DNA of 64,000 bases from Stegostoma tigrinum (Eukaryota), in contig NC_081365.1 of assembly GCF_030684315.1 (NCBI RefSeq), positions 61,186,481-61,250,480 of the forward strand. Reading direction: 5' to 3'. The notes under the pieces were generated by a model, which ran no database searches, was not told the origin of the DNA, and was given only the letters and a program-made list of their open reading frames with translations. This document shows positions 1 to 64,000 of this stretch, piece after piece. The position numbers and the translations under genes are program-made. The first letter of the stretch is position 1. Every line of letters begins with the position of its first letter.

Positions 1-620
1 CATCAATTCCCAGTCGGTGCCTCACACTCACCAACATCAGTAGCAGCCACTCCGCATTCACAGTCCTTTTGAAAACAGCTCAGCAGGGGGACCCCGGCGC
101 TCTTTCCTCCCTCAGCACTTGGCCGCCAACGGGGTTAGCGCCGTGTTTTCCACGTCTCCTCCCCCCCCCCAACCCACCCCCGAAGCTCGGCGTCAACTCC
201 GACCGACCACCGCCATCTTCTCCTCCACCGGCCAGGGCCACCAACGTCACTTCCGCCAGACCCTTCAAAACTTCGGGGAACAGCTTCCGCGTAAGGGTCG
301 TTCCCCCCTCCCCCCGGGATCTGGGGGCGGGGCTTGGAGTGTACGCCGTGCGCTGTGGGTTTTTGAGTCGGCGGAAGGTGGTGAGAGCGGGAGCTGATGT
401 CGAAAGGGGCTGGCCCTGGTGCTGAGTGACTGGTTAAAGGCCGCCTTATGGGAGTTCAGGGTAATGCGGTGTATCGCGGGTCAAATTCTGACCTGAGCCC
501 GGAAACTAATTCCCCGGGACTGGGGCGGCATGCCGCAGTGTCTGGTTGATCGAGTGGGCCTGCTGGTTCCATCTTTCCTTCCCCCCAAACCTGCCCTGGC
601 CAACAACACCGGCCCTAGGG
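1..620 (-). promoter_or_regulatory. CpG-island-like promoter / first exon of a minus-strand gene running off the window
   Basis: GC- and CpG-rich, unlike the rest of the window. Minus-strand donor TTG|GTGAGT (ACTCAC at 26-31). ETS-CRE composite ACGTCACTTCCG at 244-255 (CGGAAGTGACGT on the minus strand). Confidence 0.6.
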
Positions 621-752
621 AAAGCCTCCAGTGTTCAGGGGTGTGTGAGTTACAGGGGGATGGACCTGGGTGGGATGTTTCAAGGGGCGGTGTGGACTTG
701 TTGGGCCGAAGGGCCTATTTCCGCACTGTAGGGAATCTAATCTGATCTAATC
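620..752 (+). mobile_element. HE1/V-SINE-like 3' fragment
   Basis: ...GGACTTGTTGGGCCGAAGGGCCTATTTCCGCACTGTAGGGAATCTAATCT tail; reverse complement of the element at 1298-1590 and similar to 3378-3476. Confidence 0.7.
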
Positions 753-1129
753 AAACACCGAGCCTTCGGACACCGACACTTGCTGTCGAACTAGTATTTA
801 CTGTGCCTGTAAGGTGGTGGAACTTTCCTGGTGTGATTGACAGGGACGTTTTGCAAAATTCTGTCAAAAGGCCAAAGAAAGTATTGGACAAGAGTGGAGA
901 GTTTCGAAGTAGAAGGGTTTGCAGAGGGATTTCCTTTGTTGGGTCCCACACAAGTGAAGACGTTACTCACACCGGCAGGGCCGTGAAAGTCTGCCTTGTT
1001 CAAAAAGACCAGAGTTGATTGAGTGCAAATATCCCAGAGAGTTGTGTTGGGCTGGGGGACACTTCATAGACAATGGAGGAAGATCACACAAGGGTTTGAA
1101 AAATAAGAAAGAAAAACTAAAATTAGGAT

Positions 1130-1247
1130 CAAAACACGAATTGCTGCAAAAGCTCAGCAGATCTGGCAGCATCAGGGAGAAAAACCATTGAGTCAACGTT
1201 TCAGGTTGACTGACCCTTCTGACCTTTTTTCAGCAATTTCTGTCTTG
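1130..1247. mobile_element. Penelope pLTR-derived fragment (inverted arrangement)
   Basis: GAATTGCTGCAAAAGCTCAGCAGATCTGGCAGCATC...AACGTTTCAGGTTGACTGACCCTTCT, homologous to the copies at 4290 and 50541. Confidence 0.6.
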
Positions 1248-1297
1248 AATCAAATTGAATCAGTTATTGTCACGTACGTTCAATGTCAAAGTACATG

Positions 1298-1590
1298 ATT
1301 AGATTAGATTCCCTACAGTGTGGAAGCAGGCCCTTTGGCCCAACAAGCCCACACCGCCCCTTGATGCATCCCCCTATAACCCACACACCCCTGAACACTA
1401 TGGGCAATTTAGCCTGGCCGATCCACCTAACTTACACATCTTTGGACTGTGAGAGGAAACTGGAGCACTCGGAGGAAACCCACGCAGACACGGGGAGAAT
1501 GTGCAAACTCCACACAGACAGTTGCCCGAGGCTGGAATTGAACCCGGGTCCCTGGCGCTGTGAGGCTGCAATGCTAACCGCTGAGCCTTC
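1298..1590 (-). mobile_element. HE1/V-SINE-like tRNA-derived SINE, near full length
   Basis: (TTAGA)n tail at left, central GGAGGAAACCCACGCAGACACGGGGAGAATGTGCAAACTCCACACAGACAG, and B-box complement GGAATTGAACCCGGG at right. Confidence 0.8.
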
Positions 1591-1961
1591 GCCGTACGTA
1601 CATGGCGCCGTTCACATTAACTTAGAATAAGCGAGGAAAAAAATAACCAAAGAGATCCCAACTTTCCACTGCCGCAGTCCCGCTCCGGGCTTTCCAGCCC
1701 CTGCCGTACCTCCGCCAGAGCCCCTGTCTGGGCTTTGCAGTTCTTTGGGATGTTATTTAAAATTAGGATTTTGCTTAACCTAGATCCACGGTATCAGCAA
1801 TCACAGGGATGATAGTGGGCAGGACCTGGTGCTGGGGCAGTGACGTTTGGTCTAGTTTTATACCCTATAGTCTTATTTTCAGTATGTTAGGCCCTTCCGG
1901 TAGCAGGTGCCGATATGTTCAGTATTTTAATTTTGAAATATCTCTAAACCCCACAATTGTT

Positions 1962-2153
1962 GACAAAAACAGAAACTACCGGTGAAACTCAGCAGGCCTG
2001 GCAGATTCTGCCACTGAAATTCTGATGAAGATTCACCAGACTTGAAACATTTGCTCTGCTTTCCTCCCATGGATTTTGCCAGACCTACTGAGTTTTGCCA
2101 GCAATTTCTGATTTGTTTTAGATCTCCAGCATCTGCAGTTCTGTTTTATTTTA
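1962..2153. mobile_element. Penelope pLTR-derived insertion with 5' inversion and 12-bp TSD
   Basis: CCCACAATTGTT duplicated at 1950-1961 and 2154-2165; internal CTGATGAAG...GAAAC decayed hammerhead motif. Confidence 0.7.
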
Positions 2154-2589
2154 CCCACAATTGTTTATATGCATTTAAGTGTATGATATCTTGCCACAGC
2201 TTGTGAGCTTGGTGTATGTGATTTGCAATATAACAGATAAACTCACAGCCTACTTTCCCATTTGGGTGTTGGAGCTACAGGAGTCCAGAGACTGCCAAAC
2301 AGCCGTTTAAAGGGATTTACATTTGACTTCTCTGGGAGCTGCTTTTGCTACTGTATAATTATTGGAAGTATTACATAGGAAGAGCTGTCACAAATTGTTC
2401 AAGTTAAAAGTGACTGTAACCCCTCGACCAAAACTGTTCTACCTGTTATTCAGAGACAACTTTTGCTAACGCAAACTCAGAAGAAGCAGTGTCTTTGAGG
2501 TGGTTATATTCTTTGAAGAAAGAAATGGGCATGGCAAGAATATCCCTTTCAGAGCTTCAGTTTCTACGCCTCCAAATTCTTCTAGGTTA

Positions 2590-2892
2590 GAATCATAGAG
2601 TTCAGAAGGAGGCCATTTGGCCCATCAAGTCTGTACCAATCTCCTGAAGAGCATCCCACTCCATAACCCCATGTTTACCCTGGTTAATCCACTTAGTTGT
2701 GCATCCCTGAATACCTTGGGACAATTTAACACATCCAATCCACCTACTCGGTTTCCTCCTACTGTCCGAAATACAATGCAGACATGGGGAAAACATGCAC
2801 ACTTAACACACAGTCACCCAAGGCTGGAATCAAACCCAGGTCCCTGGTGCTCTGAGGCAGCAGTGCTAACCACTATGCCACCTTGCTGCCCT
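2590..2892 (-). mobile_element. HE1/V-SINE-like SINE (decayed, internally deleted)
   Basis: Similar to 1298-1590, including CACAGTCACCCAAGGCTGGAATCAAACCCAGGTCCCTGG...GCTAACCACT. Confidence 0.7.
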
Positions 2893-3034
2893 GTGCATGT
2901 TGGAGCCGGCTGCATTTCCAACACCTCACAATTCTTCATACGTTTCTCGGTCTGGGACATAACCAACGGCACTTACACAGGAGAAGATGCCTCATCATAT
3001 TCTGCTGAAGCAGAGAGTAGCAAGGGAAGTGTAC

Positions 3035-3129
3035 CTCTCTGATGAAGGGTCTAGGCCCGAAACGTCAGCTTTTGTGCTCCTGAGATGCTGCTTGGCCTGC
3101 TGTGTTCATCCAGCCTCACATTTTATTAT
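3035..3129 (+). mobile_element. 95-bp Penelope pLTR-derived insertion with 14-bp TSD
   Basis: CAAGGGAAGTGTAC at 3021-3034 and 3130-3143; body nearly identical to the copies at 23187, 27875 and 49710. Confidence 0.85.
3039..3068 (+). ncRNA. Minimal type I hammerhead ribozyme motif (PLE-type)
   Basis: CUGAUGA-A-[GGGU CUAG GCCC]-GAAA-C-GUC-AG: intact catalytic core and GUC triplet; stem I is only about 2 bp. Confidence 0.65.
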
Positions 3130-3377
3130 CAAGGGAAGTGTACTTGTGACTTTGCAAGGGTAGAAGGAGTTCTAATAGTGCAAGGAGTCAGAGGCTGCAC
3201 CTATTTTTTGTTGGTGCCCCAATAACCAGAGAGTTGTTCTGAAAGCAGAATGAGTTACACTCTCTTTATGTGTAGTTGGAATGTGACAATGAAAATTACA
3301 GCATGTTGATTAATTGTTCTGTCTCCTAGCAGCAGCCACGGTGCTTTTATCTTGCTTTTATCAGCTGTTCTGACCAT

Positions 3378-3476
3378 GGGGATGGTCCTGGGTGGGATGC
3401 TTCGAGGGGCGGTGTGGACTTGTTGGGCCGAAAGGCCTGTTTCCACACTGTAGGGAATCTATTCTAATCTAATCTA
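3378..3476 (+). mobile_element. HE1/V-SINE-like 3' fragment
   Basis: GGTGGGATGCTTCGAGGGGCGGTGTGGACTTGTTGGGCCGAAAGGCCTGTTTCCACACTGTAGGGAATCT...(ATCTA)n tail. Confidence 0.7.
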
Positions 3477-3724
3477 AGGTGAACCTGAGGATGACTGCTT
3501 GGTGGCAAGGGCTAACCTTTCTACGCTTGGTTCTGTCTGGCCACAGGGTACAATGAGAACCATGCGGCAGCTGCGGTCCATGGGTTCCTTTCTTTTAAAG
3601 TTGTACAAATGTGACATATTTGGGAGGGGGTATGGAATACAGTTACAAGACATTTTATTGAACTTTTATCGACAACTAATAAAGGTACTTACAATTATAG
3701 CACAAAACTGTTTAATCATGGTAT

Positions 3725-4238
3725 CGAATTGAATTGAATTGTCACGTATTCGATGGAAAAATGCAGTGAAAAGTGTGTACCTACACCGTACATACATGGC
3801 GCCATTCACCTGAACTCAGAACAAGACAAGAATAAAAAAGATAACTTAAGGGAGTCCCAACTTTCCCTTGCACTGCCGCAGACCCACTTAGGCCTTTCCA
3901 GCCCTCTCCAGGCCTCCGCCAGCAGCCCAAACTGGGCTGCCTCATTGGCCCGCTCTCACCAGCCCAGTCTTGGGCTGCCGCTATCGCTCTGGCCCATGCT
4001 CGATTCTCTGTCGCCGCAGGACATAACTAACACATTCATTTCCCGCCACGTGGTTCTCAGTCGTGACCCAGCTCCTTCCCAACTCCTTAGGTAGGCAGTT
4101 AAAACGGGTGGCGGGGGAATAGAATTACTACCAGAGGGAGAGAGAAGGGAGGAAAAAAAAGGATGGACAAAGAAACAGAACTGGCGAGCAGAGTGAAGCT
4201 CTGAATGGAGCGACTGACCCTGCTGCCATCGTTGAATT
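3725..4238 (-). mobile_element. Unclassified non-autonomous retroposon with a (TTCAA)n-type tail; second copy at ~1252-1740
   Basis: Blocks shared with 1252-1740 (TTGTCACGTA, CCGTAC-TACATGGCGCC-TTCAC, CCCAACTTTCC, CACTGCCGCAG, CTTTCCAGCCC); GAATTGAATTGAATT tail. Confidence 0.5.
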
Positions 4239-4287
4239 AATGGTTTGGAACTTTCGGAGAAATTCTGCTATGAAGCAACTTATGTAG

Positions 4288-4331
4288 CTGAGTTCTGAGG
4301 AAGGGTCACCGGACCTGAAACATTAACTCGG
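4288..4331 (+). ncRNA. Minimal hammerhead ribozyme motif with a 7-bp stem I
   Basis: CUGAGUU / AACUCGG stem I, CUGAGGA core, GGGUC-ACCG-GACCU stem II, GAAA-C-AUU. Confidence 0.65.
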
Positions 4332-4425
4332 TTTTCTCTTTCACAGATGCTGCCAGACCTGCTGTGTTTTTCCAGCAACTTTGTTTTTGTTCCCTGTTTA
4401 TAGCATCCGCAGGTCTTTTGGTTTT
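4290..4425 (+). mobile_element. Penelope pLTR-derived insertion (second subfamily) with TSD
   Basis: CAACTTATGTAGCT (4276-4289) / CAACTTAATGTAGCT (4426-4440); body homologous to 51055-51190. Confidence 0.8.
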
Positions 4426-5099
4426 CAACTTAATGTAGCTATTTGATACGGATGATTGGACAAATTGGTATGATGTAAATTATAGGCTGCAGTATAATTA
4501 AAGACAAAATGAAATATCTGTAATCGTGATACTGTAATAAAGTTTAAAAATATGAAATCTTGTCATGTGATCGTTTTTGTTAGTTATTCTGAAAGTCTGG
4601 ACTTGATGAAATTGGCAGCAATGGAAATCAGCCAATACAGATCACTGACCTCATGTATATGAAGAATGGTCACTTAAATGAGCTGATGGATGACTCCTTA
4701 GTGGCTCTGCAATTGCAGCTCACTCAAGTCGTTATCCTCAAAGTAAAAGTCATTTCTCTTTTTTTAACTTTATCAATATCTTTCAGGTTCATAACATATT
4801 TTGTATTAAACAATTAAAATAAAATGAAATGTATTAGTCAATTATGTGTCCATTCTGAAAATTTGTTAATGTCTTCTTGCACTTTTTTGCAATCCTCTTC
4901 AACATTAAATTTAGAAATAGCATTTTTGATTCTTAAAACCACCATATCAATTCTTCATCTTTCAAATTTTAAATTGTTAACCCAAGTTATGAACATCAGT
5001 GATCCCAGACTGATTGTGTGGGTTTCCACTTTCCATCTTTTGCTGCTCTGAATAATCACTTTTTACCAGTACTCTCTGTTTTACAGAAAGCTCACGACC

Positions 5100-5755
5100 T
5101 GGTACTTGAGTCCCAATTCTGTTGGCTCAACTTTATCATTAATTTATTATGTAGTGCCTTACTGAAGACTTTTTGGAAGGAAGAATTTTGAAATTCTCTT
5201 AACATCAGTTTGTCACCTTGGTATCCTTTTCAATTTAAACTGAAGCTTTTGACTCCATACTCTCTTCTTCACAAATACATTAAACACCTGTCTGTCCACC
5301 TAATAGTGAATCATGTGTCCACATCTTTGCAACTTCCAGGCATGACTTTTTTCCAATGATCCACAAGTTACTTAAGCTCATCCAAAACTCTGCTTATATC
5401 TTTGCTGCTGTTGGTTATCTTCTAATTTCCCAATAAATCAAATTGAAAATCCTCATTTTCAAATACTTTAATTCACTCCATCCCCATATCAATGTGGACT
5501 CCTCCAGTCCTGCAGCCTTCTCCAACAGAACTCTGTTCCTCTGGCTTTAGCCCCTTGTGCTTCCCCTCCATCCTTCACCTTCAGCTGCTTAGACTTACAA
5601 TCTAAAGCCACAAGATCAATTCTGTATCTCATTTACATTTATTTTCACCTCTGAGTAAGCTTTGGTTATCACTTATTAGTGTTTTTGAATGTGCCTTTGT
5701 AAAGCACCTTAAGAAATTTTAAAGGCAATGTATAAATGCAAATTATTGCAGTTGG
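5100..5755 (+). mobile_element. Decayed L2-like LINE 3' region
   Basis: Ends in GTAAAGCACCTT...AAAGGCAATGTATAAATGCAAATTATTG, resembling the L2-type 3' tail. Confidence 0.45.
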
Positions 5756-7149
5756 AAAGATACATAGCTGTTGAGAGAAAAGCTTAATTGATGATTTGGG
5801 CAGACACTTCTATCAGAACCGTTATTCCTCTCTATATGGGAATATTGTGTAATTGTTCACTTTTCTAATGAAAAATATGTTGTATTGTGACTTTTTAAAA
5901 TTATTTATCCTGAACTTAATCCGTATCTGGTTACAAAATTATAATTTATGCCCTCATAAATTTAGTTTTCCTGCTAAGTTGGTATCTTATGAAAATCTGG
6001 AGTAGAAGATTGCAAAACATAATTTTCAGTTTTGATGCACAATAGAGGAAGAAGCTGAGGGCAAGATTCCCAGTTCAGTCAACATGCTCTGTAAAATAGT
6101 GTTCTACCGCTCGATGTCAAATAAATTTTCAGTATCTTTTATCTTACTGATCAAACTTAGGGATTGAGGATACTCTTGTTGTTAGGCTTACTGCTCTCGA
6201 TCTTGATTTTATGTTAGCTTAGGTTGACACTGCCTTAAGATAAATGCTGCAAAATTTTAGGGACATATAAGTTGCAGGACCTGAAAAAGGATGATACCAA
6301 CGTTGTATATCAGTGTTTCTCTTGTGTAAAAAGCAGTATTGCCTTAGAAACAGCTTGGACCCTGGAATATTGTGAAAGTGTAAGGTTCTCAAATCCACAG
6401 AAATATTAGACCAGAACAACCATTTCCACAACAGCAAATATAACAAATACACAGGATCTTTTTTCATGAAAGTTATGATATTTACTCTGTTATTTACTAT
6501 ATTATTTAAGTGGAGTCATGCCACCACTAAAATAGAAAACAAAATAATTTCAAGAAGTGTGAATCATTTGTTCAATATTATTTAGACATGACTTCAATGT
6601 ATTATTTGTGCCTGTTGTGAGCAGAGTGCGAAATGTTATGGAGGAGGAGGCATTTGCACTAGGGGAAACAAGTCATTTCAATAACAGGTCACAGTGCAGT
6701 TATTGCTCCCTTTCTTTGCCAACCTGAATCAGTTGAGCAGTTTGCTATGTAGGTGTCATGGCAGAGTTTAGTTGAAGAGCTGGAAAAATTCAAAACTGAT
6801 GCAAATATACCAGAAGTCCATTTCCATATAAAGAGGAATAATGGATCCAATTTCTCGCTGATGGTAACTGGCACTGATCAAAATGTTGTTAAGAAGTGCG
6901 AGTATCATGCAACAAGTTAATTTTATTCAGTAACTGGTAAAACTGCAAACGGAAAGGAATCCAGTTGATGAAAGATAAAACCCAAAACACTTTCTTTCTC
7001 AACAGGTGCTGACAATTTCCAGTGTTTTCTATTTTTATCTCACATTTCTAAAATCCATAATACTTAGTTTTTCAGTTCATTTGCAACTACATAAAATAAT
7101 GCTGCATTCAATCTGTAATTGCAATACTTAGTTTGTGTCTAAAGTGAAA

Positions 7150-7400
7150 CCCAAGACAAATCTGTGACCTCTACGACCTAGAACAAGGGCAGCAGATGCA
7201 TGTGAACACTACTAGTGGCAAGTATCCCTCTAAGTTGCACACGATGCTGACTAGGAACTAAACTGCTTTTCCTTCTATATCTCATGTCAGCATCCTGAAA
7301 TTTAATTTGTAATGGTACTGTGGGTGTACCTCCACCACATGGACTGCAGTGGTTCAGGAATGCAATACACTACTAGCTTCTCAGGGCTCTCTAGAATGAG
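7150..7400 (+). mobile_element. LINE 3' fragment (same family as 36825-37925)
   Basis: AAGGGCAGCAGATGCATG...CCACATGGACTGCAGTGGTTCA matches the reverse complement of ~36900-37080. Confidence 0.55.
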
Positions 7401-7747
7401 CTGTCAGGATTTGTTTTGCAAATGAGGAAAATCAGGATGCATTAACACATAAGGGTAGAGGAGATGTGTAATGCCACTGCCGTCTGTCCCCTACCACCAT
7501 GCATTGAATTCTGGGATTTCTGGAAGACTCTAGAGTGTGGTTGATAGAATTTTGTGAGAGAAATTTGTTGAGAATAGAGCAAAAACAGCTGAATGAGAAT
7601 AAGATACAGATTTGCCATGATCTGATTGATACAGTAGACTCAAGGAGTTGAATGGTCTGCTCCTTTGCCAAGTGTCTGAATGAGGGCATGTATCCTTGCA
7701 GTAACATATTGGTCCAAATTTTATTAAAACTAACATAAAGCAATCAA

Positions 7748-7876
7748 TGACAGTAGGAACTGCAGATGCTGGAGAATCTGAGATAGCAAGGTGTAGAGCT
7801 GGATGAACACAGCAGGCCAAGCAGCATCAGAGGAGCAGGAAGGCTGATGTTTCGGTCCTAGTCTCTTCTTCAGAAG
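7748..7876 (-). mobile_element. Penelope pLTR-derived insertion
   Basis: GTAGGAACTGCAGATGCTGGAGAATC...GATGAACACAGCAGGCCAAGCAGCATC...TTTCGGTCCTAGTCTCTTCTTCAG; imperfect CAATCA(A/G)TG TSD. Confidence 0.75.
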
Positions 7877-8509
7877 AAAAACAATCAGTGCTAACCATTA
7901 TTGTGGCAAGTCAAATTGCAAGTTATTGGAAACGTTTGCATGTCTAGTTGCTGTCTCATTTTCCCTGTTCCCGAATGAACTTCATTACACCTCCACAGAA
8001 AGATTCAGCATTCAAAAGCAAGAAGGTGCAAAGTTGCAGCGTGTACCAGGCACAGACTAGCCATGCCAGAAAATATCAGAGTTTTGTCTATTTCACTGAA
8101 TTAACTTTAAATAGTGTAATCAGTCTTCATTATGTAACTTCCATTGCACTGAAAATTTACAAACACAGAATCTCTTCAGTTCAATTACTTGGTTTTAACA
8201 AAGTTTTTTTTTCGAAAACTGTTTTCTCTGTTTCTTTTAGCTCCTTTTAACTTCCTTCTTTTTCTTTTCCTCTCTTTGTTTCACTTTTGTCCATTATTTT
8301 ACTTTGAAGTAAATATTGTAATTTACTGTGCTTGAAAGGATTTGTATGTTCAGTTTGATGGGTTGAAGAGGCATGCCATTCATTCCTGGCTCTGTTCACA
8401 TTGGTACCAGATCCCAGATTCCCACTCACGGGCAATACACTACTTTGACTGTCGTAGCTGCAAATAGCTCAGTAAATGTCCATAGAAACCACAAAACCTG
8501 TTCTTCATG

Positions 8510-8626
8510 AGTGATAGTAGGAACTGTTGTTCTAAAGAAGGGTCTAGGTTGGAAATGTTAGCTTTCCTGCTCCTCTGAAGCTGCTTGGCCTGCTGTGTTC
8601 ATCCAGGTCTACAGCTTGTTATCTCT
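8510..8626 (+). mobile_element. Penelope pLTR-derived insertion with short 5' inversion
   Basis: GATAGTAGGAACTG (inverted piece) followed by GAAGGGTCTAGG...GCTTGGCCTGCTGTGTTCATCCAG...GTTATCTC. Confidence 0.7.
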
Positions 8627-11504
8627 ATTCTTTTTAAGCAATGGGTTTCCTCATTGCTTATTAAGTAGGTCAGTTCTACAAGACGTTTTGTCTGTAAGCA
8701 ATGGGTTTGAACAGGATCTCAGCTGAACCTCTAAACTTGCCATAGTTGACCCACTTCTAATAGGTTTGCCTGACATGCAGATTTAGTTCTGAAGGATCTT
8801 TAACACTTTTCTCCTGATTTGTATTTCCCACGCCTCCCTAAATGTACGTGGGAATTTCATTTCGCAATCTATGCTTTACTCCTTGACAGTTGACCGGTAC
8901 AAGTTGTGCACTCTTGAGATTAGCTGCCAGTGCTGGGAATTATGTGGAAAGTTCATTTAAAGGGCACGATGTAATAAAGGTCAGTATTTTTGGATAAAAT
9001 TATGAGATATTTCCTTACTTTCAATTATTTTATTTGCTGGTACTTGGGTTTCCATAGTCCTTTGTGCTGATTGTTCTGTTGTCATTCCAGTGGATATCTG
9101 ACTGGCAATGACACATCATTAGCAGGTACTGCATGAAAGAAGGTAAGCCAAGAATATGACAGTGAACTGGGCCCAAACAGCATTGGCCAATTGGCCAAAG
9201 TGCCAATACCCACATAGATGGGTGTCCTTCACCCTTCAGGAATAGCGCACTAGTCCATGGAAATAGCACAGTCAAAAACAAAGATCCTCCACATCCACTG
9301 CAGTACTCATCAGCTGAGGAAAAGATTTGCTCTGTAACTTCCCTGCTTTTTTGTTTTGCTCAAGATTTCTTTTCAGTGCATTTCCACATTTCATTCTGTC
9401 GTCCTCTTCTAGTTTTGCTTATGCTGAAATGACGTTCAACACTTGAGGCTGGAGATAGTTTTATCTTCTTGTGTGACATTTTTAACAACTTGTGCCTTGG
9501 AATTTCATTTCCATGTGATTTTCCTCTCCCACCATCAGTGATCTCCATGGACAAGCCCAATTGCAATCTAGAGATTACTGTTGAAAATAATTTATCACCA
9601 TTCATGAACCAACTACACATATATCAGGAACTCACCTGACTATTTTCATGGGAGAAAATTTAAGCAATCAGAGAAGGACAGAAAATGAGTAATTCTGTTC
9701 TGTTTTGCATTAGCTGTTTCAAATAAATTATTTTACAGTCGTTCTCATTCCCTATCAGCATAGTATGTAAACTGATTACTCAGAATTAATGAACAAGCAA
9801 ACTAATTCAGGATTCTATCAAAATATGGTAGGACTTCATCTTATATTTGGGAGTGATATAGTTAGATTGAAATAAGGTCTTTGAAAAAAAAACAAAGCCA
9901 AGCTATTGTAACTAAGAAAGAATAGGAATGTAACTTAAAAGAAACAATGGATAAACAATAGCTAAAGCAATAAAAACAGGTTGACAAGGAAATTGATGAA
10001 GAGGGAGAAAATAGGATCTGAAAGTTAATTAACAAGAAATATTGAAACATTGTAAAACTTTCCACCAGTATCTAATTAGGAAGAGATTAGCTAACTAAAC
10101 TCTGAACATTTACAAGCAAAGGTGGGAGAAAACATATTGAAAACAAGGAAATGGCAGAAAGTTTAAATAACCATAACTGTTCTCACTGTGGAAGATACAA
10201 ATATAAAACTAAATGCAGTGAGGAGCTAAGGGTCTCTTAATAGCGAGGGATTTAATTTTCCATTTTAGCAGAGCTACCTTAAAAGGAGGTCCCATAACCA
10301 TAGGGGAGGGAGTAGAGAGTGGTAGACAGCTGATGATAGTAGACATGAGCCTTGGGGAAGATTACAAGTGTGCACAGACGTGGCTGTGTGTTGAGGTAGA
10401 CAGGTCAAAAGTCATTAACCATTCTCTGGGACTCTGTGCCAATTGTTTCCTTAAGTTTTAAGTTTTAAACTTCCTTATGTTGCTACGGCCTCTGTGCAAA
10501 TATACCACCAATTCATGCCCTACCATTAGTCACATTGTAGATGTTCAGTTATTAAATATATTCAAGATCAAGATTGATATATTTTGAACACTAAGGAAAT
10601 CGAGTAAAATAAGGATAGGTGGATTTGAGGTATAAGCTCAGCCATAATCTTAGTGAAGCAGGCTTGATGGGCAGAGTGGCCTACTCCCCTTATTTCATAT
10701 GTTCTTAACCACACTACACCAGAGATTGTTATTTCATTGACTAAAATTTGATATTTCAGACAAGTAAGCAGTCAGTCCTTTGTGGCCCATGGGCTGTTGT
10801 CGAATGTATTGGAGAGCTAAGGATTAAATTGAATCTGATTTGTGTGGTCACAAAACTAAACACTTTCTAACATCAGCAAGAAATCAGAAGGATGCTTCAG
10901 CAAGAAAATAGTGACTGGGACATCAAGAACCATGTCCATATTGTAATACCTTGAGTGAAAATTCTAGCCAAAAGGGACCTAAAATAACTGTGATATAGCT
11001 GGATATTTAGGGAAATATGTTGCTAATAAAACTAGTTCTCGAGGGAAGAACAACAGAAACTGTAAATCTGGAAGTCTCGGTTGTAGAGTATATTTTTGAA
11101 AGTATCAATAATCACATAAATTGTGTGGTTTATGCAGTTTTGAAGCAGGCATACTGAGCTGTATAAAGCAGCATGATCATCCAAAATTAATAGGAGACCT
11201 CAAAAGGTAGAGGTAGCAGAAGCTAATCCTAGGTATGAAATAAAATACTTTTCATATGTTCCATTATCAAATATCTCACGTTTACTGGAAGCATGTTGTG
11301 AACCATAGAAGGAAGATGGTCAAGTAACAATTGACTTAACAATGTAGTATGCAACTAAACTTAAATGATTTAGCATAATGGAAATTCTGACTATTAAAGG
11401 GTGGAGGGAAGAAATTTTCCTGTGTACTCCCACCCCTTCACTGGCTACAACAAATAAAATTAACAAGGTGCGTCATATGGCCAACTAAACAGGTCTTCAT
11501 CTTA

Positions 11505-11595
11505 GATGCTTTTGTGGTGCAATGGCAGTGTCCCTCACTCTGGACTGGAGTCCAGGCTTCAAGTTCCTACTTGCTCCGGAGATGTGTAATTTACA
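11505..11595 (+). mobile_element. tRNA-derived SINE head (family also at 15620-15696 minus, 40380-40450, 63555-63660)
   Basis: TGTGGTGCAATGGCAGTGTCCCT (A-box-like)...TTCAAGTTCCTACTTGCTCCGGAG (B-box-like); shared among four copies. Confidence 0.55.
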
Positions 11596-11964
11596 TTAGA
11601 AAGCATCTAAAGGCCTTAGATTGTCAGTTTCAGTATTAAAAACAATTCACCGAGGTTTATTCAATCAATAACAAATGGCAGGTTTATTATCAAACACAGA
11701 CTTACTCAAAGTTGCCAAGATTATTGATCAAGTTTGCATTATGCAAATACATATACATATATGTCTATATATACATACATCTACATTTACCCTTTGTAAG
11801 AAAACAAACACAGAAATACATACATGTCTGAGGAGAAAAACACTGCAGTATGCTAACTTTAAACCACTTGGTCAAGTAATAGTTATACTCATGAAAAAAA
11901 GATAAGTCATGGATTGTAATAAATACATTCTGGTTCTGAGGTCACTCTGCACACTCAAACTGCT

Positions 11965-12907
11965 TGTCTGTGATGAGGGTTATTGAGATTGCACTATTTG
12001 GGAGCTTGTATTCTAAACTGGAAGAACCATTTCTACATTTGATTTTTATTACTAAATTATATGTATTAAGAAGAGGACATAGAACATACCCAACAAAAAA
12101 TTAAAAACGGAAAGTGGTACTGGGTTTTCTGAAGTGTTTTGATGCATGTATTTTTATTTAATGAGAGTTTATAGCCATGGAATAGAGTTTGAGGTGAGCA
12201 GTTCAGTGTATTGAAAAAAGGGGGGTAGAAGCTGGTGAAAAAAATGGCTGTTGACTGCTTATCAGAGTCCAATGGCCAGAGAAAGATAGAACTGTTCAAA
12301 AGGCCTGGAAATATATGAAGAATCAGTCAGTGATACACTGCTGTTAGGTTAGCAGTCTCAAAACATGGGAACTGGGGAAAAAGTACTTAGAGTCATAGAG
12401 ATATACAGCATGGAAACAGACCCTTCAGTCTGACTCTTCCATACTAACAAGATATCCTAAATAAATCTAGTCCTATTTGCCAGCAAATGTCTTAAAAAAT
12501 TACTCCAGAGGCAAAAAGCTGCTAGCTGCTGAATGGAATGCCAACTTATTTACTCTGAAGGTGCATAAAGGTCAGTAATGACAAAGATGAAAAAACAAAT
12601 CATAGCGACGCCAACAGAGCACAAACTTTAAAGTGGAGACCAGATAACTCTTCACTGATGTTTGCAAATCTGTAAGATTGTTATTGAAGACGAAAGTGTT
12701 GAATCTTTATTTCTGATATTTGTACTAAGGTTGTTTCAACTAGTTATTGTTTAAGTATTTATGTTGTTTGAATAAATAAATTTATAGTCTCTTGGGAATC
12801 ACTGAACACCATGGTACGTGTATAGCAAGAATAAAACTTGTGATATCAAGACAGGTTTCACTCTGGGATTTCATTTGTCTGGTATTGCTATCAACTGGAT
12901 CACAACA
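11965..12907. mobile_element. Possible LTR of a Ty3/gypsy element
   Basis: Starts TGTCTGTGAT and ends ATCACAACA (imperfect terminal inverted repeat); AATAAA near the 3' end; gag-like remnant follows. No TSD found. Confidence 0.3.
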
Positions 12908-12939
12908 GTGGCTTTCTGGAATAACTGTAGTTGGCTGAA

Positions 12940-13260
12940 GTTATAAAAATGTGCAGAAGCTCTGAGCTTGTAAATCTACAGCTGCAGCACATACACAAGA
13001 GAACAGATTAATTGGTCCAGTGTAGAGAAACAAATCTGTGCACTATGTTAATAACAAACAGCCTATGCATTATGTTGAAATGCAAAATGAAACCTAGACA
13101 ACAGTGTGGAGAAAAGCAAAAATTACCTACAGAATGTCCAACAGAAAGATCAAGGACAAAGGACAAGTTGCAAATGTTGTGGCGATCATCATGCAAAAAG
13201 GAAAGCATGTTCAGAACAGGGAGCTAATCTAATTGCTCGACAACTGATGAGCTCGGAAAA
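12940..13260 (+). mobile_element. Decayed Ty3/gypsy gag remnant
   Basis: IKMCRSSEL motif and zinc-knuckle-like CKCCGDHHAKRKACSEQGA in ORF 13106..13348. Confidence 0.45.
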
Positions 13261-13710
13261 GGTCAAGCACGCCTATAGAAATGATTTTCACATAGATTTA
13301 GGACAATGGTTCCAACAAATATGTGTGGGTACTACAGGTGTCAGATGATTCATTAAAAGCATGTTGACAATACCAAGTCTAAATGAACAAAAATGTTTGT
13401 AGCTCTATAATGAAACAAGCAGAACAAATGCACTAAATGAATATGAAGTACCAGATAGACATTAATGTTTCCTACAATATTTTGAGCCTTGCAGACCTGT
13501 GTATAAAACATCAAATGGCAGTTCAAAAATGAAACCCTCAAAGGTGAAGTTGAGGTTCTGTATCTGTAATTACAACCTTACATGAAAGCCCAGTGTCATG
13601 ACAAGAATGAAGATCTTGGAATTCCAGATCTTAGAAATGATGCTAAAGTCACTCATCTCAGCAGAACTAGGTCAAAAGCTCAGACTACTAACCTTAAACA
13701 TGCTGCAAGA

Positions 13711-14586
13711 GTTAGAGACAACACAGTGTGGAGCTGGAGGAACACAGTGAGCCAGGCTGCATCAGAGGAGCAGGAAAATTGACGTTTCGGGTTGGGAGTC
13801 TTCTTCAAAATTGGGGAGGGGAGTTCAGAAATAGAGATGGGGTGGGGCTGGGGATGGTAGGTGGGATGGTGATAGGTGAGTGCATGTAGGGAGTGGTGGG
13901 GATTGGTCAGAGAGGTGGGGGGGGCGGATAGATGGGAGAGAAGATGGACAAATTGTGTCAGGTGAAGGAGGCGGGCATGAGAGGGAGGGTTGGACATGGG
14001 ATGAGGCAGGGAGTGGGGACATTTTAAAATTCCATGGCGAATTCCATGTTTAGGCCTTTGGGCTGTAGGCTCCCAAGGAGGAATATGATGGTTGCTCCTC
14101 CAGTTTGTGGGTGGTATCATTGTGACACTGGAGGGATCCCAGCATGGACATGTCACCCAGGGAGTGGGAACCTACAATCCGACCCCACAACCAAAGAGAT
14201 GGTTCCCTCCCTACCCCTTTTTGCCTTTTGTAGGGCCTGCTTACTTCACGACTCCCTTATTTGCTCCACACTCCCCATTAATCTCACCACACCCGGCACC
14301 TTTCCCTGCAACCGCAGGAAATACTACACCTGTCCCTTAACCTCCCCTCTCACTTTCATTCAAGGCCCTAAACAAACCACGTATATCAGACAGATCAGTT
14401 GTACATCTGTCAACTTGGTCTACTATATCCGTTACTCCTGATGTGGCCTCCTCTACTTCGGTGGGACCAAGCATGGACTCGGAGATCATTTTTTAGAGCA
14501 CTTGTGCTCCATTCGTGACAAATTACAACACCTTCCAGTCGCCAAGCATTTTAACTCCCCTGTCCACTCCCTGGGTGACATGTCCA
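13711..14586. mobile_element. Penelope-like element 3' part with GIY-YIG endonuclease remnant, internally inverted
   Basis: + strand 14171-14586 encodes PGTFPCNRRKYYTCP...CTSVNLVYYIRYS*CGLLYFGGTKHGLGDHFLEHL...VAKHFNSPVHSLGDMS. The minus strand from 14170 continues HSLGDMSMLGSLQCHND...EEQ...LGSLQPKGLNMEF and then into the pLTR. Confidence 0.85.
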
Positions 14587-15699
14587 GAGGTTCCTTCCCA
14601 CTTATCACAACTTTAAAAGATATAATCCTCAATCAACACCCTTAATTCAATGTTAATGAAGTTTTTAAGCCTAATTGCCTGCAATACTTCTCGGGGAAAG
14701 CTGTTTTCCTCAGCCCTGAATCCACATTGACGAAAATAAATGATTTTGGGAATGGGACTGGGAAGTTGGCACAGCAGTTGGAATTGTAATTTTCGTGCTA
14801 TGCCTGTCATTGTTCTTGATGTTGGGGAAGTCTACACTTTTATGCTATTGTGTCAATGAAGCACTCATTTCCAAAATGAATCTCTGCTGACAGACTGCAA
14901 CGGCTTAACCAAGTTAGTTGACTACTGTTCTAACCCATTTACCAGACACTCTTCAGAAGTATCCTGGTCACAACAATGTCACACTTTATTTGGTATTGTG
15001 TGAGACATGCGGTAAGGCCAGAAACAGCTGGTCAGAACGCACAACAAAATAGTAGCTAAGGTGGTACTAATATAAGACGAAATTATTTGTGCTACTGTTA
15101 TCAAGTGGCACTTACTCGGCAATAAGTTGCCCACTGGTGCTCATGACCACTCAGTTCCTGAGTTGATTTCACATACCTGGTGATGGTCAAGATTCAATGC
15201 GAGTCTCTAGACAGACAGTCACAGATATTTGTGCCCCATTCACCAAACAGCTCATGATGCCCTACCCTAAAAGTAACAGTCAAATTCACTGTGACATTGA
15301 CTTCTAATATTTAAATTCTATTTTTGTTTCAATACTACCTACTTATTCTCATTCTGATATTCACACGTTCATAGGGGCTGACTACACTTCCCAGCTATAG
15401 GGATATTCTCACTGCCCGTGATATTCCCATTCTTAGAAGTTCCAGAGTCAATATCTGCCAGTGGTATTTCCAGCCCCGTTGTGGATCTCTGACTTGCTAA
15501 CCGAAGTCCCTGTGTTATTCGTCCAGTGTGTACTCAAATCCCAGAGCTCGCGTCTTTCGCAGTGCCAGGAGGAGACATTCCACGTGGGCCAGACCTAGTT
15601 ATTTCCCGATCAGATAGCAATACACGCCTCTGGAGTAGGTGGGACTTGAATCCGCGCCTCCTGGGTCAGAGGCAGGGACGTTACCACCGTGCCACATGC

Positions 15700-15850
15700 G
15701 GCGAGTTGTATTTCCACTCCGTGGTTGACTCCTCCCCCTGGATAGCATCGGCCAATCCTGATCCGAAGGAGGCCGGGTTGGAACGCTATGGTCATGGCAA
15801 CAGGGTCAGCTGACCCTGTGTTGGGCAACTGGTTTCCCCGGTAACCGCAG
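15700..15850 (+). promoter_or_regulatory. Putative TEX55 promoter / non-coding exon 1 with RFX X-box motifs
   Basis: Locally CpG-rich; GTTTCCCCGGTAAC at 15832-15845; CATGGCAAC at 15793-15801; donor CAG|GTAACT after 15850. Confidence 0.55.
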
Positions 15851-16020
15851 GTAACTTGAAGAAGTGACAGCGGATACAAGCGATGGGAGGGTGGGGAGGG
15901 AAGGGCGGGGAGGGGAGGGCTAAACCTGCGGGTGTCCCATTTGGAAGTAACTCACTTTATTTTTTTTCCCTTTGACCTTGTGGTTGTGGACGAGAGTGTC
16001 GGAAGTTGGTCACTGCAGCA

Positions 16021-16029
16021 ATGAGTGAG
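16021..16029 (+). CDS. TEX55: TEX55-like predicted coding exon 1 (M-S-E)
   Basis: ATG AGT GAG|GTAATC with an upstream polypyrimidine tract and AG at 15993-15994; phase 0 matches the acceptor at 20680. Confidence 0.5.
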
Positions 16030-16990
16030 GTAATCTCGGGATGCTGCCGTCTCTTTCCGGAGCTGTTTAAAAATAAGACTAGGCACTTGCTTCAAGCAGC
16101 GCTGAGCTTGTTCGCAGCAGCTGGACCTACGTTGTCATTTGTCCAGCAATCTCCAGCGTCAATCAGTTGAAATGAGGCCTTGCATTTTTAAAAAATCCAG
16201 TCTCGGTGAGAAAACAGCAGTGAGCTGCTCGAAGAATGTGCTAGGGCGGGGGGAGTGTGACACCTACTATTAAAGTTTCATTATTTGCTTGCAGGCGGAC
16301 TGAAGATCCCAAGTTTACAGATCGGATGCGGATCCGTTGCTAAGGGATTAGTGTTGAAAAATTTACATATTATCTGCCGGACAAACCGGTTCAGCGGTGT
16401 TTATGTACCATTCCTCCCTTCAAATTCTCATCCAACTTTGATCAGTTTGTCATAGAATACCACCAGCACTGAAAAAGGCGTTTCAGTCCGTTTTGTGTTT
16501 GTAGCACTCTGAAAGAGCAATTCACTAAACGCCTGAGCCCAGCCTTCTCTTCACAGTGTCGCACATTCTTCCTCAAGATTATAATCCAATTCCTTCTTGA
16601 CTTTATCTACCTCTGTCACATTCTTTGTCTGTCATCTGCTGGGTGAACGATATTTTTCATGGTGTCACCATTGTATCTTTTGCCTACAATTTAAATCTGT
16701 GCCCTTCGATTCCCCAATGGAATTTTTCTTATTATTTGTTCCTCATTTTATTTTTCAGTTAATTTACACTGACATTCAATAACTGCTTGTTTCCCACTCC
16801 CTTGCGATATCCTTAATCATTTTATTAGACCGATTCTTGCTCGTCTCTCTATTTCAATGCTACTGTTATTTCTGCCAGAGTCTTTTCATCTGTATGTTTG
16901 AAGTCTTACCTACAGCCCGACTTTTTTCATTTCTGTTAGATCTTTGGTTCACTCCCACTTCAAGTGTAGCACACCCAAGTATTATAGTTT

Positions 16991-17090
16991 CTGAGATAAC
17001 AAGGTGTAGAGCTGGATGAACACAGCACACCAAGCAGCATCAGAGGAACAGGAAAGCTGACATTTCGGGCCTAGACCCTTCTTCAGAGAG
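16991..17090 (-). mobile_element. Penelope pLTR-derived insertion with hammerhead core on the minus strand
   Basis: Reverse complement reads CTCTCTGAAGAAGGGTCTAGGCCCGAAATGTCAGCTTTCC... Confidence 0.75.
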
Positions 17091-18499
17091 GAGATATCAG
17101 CTCAGATAATCCAAAGCTAAGTTTTAAGGAATGTCTAAAAGCAGAAAATGGAGGTGGAGAGGTGGAATGGGAATTCCTGAGCTTAGAGCCAAATCAACTG
17201 AATGCAATAAATACTCATGGTGGAGTGTTTAAAACTGGGGTGCTCCAGAGGTCAGATTTAAATGAGAACTGATAGCTCAGAATGTTGTGGGACTGGAGCA
17301 GATTACAGAATTAAGGGAGAGGTGGTATTATGGATGGATTCAAAACCAAAGGTGAGCACTTTAAAATAAAGACTTGACTGGAAGATAATATAGGTTGAAA
17401 ACATAGGTTTGATAGATGAACAGGACTTAGTGTGAATGAAAAACAGATAGCAGTGTTTCAGATTACCTTAAATTTACATAAGGTAGCATGTGAGAGATTG
17501 TCAGGAGTGTATTGAAATAGTTCAATCTAGAAGTAGCCGACAAAAAAAAGGTTTCAACAGTAGTTGAACTGAGATAGGTAATATCAGGCACTGTTACAGA
17601 GGTGAATATAGGTGGAATTACAGATGGTTTGAATATGTGATTAGACAGCTTATTAACTTCAGGCTTGTGTTCCTCCATCCCAAAACTTTAACTTTTGTTT
17701 TCTTTCAAATGATGTCTGATTGGTGATTATCTGATTTCCACCATTCCCTGTGAATTCTCTCCATAAAATACAGATCTGCACCAAAACAACTCTAAGGTAT
17801 ATGATTTACACTGCAAAATTATATGCTTTAATCCCTGCTAGAACTAAAGATTTGTGTCCATAATCGTGAAACCTGTTTCCAACTTAAGGAAATAGTCTGA
17901 ATCAAATATATTTGAACGTTTTGTCCATGACTGTAAGATGATCTGTTAGTAAAGGCATGCACATTTGTCTTGTGATTGTGAAATAAAAGTCATAAAATCA
18001 AGGTCAGAATTTTCTCACATCCTACGTTGTACATGAAGTAACTATGATTTTGATGTAAGATAATAGGCAATAGATTTACAGATGGCATCGAAATAAGTCT
18101 TCACCTTGAAGGAAATTACAGAATTTACAGCATACAAACAGGCAACTTGGTCCAGCTGGTCTTTGTCAACATTTATGTTCCACACAAGCTCAAGAAAAGA
18201 TGAAAGGAATATACCGTGAAACTCTGAAGTTAAAGTGGGGAATACTCAGGTGGTCAGGTAGCATTTGTGAAGGGAGAAACTTAATTAGTATTACAGGTCA
18301 ATGCTATTTCAAGTGTTTCCAACTTACAGCAAGCTTTTATTTCATCAGAAAAGGAAATGTCTTCCTTTAAACCTTCAACAGTTTTTTTCAGCTCGGTTGA
18401 AGTGATAACAATCTGGGTCTGGGGATTGTGTGCTGGAGCTGACCATATTCTGTAGTATCTCTGAAGTGCTACTTTGTTCAAAGTAATATTCTCTTGCAT

Positions 18500-18815
18500 C
18501 TATGCAGTGTCTTTCATTATCTCGAGATTGGCCCAAAATGCTTCATATTGTAAGTGAGTTTCTTCTGTGTGAGGAAAAACACTTTGTGCACAAAATGTTA
18601 TATGACAAATGAGTGGACAATTAATCTGTTTTTCATGGGGTCAGTTGAGAGGTAAATGCAAACTGGGCATTGGAGAACTACCCCACTTTCTTTAAAAGGT
18701 GCCATGGAATGTTTTAGATACACCTAAAAATGTAGAAAGATCTTACTCTAACATCTTTGAATGTCATTACCTCCAAACACACTGAGGAACCTCAGTGCTG
18801 ATCAAAGTGACAGCC
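18500..18815 (-). mobile_element. Decayed Deu-domain/SacSINE-like SINE
   Basis: Similar in layout to 33620-33845 plus 35788-35952 (GTTGAGAGGTAAAT...GGAGAACT.CCC...GTGCCATGG.AT.TTTTA.AT.CACCT); family name recalled from memory. Confidence 0.4.
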
Positions 18816-20679
18816 TTTTTTAACCTGTGGTGTGAATTTTTCCCCTTCTTCCTCAAACTAATTTAAATTTTCCTGTGTTATTCTATTTGTCTTTTTTGGA
18901 AAGAGGCAACTACCACTTCAGTTTAGGTGAAGGTCATGCCATCTGCACAGTCTTTCCTGAACCTAAAAATGGCTGCAGTAATTTGAAATATTTCCTCCCT
19001 TTTCATACAATCCTTCCAAACACTTATCACAACCTAATATTTTTCCATTTGGTCCATCACCAAGGATAATCTAGAAATTACTACCCTGGAGATCCTCTCT
19101 AGGATATAGAAATTTATTTATTGAAATCCTGTTACAGAATTTTAAACCAATTCTGTCCAGTCTCGGTCTATTTGGGAGTATTTGCTCATCAATGTTGCAA
19201 ACCCTGGCACGTGAGAATCAAGGATTCATGATCATATTTAAAAATAATTAAAATTCCAACAACATCCCCACACCCCCCATTGTAGAATCTGCCAGAATCG
19301 ACTCTTATCTATGCTTATCAGCTGTATTATTTCTCCTGTTGGTAATTTATTGCTCTTCATTGTGTTGTAATCCATCATGAATAACTTTCCTGATGTAACC
19401 CTTTTTGTCTATGTCATTGGAATCTAAAAAAGGTGACGTTTGCCTTAGATCCTAAGATTTCAGGTTGCATTTTGCTTTACTCAACCATCCATGTGTATTC
19501 ACCAAGATGCACACGCCTTGACATCGGATTTAACCTGCCATGTGCTCATTTGCCTATTCTACCATTTCTTCAATGTCCCATTGTAGCTTTTTTGGTCTTC
19601 AGAATTTTTTTACAATATTTCCTATTTTATGTGCTTTGTTAATTTATATGCTAAAACTCCCTTGCTGTATATCTAAACTATGGGAGCACACAGCTGTCCT
19701 ACAATATACCTGTGGCACATCATTCTCCACTTTCAAATGTTCTTGACTAACACTTTGTTTATTACTTCTAAACTAACTAGCTTTTACTCCAATCTGCTTA
19801 ACTTGCTCTAATTCTTCAATTTTGAATCTTCTCCACTAGTATGAATGTATAATGAGAAACACAGCAGCATTGTGGTTGTGTTGTACTCAGCGACTGGGAT
19901 ATTGAAGCAAACATTCTGATGTCTTGTCAGATGATTGTTATAATATAAACTTCCGAAGAATCTTATGATCATTGTAGTCTGTTGCTTCTTGCACAATCTC
20001 ATTACCAAGGAGACATTGTCACATACATTGATACGAGATCCAAAAGAAATGTGCAATGACATGGAAAACTCAGAACGCAGATTATCACTGAAAGTGTCTT
20101 CATATAATTACTTTGATAAAAATGTACATTATTCCATCATTGTCCTGAGTTTTACTTCCCCTAGTACTCCTTTCCATTTCAGGTAGCTGCATTCTGAATG
20201 CACTGTTGGAATACTGTAGTAAAAGTTCAGTTATAGGTGATTTTTTTTAAATACTTCAAACTGAACTGATACCTATAACAACCTAATCACAAAGGAGAAA
20301 ATATTCTGCAACTGGGAGGTTTCTGTGAAGAGAGCAAAGACTGATAAGATTTAAAATGTTAACTTTGTTTCTTTCCACAAATACTGACCTCCCTGGTGAG
20401 TATTTACAGTTCTTTCTGTTTTTATTTCTGATTTCCAATATCCACAGTTTTTTGCTTTTGTAGTTTCATGCCATGTTTGCTTCTTGTGTTCCATCAGCAG
20501 TTATTGGCACTTACCATGAGCAGAATGCACCACGTACAATCAACAATGAATACAATCAATGTTCATTTACATAAAGGCAATTCACAAAATCGGTTCAATA
20601 TATTGTTAGTTTCTTGCATCAAAGTAATGCAAATATATATTTAACAATAAACTCTTACACTTTTCTTTCAATCGAAAAG

Positions 20680-21360
20680 AGTGATGATGGCAATCCTGTA
20701 GAAAAAGAAAAAGAAGAATCTGTAGATGAACCAGCGGTGCAAGCTGCAGACTCGCCAGAGGCGGAAGCTGCAGCTGAACAAGAATCGGAGACTACAGCCA
20801 AAGTGGAAAGCCCAGATACTACAGAAAATGAGACAGCAGATGAGCCAGATGTGGAAATTACAGCTGAACCAGATACAGATGCAGCTGAACCAGATGCAGA
20901 GGTTACAGCTGAACCAGATGAGGATGCTACAGCTGAACCAGATGCAGAGGCTACAGCTGAATCAGAAAGAGAGGAGACAGGTGAACCAGAGACGGAGGCA
21001 ATTATTGAACCAGAAACGGAAGCGACTGCTGAATCAGATTCAGAGAAAGCAGCAGAACCAGAATCCGAACCCAAAAGTGAGCCAGATGTGCAATATGCAG
21101 CCGAGGCAGAATCAGAGCTGTTAGCCAAACCTGAAATTGAACCAACAGTTGAAGATGAACCTTCAGAGTCTGCTGCAATTGATTCTGCAGTTCCACTTCC
21201 GACTGACACTGGAAATCAACTTTCAGCTACACCCTCAGATACAACTAAGATGGCCCAGGAGACTTCACTTTCAGAAGACAAATTTTCAACCTGTTTTGAA
21301 GATCCGTATATTCGATCTGTACTGTATATGGAGAAGCACAACATTCTACAGATATTTCAG
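20680..21360 (+). CDS. TEX55: TEX55-like coding exon 2 (acidic repeat region plus start of the DD motif)
   Basis: 681-nt open frame SDDGNPVEKE...DPYIRSVLYMEKHNILQIFQ; donor CAG|GTTAGT. YMEKHNILQIFQ matches the TEX55 C-terminal motif as I recall it. The acceptor position is less certain. Confidence 0.85.
20833..21150 (+). repeat. Degenerate 24-bp (8-aa) coding tandem repeat
   Basis: ACAGCTGAACCAGATGCAGAGG-like units: TAEPDAEV/TAEPDEDA/TAEPDAEA/TAESEREE/TGEPETEA... Confidence 0.85.
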
Positions 21361-22652
21361 GTTAGTGTGCTTTTCAAAGTTTATGGCCTACTATTGGTCT
21401 GCCTCATGACCTGACGTTAAAATTTACTGCTGGAAACCATTTCCCTTTCATGATATATGCTTAATTTGCCTAGCCCTTCTAAGAAGTAATGCGTTTCGAT
21501 TCAAAATGGTCAGTTGACTCAGTACGCTGAATGGCTAGTTTGTGATGGCAGTAGTCTTGGTAGAGTTCCTGTGCCAACTGAGATTACTGAGATTACTCCA
21601 TTTGCCTGAGGAGGGGTAACTCTTAGGTTAAACCACCACCAGCTGTTACTCTCTCCCTCATGAGAAGGCTCATTATGTGACTGTGAAGACTTTACTGCAG
21701 TTGTCCATTGTTATCCTCTGTCCTGACCAATTGTTCAGACTTCTTATATGATAATAAAATGTCAAAGGTAAGTAACTGTCCAGGGAAATGAAATCTTCTT
21801 ATACCGTACCATCATAACAATCTGACTTTGATCAATCTGAATAACTCTTTTATGTAATCTTGAAAGATGGAAATTCTGTGGAATCAATTTGTGAACATAA
21901 ATGATGGCATGGTAACAATTTTGAATTTGTTCAAAGGTGTATTTGAATAACTTACATTAGATCATATAATGGCTACGGTGCTGAATACCCCTAAATTGTT
22001 CCACTATGGTAGGATGACCCAGCCTGTTTAAAAGCCAATCATGAATGGCTCTTGAAAAATTTTATCAACAATTTATTACATTGAATTACTTGTGTAAATA
22101 GCACGAATAATAGCTATTTCACTCAGTTCAGAGTAATTGAGTGGAAGATGCAGGGGAGGAGAATATATTAACTGAGTTTAGCATGTGTACAGTATTGAAT
22201 TATGGTACTTAATATCATGAATATTGATTAGATTTCAAGAGAACTTGGATTTGTAAGTGATGATCTTCAAGGATTTCAGAAGATTTTCACATGGTCAAAT
22301 TAGAATAGCACATTGTAGTATGGAGGCAGTGGTCTATAAGAACAAATACAGTAACTCTAGTTATTAAAAATTCTGGGAAAATATATACCTTCATTTAAAC
22401 CAAAAGTAAAATATCACAGCAAGCGAGAAAATGAGCCAGTAAAGGAAAAACTAATTTAATGAAGAGATGAGATCCCGATGAATTTCACTGTATGATTTAT
22501 GTACATATTCAGCATCTACAGAAGAAATAATAACTTTGTAAAAATCCAAGTAAGATCATGCAATTGCAGTAATGATTCGCAAGTCATTGAATTTCATGTT
22601 TTAATGTCATAAACAAATTCAATAGGTTTTAAGATTACGCTTTATTTTACAG

Positions 22653-22715
22653 AGAATGACTGAAAATCTGGTATATGAAAGACCAGATGATCCTCTTGAG
22701 TTTATGTTACATCAG
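22653..22715 (+). CDS. TEX55: TEX55-like coding exon 3
   Basis: TTTTACAG|AGA...CAG|GTATGA; RMTENLVYERPDDPLEFMLHQ, a DPY30/RIIa-like L-x-x-x-RP-x-DP-x-x-F motif; phase 0/0. Confidence 0.9.
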
Positions 22716-23186
22716 GTATGAGAATCACTGCAAAGAAGTTGCAAATCTATCTTATCAATTAAATCACTGTCACCCGAGTTTGTCCTGATGCCTCCCTGGG
22801 TAAAAATACTGTGACTATACAATATTAAGGTAAACTGACTAGATCAGATTCTTGATCAGTACTGAGTTACTAGACCTCAAAAGGACAGTGTTAAGGTGAT
22901 ACAATTGATGCAATATTCTCTGGCTTAGAAGGAAGGATTTACGAGGTTTTCCCCTTGCTAATTACTATACTAGATATGCATAACCACATAGGATAAAGGA
23001 AGTAACATAGAAACATTAGAATAAAGGAGTAGGAGTGTGCCAGTTAGCCTTTTGAGTCTTCTCCACCATTCAATATTATCATGGCTGAACATCCAACTCG
23101 GTTCCTTGTTCCTCTTTCTCACCAAACCCTTTGATCTTTTTAGCCCTAAAACTATATATAAATCCATCTTGAAAACAATTAATATT

Positions 23187-23318
23187 CTCTCTGATGAAGG
23201 GTCTAGGCCCAAAACGTCAGCTTTTGTGCTCCTGAGATGCTGCTTGGCCTGCTGTGTTCATCCAGCCTCACATTTTATTATCTTGGAATTCTCCAGCATC
23301 TGCAGTTCCCATTATCTC
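23187..23318 (+). mobile_element. Penelope pLTR-derived insertion inside CR1
   Basis: TAATATT TSD (23180-23186 / 23319-23325); CTGATGAAGGGTCTAGGCCCAAAACGTCAG with GAAA changed to AAAA. Confidence 0.8.
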
Positions 23319-26300
23319 TAATATTTTTGCCTCAACCACTTTCAGTAGCAGAGAGTTTCACAGGCTCACCATGTTCAGGGTGAATAAATTTGCCCTCAAA
23401 GACCATAAAACCATAAGACCGTAAGATATAGAAGCAGAATTAGGACATTTGGCCCATTGAGCCCGCTGCATCATTCGATGATGGCGGATACCTTTCTCAA
23501 CCCCACTCTCCTGACCTCTCCCTGCAAGTCTATATCCGCTTACCAATCAAGAACGTATTTGTCTCTGTTTTAAAGGTACTCAATGGCTTGGCTTCCATAG
23601 CCTTCTGTGGCAATGAGTTCCACGGATTAATCACCCTCTGGCCGAAGAAATTCATCCTGTTCTCAATTATGAGGGGTCATCCCTTCATTCTGACGCTGTG
23701 CCCTCTATACCTAGTCTCTCCTACTAGGGCAGACATCTTCTGCATGTCTACTCCATCCAAGGCTCTCACTATTCTGTAAGATTCAATGAGATCCCCCGTC
23801 ATTCTTCTAAACTCCATTGAGTACAGACCCAGAGTCCTAAACCGCTCTTCATATGACAAGACCTTCATCTCTCGGATTATTCTTGTAAATGTCCTTTGGA
23901 CCCCCTTCAATGCCAGCATATCCTTCCTTTAGATATAGGGTCCAAAACAGCTCACATTATTCCAAATGCGGTCTGACCGTAGCTTATACAGCCTCAGCAA
24001 TACATCTCTGCAGTTGTACTCTAGCCCTCTTGAACTGAATTCCAATATTGTGTTGCCTTCCTAAACTCCAAATGAACCTTCATGTCAACCGTAAAAGAAT
24101 TCTGAACTAGGACTCCCAAGTCCCCCTGTGCTTCAGATTTCTGAACCCTTTCCCCATTTAGAAAATAATCTATGCCTCTTTTCTTCCTACCAAAGTGCGT
24201 AACCTCACATTTTCTCACATTGTATTCATCTGCTACTTCTTTGCCTGCCCAAGTCCTTTAGCAACCTCCCTGCTTCTTCAACATAACTCATCTCTCCACC
24301 TTCTTTTATGTCACCTGTAAACTTAGCAACAATGCCTCTTAGTTCTTTCATCCAGATCATTAATGTATAACCTGAATAGTTGTGGCTCCATCGCTGACCC
24401 CTGCGGAACTCCACTAATCACTGACAGCCATCCTAAAAGACCCCTTAATCCCCAGCCTCTGCCATCTGTCAGTCGTCTATCCATGCCAGTACCTTGCCCC
24501 TAACACCATAGGCGCTCATTTAGCAGCCTACTGTCAAAGGATTTCTCGAAATCCAAATAGTTCATGCCTACTGGCTCTCCTAGTTTTTTACCTCCTTAAA
24601 GAATTTTAACAGATTCGTCATGCATAACATCCCCTTGAAGAAACCATGCTGAGTCCACCATATTTTACCATGTACCTCCAAGCACTCTGCAATCATATCC
24701 TTAATAACACACTCTAAAATCTTCCGAACAACTGAGGTCAGGCCACCAGCATATTGTTTCCTGCCTTCTGCCTCCCTCCTTTCTTAAATGTTACATTAGC
24801 CATTTTCCAGTCCTCTGGGACTCTCCCTGCCTCAAGGGTTCCATGAAAGGTCACCACCAATGTCCCTACAATCTCCTCAACTGTATTTTCAAAACCCTGG
24901 GGTGTAATCCATTTGGTCTGGGTGGTTTATCCACCTTCAGACCTTTCAGCTTCCCCAACACCTTTTCCTGTACCTGTACCCCCTGAATCTTTTGAAGCTC
25001 TGATATATTGCTGGCATCTTCGATTGTGAAATTAGATGCAAAGAATCTATTCAATTGTTTGATCCCAAACACTACTTCTCTAGTCTTATTTTCTAGCTGT
25101 CCAATGTCCACTCTAGCCTCTCCTTTTACCTTTTATTTATCTAAAACAACTTGCAATCATCTTTTATAATATTAACTAGTTTATTCTCGATTTCATCTTT
25201 TCCCACCTTATTGGTTTTTAAAGGCTTCCCAATCCACTTGCTTCTCACAAGTCTTCAGCACATTGTATGCTTTTCCTTTTGTTTTTATGCTGACCCTGAC
25301 TTCCCTTGTCAACCATGTTTGCTTCATGCTCCCCTCAGTATGTTTCTTCTTCCTTGGGATGAATGTCTGCTGTGCCTCCTGAATTACCCCCAGAAATTCC
25401 TGCCATTGCTGCTGCATCGTCTTCCCTTCCAATCGACTCTGACCAGCTCCTCCCTCATGTCTTTGCAGTTATCTTTACTCAATTGTAGTACTATTACATC
25501 TGATTCAAGTTATTCCCTCTGAAACCACAGGGTGAATTTTGCCATATTGTGGAAACTTCTTCCTGGGGATCCCTCCATGTCTCCACTCAGTCACTGCTGT
25601 CTACATCTGACAAATGATTCCTTCTTTTCCTTGACCAGATCCTCATTTTCTAGAGTGATGCCTCTTTGAAATCCCTCCATAGACAAAACATCTTCTGGTA
25701 AGGAGGCCAAAACTGAACTTAATAGTCTAAGTGTCTCATCCAGGCCCTGTATGATTGCTGCAAGACATCCCTGCTCCCATACTCAAATCCACTCATGATG
25801 AAGGCCAATATGTTGTTTGCCTTCTTTGCCATTGCTGAACCTGCATGTTTATTTTTAGTGACTGGTGTATAAGGATGCCCACGTTTGTTGCATCTCCCCT
25901 TTCTAAAGTATAGTCATTCGGATAATAATCTGCCTTCCTATTTTTGCTACTTCACATGTATTCATGTTAAACCTCATCAACAGTGCATTTGTCTACTCAC
26001 TGAACTTGTCCAAATCACACTGGAGCATCCCGGCATCCTCCTCACAAATCAGTCTCTGACTCAGATTTGTGACTTGTGCAACCTTAGTAATATTACATTT
26101 AGTTCCCTCATCTAAATTGTTTACAAAAATTGTGAATAGTTGGATCCAAACACAGATCTCTGCGTACTCCACTAGTTACTGCCTGCCAAAATAAAACCCA
26201 TTTATTTCTACTCTTTGCTTCTTGTCTGCCAACCAGTTCTCTATCTCTGTCAGCACCATGCGCTTAATTTTACATGCTAATCTCTTTTGCGGGACATTAT

Positions 26301-26864
26301 CAAAAGGATTCTGAAAATTTATGTAAATCAGGTCCACTGACACCCCTTTACCTACTGCATTAGTTATGTCTCTGAAAAGTTCCAGTGGATTTGACATGCA
26401 TGATTTCCCTTTCATAAATCCATAAAGTCTCTGTCTGGTCTTGTCACTGATATTAAATCTTTTATAATGGACCATAGCATTCTCCCCACTACTATGTCAG
26501 GCTATCCAGTCTATAATTCCCTGTGTTCTCTTACCTTCTTTATCAAATATTGGGAAATGGACTCACATTAGCTATCCCCTCATCCAAAGGAACTGTTCTA
26601 AATTCTATGGAATCTTGAAAAAAATGACCACTGGTGCATCCACTTTATCTAAGGCTACTTGCTTAAGTGCTCTAGGATATAGATTATTAGGTCCTGGGGA
26701 TTTATTGGCCTTTGATCCCATCAATTTTCCCAACACCATCTCCATGCAAATTCTCATTTCCTTCAGATCGTCCCTCTCATTAAGCCCTGCTTGCTGCAAT
26801 GTTTTGAGACGTTATTTTCTGTGCTCCTTTGTGAAGGCAGAATCAAAGTGTATATTTAATTGTT

Positions 26865-26997
26865 ACAGAGATAGTAGGAACTGCTGTTGTTAGATATTCT
26901 GCGATAACAAGGTGTAGAGCTAGATGAACACAGCAGGCCAAGCAGTATTAGAGGAACTGGAAAGCTGACGTTTCAGGTCTAGACTCTTCTTCAGAAA
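26865..26997 (-). mobile_element. Penelope pLTR-derived insertion
   Basis: AGAGATAGTAGGAACTGC...GATGAACACAGCAGGCCAAGCAG...GCTGACGTTTCAGGTCTAGACTCTTCTTCAG. Confidence 0.75.
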
Positions 26998-27754
26998 ATC
27001 CCTTTATATATCCCTATATATATTCCCAAATATTTAATTGGTCCACCTGTTTTTTGATTCTAAGGGACCGACATTTGTCTTCAAAAATCTTCATTCATTT
27101 TGCATACTGCCCGAATATTTTACAATCAGTTTGCATGTTCCCTGCAAGCTTCTTCCTGTACTCTATATTTTCTCTCTTAAGCAATTCCTTTATCCTTCTT
27201 TGCTGAAATCTAAACTGCCCCCAATTCTTAGGTGTGCTGCTCTTTTGGCCAGTTTGTATGTCCTTTGTTTGATCTAATACTATCATTAATTTTCCTTGTT
27301 AGCCATGCTTGAACTCCCTTTCCCATTTTGTTTGTGTGCCAGACAGGACACCAGACAATTGTCTTTGATCTTAATGTGTTCATTTTCATTCTTGTCCAGT
27401 AACCTGTAAATATAATGAGTAGATCTCCCTGTGATATATTTACTTGAAGTTCCCCCTACTTAAGTTCTTGCATTCTCTAAATTACATCACATGAAATTGA
27501 GCTGGTCTTGCTTTGTTTTGAACTATTTCTCTTCCCACCTTTTTGACTTAACTACTCCCTCACTGTACTTCAAATTGTCTATGTTTTAAACTAATGCATC
27601 CAAATCATTCTTCTCACTAAATATTATTATCCTCATTTATTTGTCTCTTTTCTGTTTGTTGCTCCTGATTCTTTTTATTTGCCCAGATTGCCTTTCCTTT
27701 CCTAATGTGAATAATTTGCTATTTCCTGATTTAACCATTATAACAGTACGTTAG

Positions 27755-27967
27755 AGATAGTGGGACTGCAGATGCTGGAGAATCCAAGATAATAAAGTGT
27801 GAAGCTGGATGAACACAGCAGGCCAAGCAGCATCTCAGGAGCACAAAAGCTCACGTTTCGGGCCTAGACCCTTCTCTGATGAAGGGTCTAGGCCCGAAAC
27901 GTCAGCTTTTGTGCTCCTGAGATGCTGCTTGGCCTGCTGTGTTCATCCAGCTTCACACTTTATTATC
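27755..27967. mobile_element. Head-to-head inverted Penelope pLTR pair with 17-bp TSD
   Basis: Arms 27786-27874 / 27881-27969 (89 bp, one mismatch seen); TTATAACAGTAC(G/A)TTAG at 27738-27754 and 27968-27984. Confidence 0.9.
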
Positions 27968-29772
27968 TTATAACAGTACATTAGCTCTCCTTTTCTTGAA
28001 ATATAATCCATCCTCGCAAACATTTCCTTTCTGTCCCAGAACTGAGGCCAACAATATTGAATTCTTCTTCCTCACAATTAACACACCTTCAGCAATTCAC
28101 TGAGTTACCTAATCTTCCTATTCTGGCAGTAAATTGTGGAAACAATACGAAAATTATCACCCATTATGTTTTATTTCCAAGATTATTTTCTATTTTCATG
28201 AATTTGTTTTGCAGTCTCGAGGCTGTTGCTTATTAATTCTTCATGAAATTCAGGCATTGCTGGAAAGTGCAGCATTTGTTGTCTTTCCCTAAGTGCTCTT
28301 ACTAGTCCATTTCAGAAGCCAATTAATTGTTTACCACATTTACTACATGTCTGTAGTCACATGTAGGCCAGGCCAGGTAAAGATGGCAGATTTTCTTCAT
28401 GATAAGGCATAAGTGAACACAGCAGACTTCTACAACATTCACTGATACTTTCATGGTCACCATTACTGAGGCCAACTTTACATTTCAGATTTATCAACTG
28501 AATTAATTTCTACCAGCTGTGTGAGTCAAGATGGTTTTGTTGTATTGATGTGCTTTCAATAATAAACTTGCTTAGTATGAGAGGATCCACAAGTCCAGAT
28601 ATTTAATGTATGTGCTTCACTGGGGAGTAAATGATAGAAAACTGTAGGATTATGCATGAATGCAGTAAGACAGAATTCCTACCAAAAATAATGAGAGTTT
28701 AGTGCTATGGGTCACTGTTTGGCCTGGGATAAGCAACTCCATTCAGTGCATAGTACTGTTCGATTCAGGACTGGAGCGTAAACAGTTGGTGCCACCTCTC
28801 TGCTATTAACATGCAAGGTTTTTGTTGGGAGCCTTGAGCTAAATTATTCAAAAATGACTTGATTCTGGCTCAGTGTTTTGTACATAGGAGAGCTGCAATC
28901 CGTTAGAAGTCATTTCCCAAGACAAATTTTTGACTTGATCATTTTCATGATTGGTTCCAGATGGATCACAATAGCCAGTTCTATGCTTTGCCCTGTGCAA
29001 TCCTTGCCAATGTGTCATATTCCTTACCCTAATACATGCGAGGCAACAAATCAGACCTTATGCTTGTTCTTGCATGTACTAAATCAACTAACTATTACAT
29101 CCCCTATCATTAATGCATTTTAGGTCATGCCATTAATCTATACCCCCAGTTCCCACCACATTCCTCTCTTTGAGCCTTTTCATATTTGTGTTTTAAGTTT
29201 TGTTTGATAACCTGCCATAGAGCTCATTTTTCCCACAGGGAGCTAGAGCTTTAAATCTGTTTAAAACCATCAATTGTTGGAGTTCTTCTACTTTATATCT
29301 TGTTTTCTTGCCGTTCTCCACCCCTTAATAATCACTTATTTTTCTTTTCCATAACCTATGCTCTATATCTCATTGGTGTGACTACCCTTTCAAACTATTG
29401 CACCAAAACCTATTTAATTCCTGGGCTAAAAGTGCTGAATCATCTCCATTTCCTTGTCATTGTGAGATTTTCAGCTCAAACAATGCATGTTGATCCCATT
29501 TCCATCCTTTGAGAGTCACCATTTCACTTCTTATGTTACTTTTATTCCCTAGTGATTCCACCATAAAATGTCGATAATATTTTATTCAAAAATTCTTAAA
29601 ATGTAATTCAGGTTTGTTGAATTGTGACAATGCTTCTATCAATGTTTCTTTGTTTGAATTTATCAGAACACAGAACATGTTGATGTTTTCTTAATTTAGG
29701 TCAAGTCTGTTTTCTCTCCAGTGGGCACACAAAGTACATATTTGATAATTGGCTTTTTCTGTTCCATAACAG

Positions 29773-29820
29773 GTACAAGCGTTGATCTGGATGCGTGACA
29801 AAGAAATCTGCGTAGAATAA
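29773..29820 (+). CDS. TEX55: TEX55-like last coding exon
   Basis: CTTTTTCTGTTCCATAACAG|GTA CAA GCG...; VQALIWMRDKEICVE*; continues the DD helix in phase 0. Confidence 0.7.
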   Translation, partial: VQALIWMRDKEICVE

Positions 29821-30094
29821 TCTCACTTCAGCAAACTGTGTGATAAAAACATTTTGAAGAATTGGCTATATTTTGCTTTTTTGACAAGTCTTCGTTTATG
29901 GTTTCCATTACTGTAATATTACATACAGAACAGTGTACCAGTACAAGCGATCAATAATCACAAAATAATTGGTTGAGGTAGAAACTTATTCCCCAGCAGA
30001 AAGGAAGAGAATCAGGACAGCTCTGTTTGCAATTATGTTTAGTTGCTTGTTTTTTGCTGTTACGGTGCTACATTCTTCAGTTTTCTGAAAAACA

Positions 30095-30100
30095 ATTAAA
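30095..30100 (+). terminator. Candidate TEX55 polyadenylation signal ATTAAA
   Basis: ATTAAA about 275 nt after the stop codon, followed by a T/GT-rich tract. Confidence 0.4.
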
Positions 30101-30852
30101 TAAGTAAAAACATCATTATTTTGCATGTCATATTTGTTCTAATTTTGCCAGTTTTGTTTGTTGTAATTTGCTTTTAAACTTTTTCCTTTCATGTTCTGCT
30201 TTGCTTTTCTAATTTTTTCCTTTCATTTTTGTGATTTGAACTTTTGTTCAGTTTAACTTCAAGATACCCAAGCACCATCTGGTATCTTCCACAAATAGAC
30301 TTTAGTGATATGTGACCCTTGATAGTGTGTGCCGGTCAATGTCTACCAATCCACAGCTGTACATGGGGAGGAGAGATTTTCAGACTGCAATCAATAACAG
30401 AAATTCTTGCTACAATTCTGAGCAGTTTTCCCACCCTAACCTGGATGCTGACTGCAGTTCTAAGCTTTTCTATTGCTGCCATTTCTGTGTGTTTCTCTGT
30501 TCCTATTGTTGTTATTTCTATATTTTGAGTGCATGGAATGTGGACCTGCATAGAAAGGGCAAGTGGTGATAGGAGATAAAAAGCAGTGCTAGAGAGCGAG
30601 GCCCAGCCCAGGGAAAGCAGATCAGTGTGAGAAGGCCAGCAGTGATGGGGATTAAAATCCAACAGCAGAGAGCCCTTTCAACCTGTCAGAACTGAGATCA
30701 TGCATCACAGGAAAATATGTTGATGGGTCTTTCATTTGTGCCTCTTCCGATTGGCGAAGTGGTTTAAATGAGGACACGTTTTTACAGCTGAATACAGATG
30801 AAAAATTCACTTTTATAATAATTAGCATCTAAATTAATTAAATAGAGTAGAG

Positions 30853-31530
30853 ATGGCTGGGCAGGTGATGTGTTACAGTTGTAGTATATGGGCACTGCTG
30901 GAAGCCAGTATAATCCATGGTGACTACATCTATAGCAAGTGTTGGTTACCGAAAGACCTTCGGCTCAGAATTGATGAGTTGGAATTCAAGCTGCTGACAT
31001 TGCAACACATCAAGGAGACAGAGAGGTACTTGGACATGGTTACAGTTGGCAGTCACACCCCTTTGACTAATTACATCAAAGATGGTCCAAGGCCAGGAAC
31101 AGGAGTGTATGGTTGAAGTTGGGCAGATATGAGGATATAGACTTAAGCTTGGAGGATCCTCAGCCCAGTGCCATTGTCCAATAGGGATGCTGTTCTTGCT
31201 CCCAGTGTGGGCAAAGGCACAGACTGTGGGAAGAATGAGTGAACTGATGACTGGTTCAGAGTGCCATTCAAGACAGGTATGGAAAGATAATTGTAACAGT
31301 ATTAAGAATAACATTGTGAGGAGGATATACACTGTTCTCTGCAGCAAAGACTGAGAGTCCTGAAATCTGTGGTTGCTTACCTGGTGCCAAGGTTAAAGGG
31401 CACCCCTTATGGTTTGGAGAGGAATGATTGAGAGGGGAATGATTCACTTTTTGAATCCCATAAGGCCCAAGGACAAAAGTTGGACTAGGCAAGAGTTCTG
31501 TTGAAGGATTATGAGCAGCTCAGATTTAAG
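30853..31530 (+). mobile_element. CR1 LINE ORF1 remnant
   Basis: MAGQVMCYSCSIW...YIYSKCWLPKDLRLRIDELEFKL (zinc finger/leucine zipper-like) and a downstream CLPGAKV esterase-like motif. Confidence 0.65.
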
Positions 31531-31539
31531 TCATCTAAT

Positions 31540-32470
31540 AGAATCACAGAGATAATCTGTTCCCTGTTAGCTAGCCAATCTTTTATCCATGTCAATATGT
31601 TACATCTCCATTGTGAGCTTTTCTCTTCCACAATAACCTTTGTCACTTTATCAAATGCCTTCTGGAAATCCAGTACAGTAGTTTTCCTTTATCCATTGCC
31701 TGTGCTCCTTCTTCAAACAATTCCAGTATTAGTTAAACATGATTTTCCTTTCACAAAACCGTGTTGACCATGCCTGATTACCTTGCATTTATCAAAGTGT
31801 CCTGCTATAACATCCTTAATATTAGCTAACTGGCCTATAGTTTGCTGCTGTCTGTCTCCCTCTCTGTTTAAATAAAAGTGTTACGTTCACTGTTTACAAT
31901 TCGAAGACCACATTCTCTAAATCGGAGAAAGTAAGAGCTGCTAATGCTGGAGTCAGAGATAACACAGTGTGGAACTGGAAGAGCACAGCAGGCCAGGCAG
32001 TATCAGAGAAGCAGGAAAGTTGACATTTTGGGTCGGGACCCTTCTTCAGCTTTTTTGGAAAATTAAAACCAATGCATCAACTGGGTCACTACTTCTTTTA
32101 GGACTCTAGAAATCTAATAATTTACTCTGTAGCAATTCCTTGGTAGTTGTAATTTTTGTGAATTCTTCTCTTATATCCTGATTTTCAGCATTTTCCCTCC
32201 ACAGTGAAAATTTCACCTGCCATCTACTTATTTTCCATATATATACCTTTATCTCTTGCCTTATTTCTACTTGTTAATTTTCTAATCTTTAATCTTCACT
32301 AATTTGATCCCTTGCCCTACTATTTTGTTTATAGCTCTCCCTACTTCTCTTGTTATGAAACTTACCAGAATACTTCAAGTATATGCTATTTCTATGGTAG
32401 AGATCCCACTTCCCTCCATATTGGTGCCACTGATCCAGGAACCAAAATCCACTTCTCCCAATGCACAATA
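31540..32470 (-). mobile_element. CR1 fragments (ORF2 RT piece and ORF1 esterase piece) with a PLE insertion at ~31925-32049
   Basis: CATGATTTTCCTTTCACAAAACCGTGTTGAC (QHGFVKGKSC on the minus strand); WFLDQWHQYGGKWDLYHRNSIYL in ORF 32289..32474. Confidence 0.6.
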
Positions 32471-33844
32471 CCATGGTGTGGGAGAAAAAGGTAACACCTC
32501 ACACTTTACAGTGTACTGTTGTATTAGGGAGATCACTGATTCTCTCTGAATAACAAACAACCAAAGGAATATGCTGTTGATTTAATCAACTAGTCAGAGG
32601 TATATAAGGCCAATGTACCCAGCAAAACCAGGTCTGAAATTCATATACAATCCTGCTCAATTGTATGGTAAGCAAAGCGACATTTTGGACTGACAGCAGA
32701 ATCCTGTTTTTTGGAAAATATCACTCAGGTACCCATGCATTACAGCAGCATAAAATAGTTTGCTCAACCTGTTGACCTATTTGAGATAATTTGCTTTTAC
32801 AGGGCAATCTGAGGTAAACCGGACACTTTTCAGCTTTGAAAGTGATGGCCTTTGGCCCATTTGTGTGTTTGCATAATGAATGATAACATCAGAATAGCTG
32901 TTGTTCTTCAGGATGCACTGTAATTCAGCTTCAAGCTCAAAGATGAGAAAATGGCTTTAGCTCTTTTACAAGATTGCTCAAAAGGCCAACATTATAGCTT
33001 GTGGAGCTACATGAGCCCTAATAGCTATACTGACTGGTGAAGGTTCCTTCTCTTGTGCACAGTATGCTGTGTACATACCATTATTAACCAACTGGCAAAA
33101 CCTGAAACAAAACATCTGTCGTTAGATGTGATTCTACGGTTGTTCAGTGAGTGCTGCCTACCAGAGTGCACTGTATTAACAATAAACTTAAGATAATCAG
33201 TTGAACTCGTAACATTACATTTGCTAGAAGTGATATTTGTTTATACACTGTGAGCTGTTCTCTGGGAATATGTTCAAGCAGTATGCAATGGGATCATCTC
33301 AGTCAATCAGTGTACGCTTCCCAATTCCTTTCTCCTGAAATGAAAAATTGTGATTGTTTGAAATTTGGCATTCTTGCGTTTGACCTGACGAGTAGAAGAC
33401 AAATCTTCAGCAACATGCGTTTCATTTCAGCAATATTTAAGATAAAGAAAGGTTTTGTTTCCAATAAGTAACTACATAACCACAAAAAAATGTAGAGGGG
33501 AGATGAGAGTAGTCAAAAGCTGGGATGCTGTCTCCGAAAATATGGTGGAAGTTGAAAGGAAAAGTGAACAAAATTGCTTGCATTTATTTAACACTTTACA
33601 TAGCCATAAGAATACAAAATACTCTACAGCCTGTTATGTATATATTTTTTGAAATGTCGCCATTATGAAACATGAAGTCTGCCAGCTAGTTAGTACATGC
33701 CCAAAGCAAGGAAAGTGACAACGATCGGAGAGAACCTAACTTTTTTGTGATGTTTGTTATAGCCGTAAATATTGGCCAGCACACCAGGGATATCTCCCCT
33801 CTTCTTCATTAAGGAGCGTAGATTTCTTTTACATCTGGACTGGA

Positions 33845-35787
33845 TCAGATGTACCCTAGAACTCTGTGGGAAGCCAGCGAAGTGATTGCTGGGGCCCTTG
33901 CTGAGATATTTGTCTCATCGCTAGCCAGAGCTAAGGTGCTGGAAGACTGGGAGTTGGCTAATATGGTGCCATTATTTAAGAAACTTGGTAAGGAAAAGCC
34001 AGGGAACTATAGGTCAGTAAACCTGACATCAGTAGTGGGCAAATTGTTGGAGGGAATCCTGAAAGGACAGGATTTACATGTATTTGGAAAGGCAAGGACT
34101 GATTAGGAATAGTCAACATAGCTTTGTGTGTGGGAAGTAATATCTCACTAACTTGATTGAGTTTCTTGAAGAACTAACAAAGAGAACTAATGAAGGCAAT
34201 GTGGTGGACATGATCTATATGGACTTTTGTAAGGCTTTCGAAAGGTTCCTCATGGTAGACTGGTTAGCAAGGTTAGATCACTTGGACTACAGGGTGAACT
34301 AGCCATTTGGATACTGAACTGGCTTGAAGGTAGAAGACAGAGGGTGGTGGTGGGTTGCTTTTCACACTGGAGGCCTCTGTTCTCTCTGTCTACGTGGGTT
34401 TCCTCTGGATGCTCCAGTTTCCTTCCACAGTCCAAACATGTGCAGGTTAGGTGGATTAGCATTAAGTTTGCAGGTGACACCAAAATTGGAGGTGTAGCAG
34501 AGAGTGAAGAAAGCTACCTCAGAGTACAATGGGATCTTGATCAGATGGACTAATGGGCCGAGGAGTGGCAGTTGGAGTTTAATTTAGATAAATGTGAGAT
34601 GCTGCATTTTGGAAAGGCAAATCAGAGCAGGACTCATTCTTTACTGGTAAATTCCTGAGGAATGTTGCTGAACAAAGAGACCTTGGACTACTGGTTCATA
34701 TTTCCTTGAAAGTGGAGTTGCAGGTAGACAGTTTGATATGCTTGCCTTTAATGGGCAGTGCATTGAGTATAGGATTTGAGAGGTTATATTTTGGCTGTAC
34801 AGGACACTGGTTAGGCCACTTTTGGAATATTGTGTGCAATTTATGGCCACCCTGCTGTAGGAAGGATGTTGTGAAACTTGAAAGGGTTCAGAAAAGATTT
34901 ACAGGATGTTGCCAGGGGTGGAGGGTTTAAGTTATAGGGAGAGGCTAAATAGAATCCCTACAGAGTGGAAATAGGCCCTTCAGCCCAACAAATCCACACT
35001 GACTCTCAAAGCATCCCACCCAGATCCATCCCCCTATAACCCACCTAACCTACACATCCCTCAACACTATGGGCAATTTTCTACGGCCAATCCACCTAAC
35101 TTGCACATTTTTGGACTATGGAAGGAAACTGGAGCACCCAGAGGAAGCCCATGCAGTCAAAGAGAGAACACACAAACTCCACTATGGGCAATTTTCTATG
35201 GCCAATCCACCTAACTTGCACATTTTTGGACTATGGAAGGAAACTGGAGCACCCAGAGGAAACCCATGCAGTCAAAGAGAGAACACACAAACTCCACACA
35301 GACCGTTGGCCAAGGGTGGAATTGAACCTGAGGAGCTGGTTCTGTAAGGCAGCAATGCTAACCATTGAGGCACTGTGCTGCCGTATATAGGCGGAGGCTA
35401 TTTTAACAAGACTGAGGGTTGACCTTGTACATGTTTATAAAATCATTAGGAGCGTGGATAAGGTAAATATACAAGGTCTTTTCCCTGGGGTGGGAGAGTC
35501 CAAAACTAGGTTTAAGGTAAGAGGGGAAAGATTTAAAAGGGATCTGTGGGGCAACTTTTTCATGCAGAGAATGGTGCGTGTTTGGAAAGAGCTGCCTGAG
35601 GAAGTGGTAGAGGCTGGTACAGTTATAACATTTAAAAGGCATCTGGATGGATATCTGAATAGCGAGCGTTTAGCGGGAAATGGGCCAAATGCTGGCAAAT
35701 CAAACCAGATTCATCGAGGATACCTGGTCGGCATGGACGAGTTAGATTGAAGGGTTTGTTTCCGTGCTGAACGTCTCTATGACTCTA
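33845..35787 (+). mobile_element. 5'-truncated CR1 LINE (ORF2 RT to 3' tail), decayed
   Basis: EDWELANMVPLFKKLGKEKPGNYRSVNLTSVVGKLLE, KFAGDTKIGG, LERVQKRFT, FFMQRMVRVWKELPEEVVEAGT; CTCTATGACTCTA tail. Confidence 0.9.
34950..35385 (-). mobile_element. HE1/V-SINE-like SINE with an internal 115-bp tandem duplication, inserted in CR1
   Basis: Similar to 1298-1590; near-identical units at 35065-35179 and 35180-35294. Confidence 0.85.
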
Positions 35788-36059
35788 CCTGAGAGAGAAC
35801 ATGGTCTCCGTTTTAAAATTTTACTTAAATGACACCACCCCAGAGGAATGCAGTACTCCATTAATACTGATGTGAGCATCAGCCTCAGTCTCTATCATGG
35901 GACTTGAACCCACAAGCTTCTGACTCAAAGGTTGAAATGCTCCTAACTGACCCTGTCTATCACAAGCATTTAATGCATAATCAACTTTAAGAGGGATTGG
36001 ACAGGTATTTGAGGTTGGAAATCACAGGGTTACAGACAAAGACAAAAATGTGGAATTCA

Positions 36060-38560
36060 CCATATTATATGAATTAGAAGATTACATCTATGGCCTTCCA
36101 TTTGATAAGGATTATCTGCAAAACTGAAGCCAGTTGAAGGAGAAGAACAGTAGCAGCATGAATGTGAAATTGGATCAGTTGTAGGAAACAGACAACAGTG
36201 GTTGCTTTCCAGACTGTGGCAATATATGCAGTTCAGTTCCCCAGCACTAAGTGTTAGGACTCTTGGCTCCATAATATATGTCAAGAACAAATACTTGGAT
36301 ATAGAGGGCACAACTTTAAAATTTGCAGATGACATAAAAGTTAGAAGTTGAAAATATTCTTAAATTTCAAGAGGACAGAGACAGGCTGGTGTAATGGGAG
36401 GACAAATGGCAAATGCAAAGAAGTGGAAAGTGATACATTTTGCTGGAAAGAATATGGGGAGACATTACAAAATAAATTCTATCAGTGATGGGGGAAGAAA
36501 GAGACCAGGGGTATATGACAAATCGTTGAAAGTGGCACAAAAGTTTGAGAAACCGGTTACAAAGTCAGAATAGATTCTGATCTTTATAAATGTAAGAATA
36601 GATTACAAAAACAATAAAGTTTTGATTTTTTTTCTCTCTGCATGAGGGTCAGCTTGAAACGTCAGCTTTCCTGCTCCTCTGTTGCTGCCTGGCTTGCTGT
36701 GTTCATCCAGCTCTACACCTTGTTATCTTTTATCAAACTTTTTTAAATGAACTTTTATAAATATACTTCAGCCTCAATTAGAGTGTTGTGTCCAATTCTG
36801 GGCACTGCTATTCAAAAAGGACTTGTTTTTATTCACTTGTGGGATGCGGGTGTCTCTGGCTGACCAGCATTTATTGCCCATCCCTAGTTGACCTTGTGAA
36901 GGTGGTGGTGAGTTGTCTTTTGTAACTGCTTCAGTCCAATTGCCCTGGGTTGACTCACAATGCCCTAAGGGAGGGAGGGAATTCCAGGATTTTGATCCAG
37001 TGACAGTGAAGGAATGGTGATATACTTTGAAGTCAGGGTAGATAGTGTGTGGTGTTCCCATGTATCTGCTGCCCTTGTCTTTACAGATGGAAGTGCTCAT
37101 GGGTTTGGAAAGTGCTGTCTAAAGATCTTTGGTGAATTTCTGCAATGTATCTTGTTAATAGTACAAACTGCTGCTACTGAGCGTTGGTGGTTTGGTCATT
37201 AGGTACTTGTGGGTGCAGTGCCAAATAAGTGCGCCACTTTGCCCTGGATGATATCAAGGTCCTTGAGTGTTGTTGGAGCTGCACCCATCCAGTCAAGTTG
37301 GGAGTATTTCTTCACTCTTTTGGGAGGCTTTTAGGAGTCAAGAGGTGCGTTACTCCCTGCAGTATTCCTAGCCTCTGACCTGCTTTCGTAGCCACTATAG
37401 TTATGTGGTGAGATACCGGGAGATTCAGTGATGGTAGTATCATTGAATGTCAAGGGATAGTGATTAGATTTTCTCTTATTGGAGTTAGCCATTGCCTGGC
37501 ATCTGTATGGCACAAATGTTACTTACCATTTGCCAGCCCAAGCCTGGATATTGTCCAGATCTTGTTGCATTTGAACATGGACTGCTTCAGCATCTGAGGA
37601 GTCACAAATAGGTCTGACGAACACTGCGCAATCATTGGTGAACATCCCCATTTCTGACATTATGATGGAGGGAATGTCATTTGATGAAGCAGCTGAAGAT
37701 GGTTGGGCTGAGGATACTCTCCTTAAAAACTCCTACAGGGACATGCTGGAATTGAGATGATTGACTTTCAACAACCATGCCCGTCTTCCTATGTATCAGG
37801 AATAACACCAATCAGTGGAGAGTTTGCCCCTGATACTGACTGATTCCAGTTCTGCTGGGGCTCATTGATTCCACACTCAGTTGAATGTGCTCTGATGTCA
37901 AGGGATGTCACTCTCATCTCACCTGAAAGCATTTTGGAGTGGTTCAGAAAAGAGTAACGAGAATGGTTACAAAATTAAATGAATTGTAGATGAAATTCAC
38001 ATAGATAGGTTGGAGAATCTGATTTATTTCAGCCTAGACAGAAGACAATTGAGGGGAGATTTGATAAATGCATTCACAATGATGAGAGGTCCAGACAGAG
38101 AAGATAGGGAAAAGCAGTTTCCATTGACATAAAGTTTAAGAAATAAAGAATGAAGATTTAAGGGAATCAAAAAGAAAAGCAAAGGTGCGAAGGTAGGTTC
38201 ATTTGTGGCTTTCAAAGTGGAATTAAATAAGCACCTGAAGAATAAGATTTGCATTGAGGTGAGGAAAGACCAGGGAATGATGGAGACTGCTGTGATATAG
38301 AGGGACCTGGTTACATGAATCTATAAGTCAACATTGGAGTATGGCAAGAAGTTAGGGAGACAAATGGAAAATTGATCTTTGTTGCAAGGGAGATGGTTTT
38401 AAAGTAGGAAAGTCATGATAGAATTGTACAGTGCATTGGTGAAACCATTCCCAGATAGCTTTATTTAAGAAAAGATATGCTTGCATTAGAAACAGTTCAG
38501 AGAGGTTCTCTAGGCTGATTCCTCGGATAAAGGGATTGTCTTATGAGGAGGAAATTGGCT
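36060..38560 (+). mobile_element. Decayed CR1 fragments interrupted by a PLE piece (~36633-36728) and another LINE
   Basis: AAATTTGCAGATGACATAAAA (KFADD); GTGTTGTGTCCAATTCTGG; GAGGGGAGATTTGATA (RGDLI). Confidence 0.65.
36825..37925 (-). mobile_element. LINE (CR1/L2 group) RT 3' portion with tail
   Basis: Tail complement CAGCATTTATTGCCCATCCCTAG; RT motif complement TCATTGGTGAACATCCCCA...TATGATGGAGGGA; same family as 60200-61990. Confidence 0.7.
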
Positions 38561-39576
38561 TTACCATTGCGATACGAGGTCCTTGTGATTCACATTGCTA
38601 TGAGAAAGAATGCAGAGACAGGCAATACAATGACCAGTTTATAGACTTGGCTAGAATATAACCGATTATGTCAGACAGTAGTTTTACCTGCTTGGGTCTG
38701 GGAGAAATGAAGCAGTGAAAGGATGTCACACAAGTGCTTTGATGGGAGTTTACAATGTTCAAGATCATGTAACATTTGCATCTAAAACAACCACTGTGTG
38801 CAAAAACAAAATACTGCAATTTCTAGGATTCTGCAACCAAAATTCAGAAACTGCAGGAAGTAATCAACAGGCCAGGCAGCTTTTATGGAGAGAGAAACAG
38901 TGATAATGTTTCAAAGCAATGATCTTTTTGGACGAAGACCCCAAAAAATATCCGTTTGTGCCTGCAGTTGCACACTTTGGCCTCTAAGTGCCACTGTCGA
39001 GCAGCTCAAATTTTTGAGCCTTCATAATCTTAAGCAGCAATCATGTAAGAACACAAGTCATGGAAGTAAATGTTACTATTTTTTATGAAAATGTGAAAGT
39101 TCTTGTAATGATTTTCACCAGTCTAGAATTCTTTACAGTCAGCTGGCTGTCTTCCAGAAGTTTTATTTCGATTCCATTATTATCCTCTCTGAACCATGAA
39201 GAAAGCATACCAATGATCTGCTGCTAGTGGATTCTTTTAAAGTGCTGCCCCAGGTATATTTCTGCATTCCCCCATGCTCGCTTGCTAATCTCTTCCCTGG
39301 TTTGACTTGACTCCAGTCTACCTGAACATGCATTTCTATTCAACGTTACACATGTCCAATGGATACTCACTTCACCCGCTAACAATGTGTATTTTGATAT
39401 TTTATATCTATGATCTACACTGCACCATGGCCTCCCCACCTCATCTCCAATCAGCATCACAATATGTTCTTCCACCATTCGCTAGGACCGTCAGCTACAT
39501 TTGGACAAACCCATTTTCCACTGACCAAATCTTTGATCTCTGCTCCCATAGGCAGCAAGACATCCTTTTAGATTTC

Positions 39577-39671
39577 TGATAACACAGTGTGTAGCTAGAG
39601 GAACACAGCAGGCCAGGCAGCATCAGAGGAGCAGGAAAGCTGATGTTACGGATCAGGACCCTTCTTCAGAA
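39577..39671 (-). mobile_element. Penelope pLTR-derived insertion
   Basis: GATAACACAGTGTG...GAACACAGCAGGCCAGGCAGCATCAGAGGAGCAGGAAAGCTGA...GACCCTTCTTCAG. Confidence 0.7.
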
Positions 39672-39899
39672 ATGGGGCTGTTTTGGGTCTCTGCTTAGTT
39701 ACTTGCCCTTTTTCCAAATAAACTGTTTCTCTTCACTCACTGCTTCTGCATTTCCTTGTCCTTACAGTTACGCAGTTTTCCGGATAGACAACTTTCTCTG
39801 ATATGCTTCATCTCCTAGTTTAGCTGTTCACCACACAGTTGTCCAGAAACTGGAAAGGCTAAGCACATAAGATCCTGTGACTTTGGCATACCCATTTGC

Positions 39900-40780
39900 A
39901 CCCTAAGCCTCTAGAAATCAATCTTTCTTTCTTAAACATGTTCATTGACTTGGCCCCCACAGTCTTCTTTGACACATAATTCCCAAAACTCACCAGTCTC
40001 TGAATGAAGAGTTTTCTCCTCATCTGTATCTAAAATAGCCTACTGTGACATCTGAGACTGTGGCCCTTTGTTCTGGCTGCAAAAAATTCATCCCTGCATC
40101 CAGTCTTTTGAGCCATATCAGAATTTTATGTGCTTCAATTAGATCCTCTCATTCTTTTAAGCGCCAGTGGGTATAGGTCCCAGTTAATCCACTCTCTCCT
40201 CATATCACAAACCTGCCATCCCAGCAATTAGTCTGGTGAACTTTTATCAAGTCCCTCTAAGTTAAAAGGTCCTTGCTCCTGTACCAAAATCACTTGGCTG
40301 TGAAGGTGTACCAAAATCACCTGCCTGCCTCACTTCTGGCTGCATCTGTATGCTTGCTTTGAATAACCAGTGTAAATGGTTCTTGTAGCACAGTAGGAGG
40401 GTCCCTGCCTTTGAGACTGGTAGCCTGGGTTCAAGTCCGAGCTGTACTGGAACATTTCCTAATCTATCATTATTTAAATGAAACTCTGCGTCCCTTGCCA
40501 AAATGGACAATTTTGCACATACCCAGTTTATACTGCATCTGCCGTATATTTACACAATCACACAATTTGTCTAAATTGCCCTGAAGTTTCTTTACATCCA
40601 GGTCACCATTTACAATCCCACCTAGTTTCGTGTCATCGTCAAGTTTGGAAACATTACAGTTCATTCCCTCATCCAGATTTGGATACATATTGTGAATAGT
40701 TGGGGTCCAAGCTGGAAGCCTTCTTGTACCACACTGGCCACCAACTACATTCTGAAAAGAAAACCCAATCATTCCTAGTC
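39900..40780 (-). mobile_element. Decayed CR1 ORF2 fragments
   Basis: ORF 40470..40772 NLDEGMNCNVSKLDDDTKLGGIV...CKIVHFG. Confidence 0.7.
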
Positions 40781-40959
40781 TCTGAAGTAGAGGATCCGAA
40801 AGCTTGTGTTTTCAAATTAACCTGGTGGACTATAACCTGGTGTTGTGTGATTCCTACTCTCTGATTTGGAAGGTGACGTTTTTTTCTTTCAGTAGATGCA
40901 TCTTATTTTCTTAAAAATCCAAAGAATGTTTGCTTTACGGGGAAGAAGCCTCACTAAGC

Positions 40960-41640
40960 TTCCAATGCTCTGGCAGGACAGCATTACAAAGGTGTGGCAG
41001 AGGTGGGCTTGGCATCGTGCGCAAGCGTAAGAGCTGCTTTAAAACTTGTCTGGGCGGCACCTGTAGATTCAGAAACCGAGGGCAGGTGAGGGGATTGCAG
41101 CAATACAGACAGAGAAGGGGACAAAAAGAAAGCACAGACAAACCAGGTGAGAGACTGGGATAGAGACACGAGGGAGAGGTGAAAGTGTTAGTAAGTAAGG
41201 TCCCTCAGACCCGGTTTCTATCTGCTTTATTGCTGAGGCGAGTTTACGGGGACTTGGTGCACCGACTACTTGCTCTGTCCAATTTCTTTTACTTAGTTTC
41301 AGATAACTTTACGAGTACTTTTTTGCTTTAAGAAATGATTTGAAACGCTAGTTTTTATTTATTTCGTAGCTGGTTGTCGCTATGACTTAAAGGGCAGGTG
41401 ATTGACGTTTCGGCCACATTCTCTCTCCAACCGTGGTGGGAAGGTTGACTTAAATCTGATCTTTGCTTTCGTCCGGCTCCTTTGCGATCCTGGTGGTATT
41501 CCGACGCGGATCTTCGTTCTTCTGTCCCTTTTTATCTGCAAAAGAATTCTGAAACTGTCCTGTTTCACCTGTTGGGGTGTGGTGCTCTCCTCTCTTGTGG
41601 CTGTCATTGACCTGTTACTAGGCCAGTTTGGAAGCATGTA
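40960..41640 (+). promoter_or_regulatory. Putative UPK1B promoter and 5'UTR exon(s)
   Basis: Locally CpG-enriched non-repeat DNA 2-3 kb upstream of the ATG exon; GTAAGT donors at 41191 and 41638; pyrimidine tract plus AG at 41543-41544. Confidence 0.4.
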
Positions 41641-42789
41641 AGTTGGACAAGGGTTTGGTGTAAATTTAAACCTGCTCTTTAGCTTCCTGATGCGTTTTTC
41701 TTGTTTGTTTAGTGTTCTCAATGACGCTACTGCTTTCCATGTGGATGAGTTGCAGCGTTGCTATTTGTCGCTTTTTAAGAATGTTGTAAGAATGTTGACA
41801 AACCTGTTTCTCACCTCCTTACTTGCGCCCCCCTCCCCCACCCACCCAAAACCTCACCCTTTCAATTGATGGTGTGAACTACAAGTCGTTTCTGACAGAC
41901 AAACGGGAGGCTTGAAGAACACAGCAGGCCAGGCAGCATCTGTAGGAAAGGAGCAGTCAACGTTCTGGGTATTAATTAATTACCTCAGCCATTTCTGAAC
42001 TGGCAAAGAGAATGCCATGAACTCCTTTGGCACCAGGCTATCTCTTGTTAACTAGAGTAAAATGTGCAAATAGGGATACCTTTTCATATTGGTTTATTTA
42101 AAATAAATTGTAACTTAATTTGAGATTTGCCTCATGACTGAATGCAGATTTTCCAGTTTGAAGCGCTTGTGCTTGAAGGCTAGGCTGGGGTGGAGTTGCT
42201 TTAGCAACTGGCCTATGCTACTTGTGCATTTGGTAAAGAAAAAGTAGAACCACCATAGACCTACTGGACCACATGGCTGCTCCACTATTATAGAGGGAGA
42301 TAACTGGTGGTAATTTCACTATTAGGGTAACCACAAGGGGAGATATTGAAAACAAGAGCCCTTCATGGAACTGACCCTATACTGTTGGCATCACTTAGCA
42401 TTGCATGGTAGCTCTCTTGCCAATGAGGAAACCAAACTCCTTCAATCCATATGCCCACATTTTGATAATCTTGCTTGGTATCCCCAACTATCCTGGGGAG
42501 TTAGTAACTGAGAGCTATATTTGCCCTTTTTTTTCTTCCATATTCCAGACTTTCCACAACCCTGCTTCTTCAATTGCCTGTGCTTGAAATCCCTTCCATA
42601 GCCTCTCCATGTCTCCCTCCTGTAAAAACAAGGCTGTGTGATACCTTTTATTTCCGATCAAGCACTTAGTCACTTTGTTGAACACAATTACGTAGCATTT
42701 GGGAATATGCCTCCAGATGTGCCTTTTTAAATATTAATATGTATATATTTAAATACTACTCCCCTTTCCAAAACGTGTTCTCTGAGAGC

Positions 42790-43520
42790 CCTTAAGATGC
42801 TGGTATTGGGGTGAGTACATAATCATGAATTGAGGATTGGTTCTCTAAAAAGAGAATTGGGATGAAACTGCAACTAATGGAGTGCCACCACCCAAGGATC
42901 AGTGCAGTGGCCAGAATTATTTACAATAGATAACTTCAATGAAAAAAGTGAATGTATTATTGCTAAGTTTTTGGATAATACAAAAATAGATGAGGCAAGT
43001 ACAAATATGTCACAAGTTTACAGAGGGATAGAAACAGGTTAAATGAGTAAACAAGCACTTGGTGGATGGAGTATAATGTGGAAAAATGTGAGGCTATGTA
43101 CCTTGACAAGAAGAACAGGACAGATGTGTATTTAAATGGAGGAAATACTTCAAAAAGCTGCAAAGCAAGGATTTGTGGGTCCATGTGAATGAATCACATA
43201 GCTAACATTACTATTGAATGGGTAATAGGGAAGGCAATCAAATTGTTGTCTTCGAAATAAAGACCAATGTAGTACAAAGGAAGAAGTCTTTCTGAAATTA
43301 TACAAAGCACGAGTTATACCTCAGCAAGAATATTGTGAACAGTTTTGATACCCTTCTCTTAGGAAAAATGAGCTGGCATTGGAGAGTGTACAGTGAAGGT
43401 TCATGAGGTTGATCCTGGATGTGGGGAGATTCTCTTATGAAATGTTGACTAGCTTGTGATAGTATTCACTGTAGATTTAGTAGACTGAGGGAATAACTTA
43501 TTCAATAATAACCAGATTCT
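42790..43520 (+). mobile_element. Decayed CR1 ORF2 fragment
   Basis: CAAGGATCAGTG (QGSV), TATAATGTGGAAAAATGTGAGG (YNVEKCE), GAATATTGTGAACAGTTTTG. Confidence 0.65.
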
Positions 43521-43784
43521 TGCATTTTTGAGAATTTTTAGAAATCCCTGGAAAATGCAATATGTTACTAATGGTAGCTGTAAATAACTGGATTTTGAAG
43601 CTCAAACTTGGATTGTACCATCTTCGAACTGGTTCTGCTTATAGGTTGCATTCTGAAACTATAAAGCAGTACAAAATTCAAAAACTTAAGATTGCAACAG
43701 TAGTATGGTGGTTTGCATAAACCACACTCAAAGGAATTTTAATATGAAGTGTTTATTCTGCTTGCTATCTTAGGTAATCAGAAA

Positions 43785-43853
43785 ATGGCTAACACAAGTT
43801 CAGGAGTGAAGGTTTTCCAGGGGCTTCTCATTTTTGGCAATGTCGTCATCATG
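43785..43853 (+). CDS. UPK1B: Uroplakin 1b coding exon 1
   Basis: MANTSSGVKVFQGLLIFGNVVIM|GTATGT; FQGLLIFGNV is characteristic of UPK1B. Confidence 0.92.
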
Positions 43854-44494
43854 GTATGTATTTGTTAAACTATTACCGAATTGTGCTGATATTACTGTTA
43901 TGATGAGAATTGTACTAGAAGCTAAGTTTACTACCATTCTGTAGGAAAATAATCCTTGGTACATTTTCCAAGTGTTTTTTCTATGGTTTAGACCTTTTAA
44001 TATGATTTCATATTTCCAGTTATATGGTAGTGAATAAATTTATTGCAATATTTGTCGTTTCAACTGTCTACATACAATTTCCTGAAGATAATCAGTGCTA
44101 TGTCTGACAAGTTGCAGAGGATCACGTAGTGCCAGGCTTCTACAATCAAGTTTACAGGTGTTGGGTCTGGTATGTTGCACTGTATATTTGTAAGTGGCCC
44201 AATCTGTTAGTTCCCTTTGTATAATACCAGATCTGGCCACCAATGGATCCTGTGTGAACTAGCATTAGAAGTAAACCCAATTATGCTTCAAGGCAGTTTC
44301 AAGTGCGCAATGTGTCTGCACTTTCTTTTTCAGTGCATCAAACTGTTCTAGACATTGGTGGATTTTTTATTAAGAAAACAATCTTGGCCAGGTAGTTTTG
44401 TATTGACTTCTTAATTTCCTTTCTTCCATGCTGTTTGGACAAGGTATTTTTTTTGGTTTGTTTGAACCTCTCTGTTCTCTAGAACTAACCCGAA

Positions 44495-44985
44495 TAGAGT
44501 TATGGTTATATAGCTTGGAAACAGCCCCTTTGGTCCAACTCATCTGTGCTGACCAGCTATCCTAAAATGATCCAGTTGCATTAAGCCCATTTTCCTCTAC
44601 ACCCTTCCTATTCACATACCCAGCCAGATGACTTTTTAAATGTTTCAATTATGCATGCGTCTGTCAGCCTGTTCCAGCCACGCACCACCGTCTTGTGGAA
44701 ATACTGCCCCTTGGGCCCCTTTTTTTAAATCTTTCCCCTCTTGCCTTAAACCTGTGTCCTCTAGGTTTGGACAGCCCTACCCTGGGAAAAAGACCTTGGC
44801 TATTTGTCCTATCCATGCTCCTCATGATTTTGTAAGCCATATAAGGTCACACCTATAGGCCTCTGACACTCCAGGGGGAAAGAAAGCCCCAGCTTTTCCC
44901 TATAGCTCAAACCCTCCAATCCCAGCAGCATACTTGTAAATCTTTTTGGGACCCTTTCAAGTGTAACAAAATCTTTCCTATAAGA
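44495..44985 (-). mobile_element. CR1 3' end fragment
   Basis: ORF 44809..45045 YRKDFVTLERVPKRFTSMLLGLEGLSYREKL. Confidence 0.75.
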
Positions 44986-45504
44986 AGATATGACTGTGTA
45001 TTCATCCAATCCCATTGCAATGAAACAACTCCTAAAGAGCTTCATACAGTGGTAGGTTATCCTGCAGGCATTGTGTGATTATTCAGCAGAACTATATGGC
45101 ATGATACATAACTTCTGCTTTTAGTTCCTTATTTTCCTCCAGCTGTAATTGGTATTTATATCTCATTCCTATCATTTCAAGTCACAGTGCTGAAGTCTTG
45201 GTGCATATTGCCAAATTTTGTTTCAAGAAACTAGGACACATTAAGGATGAAAACATTGTTTTTTCAACATAGTGAGATTGTTACACCACTGAGCTAAGTA
45301 CACAGAAATGGTGAAAATAGACCCACCCTTTAGACTCCTTAGTTCGAGACATGACCTATTTTGTTTCCTGCAATACCACTGGCACTAATAATGGAAGGTA
45401 GCAGTACAGGTTGCTCTGGAGTTAAATTTCTGAAATTATTGAAATATAACTTCACCTTAAAGTGCCAAACCTAGCCTCTCTGTTGATCTATGCCAACCCA
45501 GAGA

Positions 45505-46280
45505 TACTATGCAAGTCCCTTGGTCCTGATGGCTTGCGTCCCTAGATCCTAAAAGAGGTACCTACAAACAATGCATTGTTTGTAACTTCCCAGAAATCCT
45601 TGGATTCTGAAGAAGGACCAGAGGATTGGAAAACTGCCAATGTGACACTCCTAGTCAAAAAATGAGGCAGAATATGGGTAACTATTGGCCAATTGGACAC
45701 AAGGCAAATGTTGGAGAATTATAAGAACCGATTATTCAGGAAGGAATAGCAGAACATCTGGAATGCCATGATCTAATTAAGCAGTGTCAGCATAGCTTCA
45801 TGAAAGGAAAATTATGTCTGACTAAATTCATCAGTTTTTTTGAGGAAGTCTCAGCCAGAGTGGGTAGAGCGGAGCCAGTAGATGAGTTGTATTTGGACTA
45901 AATAAGGCATTTGACAAGGTACCTCACAAGAAATTTAAGCCACGAATTAGGAGCTCACGGTGTTGTGAGAAGTACATCGGTTTGGTTAGAGTATTAGCTA
46001 ATGGGCATGAAACAGACTGGGGATAAGGGGTTGTTTTTCAGCTTGGCCGCCCATGACCAATGGGCTTCCTCGGATCCATGCTAGGGCCATAAGTATCAAT
46101 GGCTTGGAGGTAAGAAGTGAAAGTACTGCAGCCAGATTTGCAAATTACACAAATAGGTGGAAAAGTAGGTTGCAAAAGATCTACAGGCAGTTTTGAGAGA
46201 TACTGATTGGTTAAGGAAGTGGGCAAAAAGTTTGCAAACACAGCATAATGTGGGAAAATACAAAGTTCCTCATTTTGATT
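45505..46280 (+). mobile_element. CR1 ORF2 RT fragment
   Basis: PEDWKTANVT, QHSFMKGKLCLT, AFDKVPHK motifs. Confidence 0.75.
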
Positions 46281-47169
46281 TGATGTGGATTTGAATTTTT
46301 CTCCCAGTCGACCTTTTTTAGATTTTAGGTGTCGATTTGCCTTATTAAAGGAAATGCATAACTGGTCAAATGATGAGCTGGCCTGACTACCTGAACTAAG
46401 ATTTCATTGATGCCTAATTTCTACTTTGTAAATTTTAATGATTTGTGTATTTCCTTTGTCAGTCTGTTTTCTTCTATGTGTGGTTTATATGATTGATGTT
46501 GAAGTTTAAGCTATGGGTGTGTTCTCCCTAGGGTGGTTCCAACACTTCCCAATTAATGGTTGGGACTGGCTAGATTCCTTTAATAACCCTCTACGTTATA
46601 TAATGCATGGAGGGAAGAAATGATTACAAATACTCATTTGTATAATAATTTGTTTTTAATGGGTTTGAAATACACAAAAGCTTATTTGTGTTTATGATAT
46701 TTCTCAACTTGTACAGATCATTCATTTGTAAGAGTACTCTTTGCTTTTTACTATTGTGAGTCTGAACATGTTCAAAACTCTGCACTACACTTCCTGGAAC
46801 CTGACTGGTAAATGCACAGCTTGATGCAGCCTTCTGTAGTGTTTGGATGGAGCACATACATGTGCAAAGTGTCTGGTTGTGTTGAACTAGCTAATAATGA
46901 AAGTAAATGCCTCTTCTGTTCTGTTAGCAGAAATGTGAAAGAATAAATTAATAATTGTGCTCACAAGTAAGCATTTACATGGTCTTTTTATAATGCCACT
47001 TGTTGGACTTGTTTTAGTGCCTTGCATGCTTTCCAAAATTTACTGCTAATGCTAGTGTCCAGTCTACTGAAGCATTTACTTGAGCTTCATAAAATGCCTC
47101 AGTGAGAATGATCATTCATTCATGAGGAAATGTGCATTAATTTCTAGAATTGTACCTTAAAGAATCTTT

Positions 47170-47334
47170 GAGATAACAGTGTGATGCTGGAGGAACACAG
47201 CAGGCCAGGCAGCATCAGAGGAACAGGAAAGCTGAAGTTTCGGGTTGGGACCCTTCTTCAGCCTGGCCTGCTGCGTTATTTCAGCTCCACACTGTTATCT
47301 CTGACCCAGCATCGGTAGTTCTTACTATCTCTGA
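47170..47334. mobile_element. Inverted Penelope pLTR pair with 13-bp TSD
   Basis: TTAAAGAATCTTT at 47157-47169 and 47335-47347; minus-strand CTGAAGAAGGGTCCCAACCCGAAACTTCAGC at 47231-47261. Confidence 0.8.
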
Positions 47335-47556
47335 TTAAAGAATCTTTAATACTTTTATGCTATTGGTTTTTTTTTACTTACAATATTTTCTTCGTGTATC
47401 TGATCTCTTTTTTTCTAATTGCAAACTAAAAGGCCAGTTCAAGTCATTATTTTAATGCCTCTGCCCGAAGATGAAATTACCTATTTGTATGGTGAGATGC
47501 ATCTCAAGACACAAGTGTTCAAAGATTGACTATTAACTTTGGGTTTCTATTTGCAG

Positions 47557-47757
47557 CTGTGTGGCATTGCATTGACAGCCGAATGTATTTTCCATGTTTC
47601 GGATCAGAATGACCTCTGGCCTCTACTTGCAGCTGCTAACAACACTGACATTTTTGCTGCAGCTTGGATTGGACTTTTTGTAGGCTTCTGCCTGTTTGTA
47701 TTGAGCATAGTTGGTATATTTGGAATCATGAAATCGGCCAAGAATGTTATCCTAACA
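47557..47757 (+). CDS. UPK1B: Uroplakin 1b coding exon 2
   Basis: TTGCAG|LCGIALTAECIFHVSDQ...AAWIGLFVGFCLFVLSIVGIFGIMKSAKNVILT|GTAAGT. Confidence 0.95.
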
Positions 47758-48563
47758 GTAAGTTTGAATTTTGCTTGATAGAACTTATTTTATCTCCATT
47801 TGTCACTTGCTTTTGATTAGTGCATTTGCCTTCTCCAACACATGGCTAGCAATAACCTGAAATAATGCCACAAACATTTTATGGATCTGGAGTGGAACCT
47901 TTTTACATCCAGTTCAACGGTTTTACTCTGGACTGCTCCTGAAACAACAGCCTCTTTGGAATTTGTAAAATATTACACTTAACAGTAGTGTTTAGTGAAC
48001 ATAAATTGCCAGTATATACTTACTTGACATATCAATTTAAATGTAGGGTAATTCTTTCAAAGCAAAGAGCCGTTGCACTTAAAATATCACTATATTGATA
48101 TTTTTAAAATACATTTCAAATTGAGGGATTTTTATTAACAGTCTTAGTGATGGTGACCTTTAGGATCAGATTGATCTTTCTCCTGGTTCAGTAATGTTCC
48201 TTTTTAGGAAAAGAGATTTGCCATCTTTGCCTTGTTCTATCTACATTTGACCCTCGACAACAGCAAAGTGCTTGGCTCTCAACAGCCCTCTGAAAAGGCC
48301 TGTGAAAATTGCTGTACACAGAGGCAATTGTGGCACTATCTAACTAGTTATGGAATTTAAGTCCGTGTCTGCCTACTTGAATGCAATATTACACCACTGT
48401 CCATGACGAAATTAAAAGCTTCAATTAATCTTACCTCTAGAAACTTTCTGTTTGCTAATCTGAATAATATTCCTCTTGATTAAGAAATCTACTAGGTTAT
48501 TTTATTTATAGTTTAAGGTACATATTAGCTAGTAACCTGTCTTTTTTTGGTGTTCTCTTTCAG

Positions 48564-48638
48564 TACATTATTTTGATGCTAATTGTCTACATCTTTGAAG
48601 TTGCTTCATGCATCACAGCTGCAACACACAGGGATTTT
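48564..48638 (+). CDS. UPK1B: Uroplakin 1b coding exon 3
   Basis: TTTCAG|YIILMLIVYIFEVASCITAATHRDF|GTAAGT. Confidence 0.95.
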
Positions 48639-48959
48639 GTAAGTAATCCCTCCTTTCCTCATGAGCGAGTGCCCTATTCATTTCATTGCTGAACATTTAA
48701 AAATTAAATCTCTTTTTGGTCAAATCAACTGTCATTTCGCTAATGAAGTGGAAGTCCTGTCTAGAATGGTGATTGATCAATTGCAGCACATAATTTTTAT
48801 TTAACATAAGTTTTGCTCACATTTTCCATCTTGGAAGTTGGGAAGCTAAAACAATGGTAAGGTGCAGAAATTAACACTGGTGCTGTAAAATAATGGGATT
48901 AACGAGTTTTCATCCTGCATTTTTGCCATTCAGTGACAACCTGTGACACTGTCCCTTAT

Positions 48960-49258
48960 TTTGAATACAGTTGCAGTTCTGAATGTAGCAACATGGAGCT
49001 CATCTCTCCCATCAACCAATTGGGCCATACCTACCACTAGTGTCCACCAATCACCATCATTCCATTACCTCCACACCCTGCCCCCGCCGCTGCCTGCCAT
49101 CTGCAGCTCCCCCAACCCCCACATTCAGCCTTGAAGAAGGGTAATACCCGAAACATTGACTTTGCCTTTCCTCCAGATACTCCATAGTTCGCTGTGTTCT
49201 TCTAGCCTCCTGTTTGTCGACCTTCGATTCCAGCATCTGTAGTTTTATTTTTGTCTCT
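48960..49258 (+). mobile_element. Penelope 3' region/pLTR (third subfamily)
   Basis: C-rich tract, then TGAAGAAGGGTAATACCCGAAACATTGACT...GCTGTGTTCTTCTAGCCTCC...CCAGCATCTG; a related minus-strand piece lies at ~41895-41975. Confidence 0.6.
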
Positions 49259-49470
49259 AACCTAGTGAATTGAGTTTGGAAGTGTGCTGTAACCTCAGTG
49301 TTGTAGTATTGAAGTATTCCTCTTGAATGCTCTGGTGCCAGAAGCTTTGAGTATTCATTAAGCTCAGATCCAAACATAAATGACCGGGAAAAATCTGCTG
49401 ATGGCTTCTGATAGGGTATTGAAACTGAAATGAGTTCTGTTTGATACAACACAACACAAGTCCATCAGCT

Positions 49471-49805
49471 CTCTGGGTCTAGGCCCGAAACATCAGCTTT
49501 TGTGCTCCTGAGATGCTGCTTGGCCTGCTGTGTTCATCCAGCCCCACACTTTGTTATCTTGGATTCTCCAGCATCTGCAGTTCCCATTATCACTGATACA
49601 ATTTTAACCCCACTGTGAAGCCTCTTCCAGGGATGCCTAACCTGAAGAAGTTACCCTCCTCCCTCCGGACCAACCTCAGGGAATCTCTTTCCCACTGCAA
49701 CTCTCTCGGCTCTCTGATGAAGGGTCTAGGCCCCAAACGTCAGCTTTTGCGCTCCTGAGATACTGCTTGGCCTGCTGTGTTCATCCAGCTCCACGCTTTG
49801 TTATC
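49471..49805 (+). mobile_element. Head-to-tail tandem Penelope pLTR copies (period 247 bp)
   Basis: GGGTCTAGG at 49475 and 49722; the spacer holds additional element-like sequence with a short open frame MPNLKKLPSSLRTNLRESLSHCNSL. Confidence 0.8.
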
Positions 49806-50540
49806 CATGACTGTGATCTCATTATGTTTGCATCCAGTCCAACTCTCATTATTACACTTTTTTTGTTTGCAAGGTGAAGTTGTTATTAATTGTTTTTATT
49901 AAAAACTCCTTCTTTTTACTCATTCTAAGGGTTTGCAAAGGGTCAGATTTTGTGCGAGGGTGAGACTCCTTATGTAGTTGGCAACTCTGTGGTTCCCAGC
50001 CTCACCATAGGAAATGGGGTCTACTAGCTAAGAGTGTCCAGTGAAATGTGGCTGGTTAGATGGATGGCTCTGATCTCTCTGTGCTGGGAATAAGACGGGT
50101 GGTAGGAGGCCTTTGAAAGACTGTTATTCGGCTCTTCAAGGCGCTAGTTGGCTCATAGGTATACAGGCCTTATAAGGTCATCCCTGCCTTGATGATGCGT
50201 TGTGATTATGTATCTATAATGCTGCCCAAATTAACAGATCCAAACCTGCCCACAGGGAGATGCTTACCCCAATGCCATTTTACTCCCCTCTTTTATTTTC
50301 TTAGTCAAGGATCTATCGACCTCTGCCATTTAAAATTATTCAATGAGCCTGCCTCAACTGCTCACTAGAGAAGAGGTCTGAATACTCCTGACTCTCTGGG
50401 GAGGAAATACCCCTGTCTTGAATGTTTTTGCTGTCTTTTTCAAAAGGGGAGTATACACCCTGCATTATGATTTAAATAACATACATCTTGTTTTACTGAA
50501 TGCCAACAAATTCCAGTCTGGTTTGCCTAATATTTCTTCC

Positions 50541-51190
50541 ACAACAAAACCAGAAATTGCTGGAAAATCTCAGCACATCTGGCAGCATCTGTGAAGAAAA
50601 ATCAGTTAACGTTTAGGGCCCGGTGACCCTTTCTAGGATTGATAGTAGCTAGGAAAATATAAATTTATATGCAGAAGATATGGTAGGGGGAGGGGTAAGG
50701 AGTAAATGATAGGTACGGATAGAACTTAAAGAGACGAACAGTTGGACAGTCAAAGGAGTTGATAACAATCTGGCCAGGAGGGTGAATCGCTATTAATGGA
50801 GACTGTTAGTGGCTAACAATTGTTAGCGTGTAATGGTAAGCTATATGATAAGGCCTGGTGTGTGCCTAGGGGCCAGGACATGGGAAGAGTTCAGGCCCTA
50901 AAATTATTGAACTCGATATTAAGCTCAGAGGGCTGCAAGGTTCTCACGTGCTCTCTCGTGCGCGCTCTATCCCCACCTATCATTTGCTCCTGACCTCTTT
51001 TCCGTCCCCCCCCACCCTATCTCCTTCATACAAACTGACATTTTCCTAGCTACCATCAGTTCGAGGAAGGGTCACTGGACCTGAAACATTAACTCTGATT
51101 TTTCTTCAGATACTCCAGACCTGCTGAACTTTTCCAGCAATTTCTGTTTTGCTTTTATTTACAGCATCCATAGTTCTTTTGGGTTTTTAT
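50541..51190. mobile_element. Penelope element 3' end with inverted pLTR (second subfamily)
   Basis: Minus strand encodes RTLQPSELNIEFNNFRA* (endonuclease C-terminus) followed by the pLTR; the + strand repeats the pLTR at ~50950-51190. Confidence 0.75.
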
Positions 51191-51673
51191 TTTAATATTC
51201 GTTCTAATATGGCTCCTAATCCTGAGTTATCTTGATTATACAGGAAAAGTGTGCATTGAGTGTCAGTCTAAAGTCCATCACATTTCTTTTAAAAGACACT
51301 ACATTGTTCCAAGCCTCATTTTTTGCGGGGTTAATTTTTAGGACTAAATTTTGAAATTCAACTTGCATTCTGGCCAAAGGGAAACAGTTGAAACAATTCA
51401 TGGATTGGTTTTTAAAACAAAAGGTCATTAGCTTTGGACGGGAAAATAAATAGCTGGCACTTATGGAAAATTAACCTCCAGTACTGAATTTGGATACAAG
51501 ACCTTCCTCTCAATTGTAAACCTGCCTCTTTAGTTGTTAGATCCTGTTTTTCTTTGGTTTACTTCATTAGAACATGTGGTCATTTTCAGAAATCTCTTTC
51601 GGTTAGGGATCTTTCATAGATTCAAGTAGTTTTCTACACTGTTTTCAACATCTTTCCAAACCTTATTTTTCAG

Positions 51674-51796
51674 CTGGTCCCAAACTTTTTTCTCAAGCAA
51701 ATGCTCCAGCTATATGATAACCGAAACTGGCAGAATGACGATGAGTTCAGAAAGTACACAGAGCTCACCACTTCTTGGAATCGTGTCATGACTGAA
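51674..51796 (+). CDS. UPK1B: Uroplakin 1b coding exon 4
   Basis: TTTCAG|LVPNFFLKQMLQLYDNRNWQNDDEFRKYTELTTSWNRVMTE|GTAAGT. Confidence 0.93.
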
Positions 51797-51859
51797 GTAA
51801 GTACAGCAAGAATTCTTTGAAAGTAGCCAAGAAAGTTGAACTTCTGTTAGTAAGGCTTA

Positions 51860-52425
51860 GTTTCTAAATAGAGGCATAGCGTTAAAAAAGCAAGGAGGTG
51901 ATGGTAGGCCTCTGCAAATCATTGATCAGACCATGTTTGGAGTGTTGTGTTCAGTAGTGGACACCTTATTTAAGGAAAGATATTAAAGCCCTAGCAAAAG
52001 TGCAAATGAAATTTGCTAGAATTACAGAAGGAATGAGGAATTTTAGATACAAGGAAAAGTTTAAAAATTTGGGCTTATTCTCCTAGTATTGTGATGAATT
52101 TAAAGACATGTTCAAAATTTGTGGACAAGGTAAAGAAGGATATTCTGTTTCCAGTAATTGTTACATTATTAACTGGGGGTCGCAATTTCAAGAATGTCAG
52201 CAAGAGAGCTAAGTGAGGTAAGGAGAAACTCTCTTTTCCTGAGGGTAGTGGTGGAGGTGGATCCCATCGGCAGTTTCAAGTGAGCTGAAAATATATAATT
52301 GAAAGTGATAAATTTAGACAATTCCAGATAGAGGGCTGGAGAATGGGACTAACTGGGTAGCTTTTTTGGTAGCTAGTACATAAATGATGGGCTAAATGTC
52401 TGCCTTCTGTACTGTAAAATTCTAT
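51860..52425 (+). mobile_element. Decayed CR1 3' fragment
   Basis: TTGGAGTGTTGTGTTCAGTAGTGG...TTTAAGGAAAGATAT; tail ATGATGGGCTAAATGTCTGCCTTCTGTACTGTAAAATTCTAT. Confidence 0.6.
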
Positions 52426-52826
52426 CTTCCTAAGAAGAGAAAGAACTTTTGTATTTTTCTAATTTGGGTTCCTTGTGTCGTCTTACTGGCTCAGAACAGC
52501 TTTCTAGATTCCTAATGAACTGTTGTTTAACAATAAACTGTGTACGTGATCTGACTATAAAGCAGCATAAAGATTTAACCTCCTAGCAAAGTACAGAGAG
52601 CCTTCGTGAATCTCTATGGTGGAAATGACAGATGAGATGGGGAGAAAAGTGCTCCCACTGGTCTGGCAGCTTCAATGGGCAGAAAGCACAGCCAATATTT
52701 CAGGCCCAATGATTGTTCTGATGCCAAGTCACTGGACTGGAAATATTATCTTGCGCTTTCTCCCTGAAGATGCTGCCAGATCTCCAACAACTTCTGCTTT
52801 TTGTTTAATCTCTATCATCAATTTTC

Positions 52827-52869
52827 TGTGTGTGTGTGTGTGTGTGTGTGTCCGTCTGTCCGTCCGTCC
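52827..52869. repeat. (TG)12 microsatellite followed by (TCCG)-like units
   Basis: Directly visible. Confidence 0.95.
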
Positions 52870-53206
52870 ACTGGAGTGTATCTTTCCATTTGAGAAGTAT
52901 ACTTTCACTAACACTATTTTGAGATTTTTTTTTGTTTTTGTCTTGTTTGGAAAAAGTCATGTTAAAAGAAAAACCATCACTGCACAGTACTATGAAATCT
53001 CTCCCTTGTAACATCTGAAGTTAGTACAGTAGCTTATTTGAGAGAAAAAATGACATCCCTACCTTGAAGATGGGTGGCTGAAAAGGCATTTACTTAGTCA
53101 GTTTCACAGCTGGCAGTTGTATTGTCTTTTACAGTATACACAGACTTGTGAAGAGACGAGTTACAAAGATGTGACATACTAAGTTGTTCTTTTCCTTTTA
53201 TTGCAG

Positions 53207-53386
53207 AATAACTGCTGTGGTGTTAGAGGACCCCAGGACTGGATTCAGTTCAACTCTGTATTCAGATCCACCCATTTAGATTCTGATTTCCCGTGGCCTC
53301 GAGAATGCTGTACAACTAACTTTGTTGACCAATTTCTAAGTTTGGATGGTTGCAGACTTGGTGTTCGTGGCTTTGTTCATAATCAG
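53207..53386 (+). CDS. UPK1B: Uroplakin 1b coding exon 5 (tetraspanin EC2, CCG motif)
   Basis: TTGCAG|NNCCGVRGPQDW...DFPWPRECC...GCRLGVRGFVHNQ|GTAATA. Confidence 0.96.
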
Positions 53387-54933
53387 GTAATATGAAGCTT
53401 GGATTATTTAAGTTTCTTGTTACAATTGGTCAAGGTATTTGTGGCACTACACTTGGAGTAAGCTATTACAGTTTGAATCCCTACTTATAGGGGTTTATTG
53501 AATAGAAACTGTTGAGGGCTCATTAGCCTGCTTTCTGGGACAAAGCAGTTCTTTTGAGGAAATATTGATCAGGGCTTGTGCACATGTCACGAGAAAGAAT
53601 GAGAGGTGGTCATTCATTGAAACAAAATTCTGAGGAACATGATGAGACAGATGTTGAAAATGAACAGACACAGTTGTAGAGGTCCCCACTCAATATGGGG
53701 ATACAGTGGAATTTCATCTGAGGATTATTAATATTTGGTGTTCTCTTTCCCCATGTTCATGCTGATTTGGTGTGTTGATTTCCACATGCAGAAAAATATT
53801 TTCAAAGCTGTTTGATCGTGGGAGTCTAGGGTTATGGCGATAGCCACAAGAAATAAAATTAGGGTCGATAATGACACTTTCCTATTTAAGGGAAAACAAA
53901 TATATTTATAAAAGCTAATCATTGTAGTATAGGATTTTTTTGGACAGCCATTTTGATCACTGGCTCCTTTGGCTGACCTCTGCACTAAAGGTTAGCAACC
54001 AAACCTCAACTTGTAAAGATAGCAAAGGGAAAAGTAGGCCCACAGCTGATGTGGAGAAAGGTGTAACACTCAGATACCAGAATTGGAAAATTTAATTGAA
54101 ATTGATCAAAATGATTTACTGAAGTGTCCTCTTGCTGAAATGTAAAAATGAACAAATTGTACAGATGGAAATAACTTGTAGCTGTTCTATACATAATTCA
54201 ATTCCCGTTTTTGTCTTTATAACTTCACTGTCTCTTCCAAAAAAAAGAAATATTACAATGCAGCTCTGCCAGTGGGTGGTTGCTGCTATAGCGTACTGGC
54301 TAACAACACCTTGCAAGTTGACTTGAATAAAAATGAGAACTGATGACTCTGTGCTTTCATGGTGCTGGCTGCTTCAAACAAAAGAAGTATTGGCAAACCC
54401 AAAGTTTGCCACCATCTCCAATGCAGCTTGTTTCCCTTTTCACCCTGCTTGTCTATCATTGACAAGCAATGAGTCCTGTTATGATGTGCATTACCAACTG
54501 CAATATATTCTGCTTTAAGCCCGTACTGCAGTCCATACATTGTAAGATATTAGTCTGAAATGTGTCAGGCTGTGTACAGTGTGAGCTTGTGTGGACCTTT
54601 CTTGCAAGTAAGGACGTTCATCTGTTTGTGTACTGGAGCACTCCCTTTTTCTGCATTTCTGTAGCGTCATCTTTAGGATCTCTTTTTTTCACATGCTCAT
54701 TCTTCTCTGTTAGTCATATGTCAGTCACGTGGTTAGATAAACCAATGAATTCCAACAATCTCACTATTGAACACTGTACATAATCCACCACCATGTGCCC
54801 ATCTTATTCAATCTAATTTCATGCAGCAACAGAAAGTTCAGTTCCTTGCCCCAAGGAAACTTGGAATTTATTAGAATAATTTTATTAAATTGGTATAAAT
54901 ATAATTTCTAATTGTGCACTTATTTACTTGCAG

Positions 54934-55017
54934 GGATGCTTTGAATTCATTTCTGGCCCTCTGAACAGACATGCTTGGGGTGTTGCATGGTTTGGATTTG
55001 CTATCCTTTGTTGGACT
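54934..55017 (+). CDS. UPK1B: Uroplakin 1b coding exon 6
   Basis: TTGCAG|GCFEFISGPLNRHAWGVAWFGFAILCWT|GTAAGT. Confidence 0.96.
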
Positions 55018-56588
55018 GTAAGTCTGTTTTTTTTTCTGAGCACTATTTTCCATGTCAATGCATCATCCTACATTTACATTTGGTTTGAGTAATCTTCTGT
55101 ACTATGTTTCCCTCAAATTTTGGCTGTGCATAATTTTTTTTTGAACAAAGAATTGTTACCATGCAAGTATCATGGCACATGGCCTTTGTGGTGGGCCTTG
55201 CAGGCTCTCATGTAAATTAAAGCTGCTGATCAATTATCTGAATAATTTGAGTGAACATTCCTTGATCTCCTCAACCAGATCAGAGCATTGAATGTCATAT
55301 TTGATTTTGAAACTTAATGTTGGATTTTCAAAAGCAGCAGATAGCTTTATTTGGCCTTGATTTGAGCTCTTTAAAGTATGGCACAATAGTTTCATCTGCT
55401 TCTCCCCTCCCTTCACTGGACTAGATTATTGCTCCATTTGGTGCAAGCAGTTGCCAGTCATATTTCCTAAATGGACTTTCACATGATACCTAGTAAGTTG
55501 ATGCCAACTTTGAGCTTGGGAGTGGAGGGTGTCACCACTAAACCTGATTTTTGACTTCTGTGAATACTTATTGCAGTATGAGTCACTGAATTCCTGTTGA
55601 GATTGATAGATTGTGTTTCCCCTCATCACCTAAGTGGGGTTAGGTGAACACAAGAATTGCAAGCTGGAGTTGACCATTCAGCTCTCCTACGGCCTGCTCT
55701 TCTGTTCAATAAGATCATGATTGAGCTGCTTGTGGCCTCAATGTCACACTTTGTCAGCCTCAATTCTTTGACGATATGTTAACTTTAAGGAAAACCCAGT
55801 GCACTCAGTCTGGAATAAATTATATCCACTGCTGGCTCAGGTAGAGCATAAGCATTCCATAGAATAAAGCCTGTACTACAGCTGTAGTTGTTTCAGCGTG
55901 GCTTGAGTTGAAATGGCACTTGTATTTAAGCCATTTAATTGAACAATTAAGTATGTAATTGTTCACAGATGTATCTGATTTGTCCTTGTGCTATTAAATG
56001 GAAAAGCTACAGTCTGTTACTCAATATATCATCTGCAGAAAACAGACTCCTTTTTTATGTTCACAGTATTTGTAGTACATTATATATGATGCACTAAATT
56101 TCATGTGAAATTGATACTTTACTCATACAAAAATTCTCCAGAGGAATAAGGAATGCTTTTTGAAGTGAGTCATAGATTGGGTAGTGAAGATAGAACTGGG
56201 AGTGTGAGAGAAAAGGAACCAGATTTGGCTGTGGCTAGGAATTGAATCAAGCTAATGGATTCATGCTTGACTCAGTCTAGAAGACAAAATCCAGCCTGAT
56301 TTCAGTGCAGTAGTTAGGAATAGTTGCCTTTTGGATTAGACGTGAAACAGGTTTCACCTACACTGTAAAAGATAAAATGGCTCTTACACAAGAAAGAATC
56401 CTTTGCTTCCCTCTTTCAATTATTAGCCAATATTTATTGCTCAACCAGCATGGTGATTATTGCATTATTGTTTTCTTCCGAAGAGCAGAAGTTGTAATGA
56501 TACTGAAAAATGTGTTTTGACTATTTCTGTATGGATAACGTAGGTTAGACTTTACAGCATAAATTAACATTTTGTTTTCTTGTTTCAG

Positions 56589-56639
56589 TTCTTTGTCCTT
56601 GCTGGATCAATGTACTTCTATGCTATACTGAATAATTAA
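56589..56639 (+). CDS. UPK1B: Uroplakin 1b last coding exon
   Basis: TTTCAG|FFVLAGSMYFYAILNN*; gives a total of 260 aa with all introns in phase 0. Confidence 0.88.
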   Translation, partial: FFVLAGSMYFYAILNN

Positions 56640-57562
56640 ACAAAGGCATTGGACTTCAAATATGGACTTGAAATCAAATCTGTTTGCAACCTTCCCACCT
56701 CATGTGAATACTGAGGACTCTTAGTCTGAGCCTATGAAGTATTGGGAGTTGTAATCTGTTCTGTTTGTATTCAGCCCCTTCAGATTTCCTCCGGCACCTC
56801 CCACTTGTTGACCTGGCGAAGATCTTTATTGTAGTTTCTGCACTTTTCAAAAAACAGTACTCTTAATTTTATTGGACGGTGAAATTAGGCCATGGTTCAG
56901 AAACTTCTGTACTTCTGCCTGAGCTTCAATCCAGCAACAATGTTGTGACGTTAGCTTCACCATAAACTATAACTGAGAACTGGATTCTATTTGCTTTACT
57001 AAATTTAGCTGTTGGAGAGGATTAAATACTCTCAATTGGTGACAATAGAGAAGAATTGAACACAGATTCAAAATGATAGTTCAGCTAGTCTTAGCTACAC
57101 AGACGACTAAGATTCTGTTCCATTGATTGTAACTTGTGGGTGGATTAGTCCATTAAACTGGCTTCTCCAAAGGGATAGATTAGAAAGGAACACAATTCCT
57201 CTAGTCATCGCACCGCAAAAGAGAAACCAGCTTAAGGGCCTAAGTCTTTTCCTCTTACAGTCTTTTACTTTAAACATAAGTATATAAATTTATCAAATTA
57301 TCATCAATCTCTACTTGAACAATAAAATGATCTGTGTAGTGTCAATGAGTAAAACTGTACTGTTGACTTTTTTGTGACATTGGGATTATCAATGTAAAAA
57401 TACCTGTAAACATATTTTGCAGGAAATTAACTATGTGAAGGTGGTGAGTTTGGTATATTTTCAACCTCTTCTGTAAACTGAATATTAAACTTGTAATATA
57501 GAGTGTACATTATGGGTTTTCTTTATATATTATCCAGTGTACAAAATCATTTAATTTATAAA

Positions 57563-57568
57563 AATAAA
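57563..57568 (+). terminator. Candidate UPK1B polyadenylation signal (alternative AATAAA at 57321-57326)
   Basis: AATAAA at the end of an AT-rich, repeat-free ~0.9 kb 3'UTR-like stretch. Confidence 0.5.
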
Positions 57569-58517
57569 TTATTAACCTTCAGGGCAATGTGCAATTGATT
57601 GAACTGAGCCTTTGAAGAAAGGCGAATCAAGTTGAGCTCCAGAGTTCTTGAGATTGTGATCATCCAACAGGATATCAGCTCACCTCTAACATAAATGCAT
57701 GGTATCATCACACAATTACAGTTGATACAATGCGGAAGGAAGCCATTCAGCCCAACTTGTTAACTCTGGCTCTGCAGATGAGCATTATGACTAAGTGACC
57801 ATCTCCTGTCTTTTTCCACTCCCTTGAACATTGTTTATATTCAAATAGAGCATATTAGATGATTTTAAATGTTATGATTGTACCTGCCTCCATCACACTT
57901 TTTTCTGGGCAATGTATTTCAGACTAAAATCACTTTTCTGTATGAAGAGGTTTTACCACACATTATGCATTTGTTTCTTGACCCAAATTTAGTCTAGCTG
58001 GAAAAATAGCACTTGATTAATTGAGATTCACGAACTTGAAGTTTGAAGAATTACCTTGCTGTTTGATTGCTAGATGTGCTGGATTCTTAATACTTTGCTC
58101 TCCAATTTCTGAAAATTTCAAGTGTTCGTGCTGAAGATGGGAGCAAATATAGATTCTACTCTGCTGTATTTGTTGACCAGGAACTTGGACTGCAACAGTT
58201 TTACTTTGAGCATTTTGGATCTTGGGGTATTGATACAAGTAGAACTTTGAAATAGTGCAAGTGAAGATTATAGAACTCATGGAAGAGTAGGGTTTTTAAG
58301 GCTTTTGAAGAGGAAATTGTAGCAAAATCAAATTTTTTTTTGTGAACAACTTTGCGCTAAGTGTGAAGGTGTGACCATTGGTAGTATCTCTCTGTTCAAT
58401 GTCCAGTTCAGAGAATACAAAATCTGACAGATGGAAAATGCTAGAGGTAGCTTGGATTTTTTTTTTTGATGTCTTTGTGTGGTCTGTGTAATGACCAGGC
58501 TGGCATTAATTGATTAA

Positions 58518-59290
58518 TCATAAGAGATGTACAGCACAGAAACAGACCCTTTGGCCCAACTGCTCCATGCTGATTAGATATTCTAAAATTAATCTAGACC
58601 CCTTTTGCCAGTATTTGGCCTATATCCCTCTAAACTCTTCCTATTCATATACCTATCCAGAAGATGCCTTTTAAGTGGTGTAATTGTACCAGCCTCCACC
58701 CTCCCCCATCTCCTCTGGCAGCTCGTTCTATATGTGCACCACCCCCGTGTGAAAAAGTTGTCCCGTAGGTCCTCTTCTCCCCTCACCTTAACCTATGCCC
58801 TCTAGTTTTGGACTCCCCGACCATGGGGAAAAGACCTTCATTATTCACCCTATTCATGTCCCTCATGATTTTATAAATCTCCATAAGATCAGCCTTATGC
58901 TTCCACTACTGTAGGGAGAATAGCCTCAACCTATTCAGTTTCTCCTTTAACTGAAACCCTCCAACCCTGGCAACATCTTGGTAAATCTTTTCCGAACCCT
59001 TTCAAGTTTTTACATCATCTTTCCTCTAGCAGGGAGACTGTCATTGTACACCGGACTTCCAAAAGTGACCTACCCAATGTCCTGGATAGCTGCAGTATGA
59101 CCTCCCACCTCTTATACTCAAAACACTGACTAATAAAGGCAAGCATAACAAATGCTTTCTTCATAATCCTGTGTACCTGCAACTCTGCTTTCGAGGAACT
59201 TTAAGCCTGCACCCCAAGACTCTCCCCAAGACCTTACTATTAAGTGTGTAAGCCCTCCTATGATTTGCCTTTCCAATTATCAATAACGTT
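58518..59290 (-). mobile_element. CR1 3' end fragment
   Basis: Reverse-complement similarity to 35400-35787 (VEAGTIT, DRYMNRKSLEGY). Confidence 0.8.
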
Positions 59291-60199
59291 TTCTGCACTT
59301 CTTTTGTGTAAAGCTCTTCCATTGAAAGATTGTATGGGGAGGGAGTAGAGTGCTTCATAGTTGCAGAAGATTATAGCTTTATGCAAGTGTACTAACCTCA
59401 TCAAAAGGGAATAGAGGAGACAGGCAGCCATTTGTCAAATCAAATTGGGGGGAAAACTTAATATATTATGTCTTTATGGGTTAAGTTTTGTTAACTGAAA
59501 TTATGGAAGTTACTGAACAAAGGTACTTGTGGGACCTCAAAGGTACACTGCATGGGGAGTGAGGTCATAGATCAGACGTAATCTAAATAAATGGAGAAAC
59601 TAGCTCCAGGGACTAAATGCCCTTCTTCTGCACTTTTATGATACTTTATGTGACATGATGAAACCTGGATGACGTGTGGTGGTTCTGTAGTTGTTTGGAA
59701 TGAGTGACAGTTAGTTAGAAGCAAGTTCATTCGACTGGTGACTGGCAAAGAGAGGGATTCCATTGCAATTTATTTTGCACACATATATTTACCTGGGAGC
59801 AATAGACCTTCATTTATGGACAGAGCATGGGGATTGTTGCCTGACCTTCCACAGTTCCTGCAGTAATTTGCAATGCCTGTTGTTTCTGGCAGCATTTCAA
59901 GATCAGTGTGGCATGTCACTGGTATCTTCATTAGATACTCAAGTAGTCCATGACTAAATGCAGTCAGAGTTGGAAAACGTTCAGGCTTCTATTGGAGCGT
60001 AACCATCTCCCAACAAGAGAGAATCTAACCACGGACATTCAATAACATTTTTGTGATTGAAGCTGCAAAATTAATGGGAATAGTAGGCCAGCTACTGATT
60101 CAGCAGTGTGCAGGAAAAATGGGGAAAGGGGCGTAAGCTGATTGAAAAGTTGCTTTTTTAAGTTTAAGCAGCAGATCAGAGAAACAGCGAAAGCCAATG

Positions 60200-61990
60200 A
60201 TGATCAATGGGAAATCTCTGCTGGCTGAAATCATATATAGAACAACAGTTGTTTTCGGAAGCCAATTCTTCCAGCTTCAGGATCACACTGCAGGAGTAAT
60301 GCAGGAGTAATGCAGAGTTTTATCTCAAGCCAAATATTTTCAGCTACCTTTTCAATGATCTTCCCTCCATTGTAAGATCAGAATTGGGAATGCTTCCTGA
60401 TGGTCACATGGTGTTCAGTCCCATTCATAACTCCACAGATGTTGAAGCAGTATAAGCTCATAGTGCACACGAATGTGCAACACTACATTCGGGCATGTTC
60501 AGCACGGGAAGGAAGTACCACATGTTCCCTGTAAGTGACAGGCACTGCCAATTTCCGATACAGAAAATCCAATTATATCACTTGACATTCCAGAAAATAA
60601 GAACACTTGCATCATCCTTTCCAGGCAATGCACCATCTTGACCGGAAAAATAAATCGCCATTCCCTCATGATCATTGAGTCAAAATCCCAGATGTGTCTC
60701 CTTGACAGCACTATAGGTGTAGCTGTGTCACACAGACAACAAAGGTCCTTATTATTGTCATCCCAAGAGATTACAGTTCAGTTTGTTTGGACTACTGCTC
60801 ACACCCTCTTACCCCTTCAAATGGTTGTTGTTTGAAGCTTCTTTTTCATTTGTTGCTGTGAAATTACACTGGCCTCTGTCTCTCCAGACAGGCACTTGAA
60901 CTACTGCAGGCCATTTGGTATAAGCCAACCAACAATTTCCTTAGAGACCGAGTTCCAGGACTTTAAACCTGAGTTGCTAAACGAACAGGGATATATTTTC
61001 TAGTTCAGGTGGTGAGTTTCTTGGAGGGAAACAAGCAAGTGGTGGTGTTCCCAAACATCGGCCACTCTTATCTTTCTAGATGGTGGTAGCTATGGGTTTA
61101 CAAGTTGCTGTTTAAGGGACCCAAGCGGATTTCTGCTCTCCATCTTGTAAATGGTAAACAGTGTTGCTACTGAATGCTGATGGTCAAGTGCCAGAATGTT
61201 TATGGATGTGTTGCCAAGTGGGTACTTTGTCATGGATGGTGTCAAGCTCCTTGAGTGTTGTTGGAGCTGCTCTCATCCAGGCAAATAGGGAGTATTCCAT
61301 CCCATTCCTGACTTGTGCCTTGTAGAGTGTGAACAGGCTTTAGGGAGCCAGGAGAATACTCGCTGCAGTATTCCTAGCCATGCTCCTGTGGTCACAAGTC
61401 TTATATGGTGAGTCCGGTTCAGCTTCAGATCAATGGTAACCCCCAGGATGAAGTTAGTGAGCTAATGCCCATTCAATGATATTCATGACATTGAACCTTA
61501 AGCAGTGATGTTTAGATTCTCTTGTTGAAGATAATTATTGCCTGGCATTCCAGTTTTGCTCGGGCTCTTTGATGCTATATTTGATCAAATCTTCCATGAA
61601 GTCCAGGCTATCCCTCTTACCTCATGTTTGAATTCAGCTCTTTTCTGCATGTTTGAACTAAGGCTATAACATGGTCAGGAGTTGGGTGATCCTGGAAGAA
61701 CCCAAGCTGTGCGTCACTGAGCAGGTTATTGCTGAGCTGCTTGATATCACTGTTGATGACACCTTCCATCACTTCACTGCTGATTGAGAGGAGACTGATG
61801 GGGCACTAATTGGGTGAGTTGGATTAGTCCTGCTTTTTTGTGTCTGGCAATTTTCCACAATGTCCATTGTTAGTCAATACTGTAGCTGTACCGGAACAGC
61901 TTGATTCAGAGTGTGGCAAGTTCTGGAGAACAAGTCTTCAGAACTATTGCAGGAATGTTGTCAGGGCCCATAGCTTTTTCAGCTTGCATT
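60200..61990. mobile_element. LINE fragments (+ strand ~60200-60600, - strand ~60880-61990), same family as 36825-37925
   Basis: TTCAATGATCTTCCCTCCATTGTAAGATCAGAATTGGGAATG (NDLPSIVRSELGM); CCTTGAGTGTTGTTGGAGCTGC shared with 37261. Confidence 0.65.
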
Positions 61991-64000
61991 GTTTGGCAAC
62001 CAAACTGTCCTTATTTGATAGCAAATTGTCTGGAACCTTAACGACTTGGGGAACTCAGCCGGGCTTGGCTATAACAAAAGGGGACAGGCAGTGGTGATTT
62101 AAACCACAAATAATTTGTACCTAAAGCCTAGAGATGATTGAGGGATCAGGGACAAAGGACAGAGGAAAGACACAGTAGCAAGCTCCCTGGAAAGCTGATT
62201 GCCCAGAAACTATTTTGGTTGTTGTTAGTTTGGTATTCTACGGTAACCATTCAAATTTAGATCTGGGGTGGAACTTTAGTTTCTCCTATTTTCGTTAATT
62301 TTCTTTTTCATTTTACTCCATTATCATTCTTTCATTTCAATTAATCACAGATCATTTGTTTTCCTCTCTTGAATAACTATGGTTTTGTTACTCCTGCTAT
62401 ATTGTTTATCTGTAACATCTCCTGCAATCTGGTTGTGAGCAGGGAGAACTGGACACCGATGACACCCTCAGCTGTGTTTCTAGCCATTAACTGTTCATTT
62501 AAAACGATTCTTGTTTGGATTCATCAGGGAGTTCATTTGGCTGAGAGATGTCCAGCCAAGGGAAATGCTTTACGAGCAACAATTCTTTTGATTGCAGGAA
62601 TTGTGAGACACTCCCCAACACAACTTGTATTCAGGCAGTATCTGCAAGTATCATGATGCTGCTTCTGGGGTGTGTGTGCCTGTGTTCAATATACTGGACT
62701 CAGTCAGAGTTGAGCTGTAATCACACTTCATGTTCAACAAAGGCCCATTGTACAGATGGTGGAATTGCCCTTAGCATCAGACTGCACAGGAAAAGGAGCA
62801 GTCCAGTTAATTTGCTCTCCTGCTCTTTCCACATAGTCCTGTAAATTTCTCCTTTTCCATGATATATCCAGCTCTCTTTTTAAAAGTTACACCAGGGAGT
62901 TGAATCTAATGTCCACAGAACCTAACCCAGTGTGAATCAGCGTTACATTTAGTAAAAAGGAGGGAAGGAATTCTTTCAGGGTTGGATCAGCAATGGAACC
63001 GTATCCAAGATTAAAACCTAAGGCGTAAAAACCTAAAGGTTCAAACATTCGTGAGCAAGAAGCAATGAATGATGAAACAATAACGTCAAAAAGTTGAATG
63101 GGTGTGGTTTCTTCCTTTGTATGATCTCTTTGTTTTAATGATGTTTTGAACAATATATGTACATATGTAGGAAAGCAGAAGGCCTAATATTTTGATTATT
63201 TACGTAAGTCCTAGCGTGGACGTTGATAGGTGACACTGCTCTCGGTTATGTGCTGCCTGACAGGTCAGGCAGGTTCGGTAGAAACTGAACAGGGAGCCTG
63301 AATAGATTGCTTCATAACAGTGCTCTGGGGTTTGGCTTCTTTAGATTCCGCACCTACTACAGCAGATTCACTTCACCCAGTTGTTACACTAAACAGTTTA
63401 AAAAATAGCAAACTTCTTTTTGTGACCATTCATAAAGCCATCTGCGCCAGGAAAATATCACTTACACTTCTGTTTGCCTGGGTGGGGGTGGGAAGGGTGT
63501 GGTCATAGAAATAAAAGCAGCTTGAAGTATTTTCTTTAGTGAGCTTAAAATGAGGGGTCTTGTGGTGTAATGGCAGTGCCCCTGCCTCTGAGCTGGGAGG
63601 TCATGGTTCAAATCCCACCTACTCCAGAGTGTCATAATGTTTCTGACTAGGTTACAAAAATATCTATAAGCAGCCATGTTGAAAGCTAATTATTATCATG
63701 ATCCACTGAGAAATGACAGCAGACACACCTCTTAAAGGCATATTTCTAGTGCGTGGGGATTCAGTGCTGTGGGCTGCTAATTCATATTTCAATTTGACAA
63801 GTTTGTGTGTTGCCAAGAACTAGTATGGTTAAAATAGCTGTTGTAGTTTGGATTTTGAGAAGAAAAGGCTTGTATCTTCGCAGCACTTTGTCAATTCTTC
63901 AGAATGTCTAAAGGTGTTTCACAGCCAATGGGTCTTGTGAAAGTGCTGTCATTGTGGTTCAGTAAAAAAATGGGAACTCATTTATACACAGCAATGTACC

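Follow-up and report, generated by a model that had tools for sequence, protein, structure and literature searches.

Minimal hammerhead motifs in the termini of Penelope-like elements (PLEs), found as scattered solitary copies, have been known since 2014, and thousands of such copies from truncated PLEs are described in fish, coelacanth and Xenopus (PMC4209133). In published work, minimal hammerheads show weak cleavage as dimers or depend on the protein of the element for cutting. The enzyme of an anole PLE starts reverse transcription at two internal sites that define a tail of 30–40 bp, extends both target strands and uses uncut RNA as its dominant substrate (PMC11167929). Head-to-head pairs of copies with one tailed arm are likewise a published PLE arrangement (PMC8557442, legend of Figure 2; PMC3846280), for which PMC3846280 prefers self-priming on an antisense template over priming at both target ends. 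The interest of the shark family considered here is mechanistic. We propose that the short repeats of this family are probably inserted terminal (pseudo-LTR) modules of Neptune-type PLEs, likely made by the elements' own RT/GIY-YIG protein from RNA that the hammerhead had left uncut.

The window, by which we mean the whole 64-kb stretch of DNA that was analysed, is vertebrate DNA of ~40% GC with carpet-shark protein matches, its PLE fragment matching Rhincodon typus and an ORF start matching Stegostoma tigrinum. A Tex55-family gene at 20671-25974 (+) matches a Chiloscyllium plagiosum protein and has an acidic 24-bp repeat exon at 20723-21121. Other interspersed repeat families occupy 653-755, 1314-1734, 2740-2927, 3375-3477, 3780-3938, 12397-12461, 34959-35369, 44502-44962 and 58523-59007, and are probably SINE and LINE 3' ends. 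A profile trained on 18 copies chosen by hand finds 28 units of the family under study at E<1e-3, together 2858 bases or 4.47% of the window, and none in the reversed window; a covariance model search agrees with this census. At E<=1 the number rises to 29, the additional weak unit (18244-18300, E 0.12) being excluded from the 28. The initial annotation, which had described a dense family of about 20 short related insertions, is thus borne out. Units are mostly 95–130 bp long and dispersed as single or head-to-head copies (Table 1), with no strand bias seen among them and no tandem array of complete motifs in the 64-kb window; the six youngest are identical at 74–81 of 82 positions across their common stretch.

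Table 1. Members of the repeat family and associated features, in window positions
Feature	Position	Strand	Evidence
Short-ended 95-bp copy, young subfamily, starting 4 nt before hammerhead C3	3035..3129	+	profile, duplication, empty site
Left copy of 14-bp target-site duplication (right copy 3130-3143)	3021..3034	+	sequence; organism B retains one copy's length
Minimal type I hammerhead motif, cut predicted after 3066	3039..3066	+	pattern, descriptor, folding
Old head-to-head pair of module fragments	1122..1250	.	profile
Head-to-head pair flanked by a 12-bp duplication; left arm short, right arm tailed	1962..2153	.	profile, duplication search
Tailed copy, second subfamily, 8-bp duplication, 5-bp stem I inside the element	4290..4432	+	descriptor passed
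Tailed copy, 10-bp duplication with one mismatch	7747..7877	-	profile, duplication search
Short-ended copy, broken core	8530..8625	+	profile, core alignment
5'-inverted PLE remnant	13699..14586	.	protein matches, identity to short copies
Short-ended copy, intact core, 2-bp stem I	16993..17090	-	profile, descriptor
Old decayed unit	20348..20451	+	profile, covariance model
Young tailed copy, core G12 lost, 7-bp duplication, between Tex55-family exons (same strand)	23187..23318	+	
Tailed copy	26866..26998	-	profile
Young head-to-head pair, 12-bp duplication; left arm tailed, without core start; right arm short, core intact (27876-27903)	27750..27967	.	repeat comparison, duplication search
Tailed copy, core G12 lost	31925..32049	-	profile, core alignment
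Decayed short-ended copy	36634..36728	+	profile
Further old decayed unit	38813..38919		
Short-ended copy, broken core	39578..39676	-	profile, core alignment
Further old decayed unit	41877..41970		
Head-to-head pair flanked by a 13-bp duplication; left arm short, right arm tailed	47170..47334	.	
Third-subfamily copy with C-rich upstream extension (start approximate)	49000..49250	+	
Partial tandem: module, tail, PLE ORF start, second module from 4 nt before C3; spacing 247 bp, both hammerhead motifs broken	49463..49806	+	
Head-to-head pair, 3' UTR in both arms (reaching ~310 and 95 nt upstream of core), ends short and tailed	50541..51190	.	
Further old decayed unit	52660..52783		

That the copies have moved is best seen at 3035-3129, which is flanked by two copies of a 14-bp sequence. 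A contig of organism B (a related species, run X5) passes from 2863-3020 directly to 3130-3376 with no letters between, that is, without the 95-bp unit and without one copy's length of the duplication, and this empty site identifies 3035-3129 as an insertion. Organism B also lacks, or has a replacement of, ~3377-3579. Exact target duplications amount to 14 bp at 3035, 13 bp at 47170 and 12 bp at both 1962 and 27750 (17 bp at the latter if one mismatch is allowed); weaker ones are of 8 bp at 4290 and 7 bp at 23187 and 50541, the 7748 copy has one of 10 bp including a mismatch, and the remaining 13 of the 21 insertions searched gave nothing convincing. The 7–17 bp duplications first reported for several copies are confirmed, but since random controls reached at least 7 bp in 24 of 150 cases and 12 bp in only one of 150, those of 12–14 bp alone stand by themselves.

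The family extends well beyond this locus. The summed depth at 3022-3115 is 3.0e7 compared with ~20–40 in unique bins of run X1, which signifies high repetition but should not be taken for a number of copies. In each of the four runs, opposite-strand joints at 4292/4340 point to head-to-head copies at other loci, position 4340 perhaps merely reflecting clipping at an indel. No RNA record was listed for 2700-3500. The 4290 subfamily (compared at 4338-4431) appears abundant in organisms A, B and C by relative depth; the 3035 subfamily appears much scarcer in organism C than in the other two, as judged from relative depth with 61% of the run covered, again not a copy number. The uneven depth of the 3035 subfamily among organisms suggests a lineage-specific expansion.

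What the unit is can be read from its neighbours in the PLE remnants. The remnant at 13699-14586, which matches the shark PLE protein P0002 with 67% identity over 139 aa (tblastn, E 7e-52), has its linker and GIY-YIG part on the plus strand (14172-14586) and the endonuclease end, 3' UTR and module on the minus strand (14171-13699), the continuation running from the endonuclease end through a C-rich 3' UTR to the repeat unit. Both arms at this inversion contain a 23-bp stretch in common (14145-14167 and 14564-14586). The module at 13810 is 81–86% identical to the short copies 32048, 39677 and 47260, and the arms of 50541-51190 are 81% identical to the 4290 copy. In organism A, 381 contigs aligning from 3035 continue upstream into C-rich sequence resembling the 13810 3' UTR (agreement 0.52). 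On the other side, the young unit 49463-49709 runs past its tail into a PLE ORF start, where 49633-49707 (ATG at 49633) is identical in 25 of 25 codons to the start of P0158, a protein that aligns to the N-terminus of the RT plus GIY-YIG protein P0011 (E 6e-13). Found both behind the endonuclease with its 3' UTR and ahead of the ORF start, the module is the pseudo-LTR.

Relatives of the window's PLE fragment carry RT plus GIY-YIG; one of them, P0004, gives RVT_1 and GIY-YIG matches and has a C-x4-C-x2-C linker. The GIY-YIG match exceeds the Pfam cut-off in P0002 and P0004, while Pfam assigns the window's own endonuclease fragment to no family. A zinc-finger-like linker (C-x2-5-C-x2-C) is found in P0002-P0007, with the middle Cys changed to Tyr in the window copy. 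Such a linker between RT and endonuclease is described as a mark of Neptune and is also present in Nematis (PMC8557442), and the cysteine pattern suggests the Neptune clade for the shark elements. The RT/GIY-YIG remnants announced at 13711-14586 and 50541-51190 are only partly substantiated: the former has the GIY-YIG part, the latter ~17 codons of an endonuclease end (E 0.16, a weak match) plus 3' UTR, and neither has the RT, for which 157 relatives used as queries gave no convincing match in the 64-kb window. No full-length PLE lies within the window either, so the link to an active enzyme is one of homology. Among metagenome contigs, 74 candidate relatives of P0004 were found and none was confirmed. 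We agree with the initial annotation that the copies are mobile and most likely mobilised by the PLE RT/endonuclease. Its further proposal of a separate SINE- or retrozyme-like population is not supported, because each subfamily matches the terminus of a PLE remnant in the same window, the units form no tandem arrays and no copy has its start at the cut site.

The minimal type I hammerhead motif of PLEs, as initially annotated, is indeed present. The pattern CTGA-N-GA-N8-24-GAAAC has eight matches in the window against 0.83 expected from 100 shuffles, one of them, at 18348, being no clear family member. This last site (18315-18348, minus strand, CTGATGA...GAAAC) has a different 6-bp stem beside the weak unit 18244-18300, with no NUH triplet in register. 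Using the RNAmotif descriptor from the supplement of PMC4209133 (Cervera and de la Pena) without its stem I requirement, the full core plus stem II occurs at five sites against a null expectation of 0.1. The motifs at 3039 and 27876 have the core boxes, a stem II of 3–7 bp, the NUH triplet and the palindromic 15.2-16.2; that at 3039 has a 4-bp stem II, a loopless palindromic stem III, an extra nucleotide before stem II and a G10.1-C11.1 pair, and its cut is predicted after 3066, where the annotation had expected it. Both cores had been called intact, which is right for their letters (3039-3066 and 27876-27903) but is not borne out for them as ribozymes: stem I has only 2 bp at 3039, 27876 and 17086, short of the published minimum (3–7 bp). 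Only the 4295 motif passes the full descriptor, including a stem I of at least 3 bp, and this one has lost the stem III palindrome. Stems I of 2 bp are listed for minimal hammerheads of Drosophila, Culex and Oikopleura (PMC4209133), and the 3039 motif is therefore of the family type, at its weak edge.

The suggested structural covariation in stem II is not borne out by the alignment. The 5' arm GGGT is constant across the four subfamilies listed in the initial annotation and the changes are one-sided (G-C/G-U, U-A/U-G), a two-sided change occurring in one of four pairs and in a single sequence; with 18 decayed copies aligned, the covariation score was equalled by 129 of 500 shuffles, stem I having four two-sided cells. 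What looked like covariation in an outer downstream helix was set aside, since its registers differ from one subfamily to another. For the 3039 motif the predicted folding energy is -5.5 kcal/mol for the active dimer compared with -38.0 kcal/mol for the inactive dimer, and the predicted monomer fold pairs the first catalytic box with the cleavage site. In the young subfamily (window 3047-3058 and other young copies) stem II and its loop are self-complementary over 12 nt, unlike the stems II of the other subfamilies, so that two RNAs are predicted to pair into the inactive dimer. Folding of nine whole units gave none clearly more stable than shuffles (z -1.58 to +0.81). Given these predictions and the 2-bp stem I, self-cleavage by the 3039 motif is doubtful. 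As published minimal hammerheads are themselves weak or protein-dependent, poor folding is compatible with activity in the source element.

Column identity is 0.91–0.93 in the core, 0.70 in the spacer and 0.92–0.96 in a downstream block and hairpin. This block with its small hairpin 3' of the ribozyme (3083-3114 and equivalents) is thus conserved between subfamilies like the catalytic core, and is a candidate protein-binding or promoter signal. Of the 18 copies aligned, nine have an altered core, in keeping with decay once inserted; G12, which sits within a CpG, is changed in two of the four young full-core copies. An Rfam scan of the window returned no hammerhead family, only seven chance-level matches at E<=10 with none at gathering level, and a search for the core pattern in metagenome contigs gave no match.

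The ends of the copies are informative about how they were made. Their 3' ends fall into two classes, at ~+90–93 and ~+124–130 from C3, and the ~35 nt between them form the 'tail'. Each of the four resolved pairs (1962, 27750, 47170 and 50541) consists of one short and one tailed arm, and three of the four have duplications of 12–13 bp; the pairs at 1122, 52660 and 13699 were left out of the scoring of arm asymmetry. By analogy with the anole enzyme, the PLE protein would nick the target and begin reverse transcription inside the RNA at either site, and its ability to prime both target ends would yield pairs with one tailed arm; we infer that it made the short copies directly. At the 5' side, read by hand, 15 of 28 units start within -8..0 of C3, mostly at -4, four extend 95–360 nt upstream and nine begin inside, while none starts at +26..+30, where the 5' end of a cleaved RNA would lie, and none ends at the cut site. 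With half of the units starting just before the motif and none at the cut site, the copies likely derive from uncut RNA. In such a scheme the template would be RNA that the hammerhead had not cut, and the hammerhead would be a passenger in the copies, decaying after insertion.

For the clustering of 5' ends, the exponential truncation model in its most favourable form gives P ~3e-12, a value that overstates the firmness of the count, since only four single-copy starts are bounded by a duplication (3035, 23187, 4290 and 7877), two of them by short or imperfect ones. Loose ends at other loci point the same way in kind: in the 4290 subfamily, among the contigs listed, 588 of organism B share only ~4 letters upstream of 4291 before AT-rich noise (agreement 0.35), while part of those of organism A run farther upstream. 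The tract upstream of the boundary is of low complexity. The simplest reading, to which we give somewhat less than an even chance, is that the RNA begins at the boundary, priming in the first module running off its end and priming in the second module giving the longer copies. More speculatively, the RNA might start ~4 nt before the core and the mini-copies might be integrated 'strong-stop'-like cDNAs primed 95 or 130 nt inside, each possibly recopyable, as each would be a complete start-site and RT-entry module; the second module at -4 after ORF sequence in 49463-49806 would then fit a template jump from the RNA end. If this were true, the ends would locate the RNA start and the two priming sites to the nucleotide in a very large number of copies, and the template inserted in vivo would be ribozyme-uncut. 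A cap would leave an extra G at the 5' junction; one is found at 4290 and possibly at 49710 and 32051, and is absent at 3035, 23187 and 7877. An initiator-like match lies at -4 (TCAGTT in two subfamilies and a run of pyrimidines in the young subfamily), which we discarded as start evidence because the same letters form stem I. In Drosophila virilis Penelope, transcription starts ~120 nt upstream of the hammerhead (46 nt plus a 75-nt intron; PMC2377424, PMC4209133), and a start at -4 can thus be no general rule for PLE RNAs. We also considered and set aside splicing to an acceptor at -4, on the D. virilis pattern, there being no AG at -6/-5 and no common upstream exon in the copies.

Several other explanations have to be weighed against this scheme. 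One of them competes only with the step concerning the RNA end: the copies might be ordinary 5'-truncated 3' ends whose boundary reflects a stop or joining preference of the RT at the foot of the ribozyme or at the C-rich tract. We regard this as a serious, if minority, possibility. PLEs typically suffer severe 5' truncation (PMC8557442; 10.64898/2026.07.22.740005), four of the copies reach far upstream, and the young subfamily has a C-rich run from -5 onwards, at least in a loose-end consensus; the second subfamily, however, lacks this run although 4290 has the same start, the hairpins predicted for the cDNA are weak (-1.2 to -3.6 kcal/mol) and no better than those of shuffles, and the four resolved pairs, a small sample, show no mixture of boundary and far-upstream arms. 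The fixed 5' boundary, together with the very high repeat depth and the conserved block downstream of the ribozyme (0.92–0.96 against 0.70 in the spacer), could alternatively be taken for a SINE-like, self-propagating non-autonomous family, its short units carrying their own start site and RT entry signal, being transcribed and being recopied in trans by the PLE protein. Precedents are at hand, as the pseudo-LTR alone is enough for mobilisation in trans in Adineta (PMC3846280) and non-autonomous PLE derivatives exist in Chlamydomonas (PMC8557442). We nevertheless think it unlikely, because every subfamily goes with the terminus of a PLE, the tail is missing from short-ended copies, the window copies share no common 5' flank and no recurring inverted junction, and at least two subfamilies have this boundary in common, which speaks for a recurring mechanism more than for one master. 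A SINE has a Pol III head (tRNA-, 7SL- or 5S-derived) distinct from its partner's tail; here the whole unit is the PLE terminus, and no Rfam family reaches gathering level.

The intact cores and the one partial tandem with its 247-bp spacing (49463-49806) might suggest true retrozymes, in which hammerhead cleavage of tandem transcripts yields unit-length or circular RNAs for reverse transcription and insertion, and retrozymes are reported in the sole chondrichthyan sampled by 10.64898/2026.07.22.740005. This is very improbable for the present family: no unit starts or ends at the cut site, stem I has 2 bp with inactive dimer and monomer folds predicted, both motifs of the partial tandem are broken, and the window contains neither an array of complete motifs, not even complete hammerheads in at least two consecutive units, nor units bounded by the cut site. 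The 5' end of this partial tandem (49463-49474) is rearranged: six core letters are absent from it, and six letters correspond to the core start in reverse complement. We therefore return to direct insertion of pseudo-LTR modules by the PLE protein as our preferred reading.

A search of the literature, with subscription papers, Repbase and Dfam outside its scope, found no published description of this shark family or of a shared 5' boundary, and the portion of PMC6155905 covered adds nothing on sharks. The sharp boundary is one under-described feature, which may mark the RNA 5' end and can be tested by counting in an assembled shark genome. Apart from this, the family is an in vivo record from another clade that agrees with the in vitro results on the anole enzyme as to two internal priming sites and an uncut template. 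It also carries a warning, in that hammerhead counts in shark genomes mostly reflect dead fragments.

Compared with the minimal hammerheads of metazoan PLE pseudo-LTRs (PMC4209133), the shark motifs agree in the core boxes, the additional nucleotide ahead of stem II, the G10.1-C11.1 pair, the palindromic 15.2-16.2 and the missing loop 3, and similarly occur mostly as solitary genome-wide copies from truncated PLEs with several families per genome; the main shark subfamily differs in its stem II of 4–5 bp and stem I of 2 bp, which are at the short end. The alignment rows compared, from part of the supplement of that paper, include no cartilaginous fish. With insertions of Neptune-clade endonuclease-positive PLEs, as described in PMC8557442 and PMC3846280, the copies share 5' truncation, a partial tandem, adjacent inverted copies, a 30–40 bp tail on one end, target duplications of ~8–14 bp and the zinc-finger-like linker before GIY-YIG, and they differ in that most are 95–130 bp long with one common 5' boundary. 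The green anole Poseidon element PAc (PMC11167929) resembles them in its two internal RT start sites defining the tail, in insertion of uncut RNA and in a hammerhead near the ORF start, both strands being extended in vitro in the case of PAc; it belongs to a different clade, and its ORF starts inside stem II whereas the shark ATG lies ~165 nt downstream of C3, past the tail. Finally, animal non-LTR retrozymes (PMC7229834; 10.64898/2026.07.22.740005) are likewise non-coding, derived from PLE pseudo-LTRs and equipped with type I hammerheads, and dispersed monomers of them occur. Retrozymes as described are tandem repeats of ~150–450 bp, in PMC7229834 with canonical hammerheads and circular RNA, whereas the shark copies carry the minimal motif, lie dispersed or head-to-head and have ends set by PLE RT start sites.
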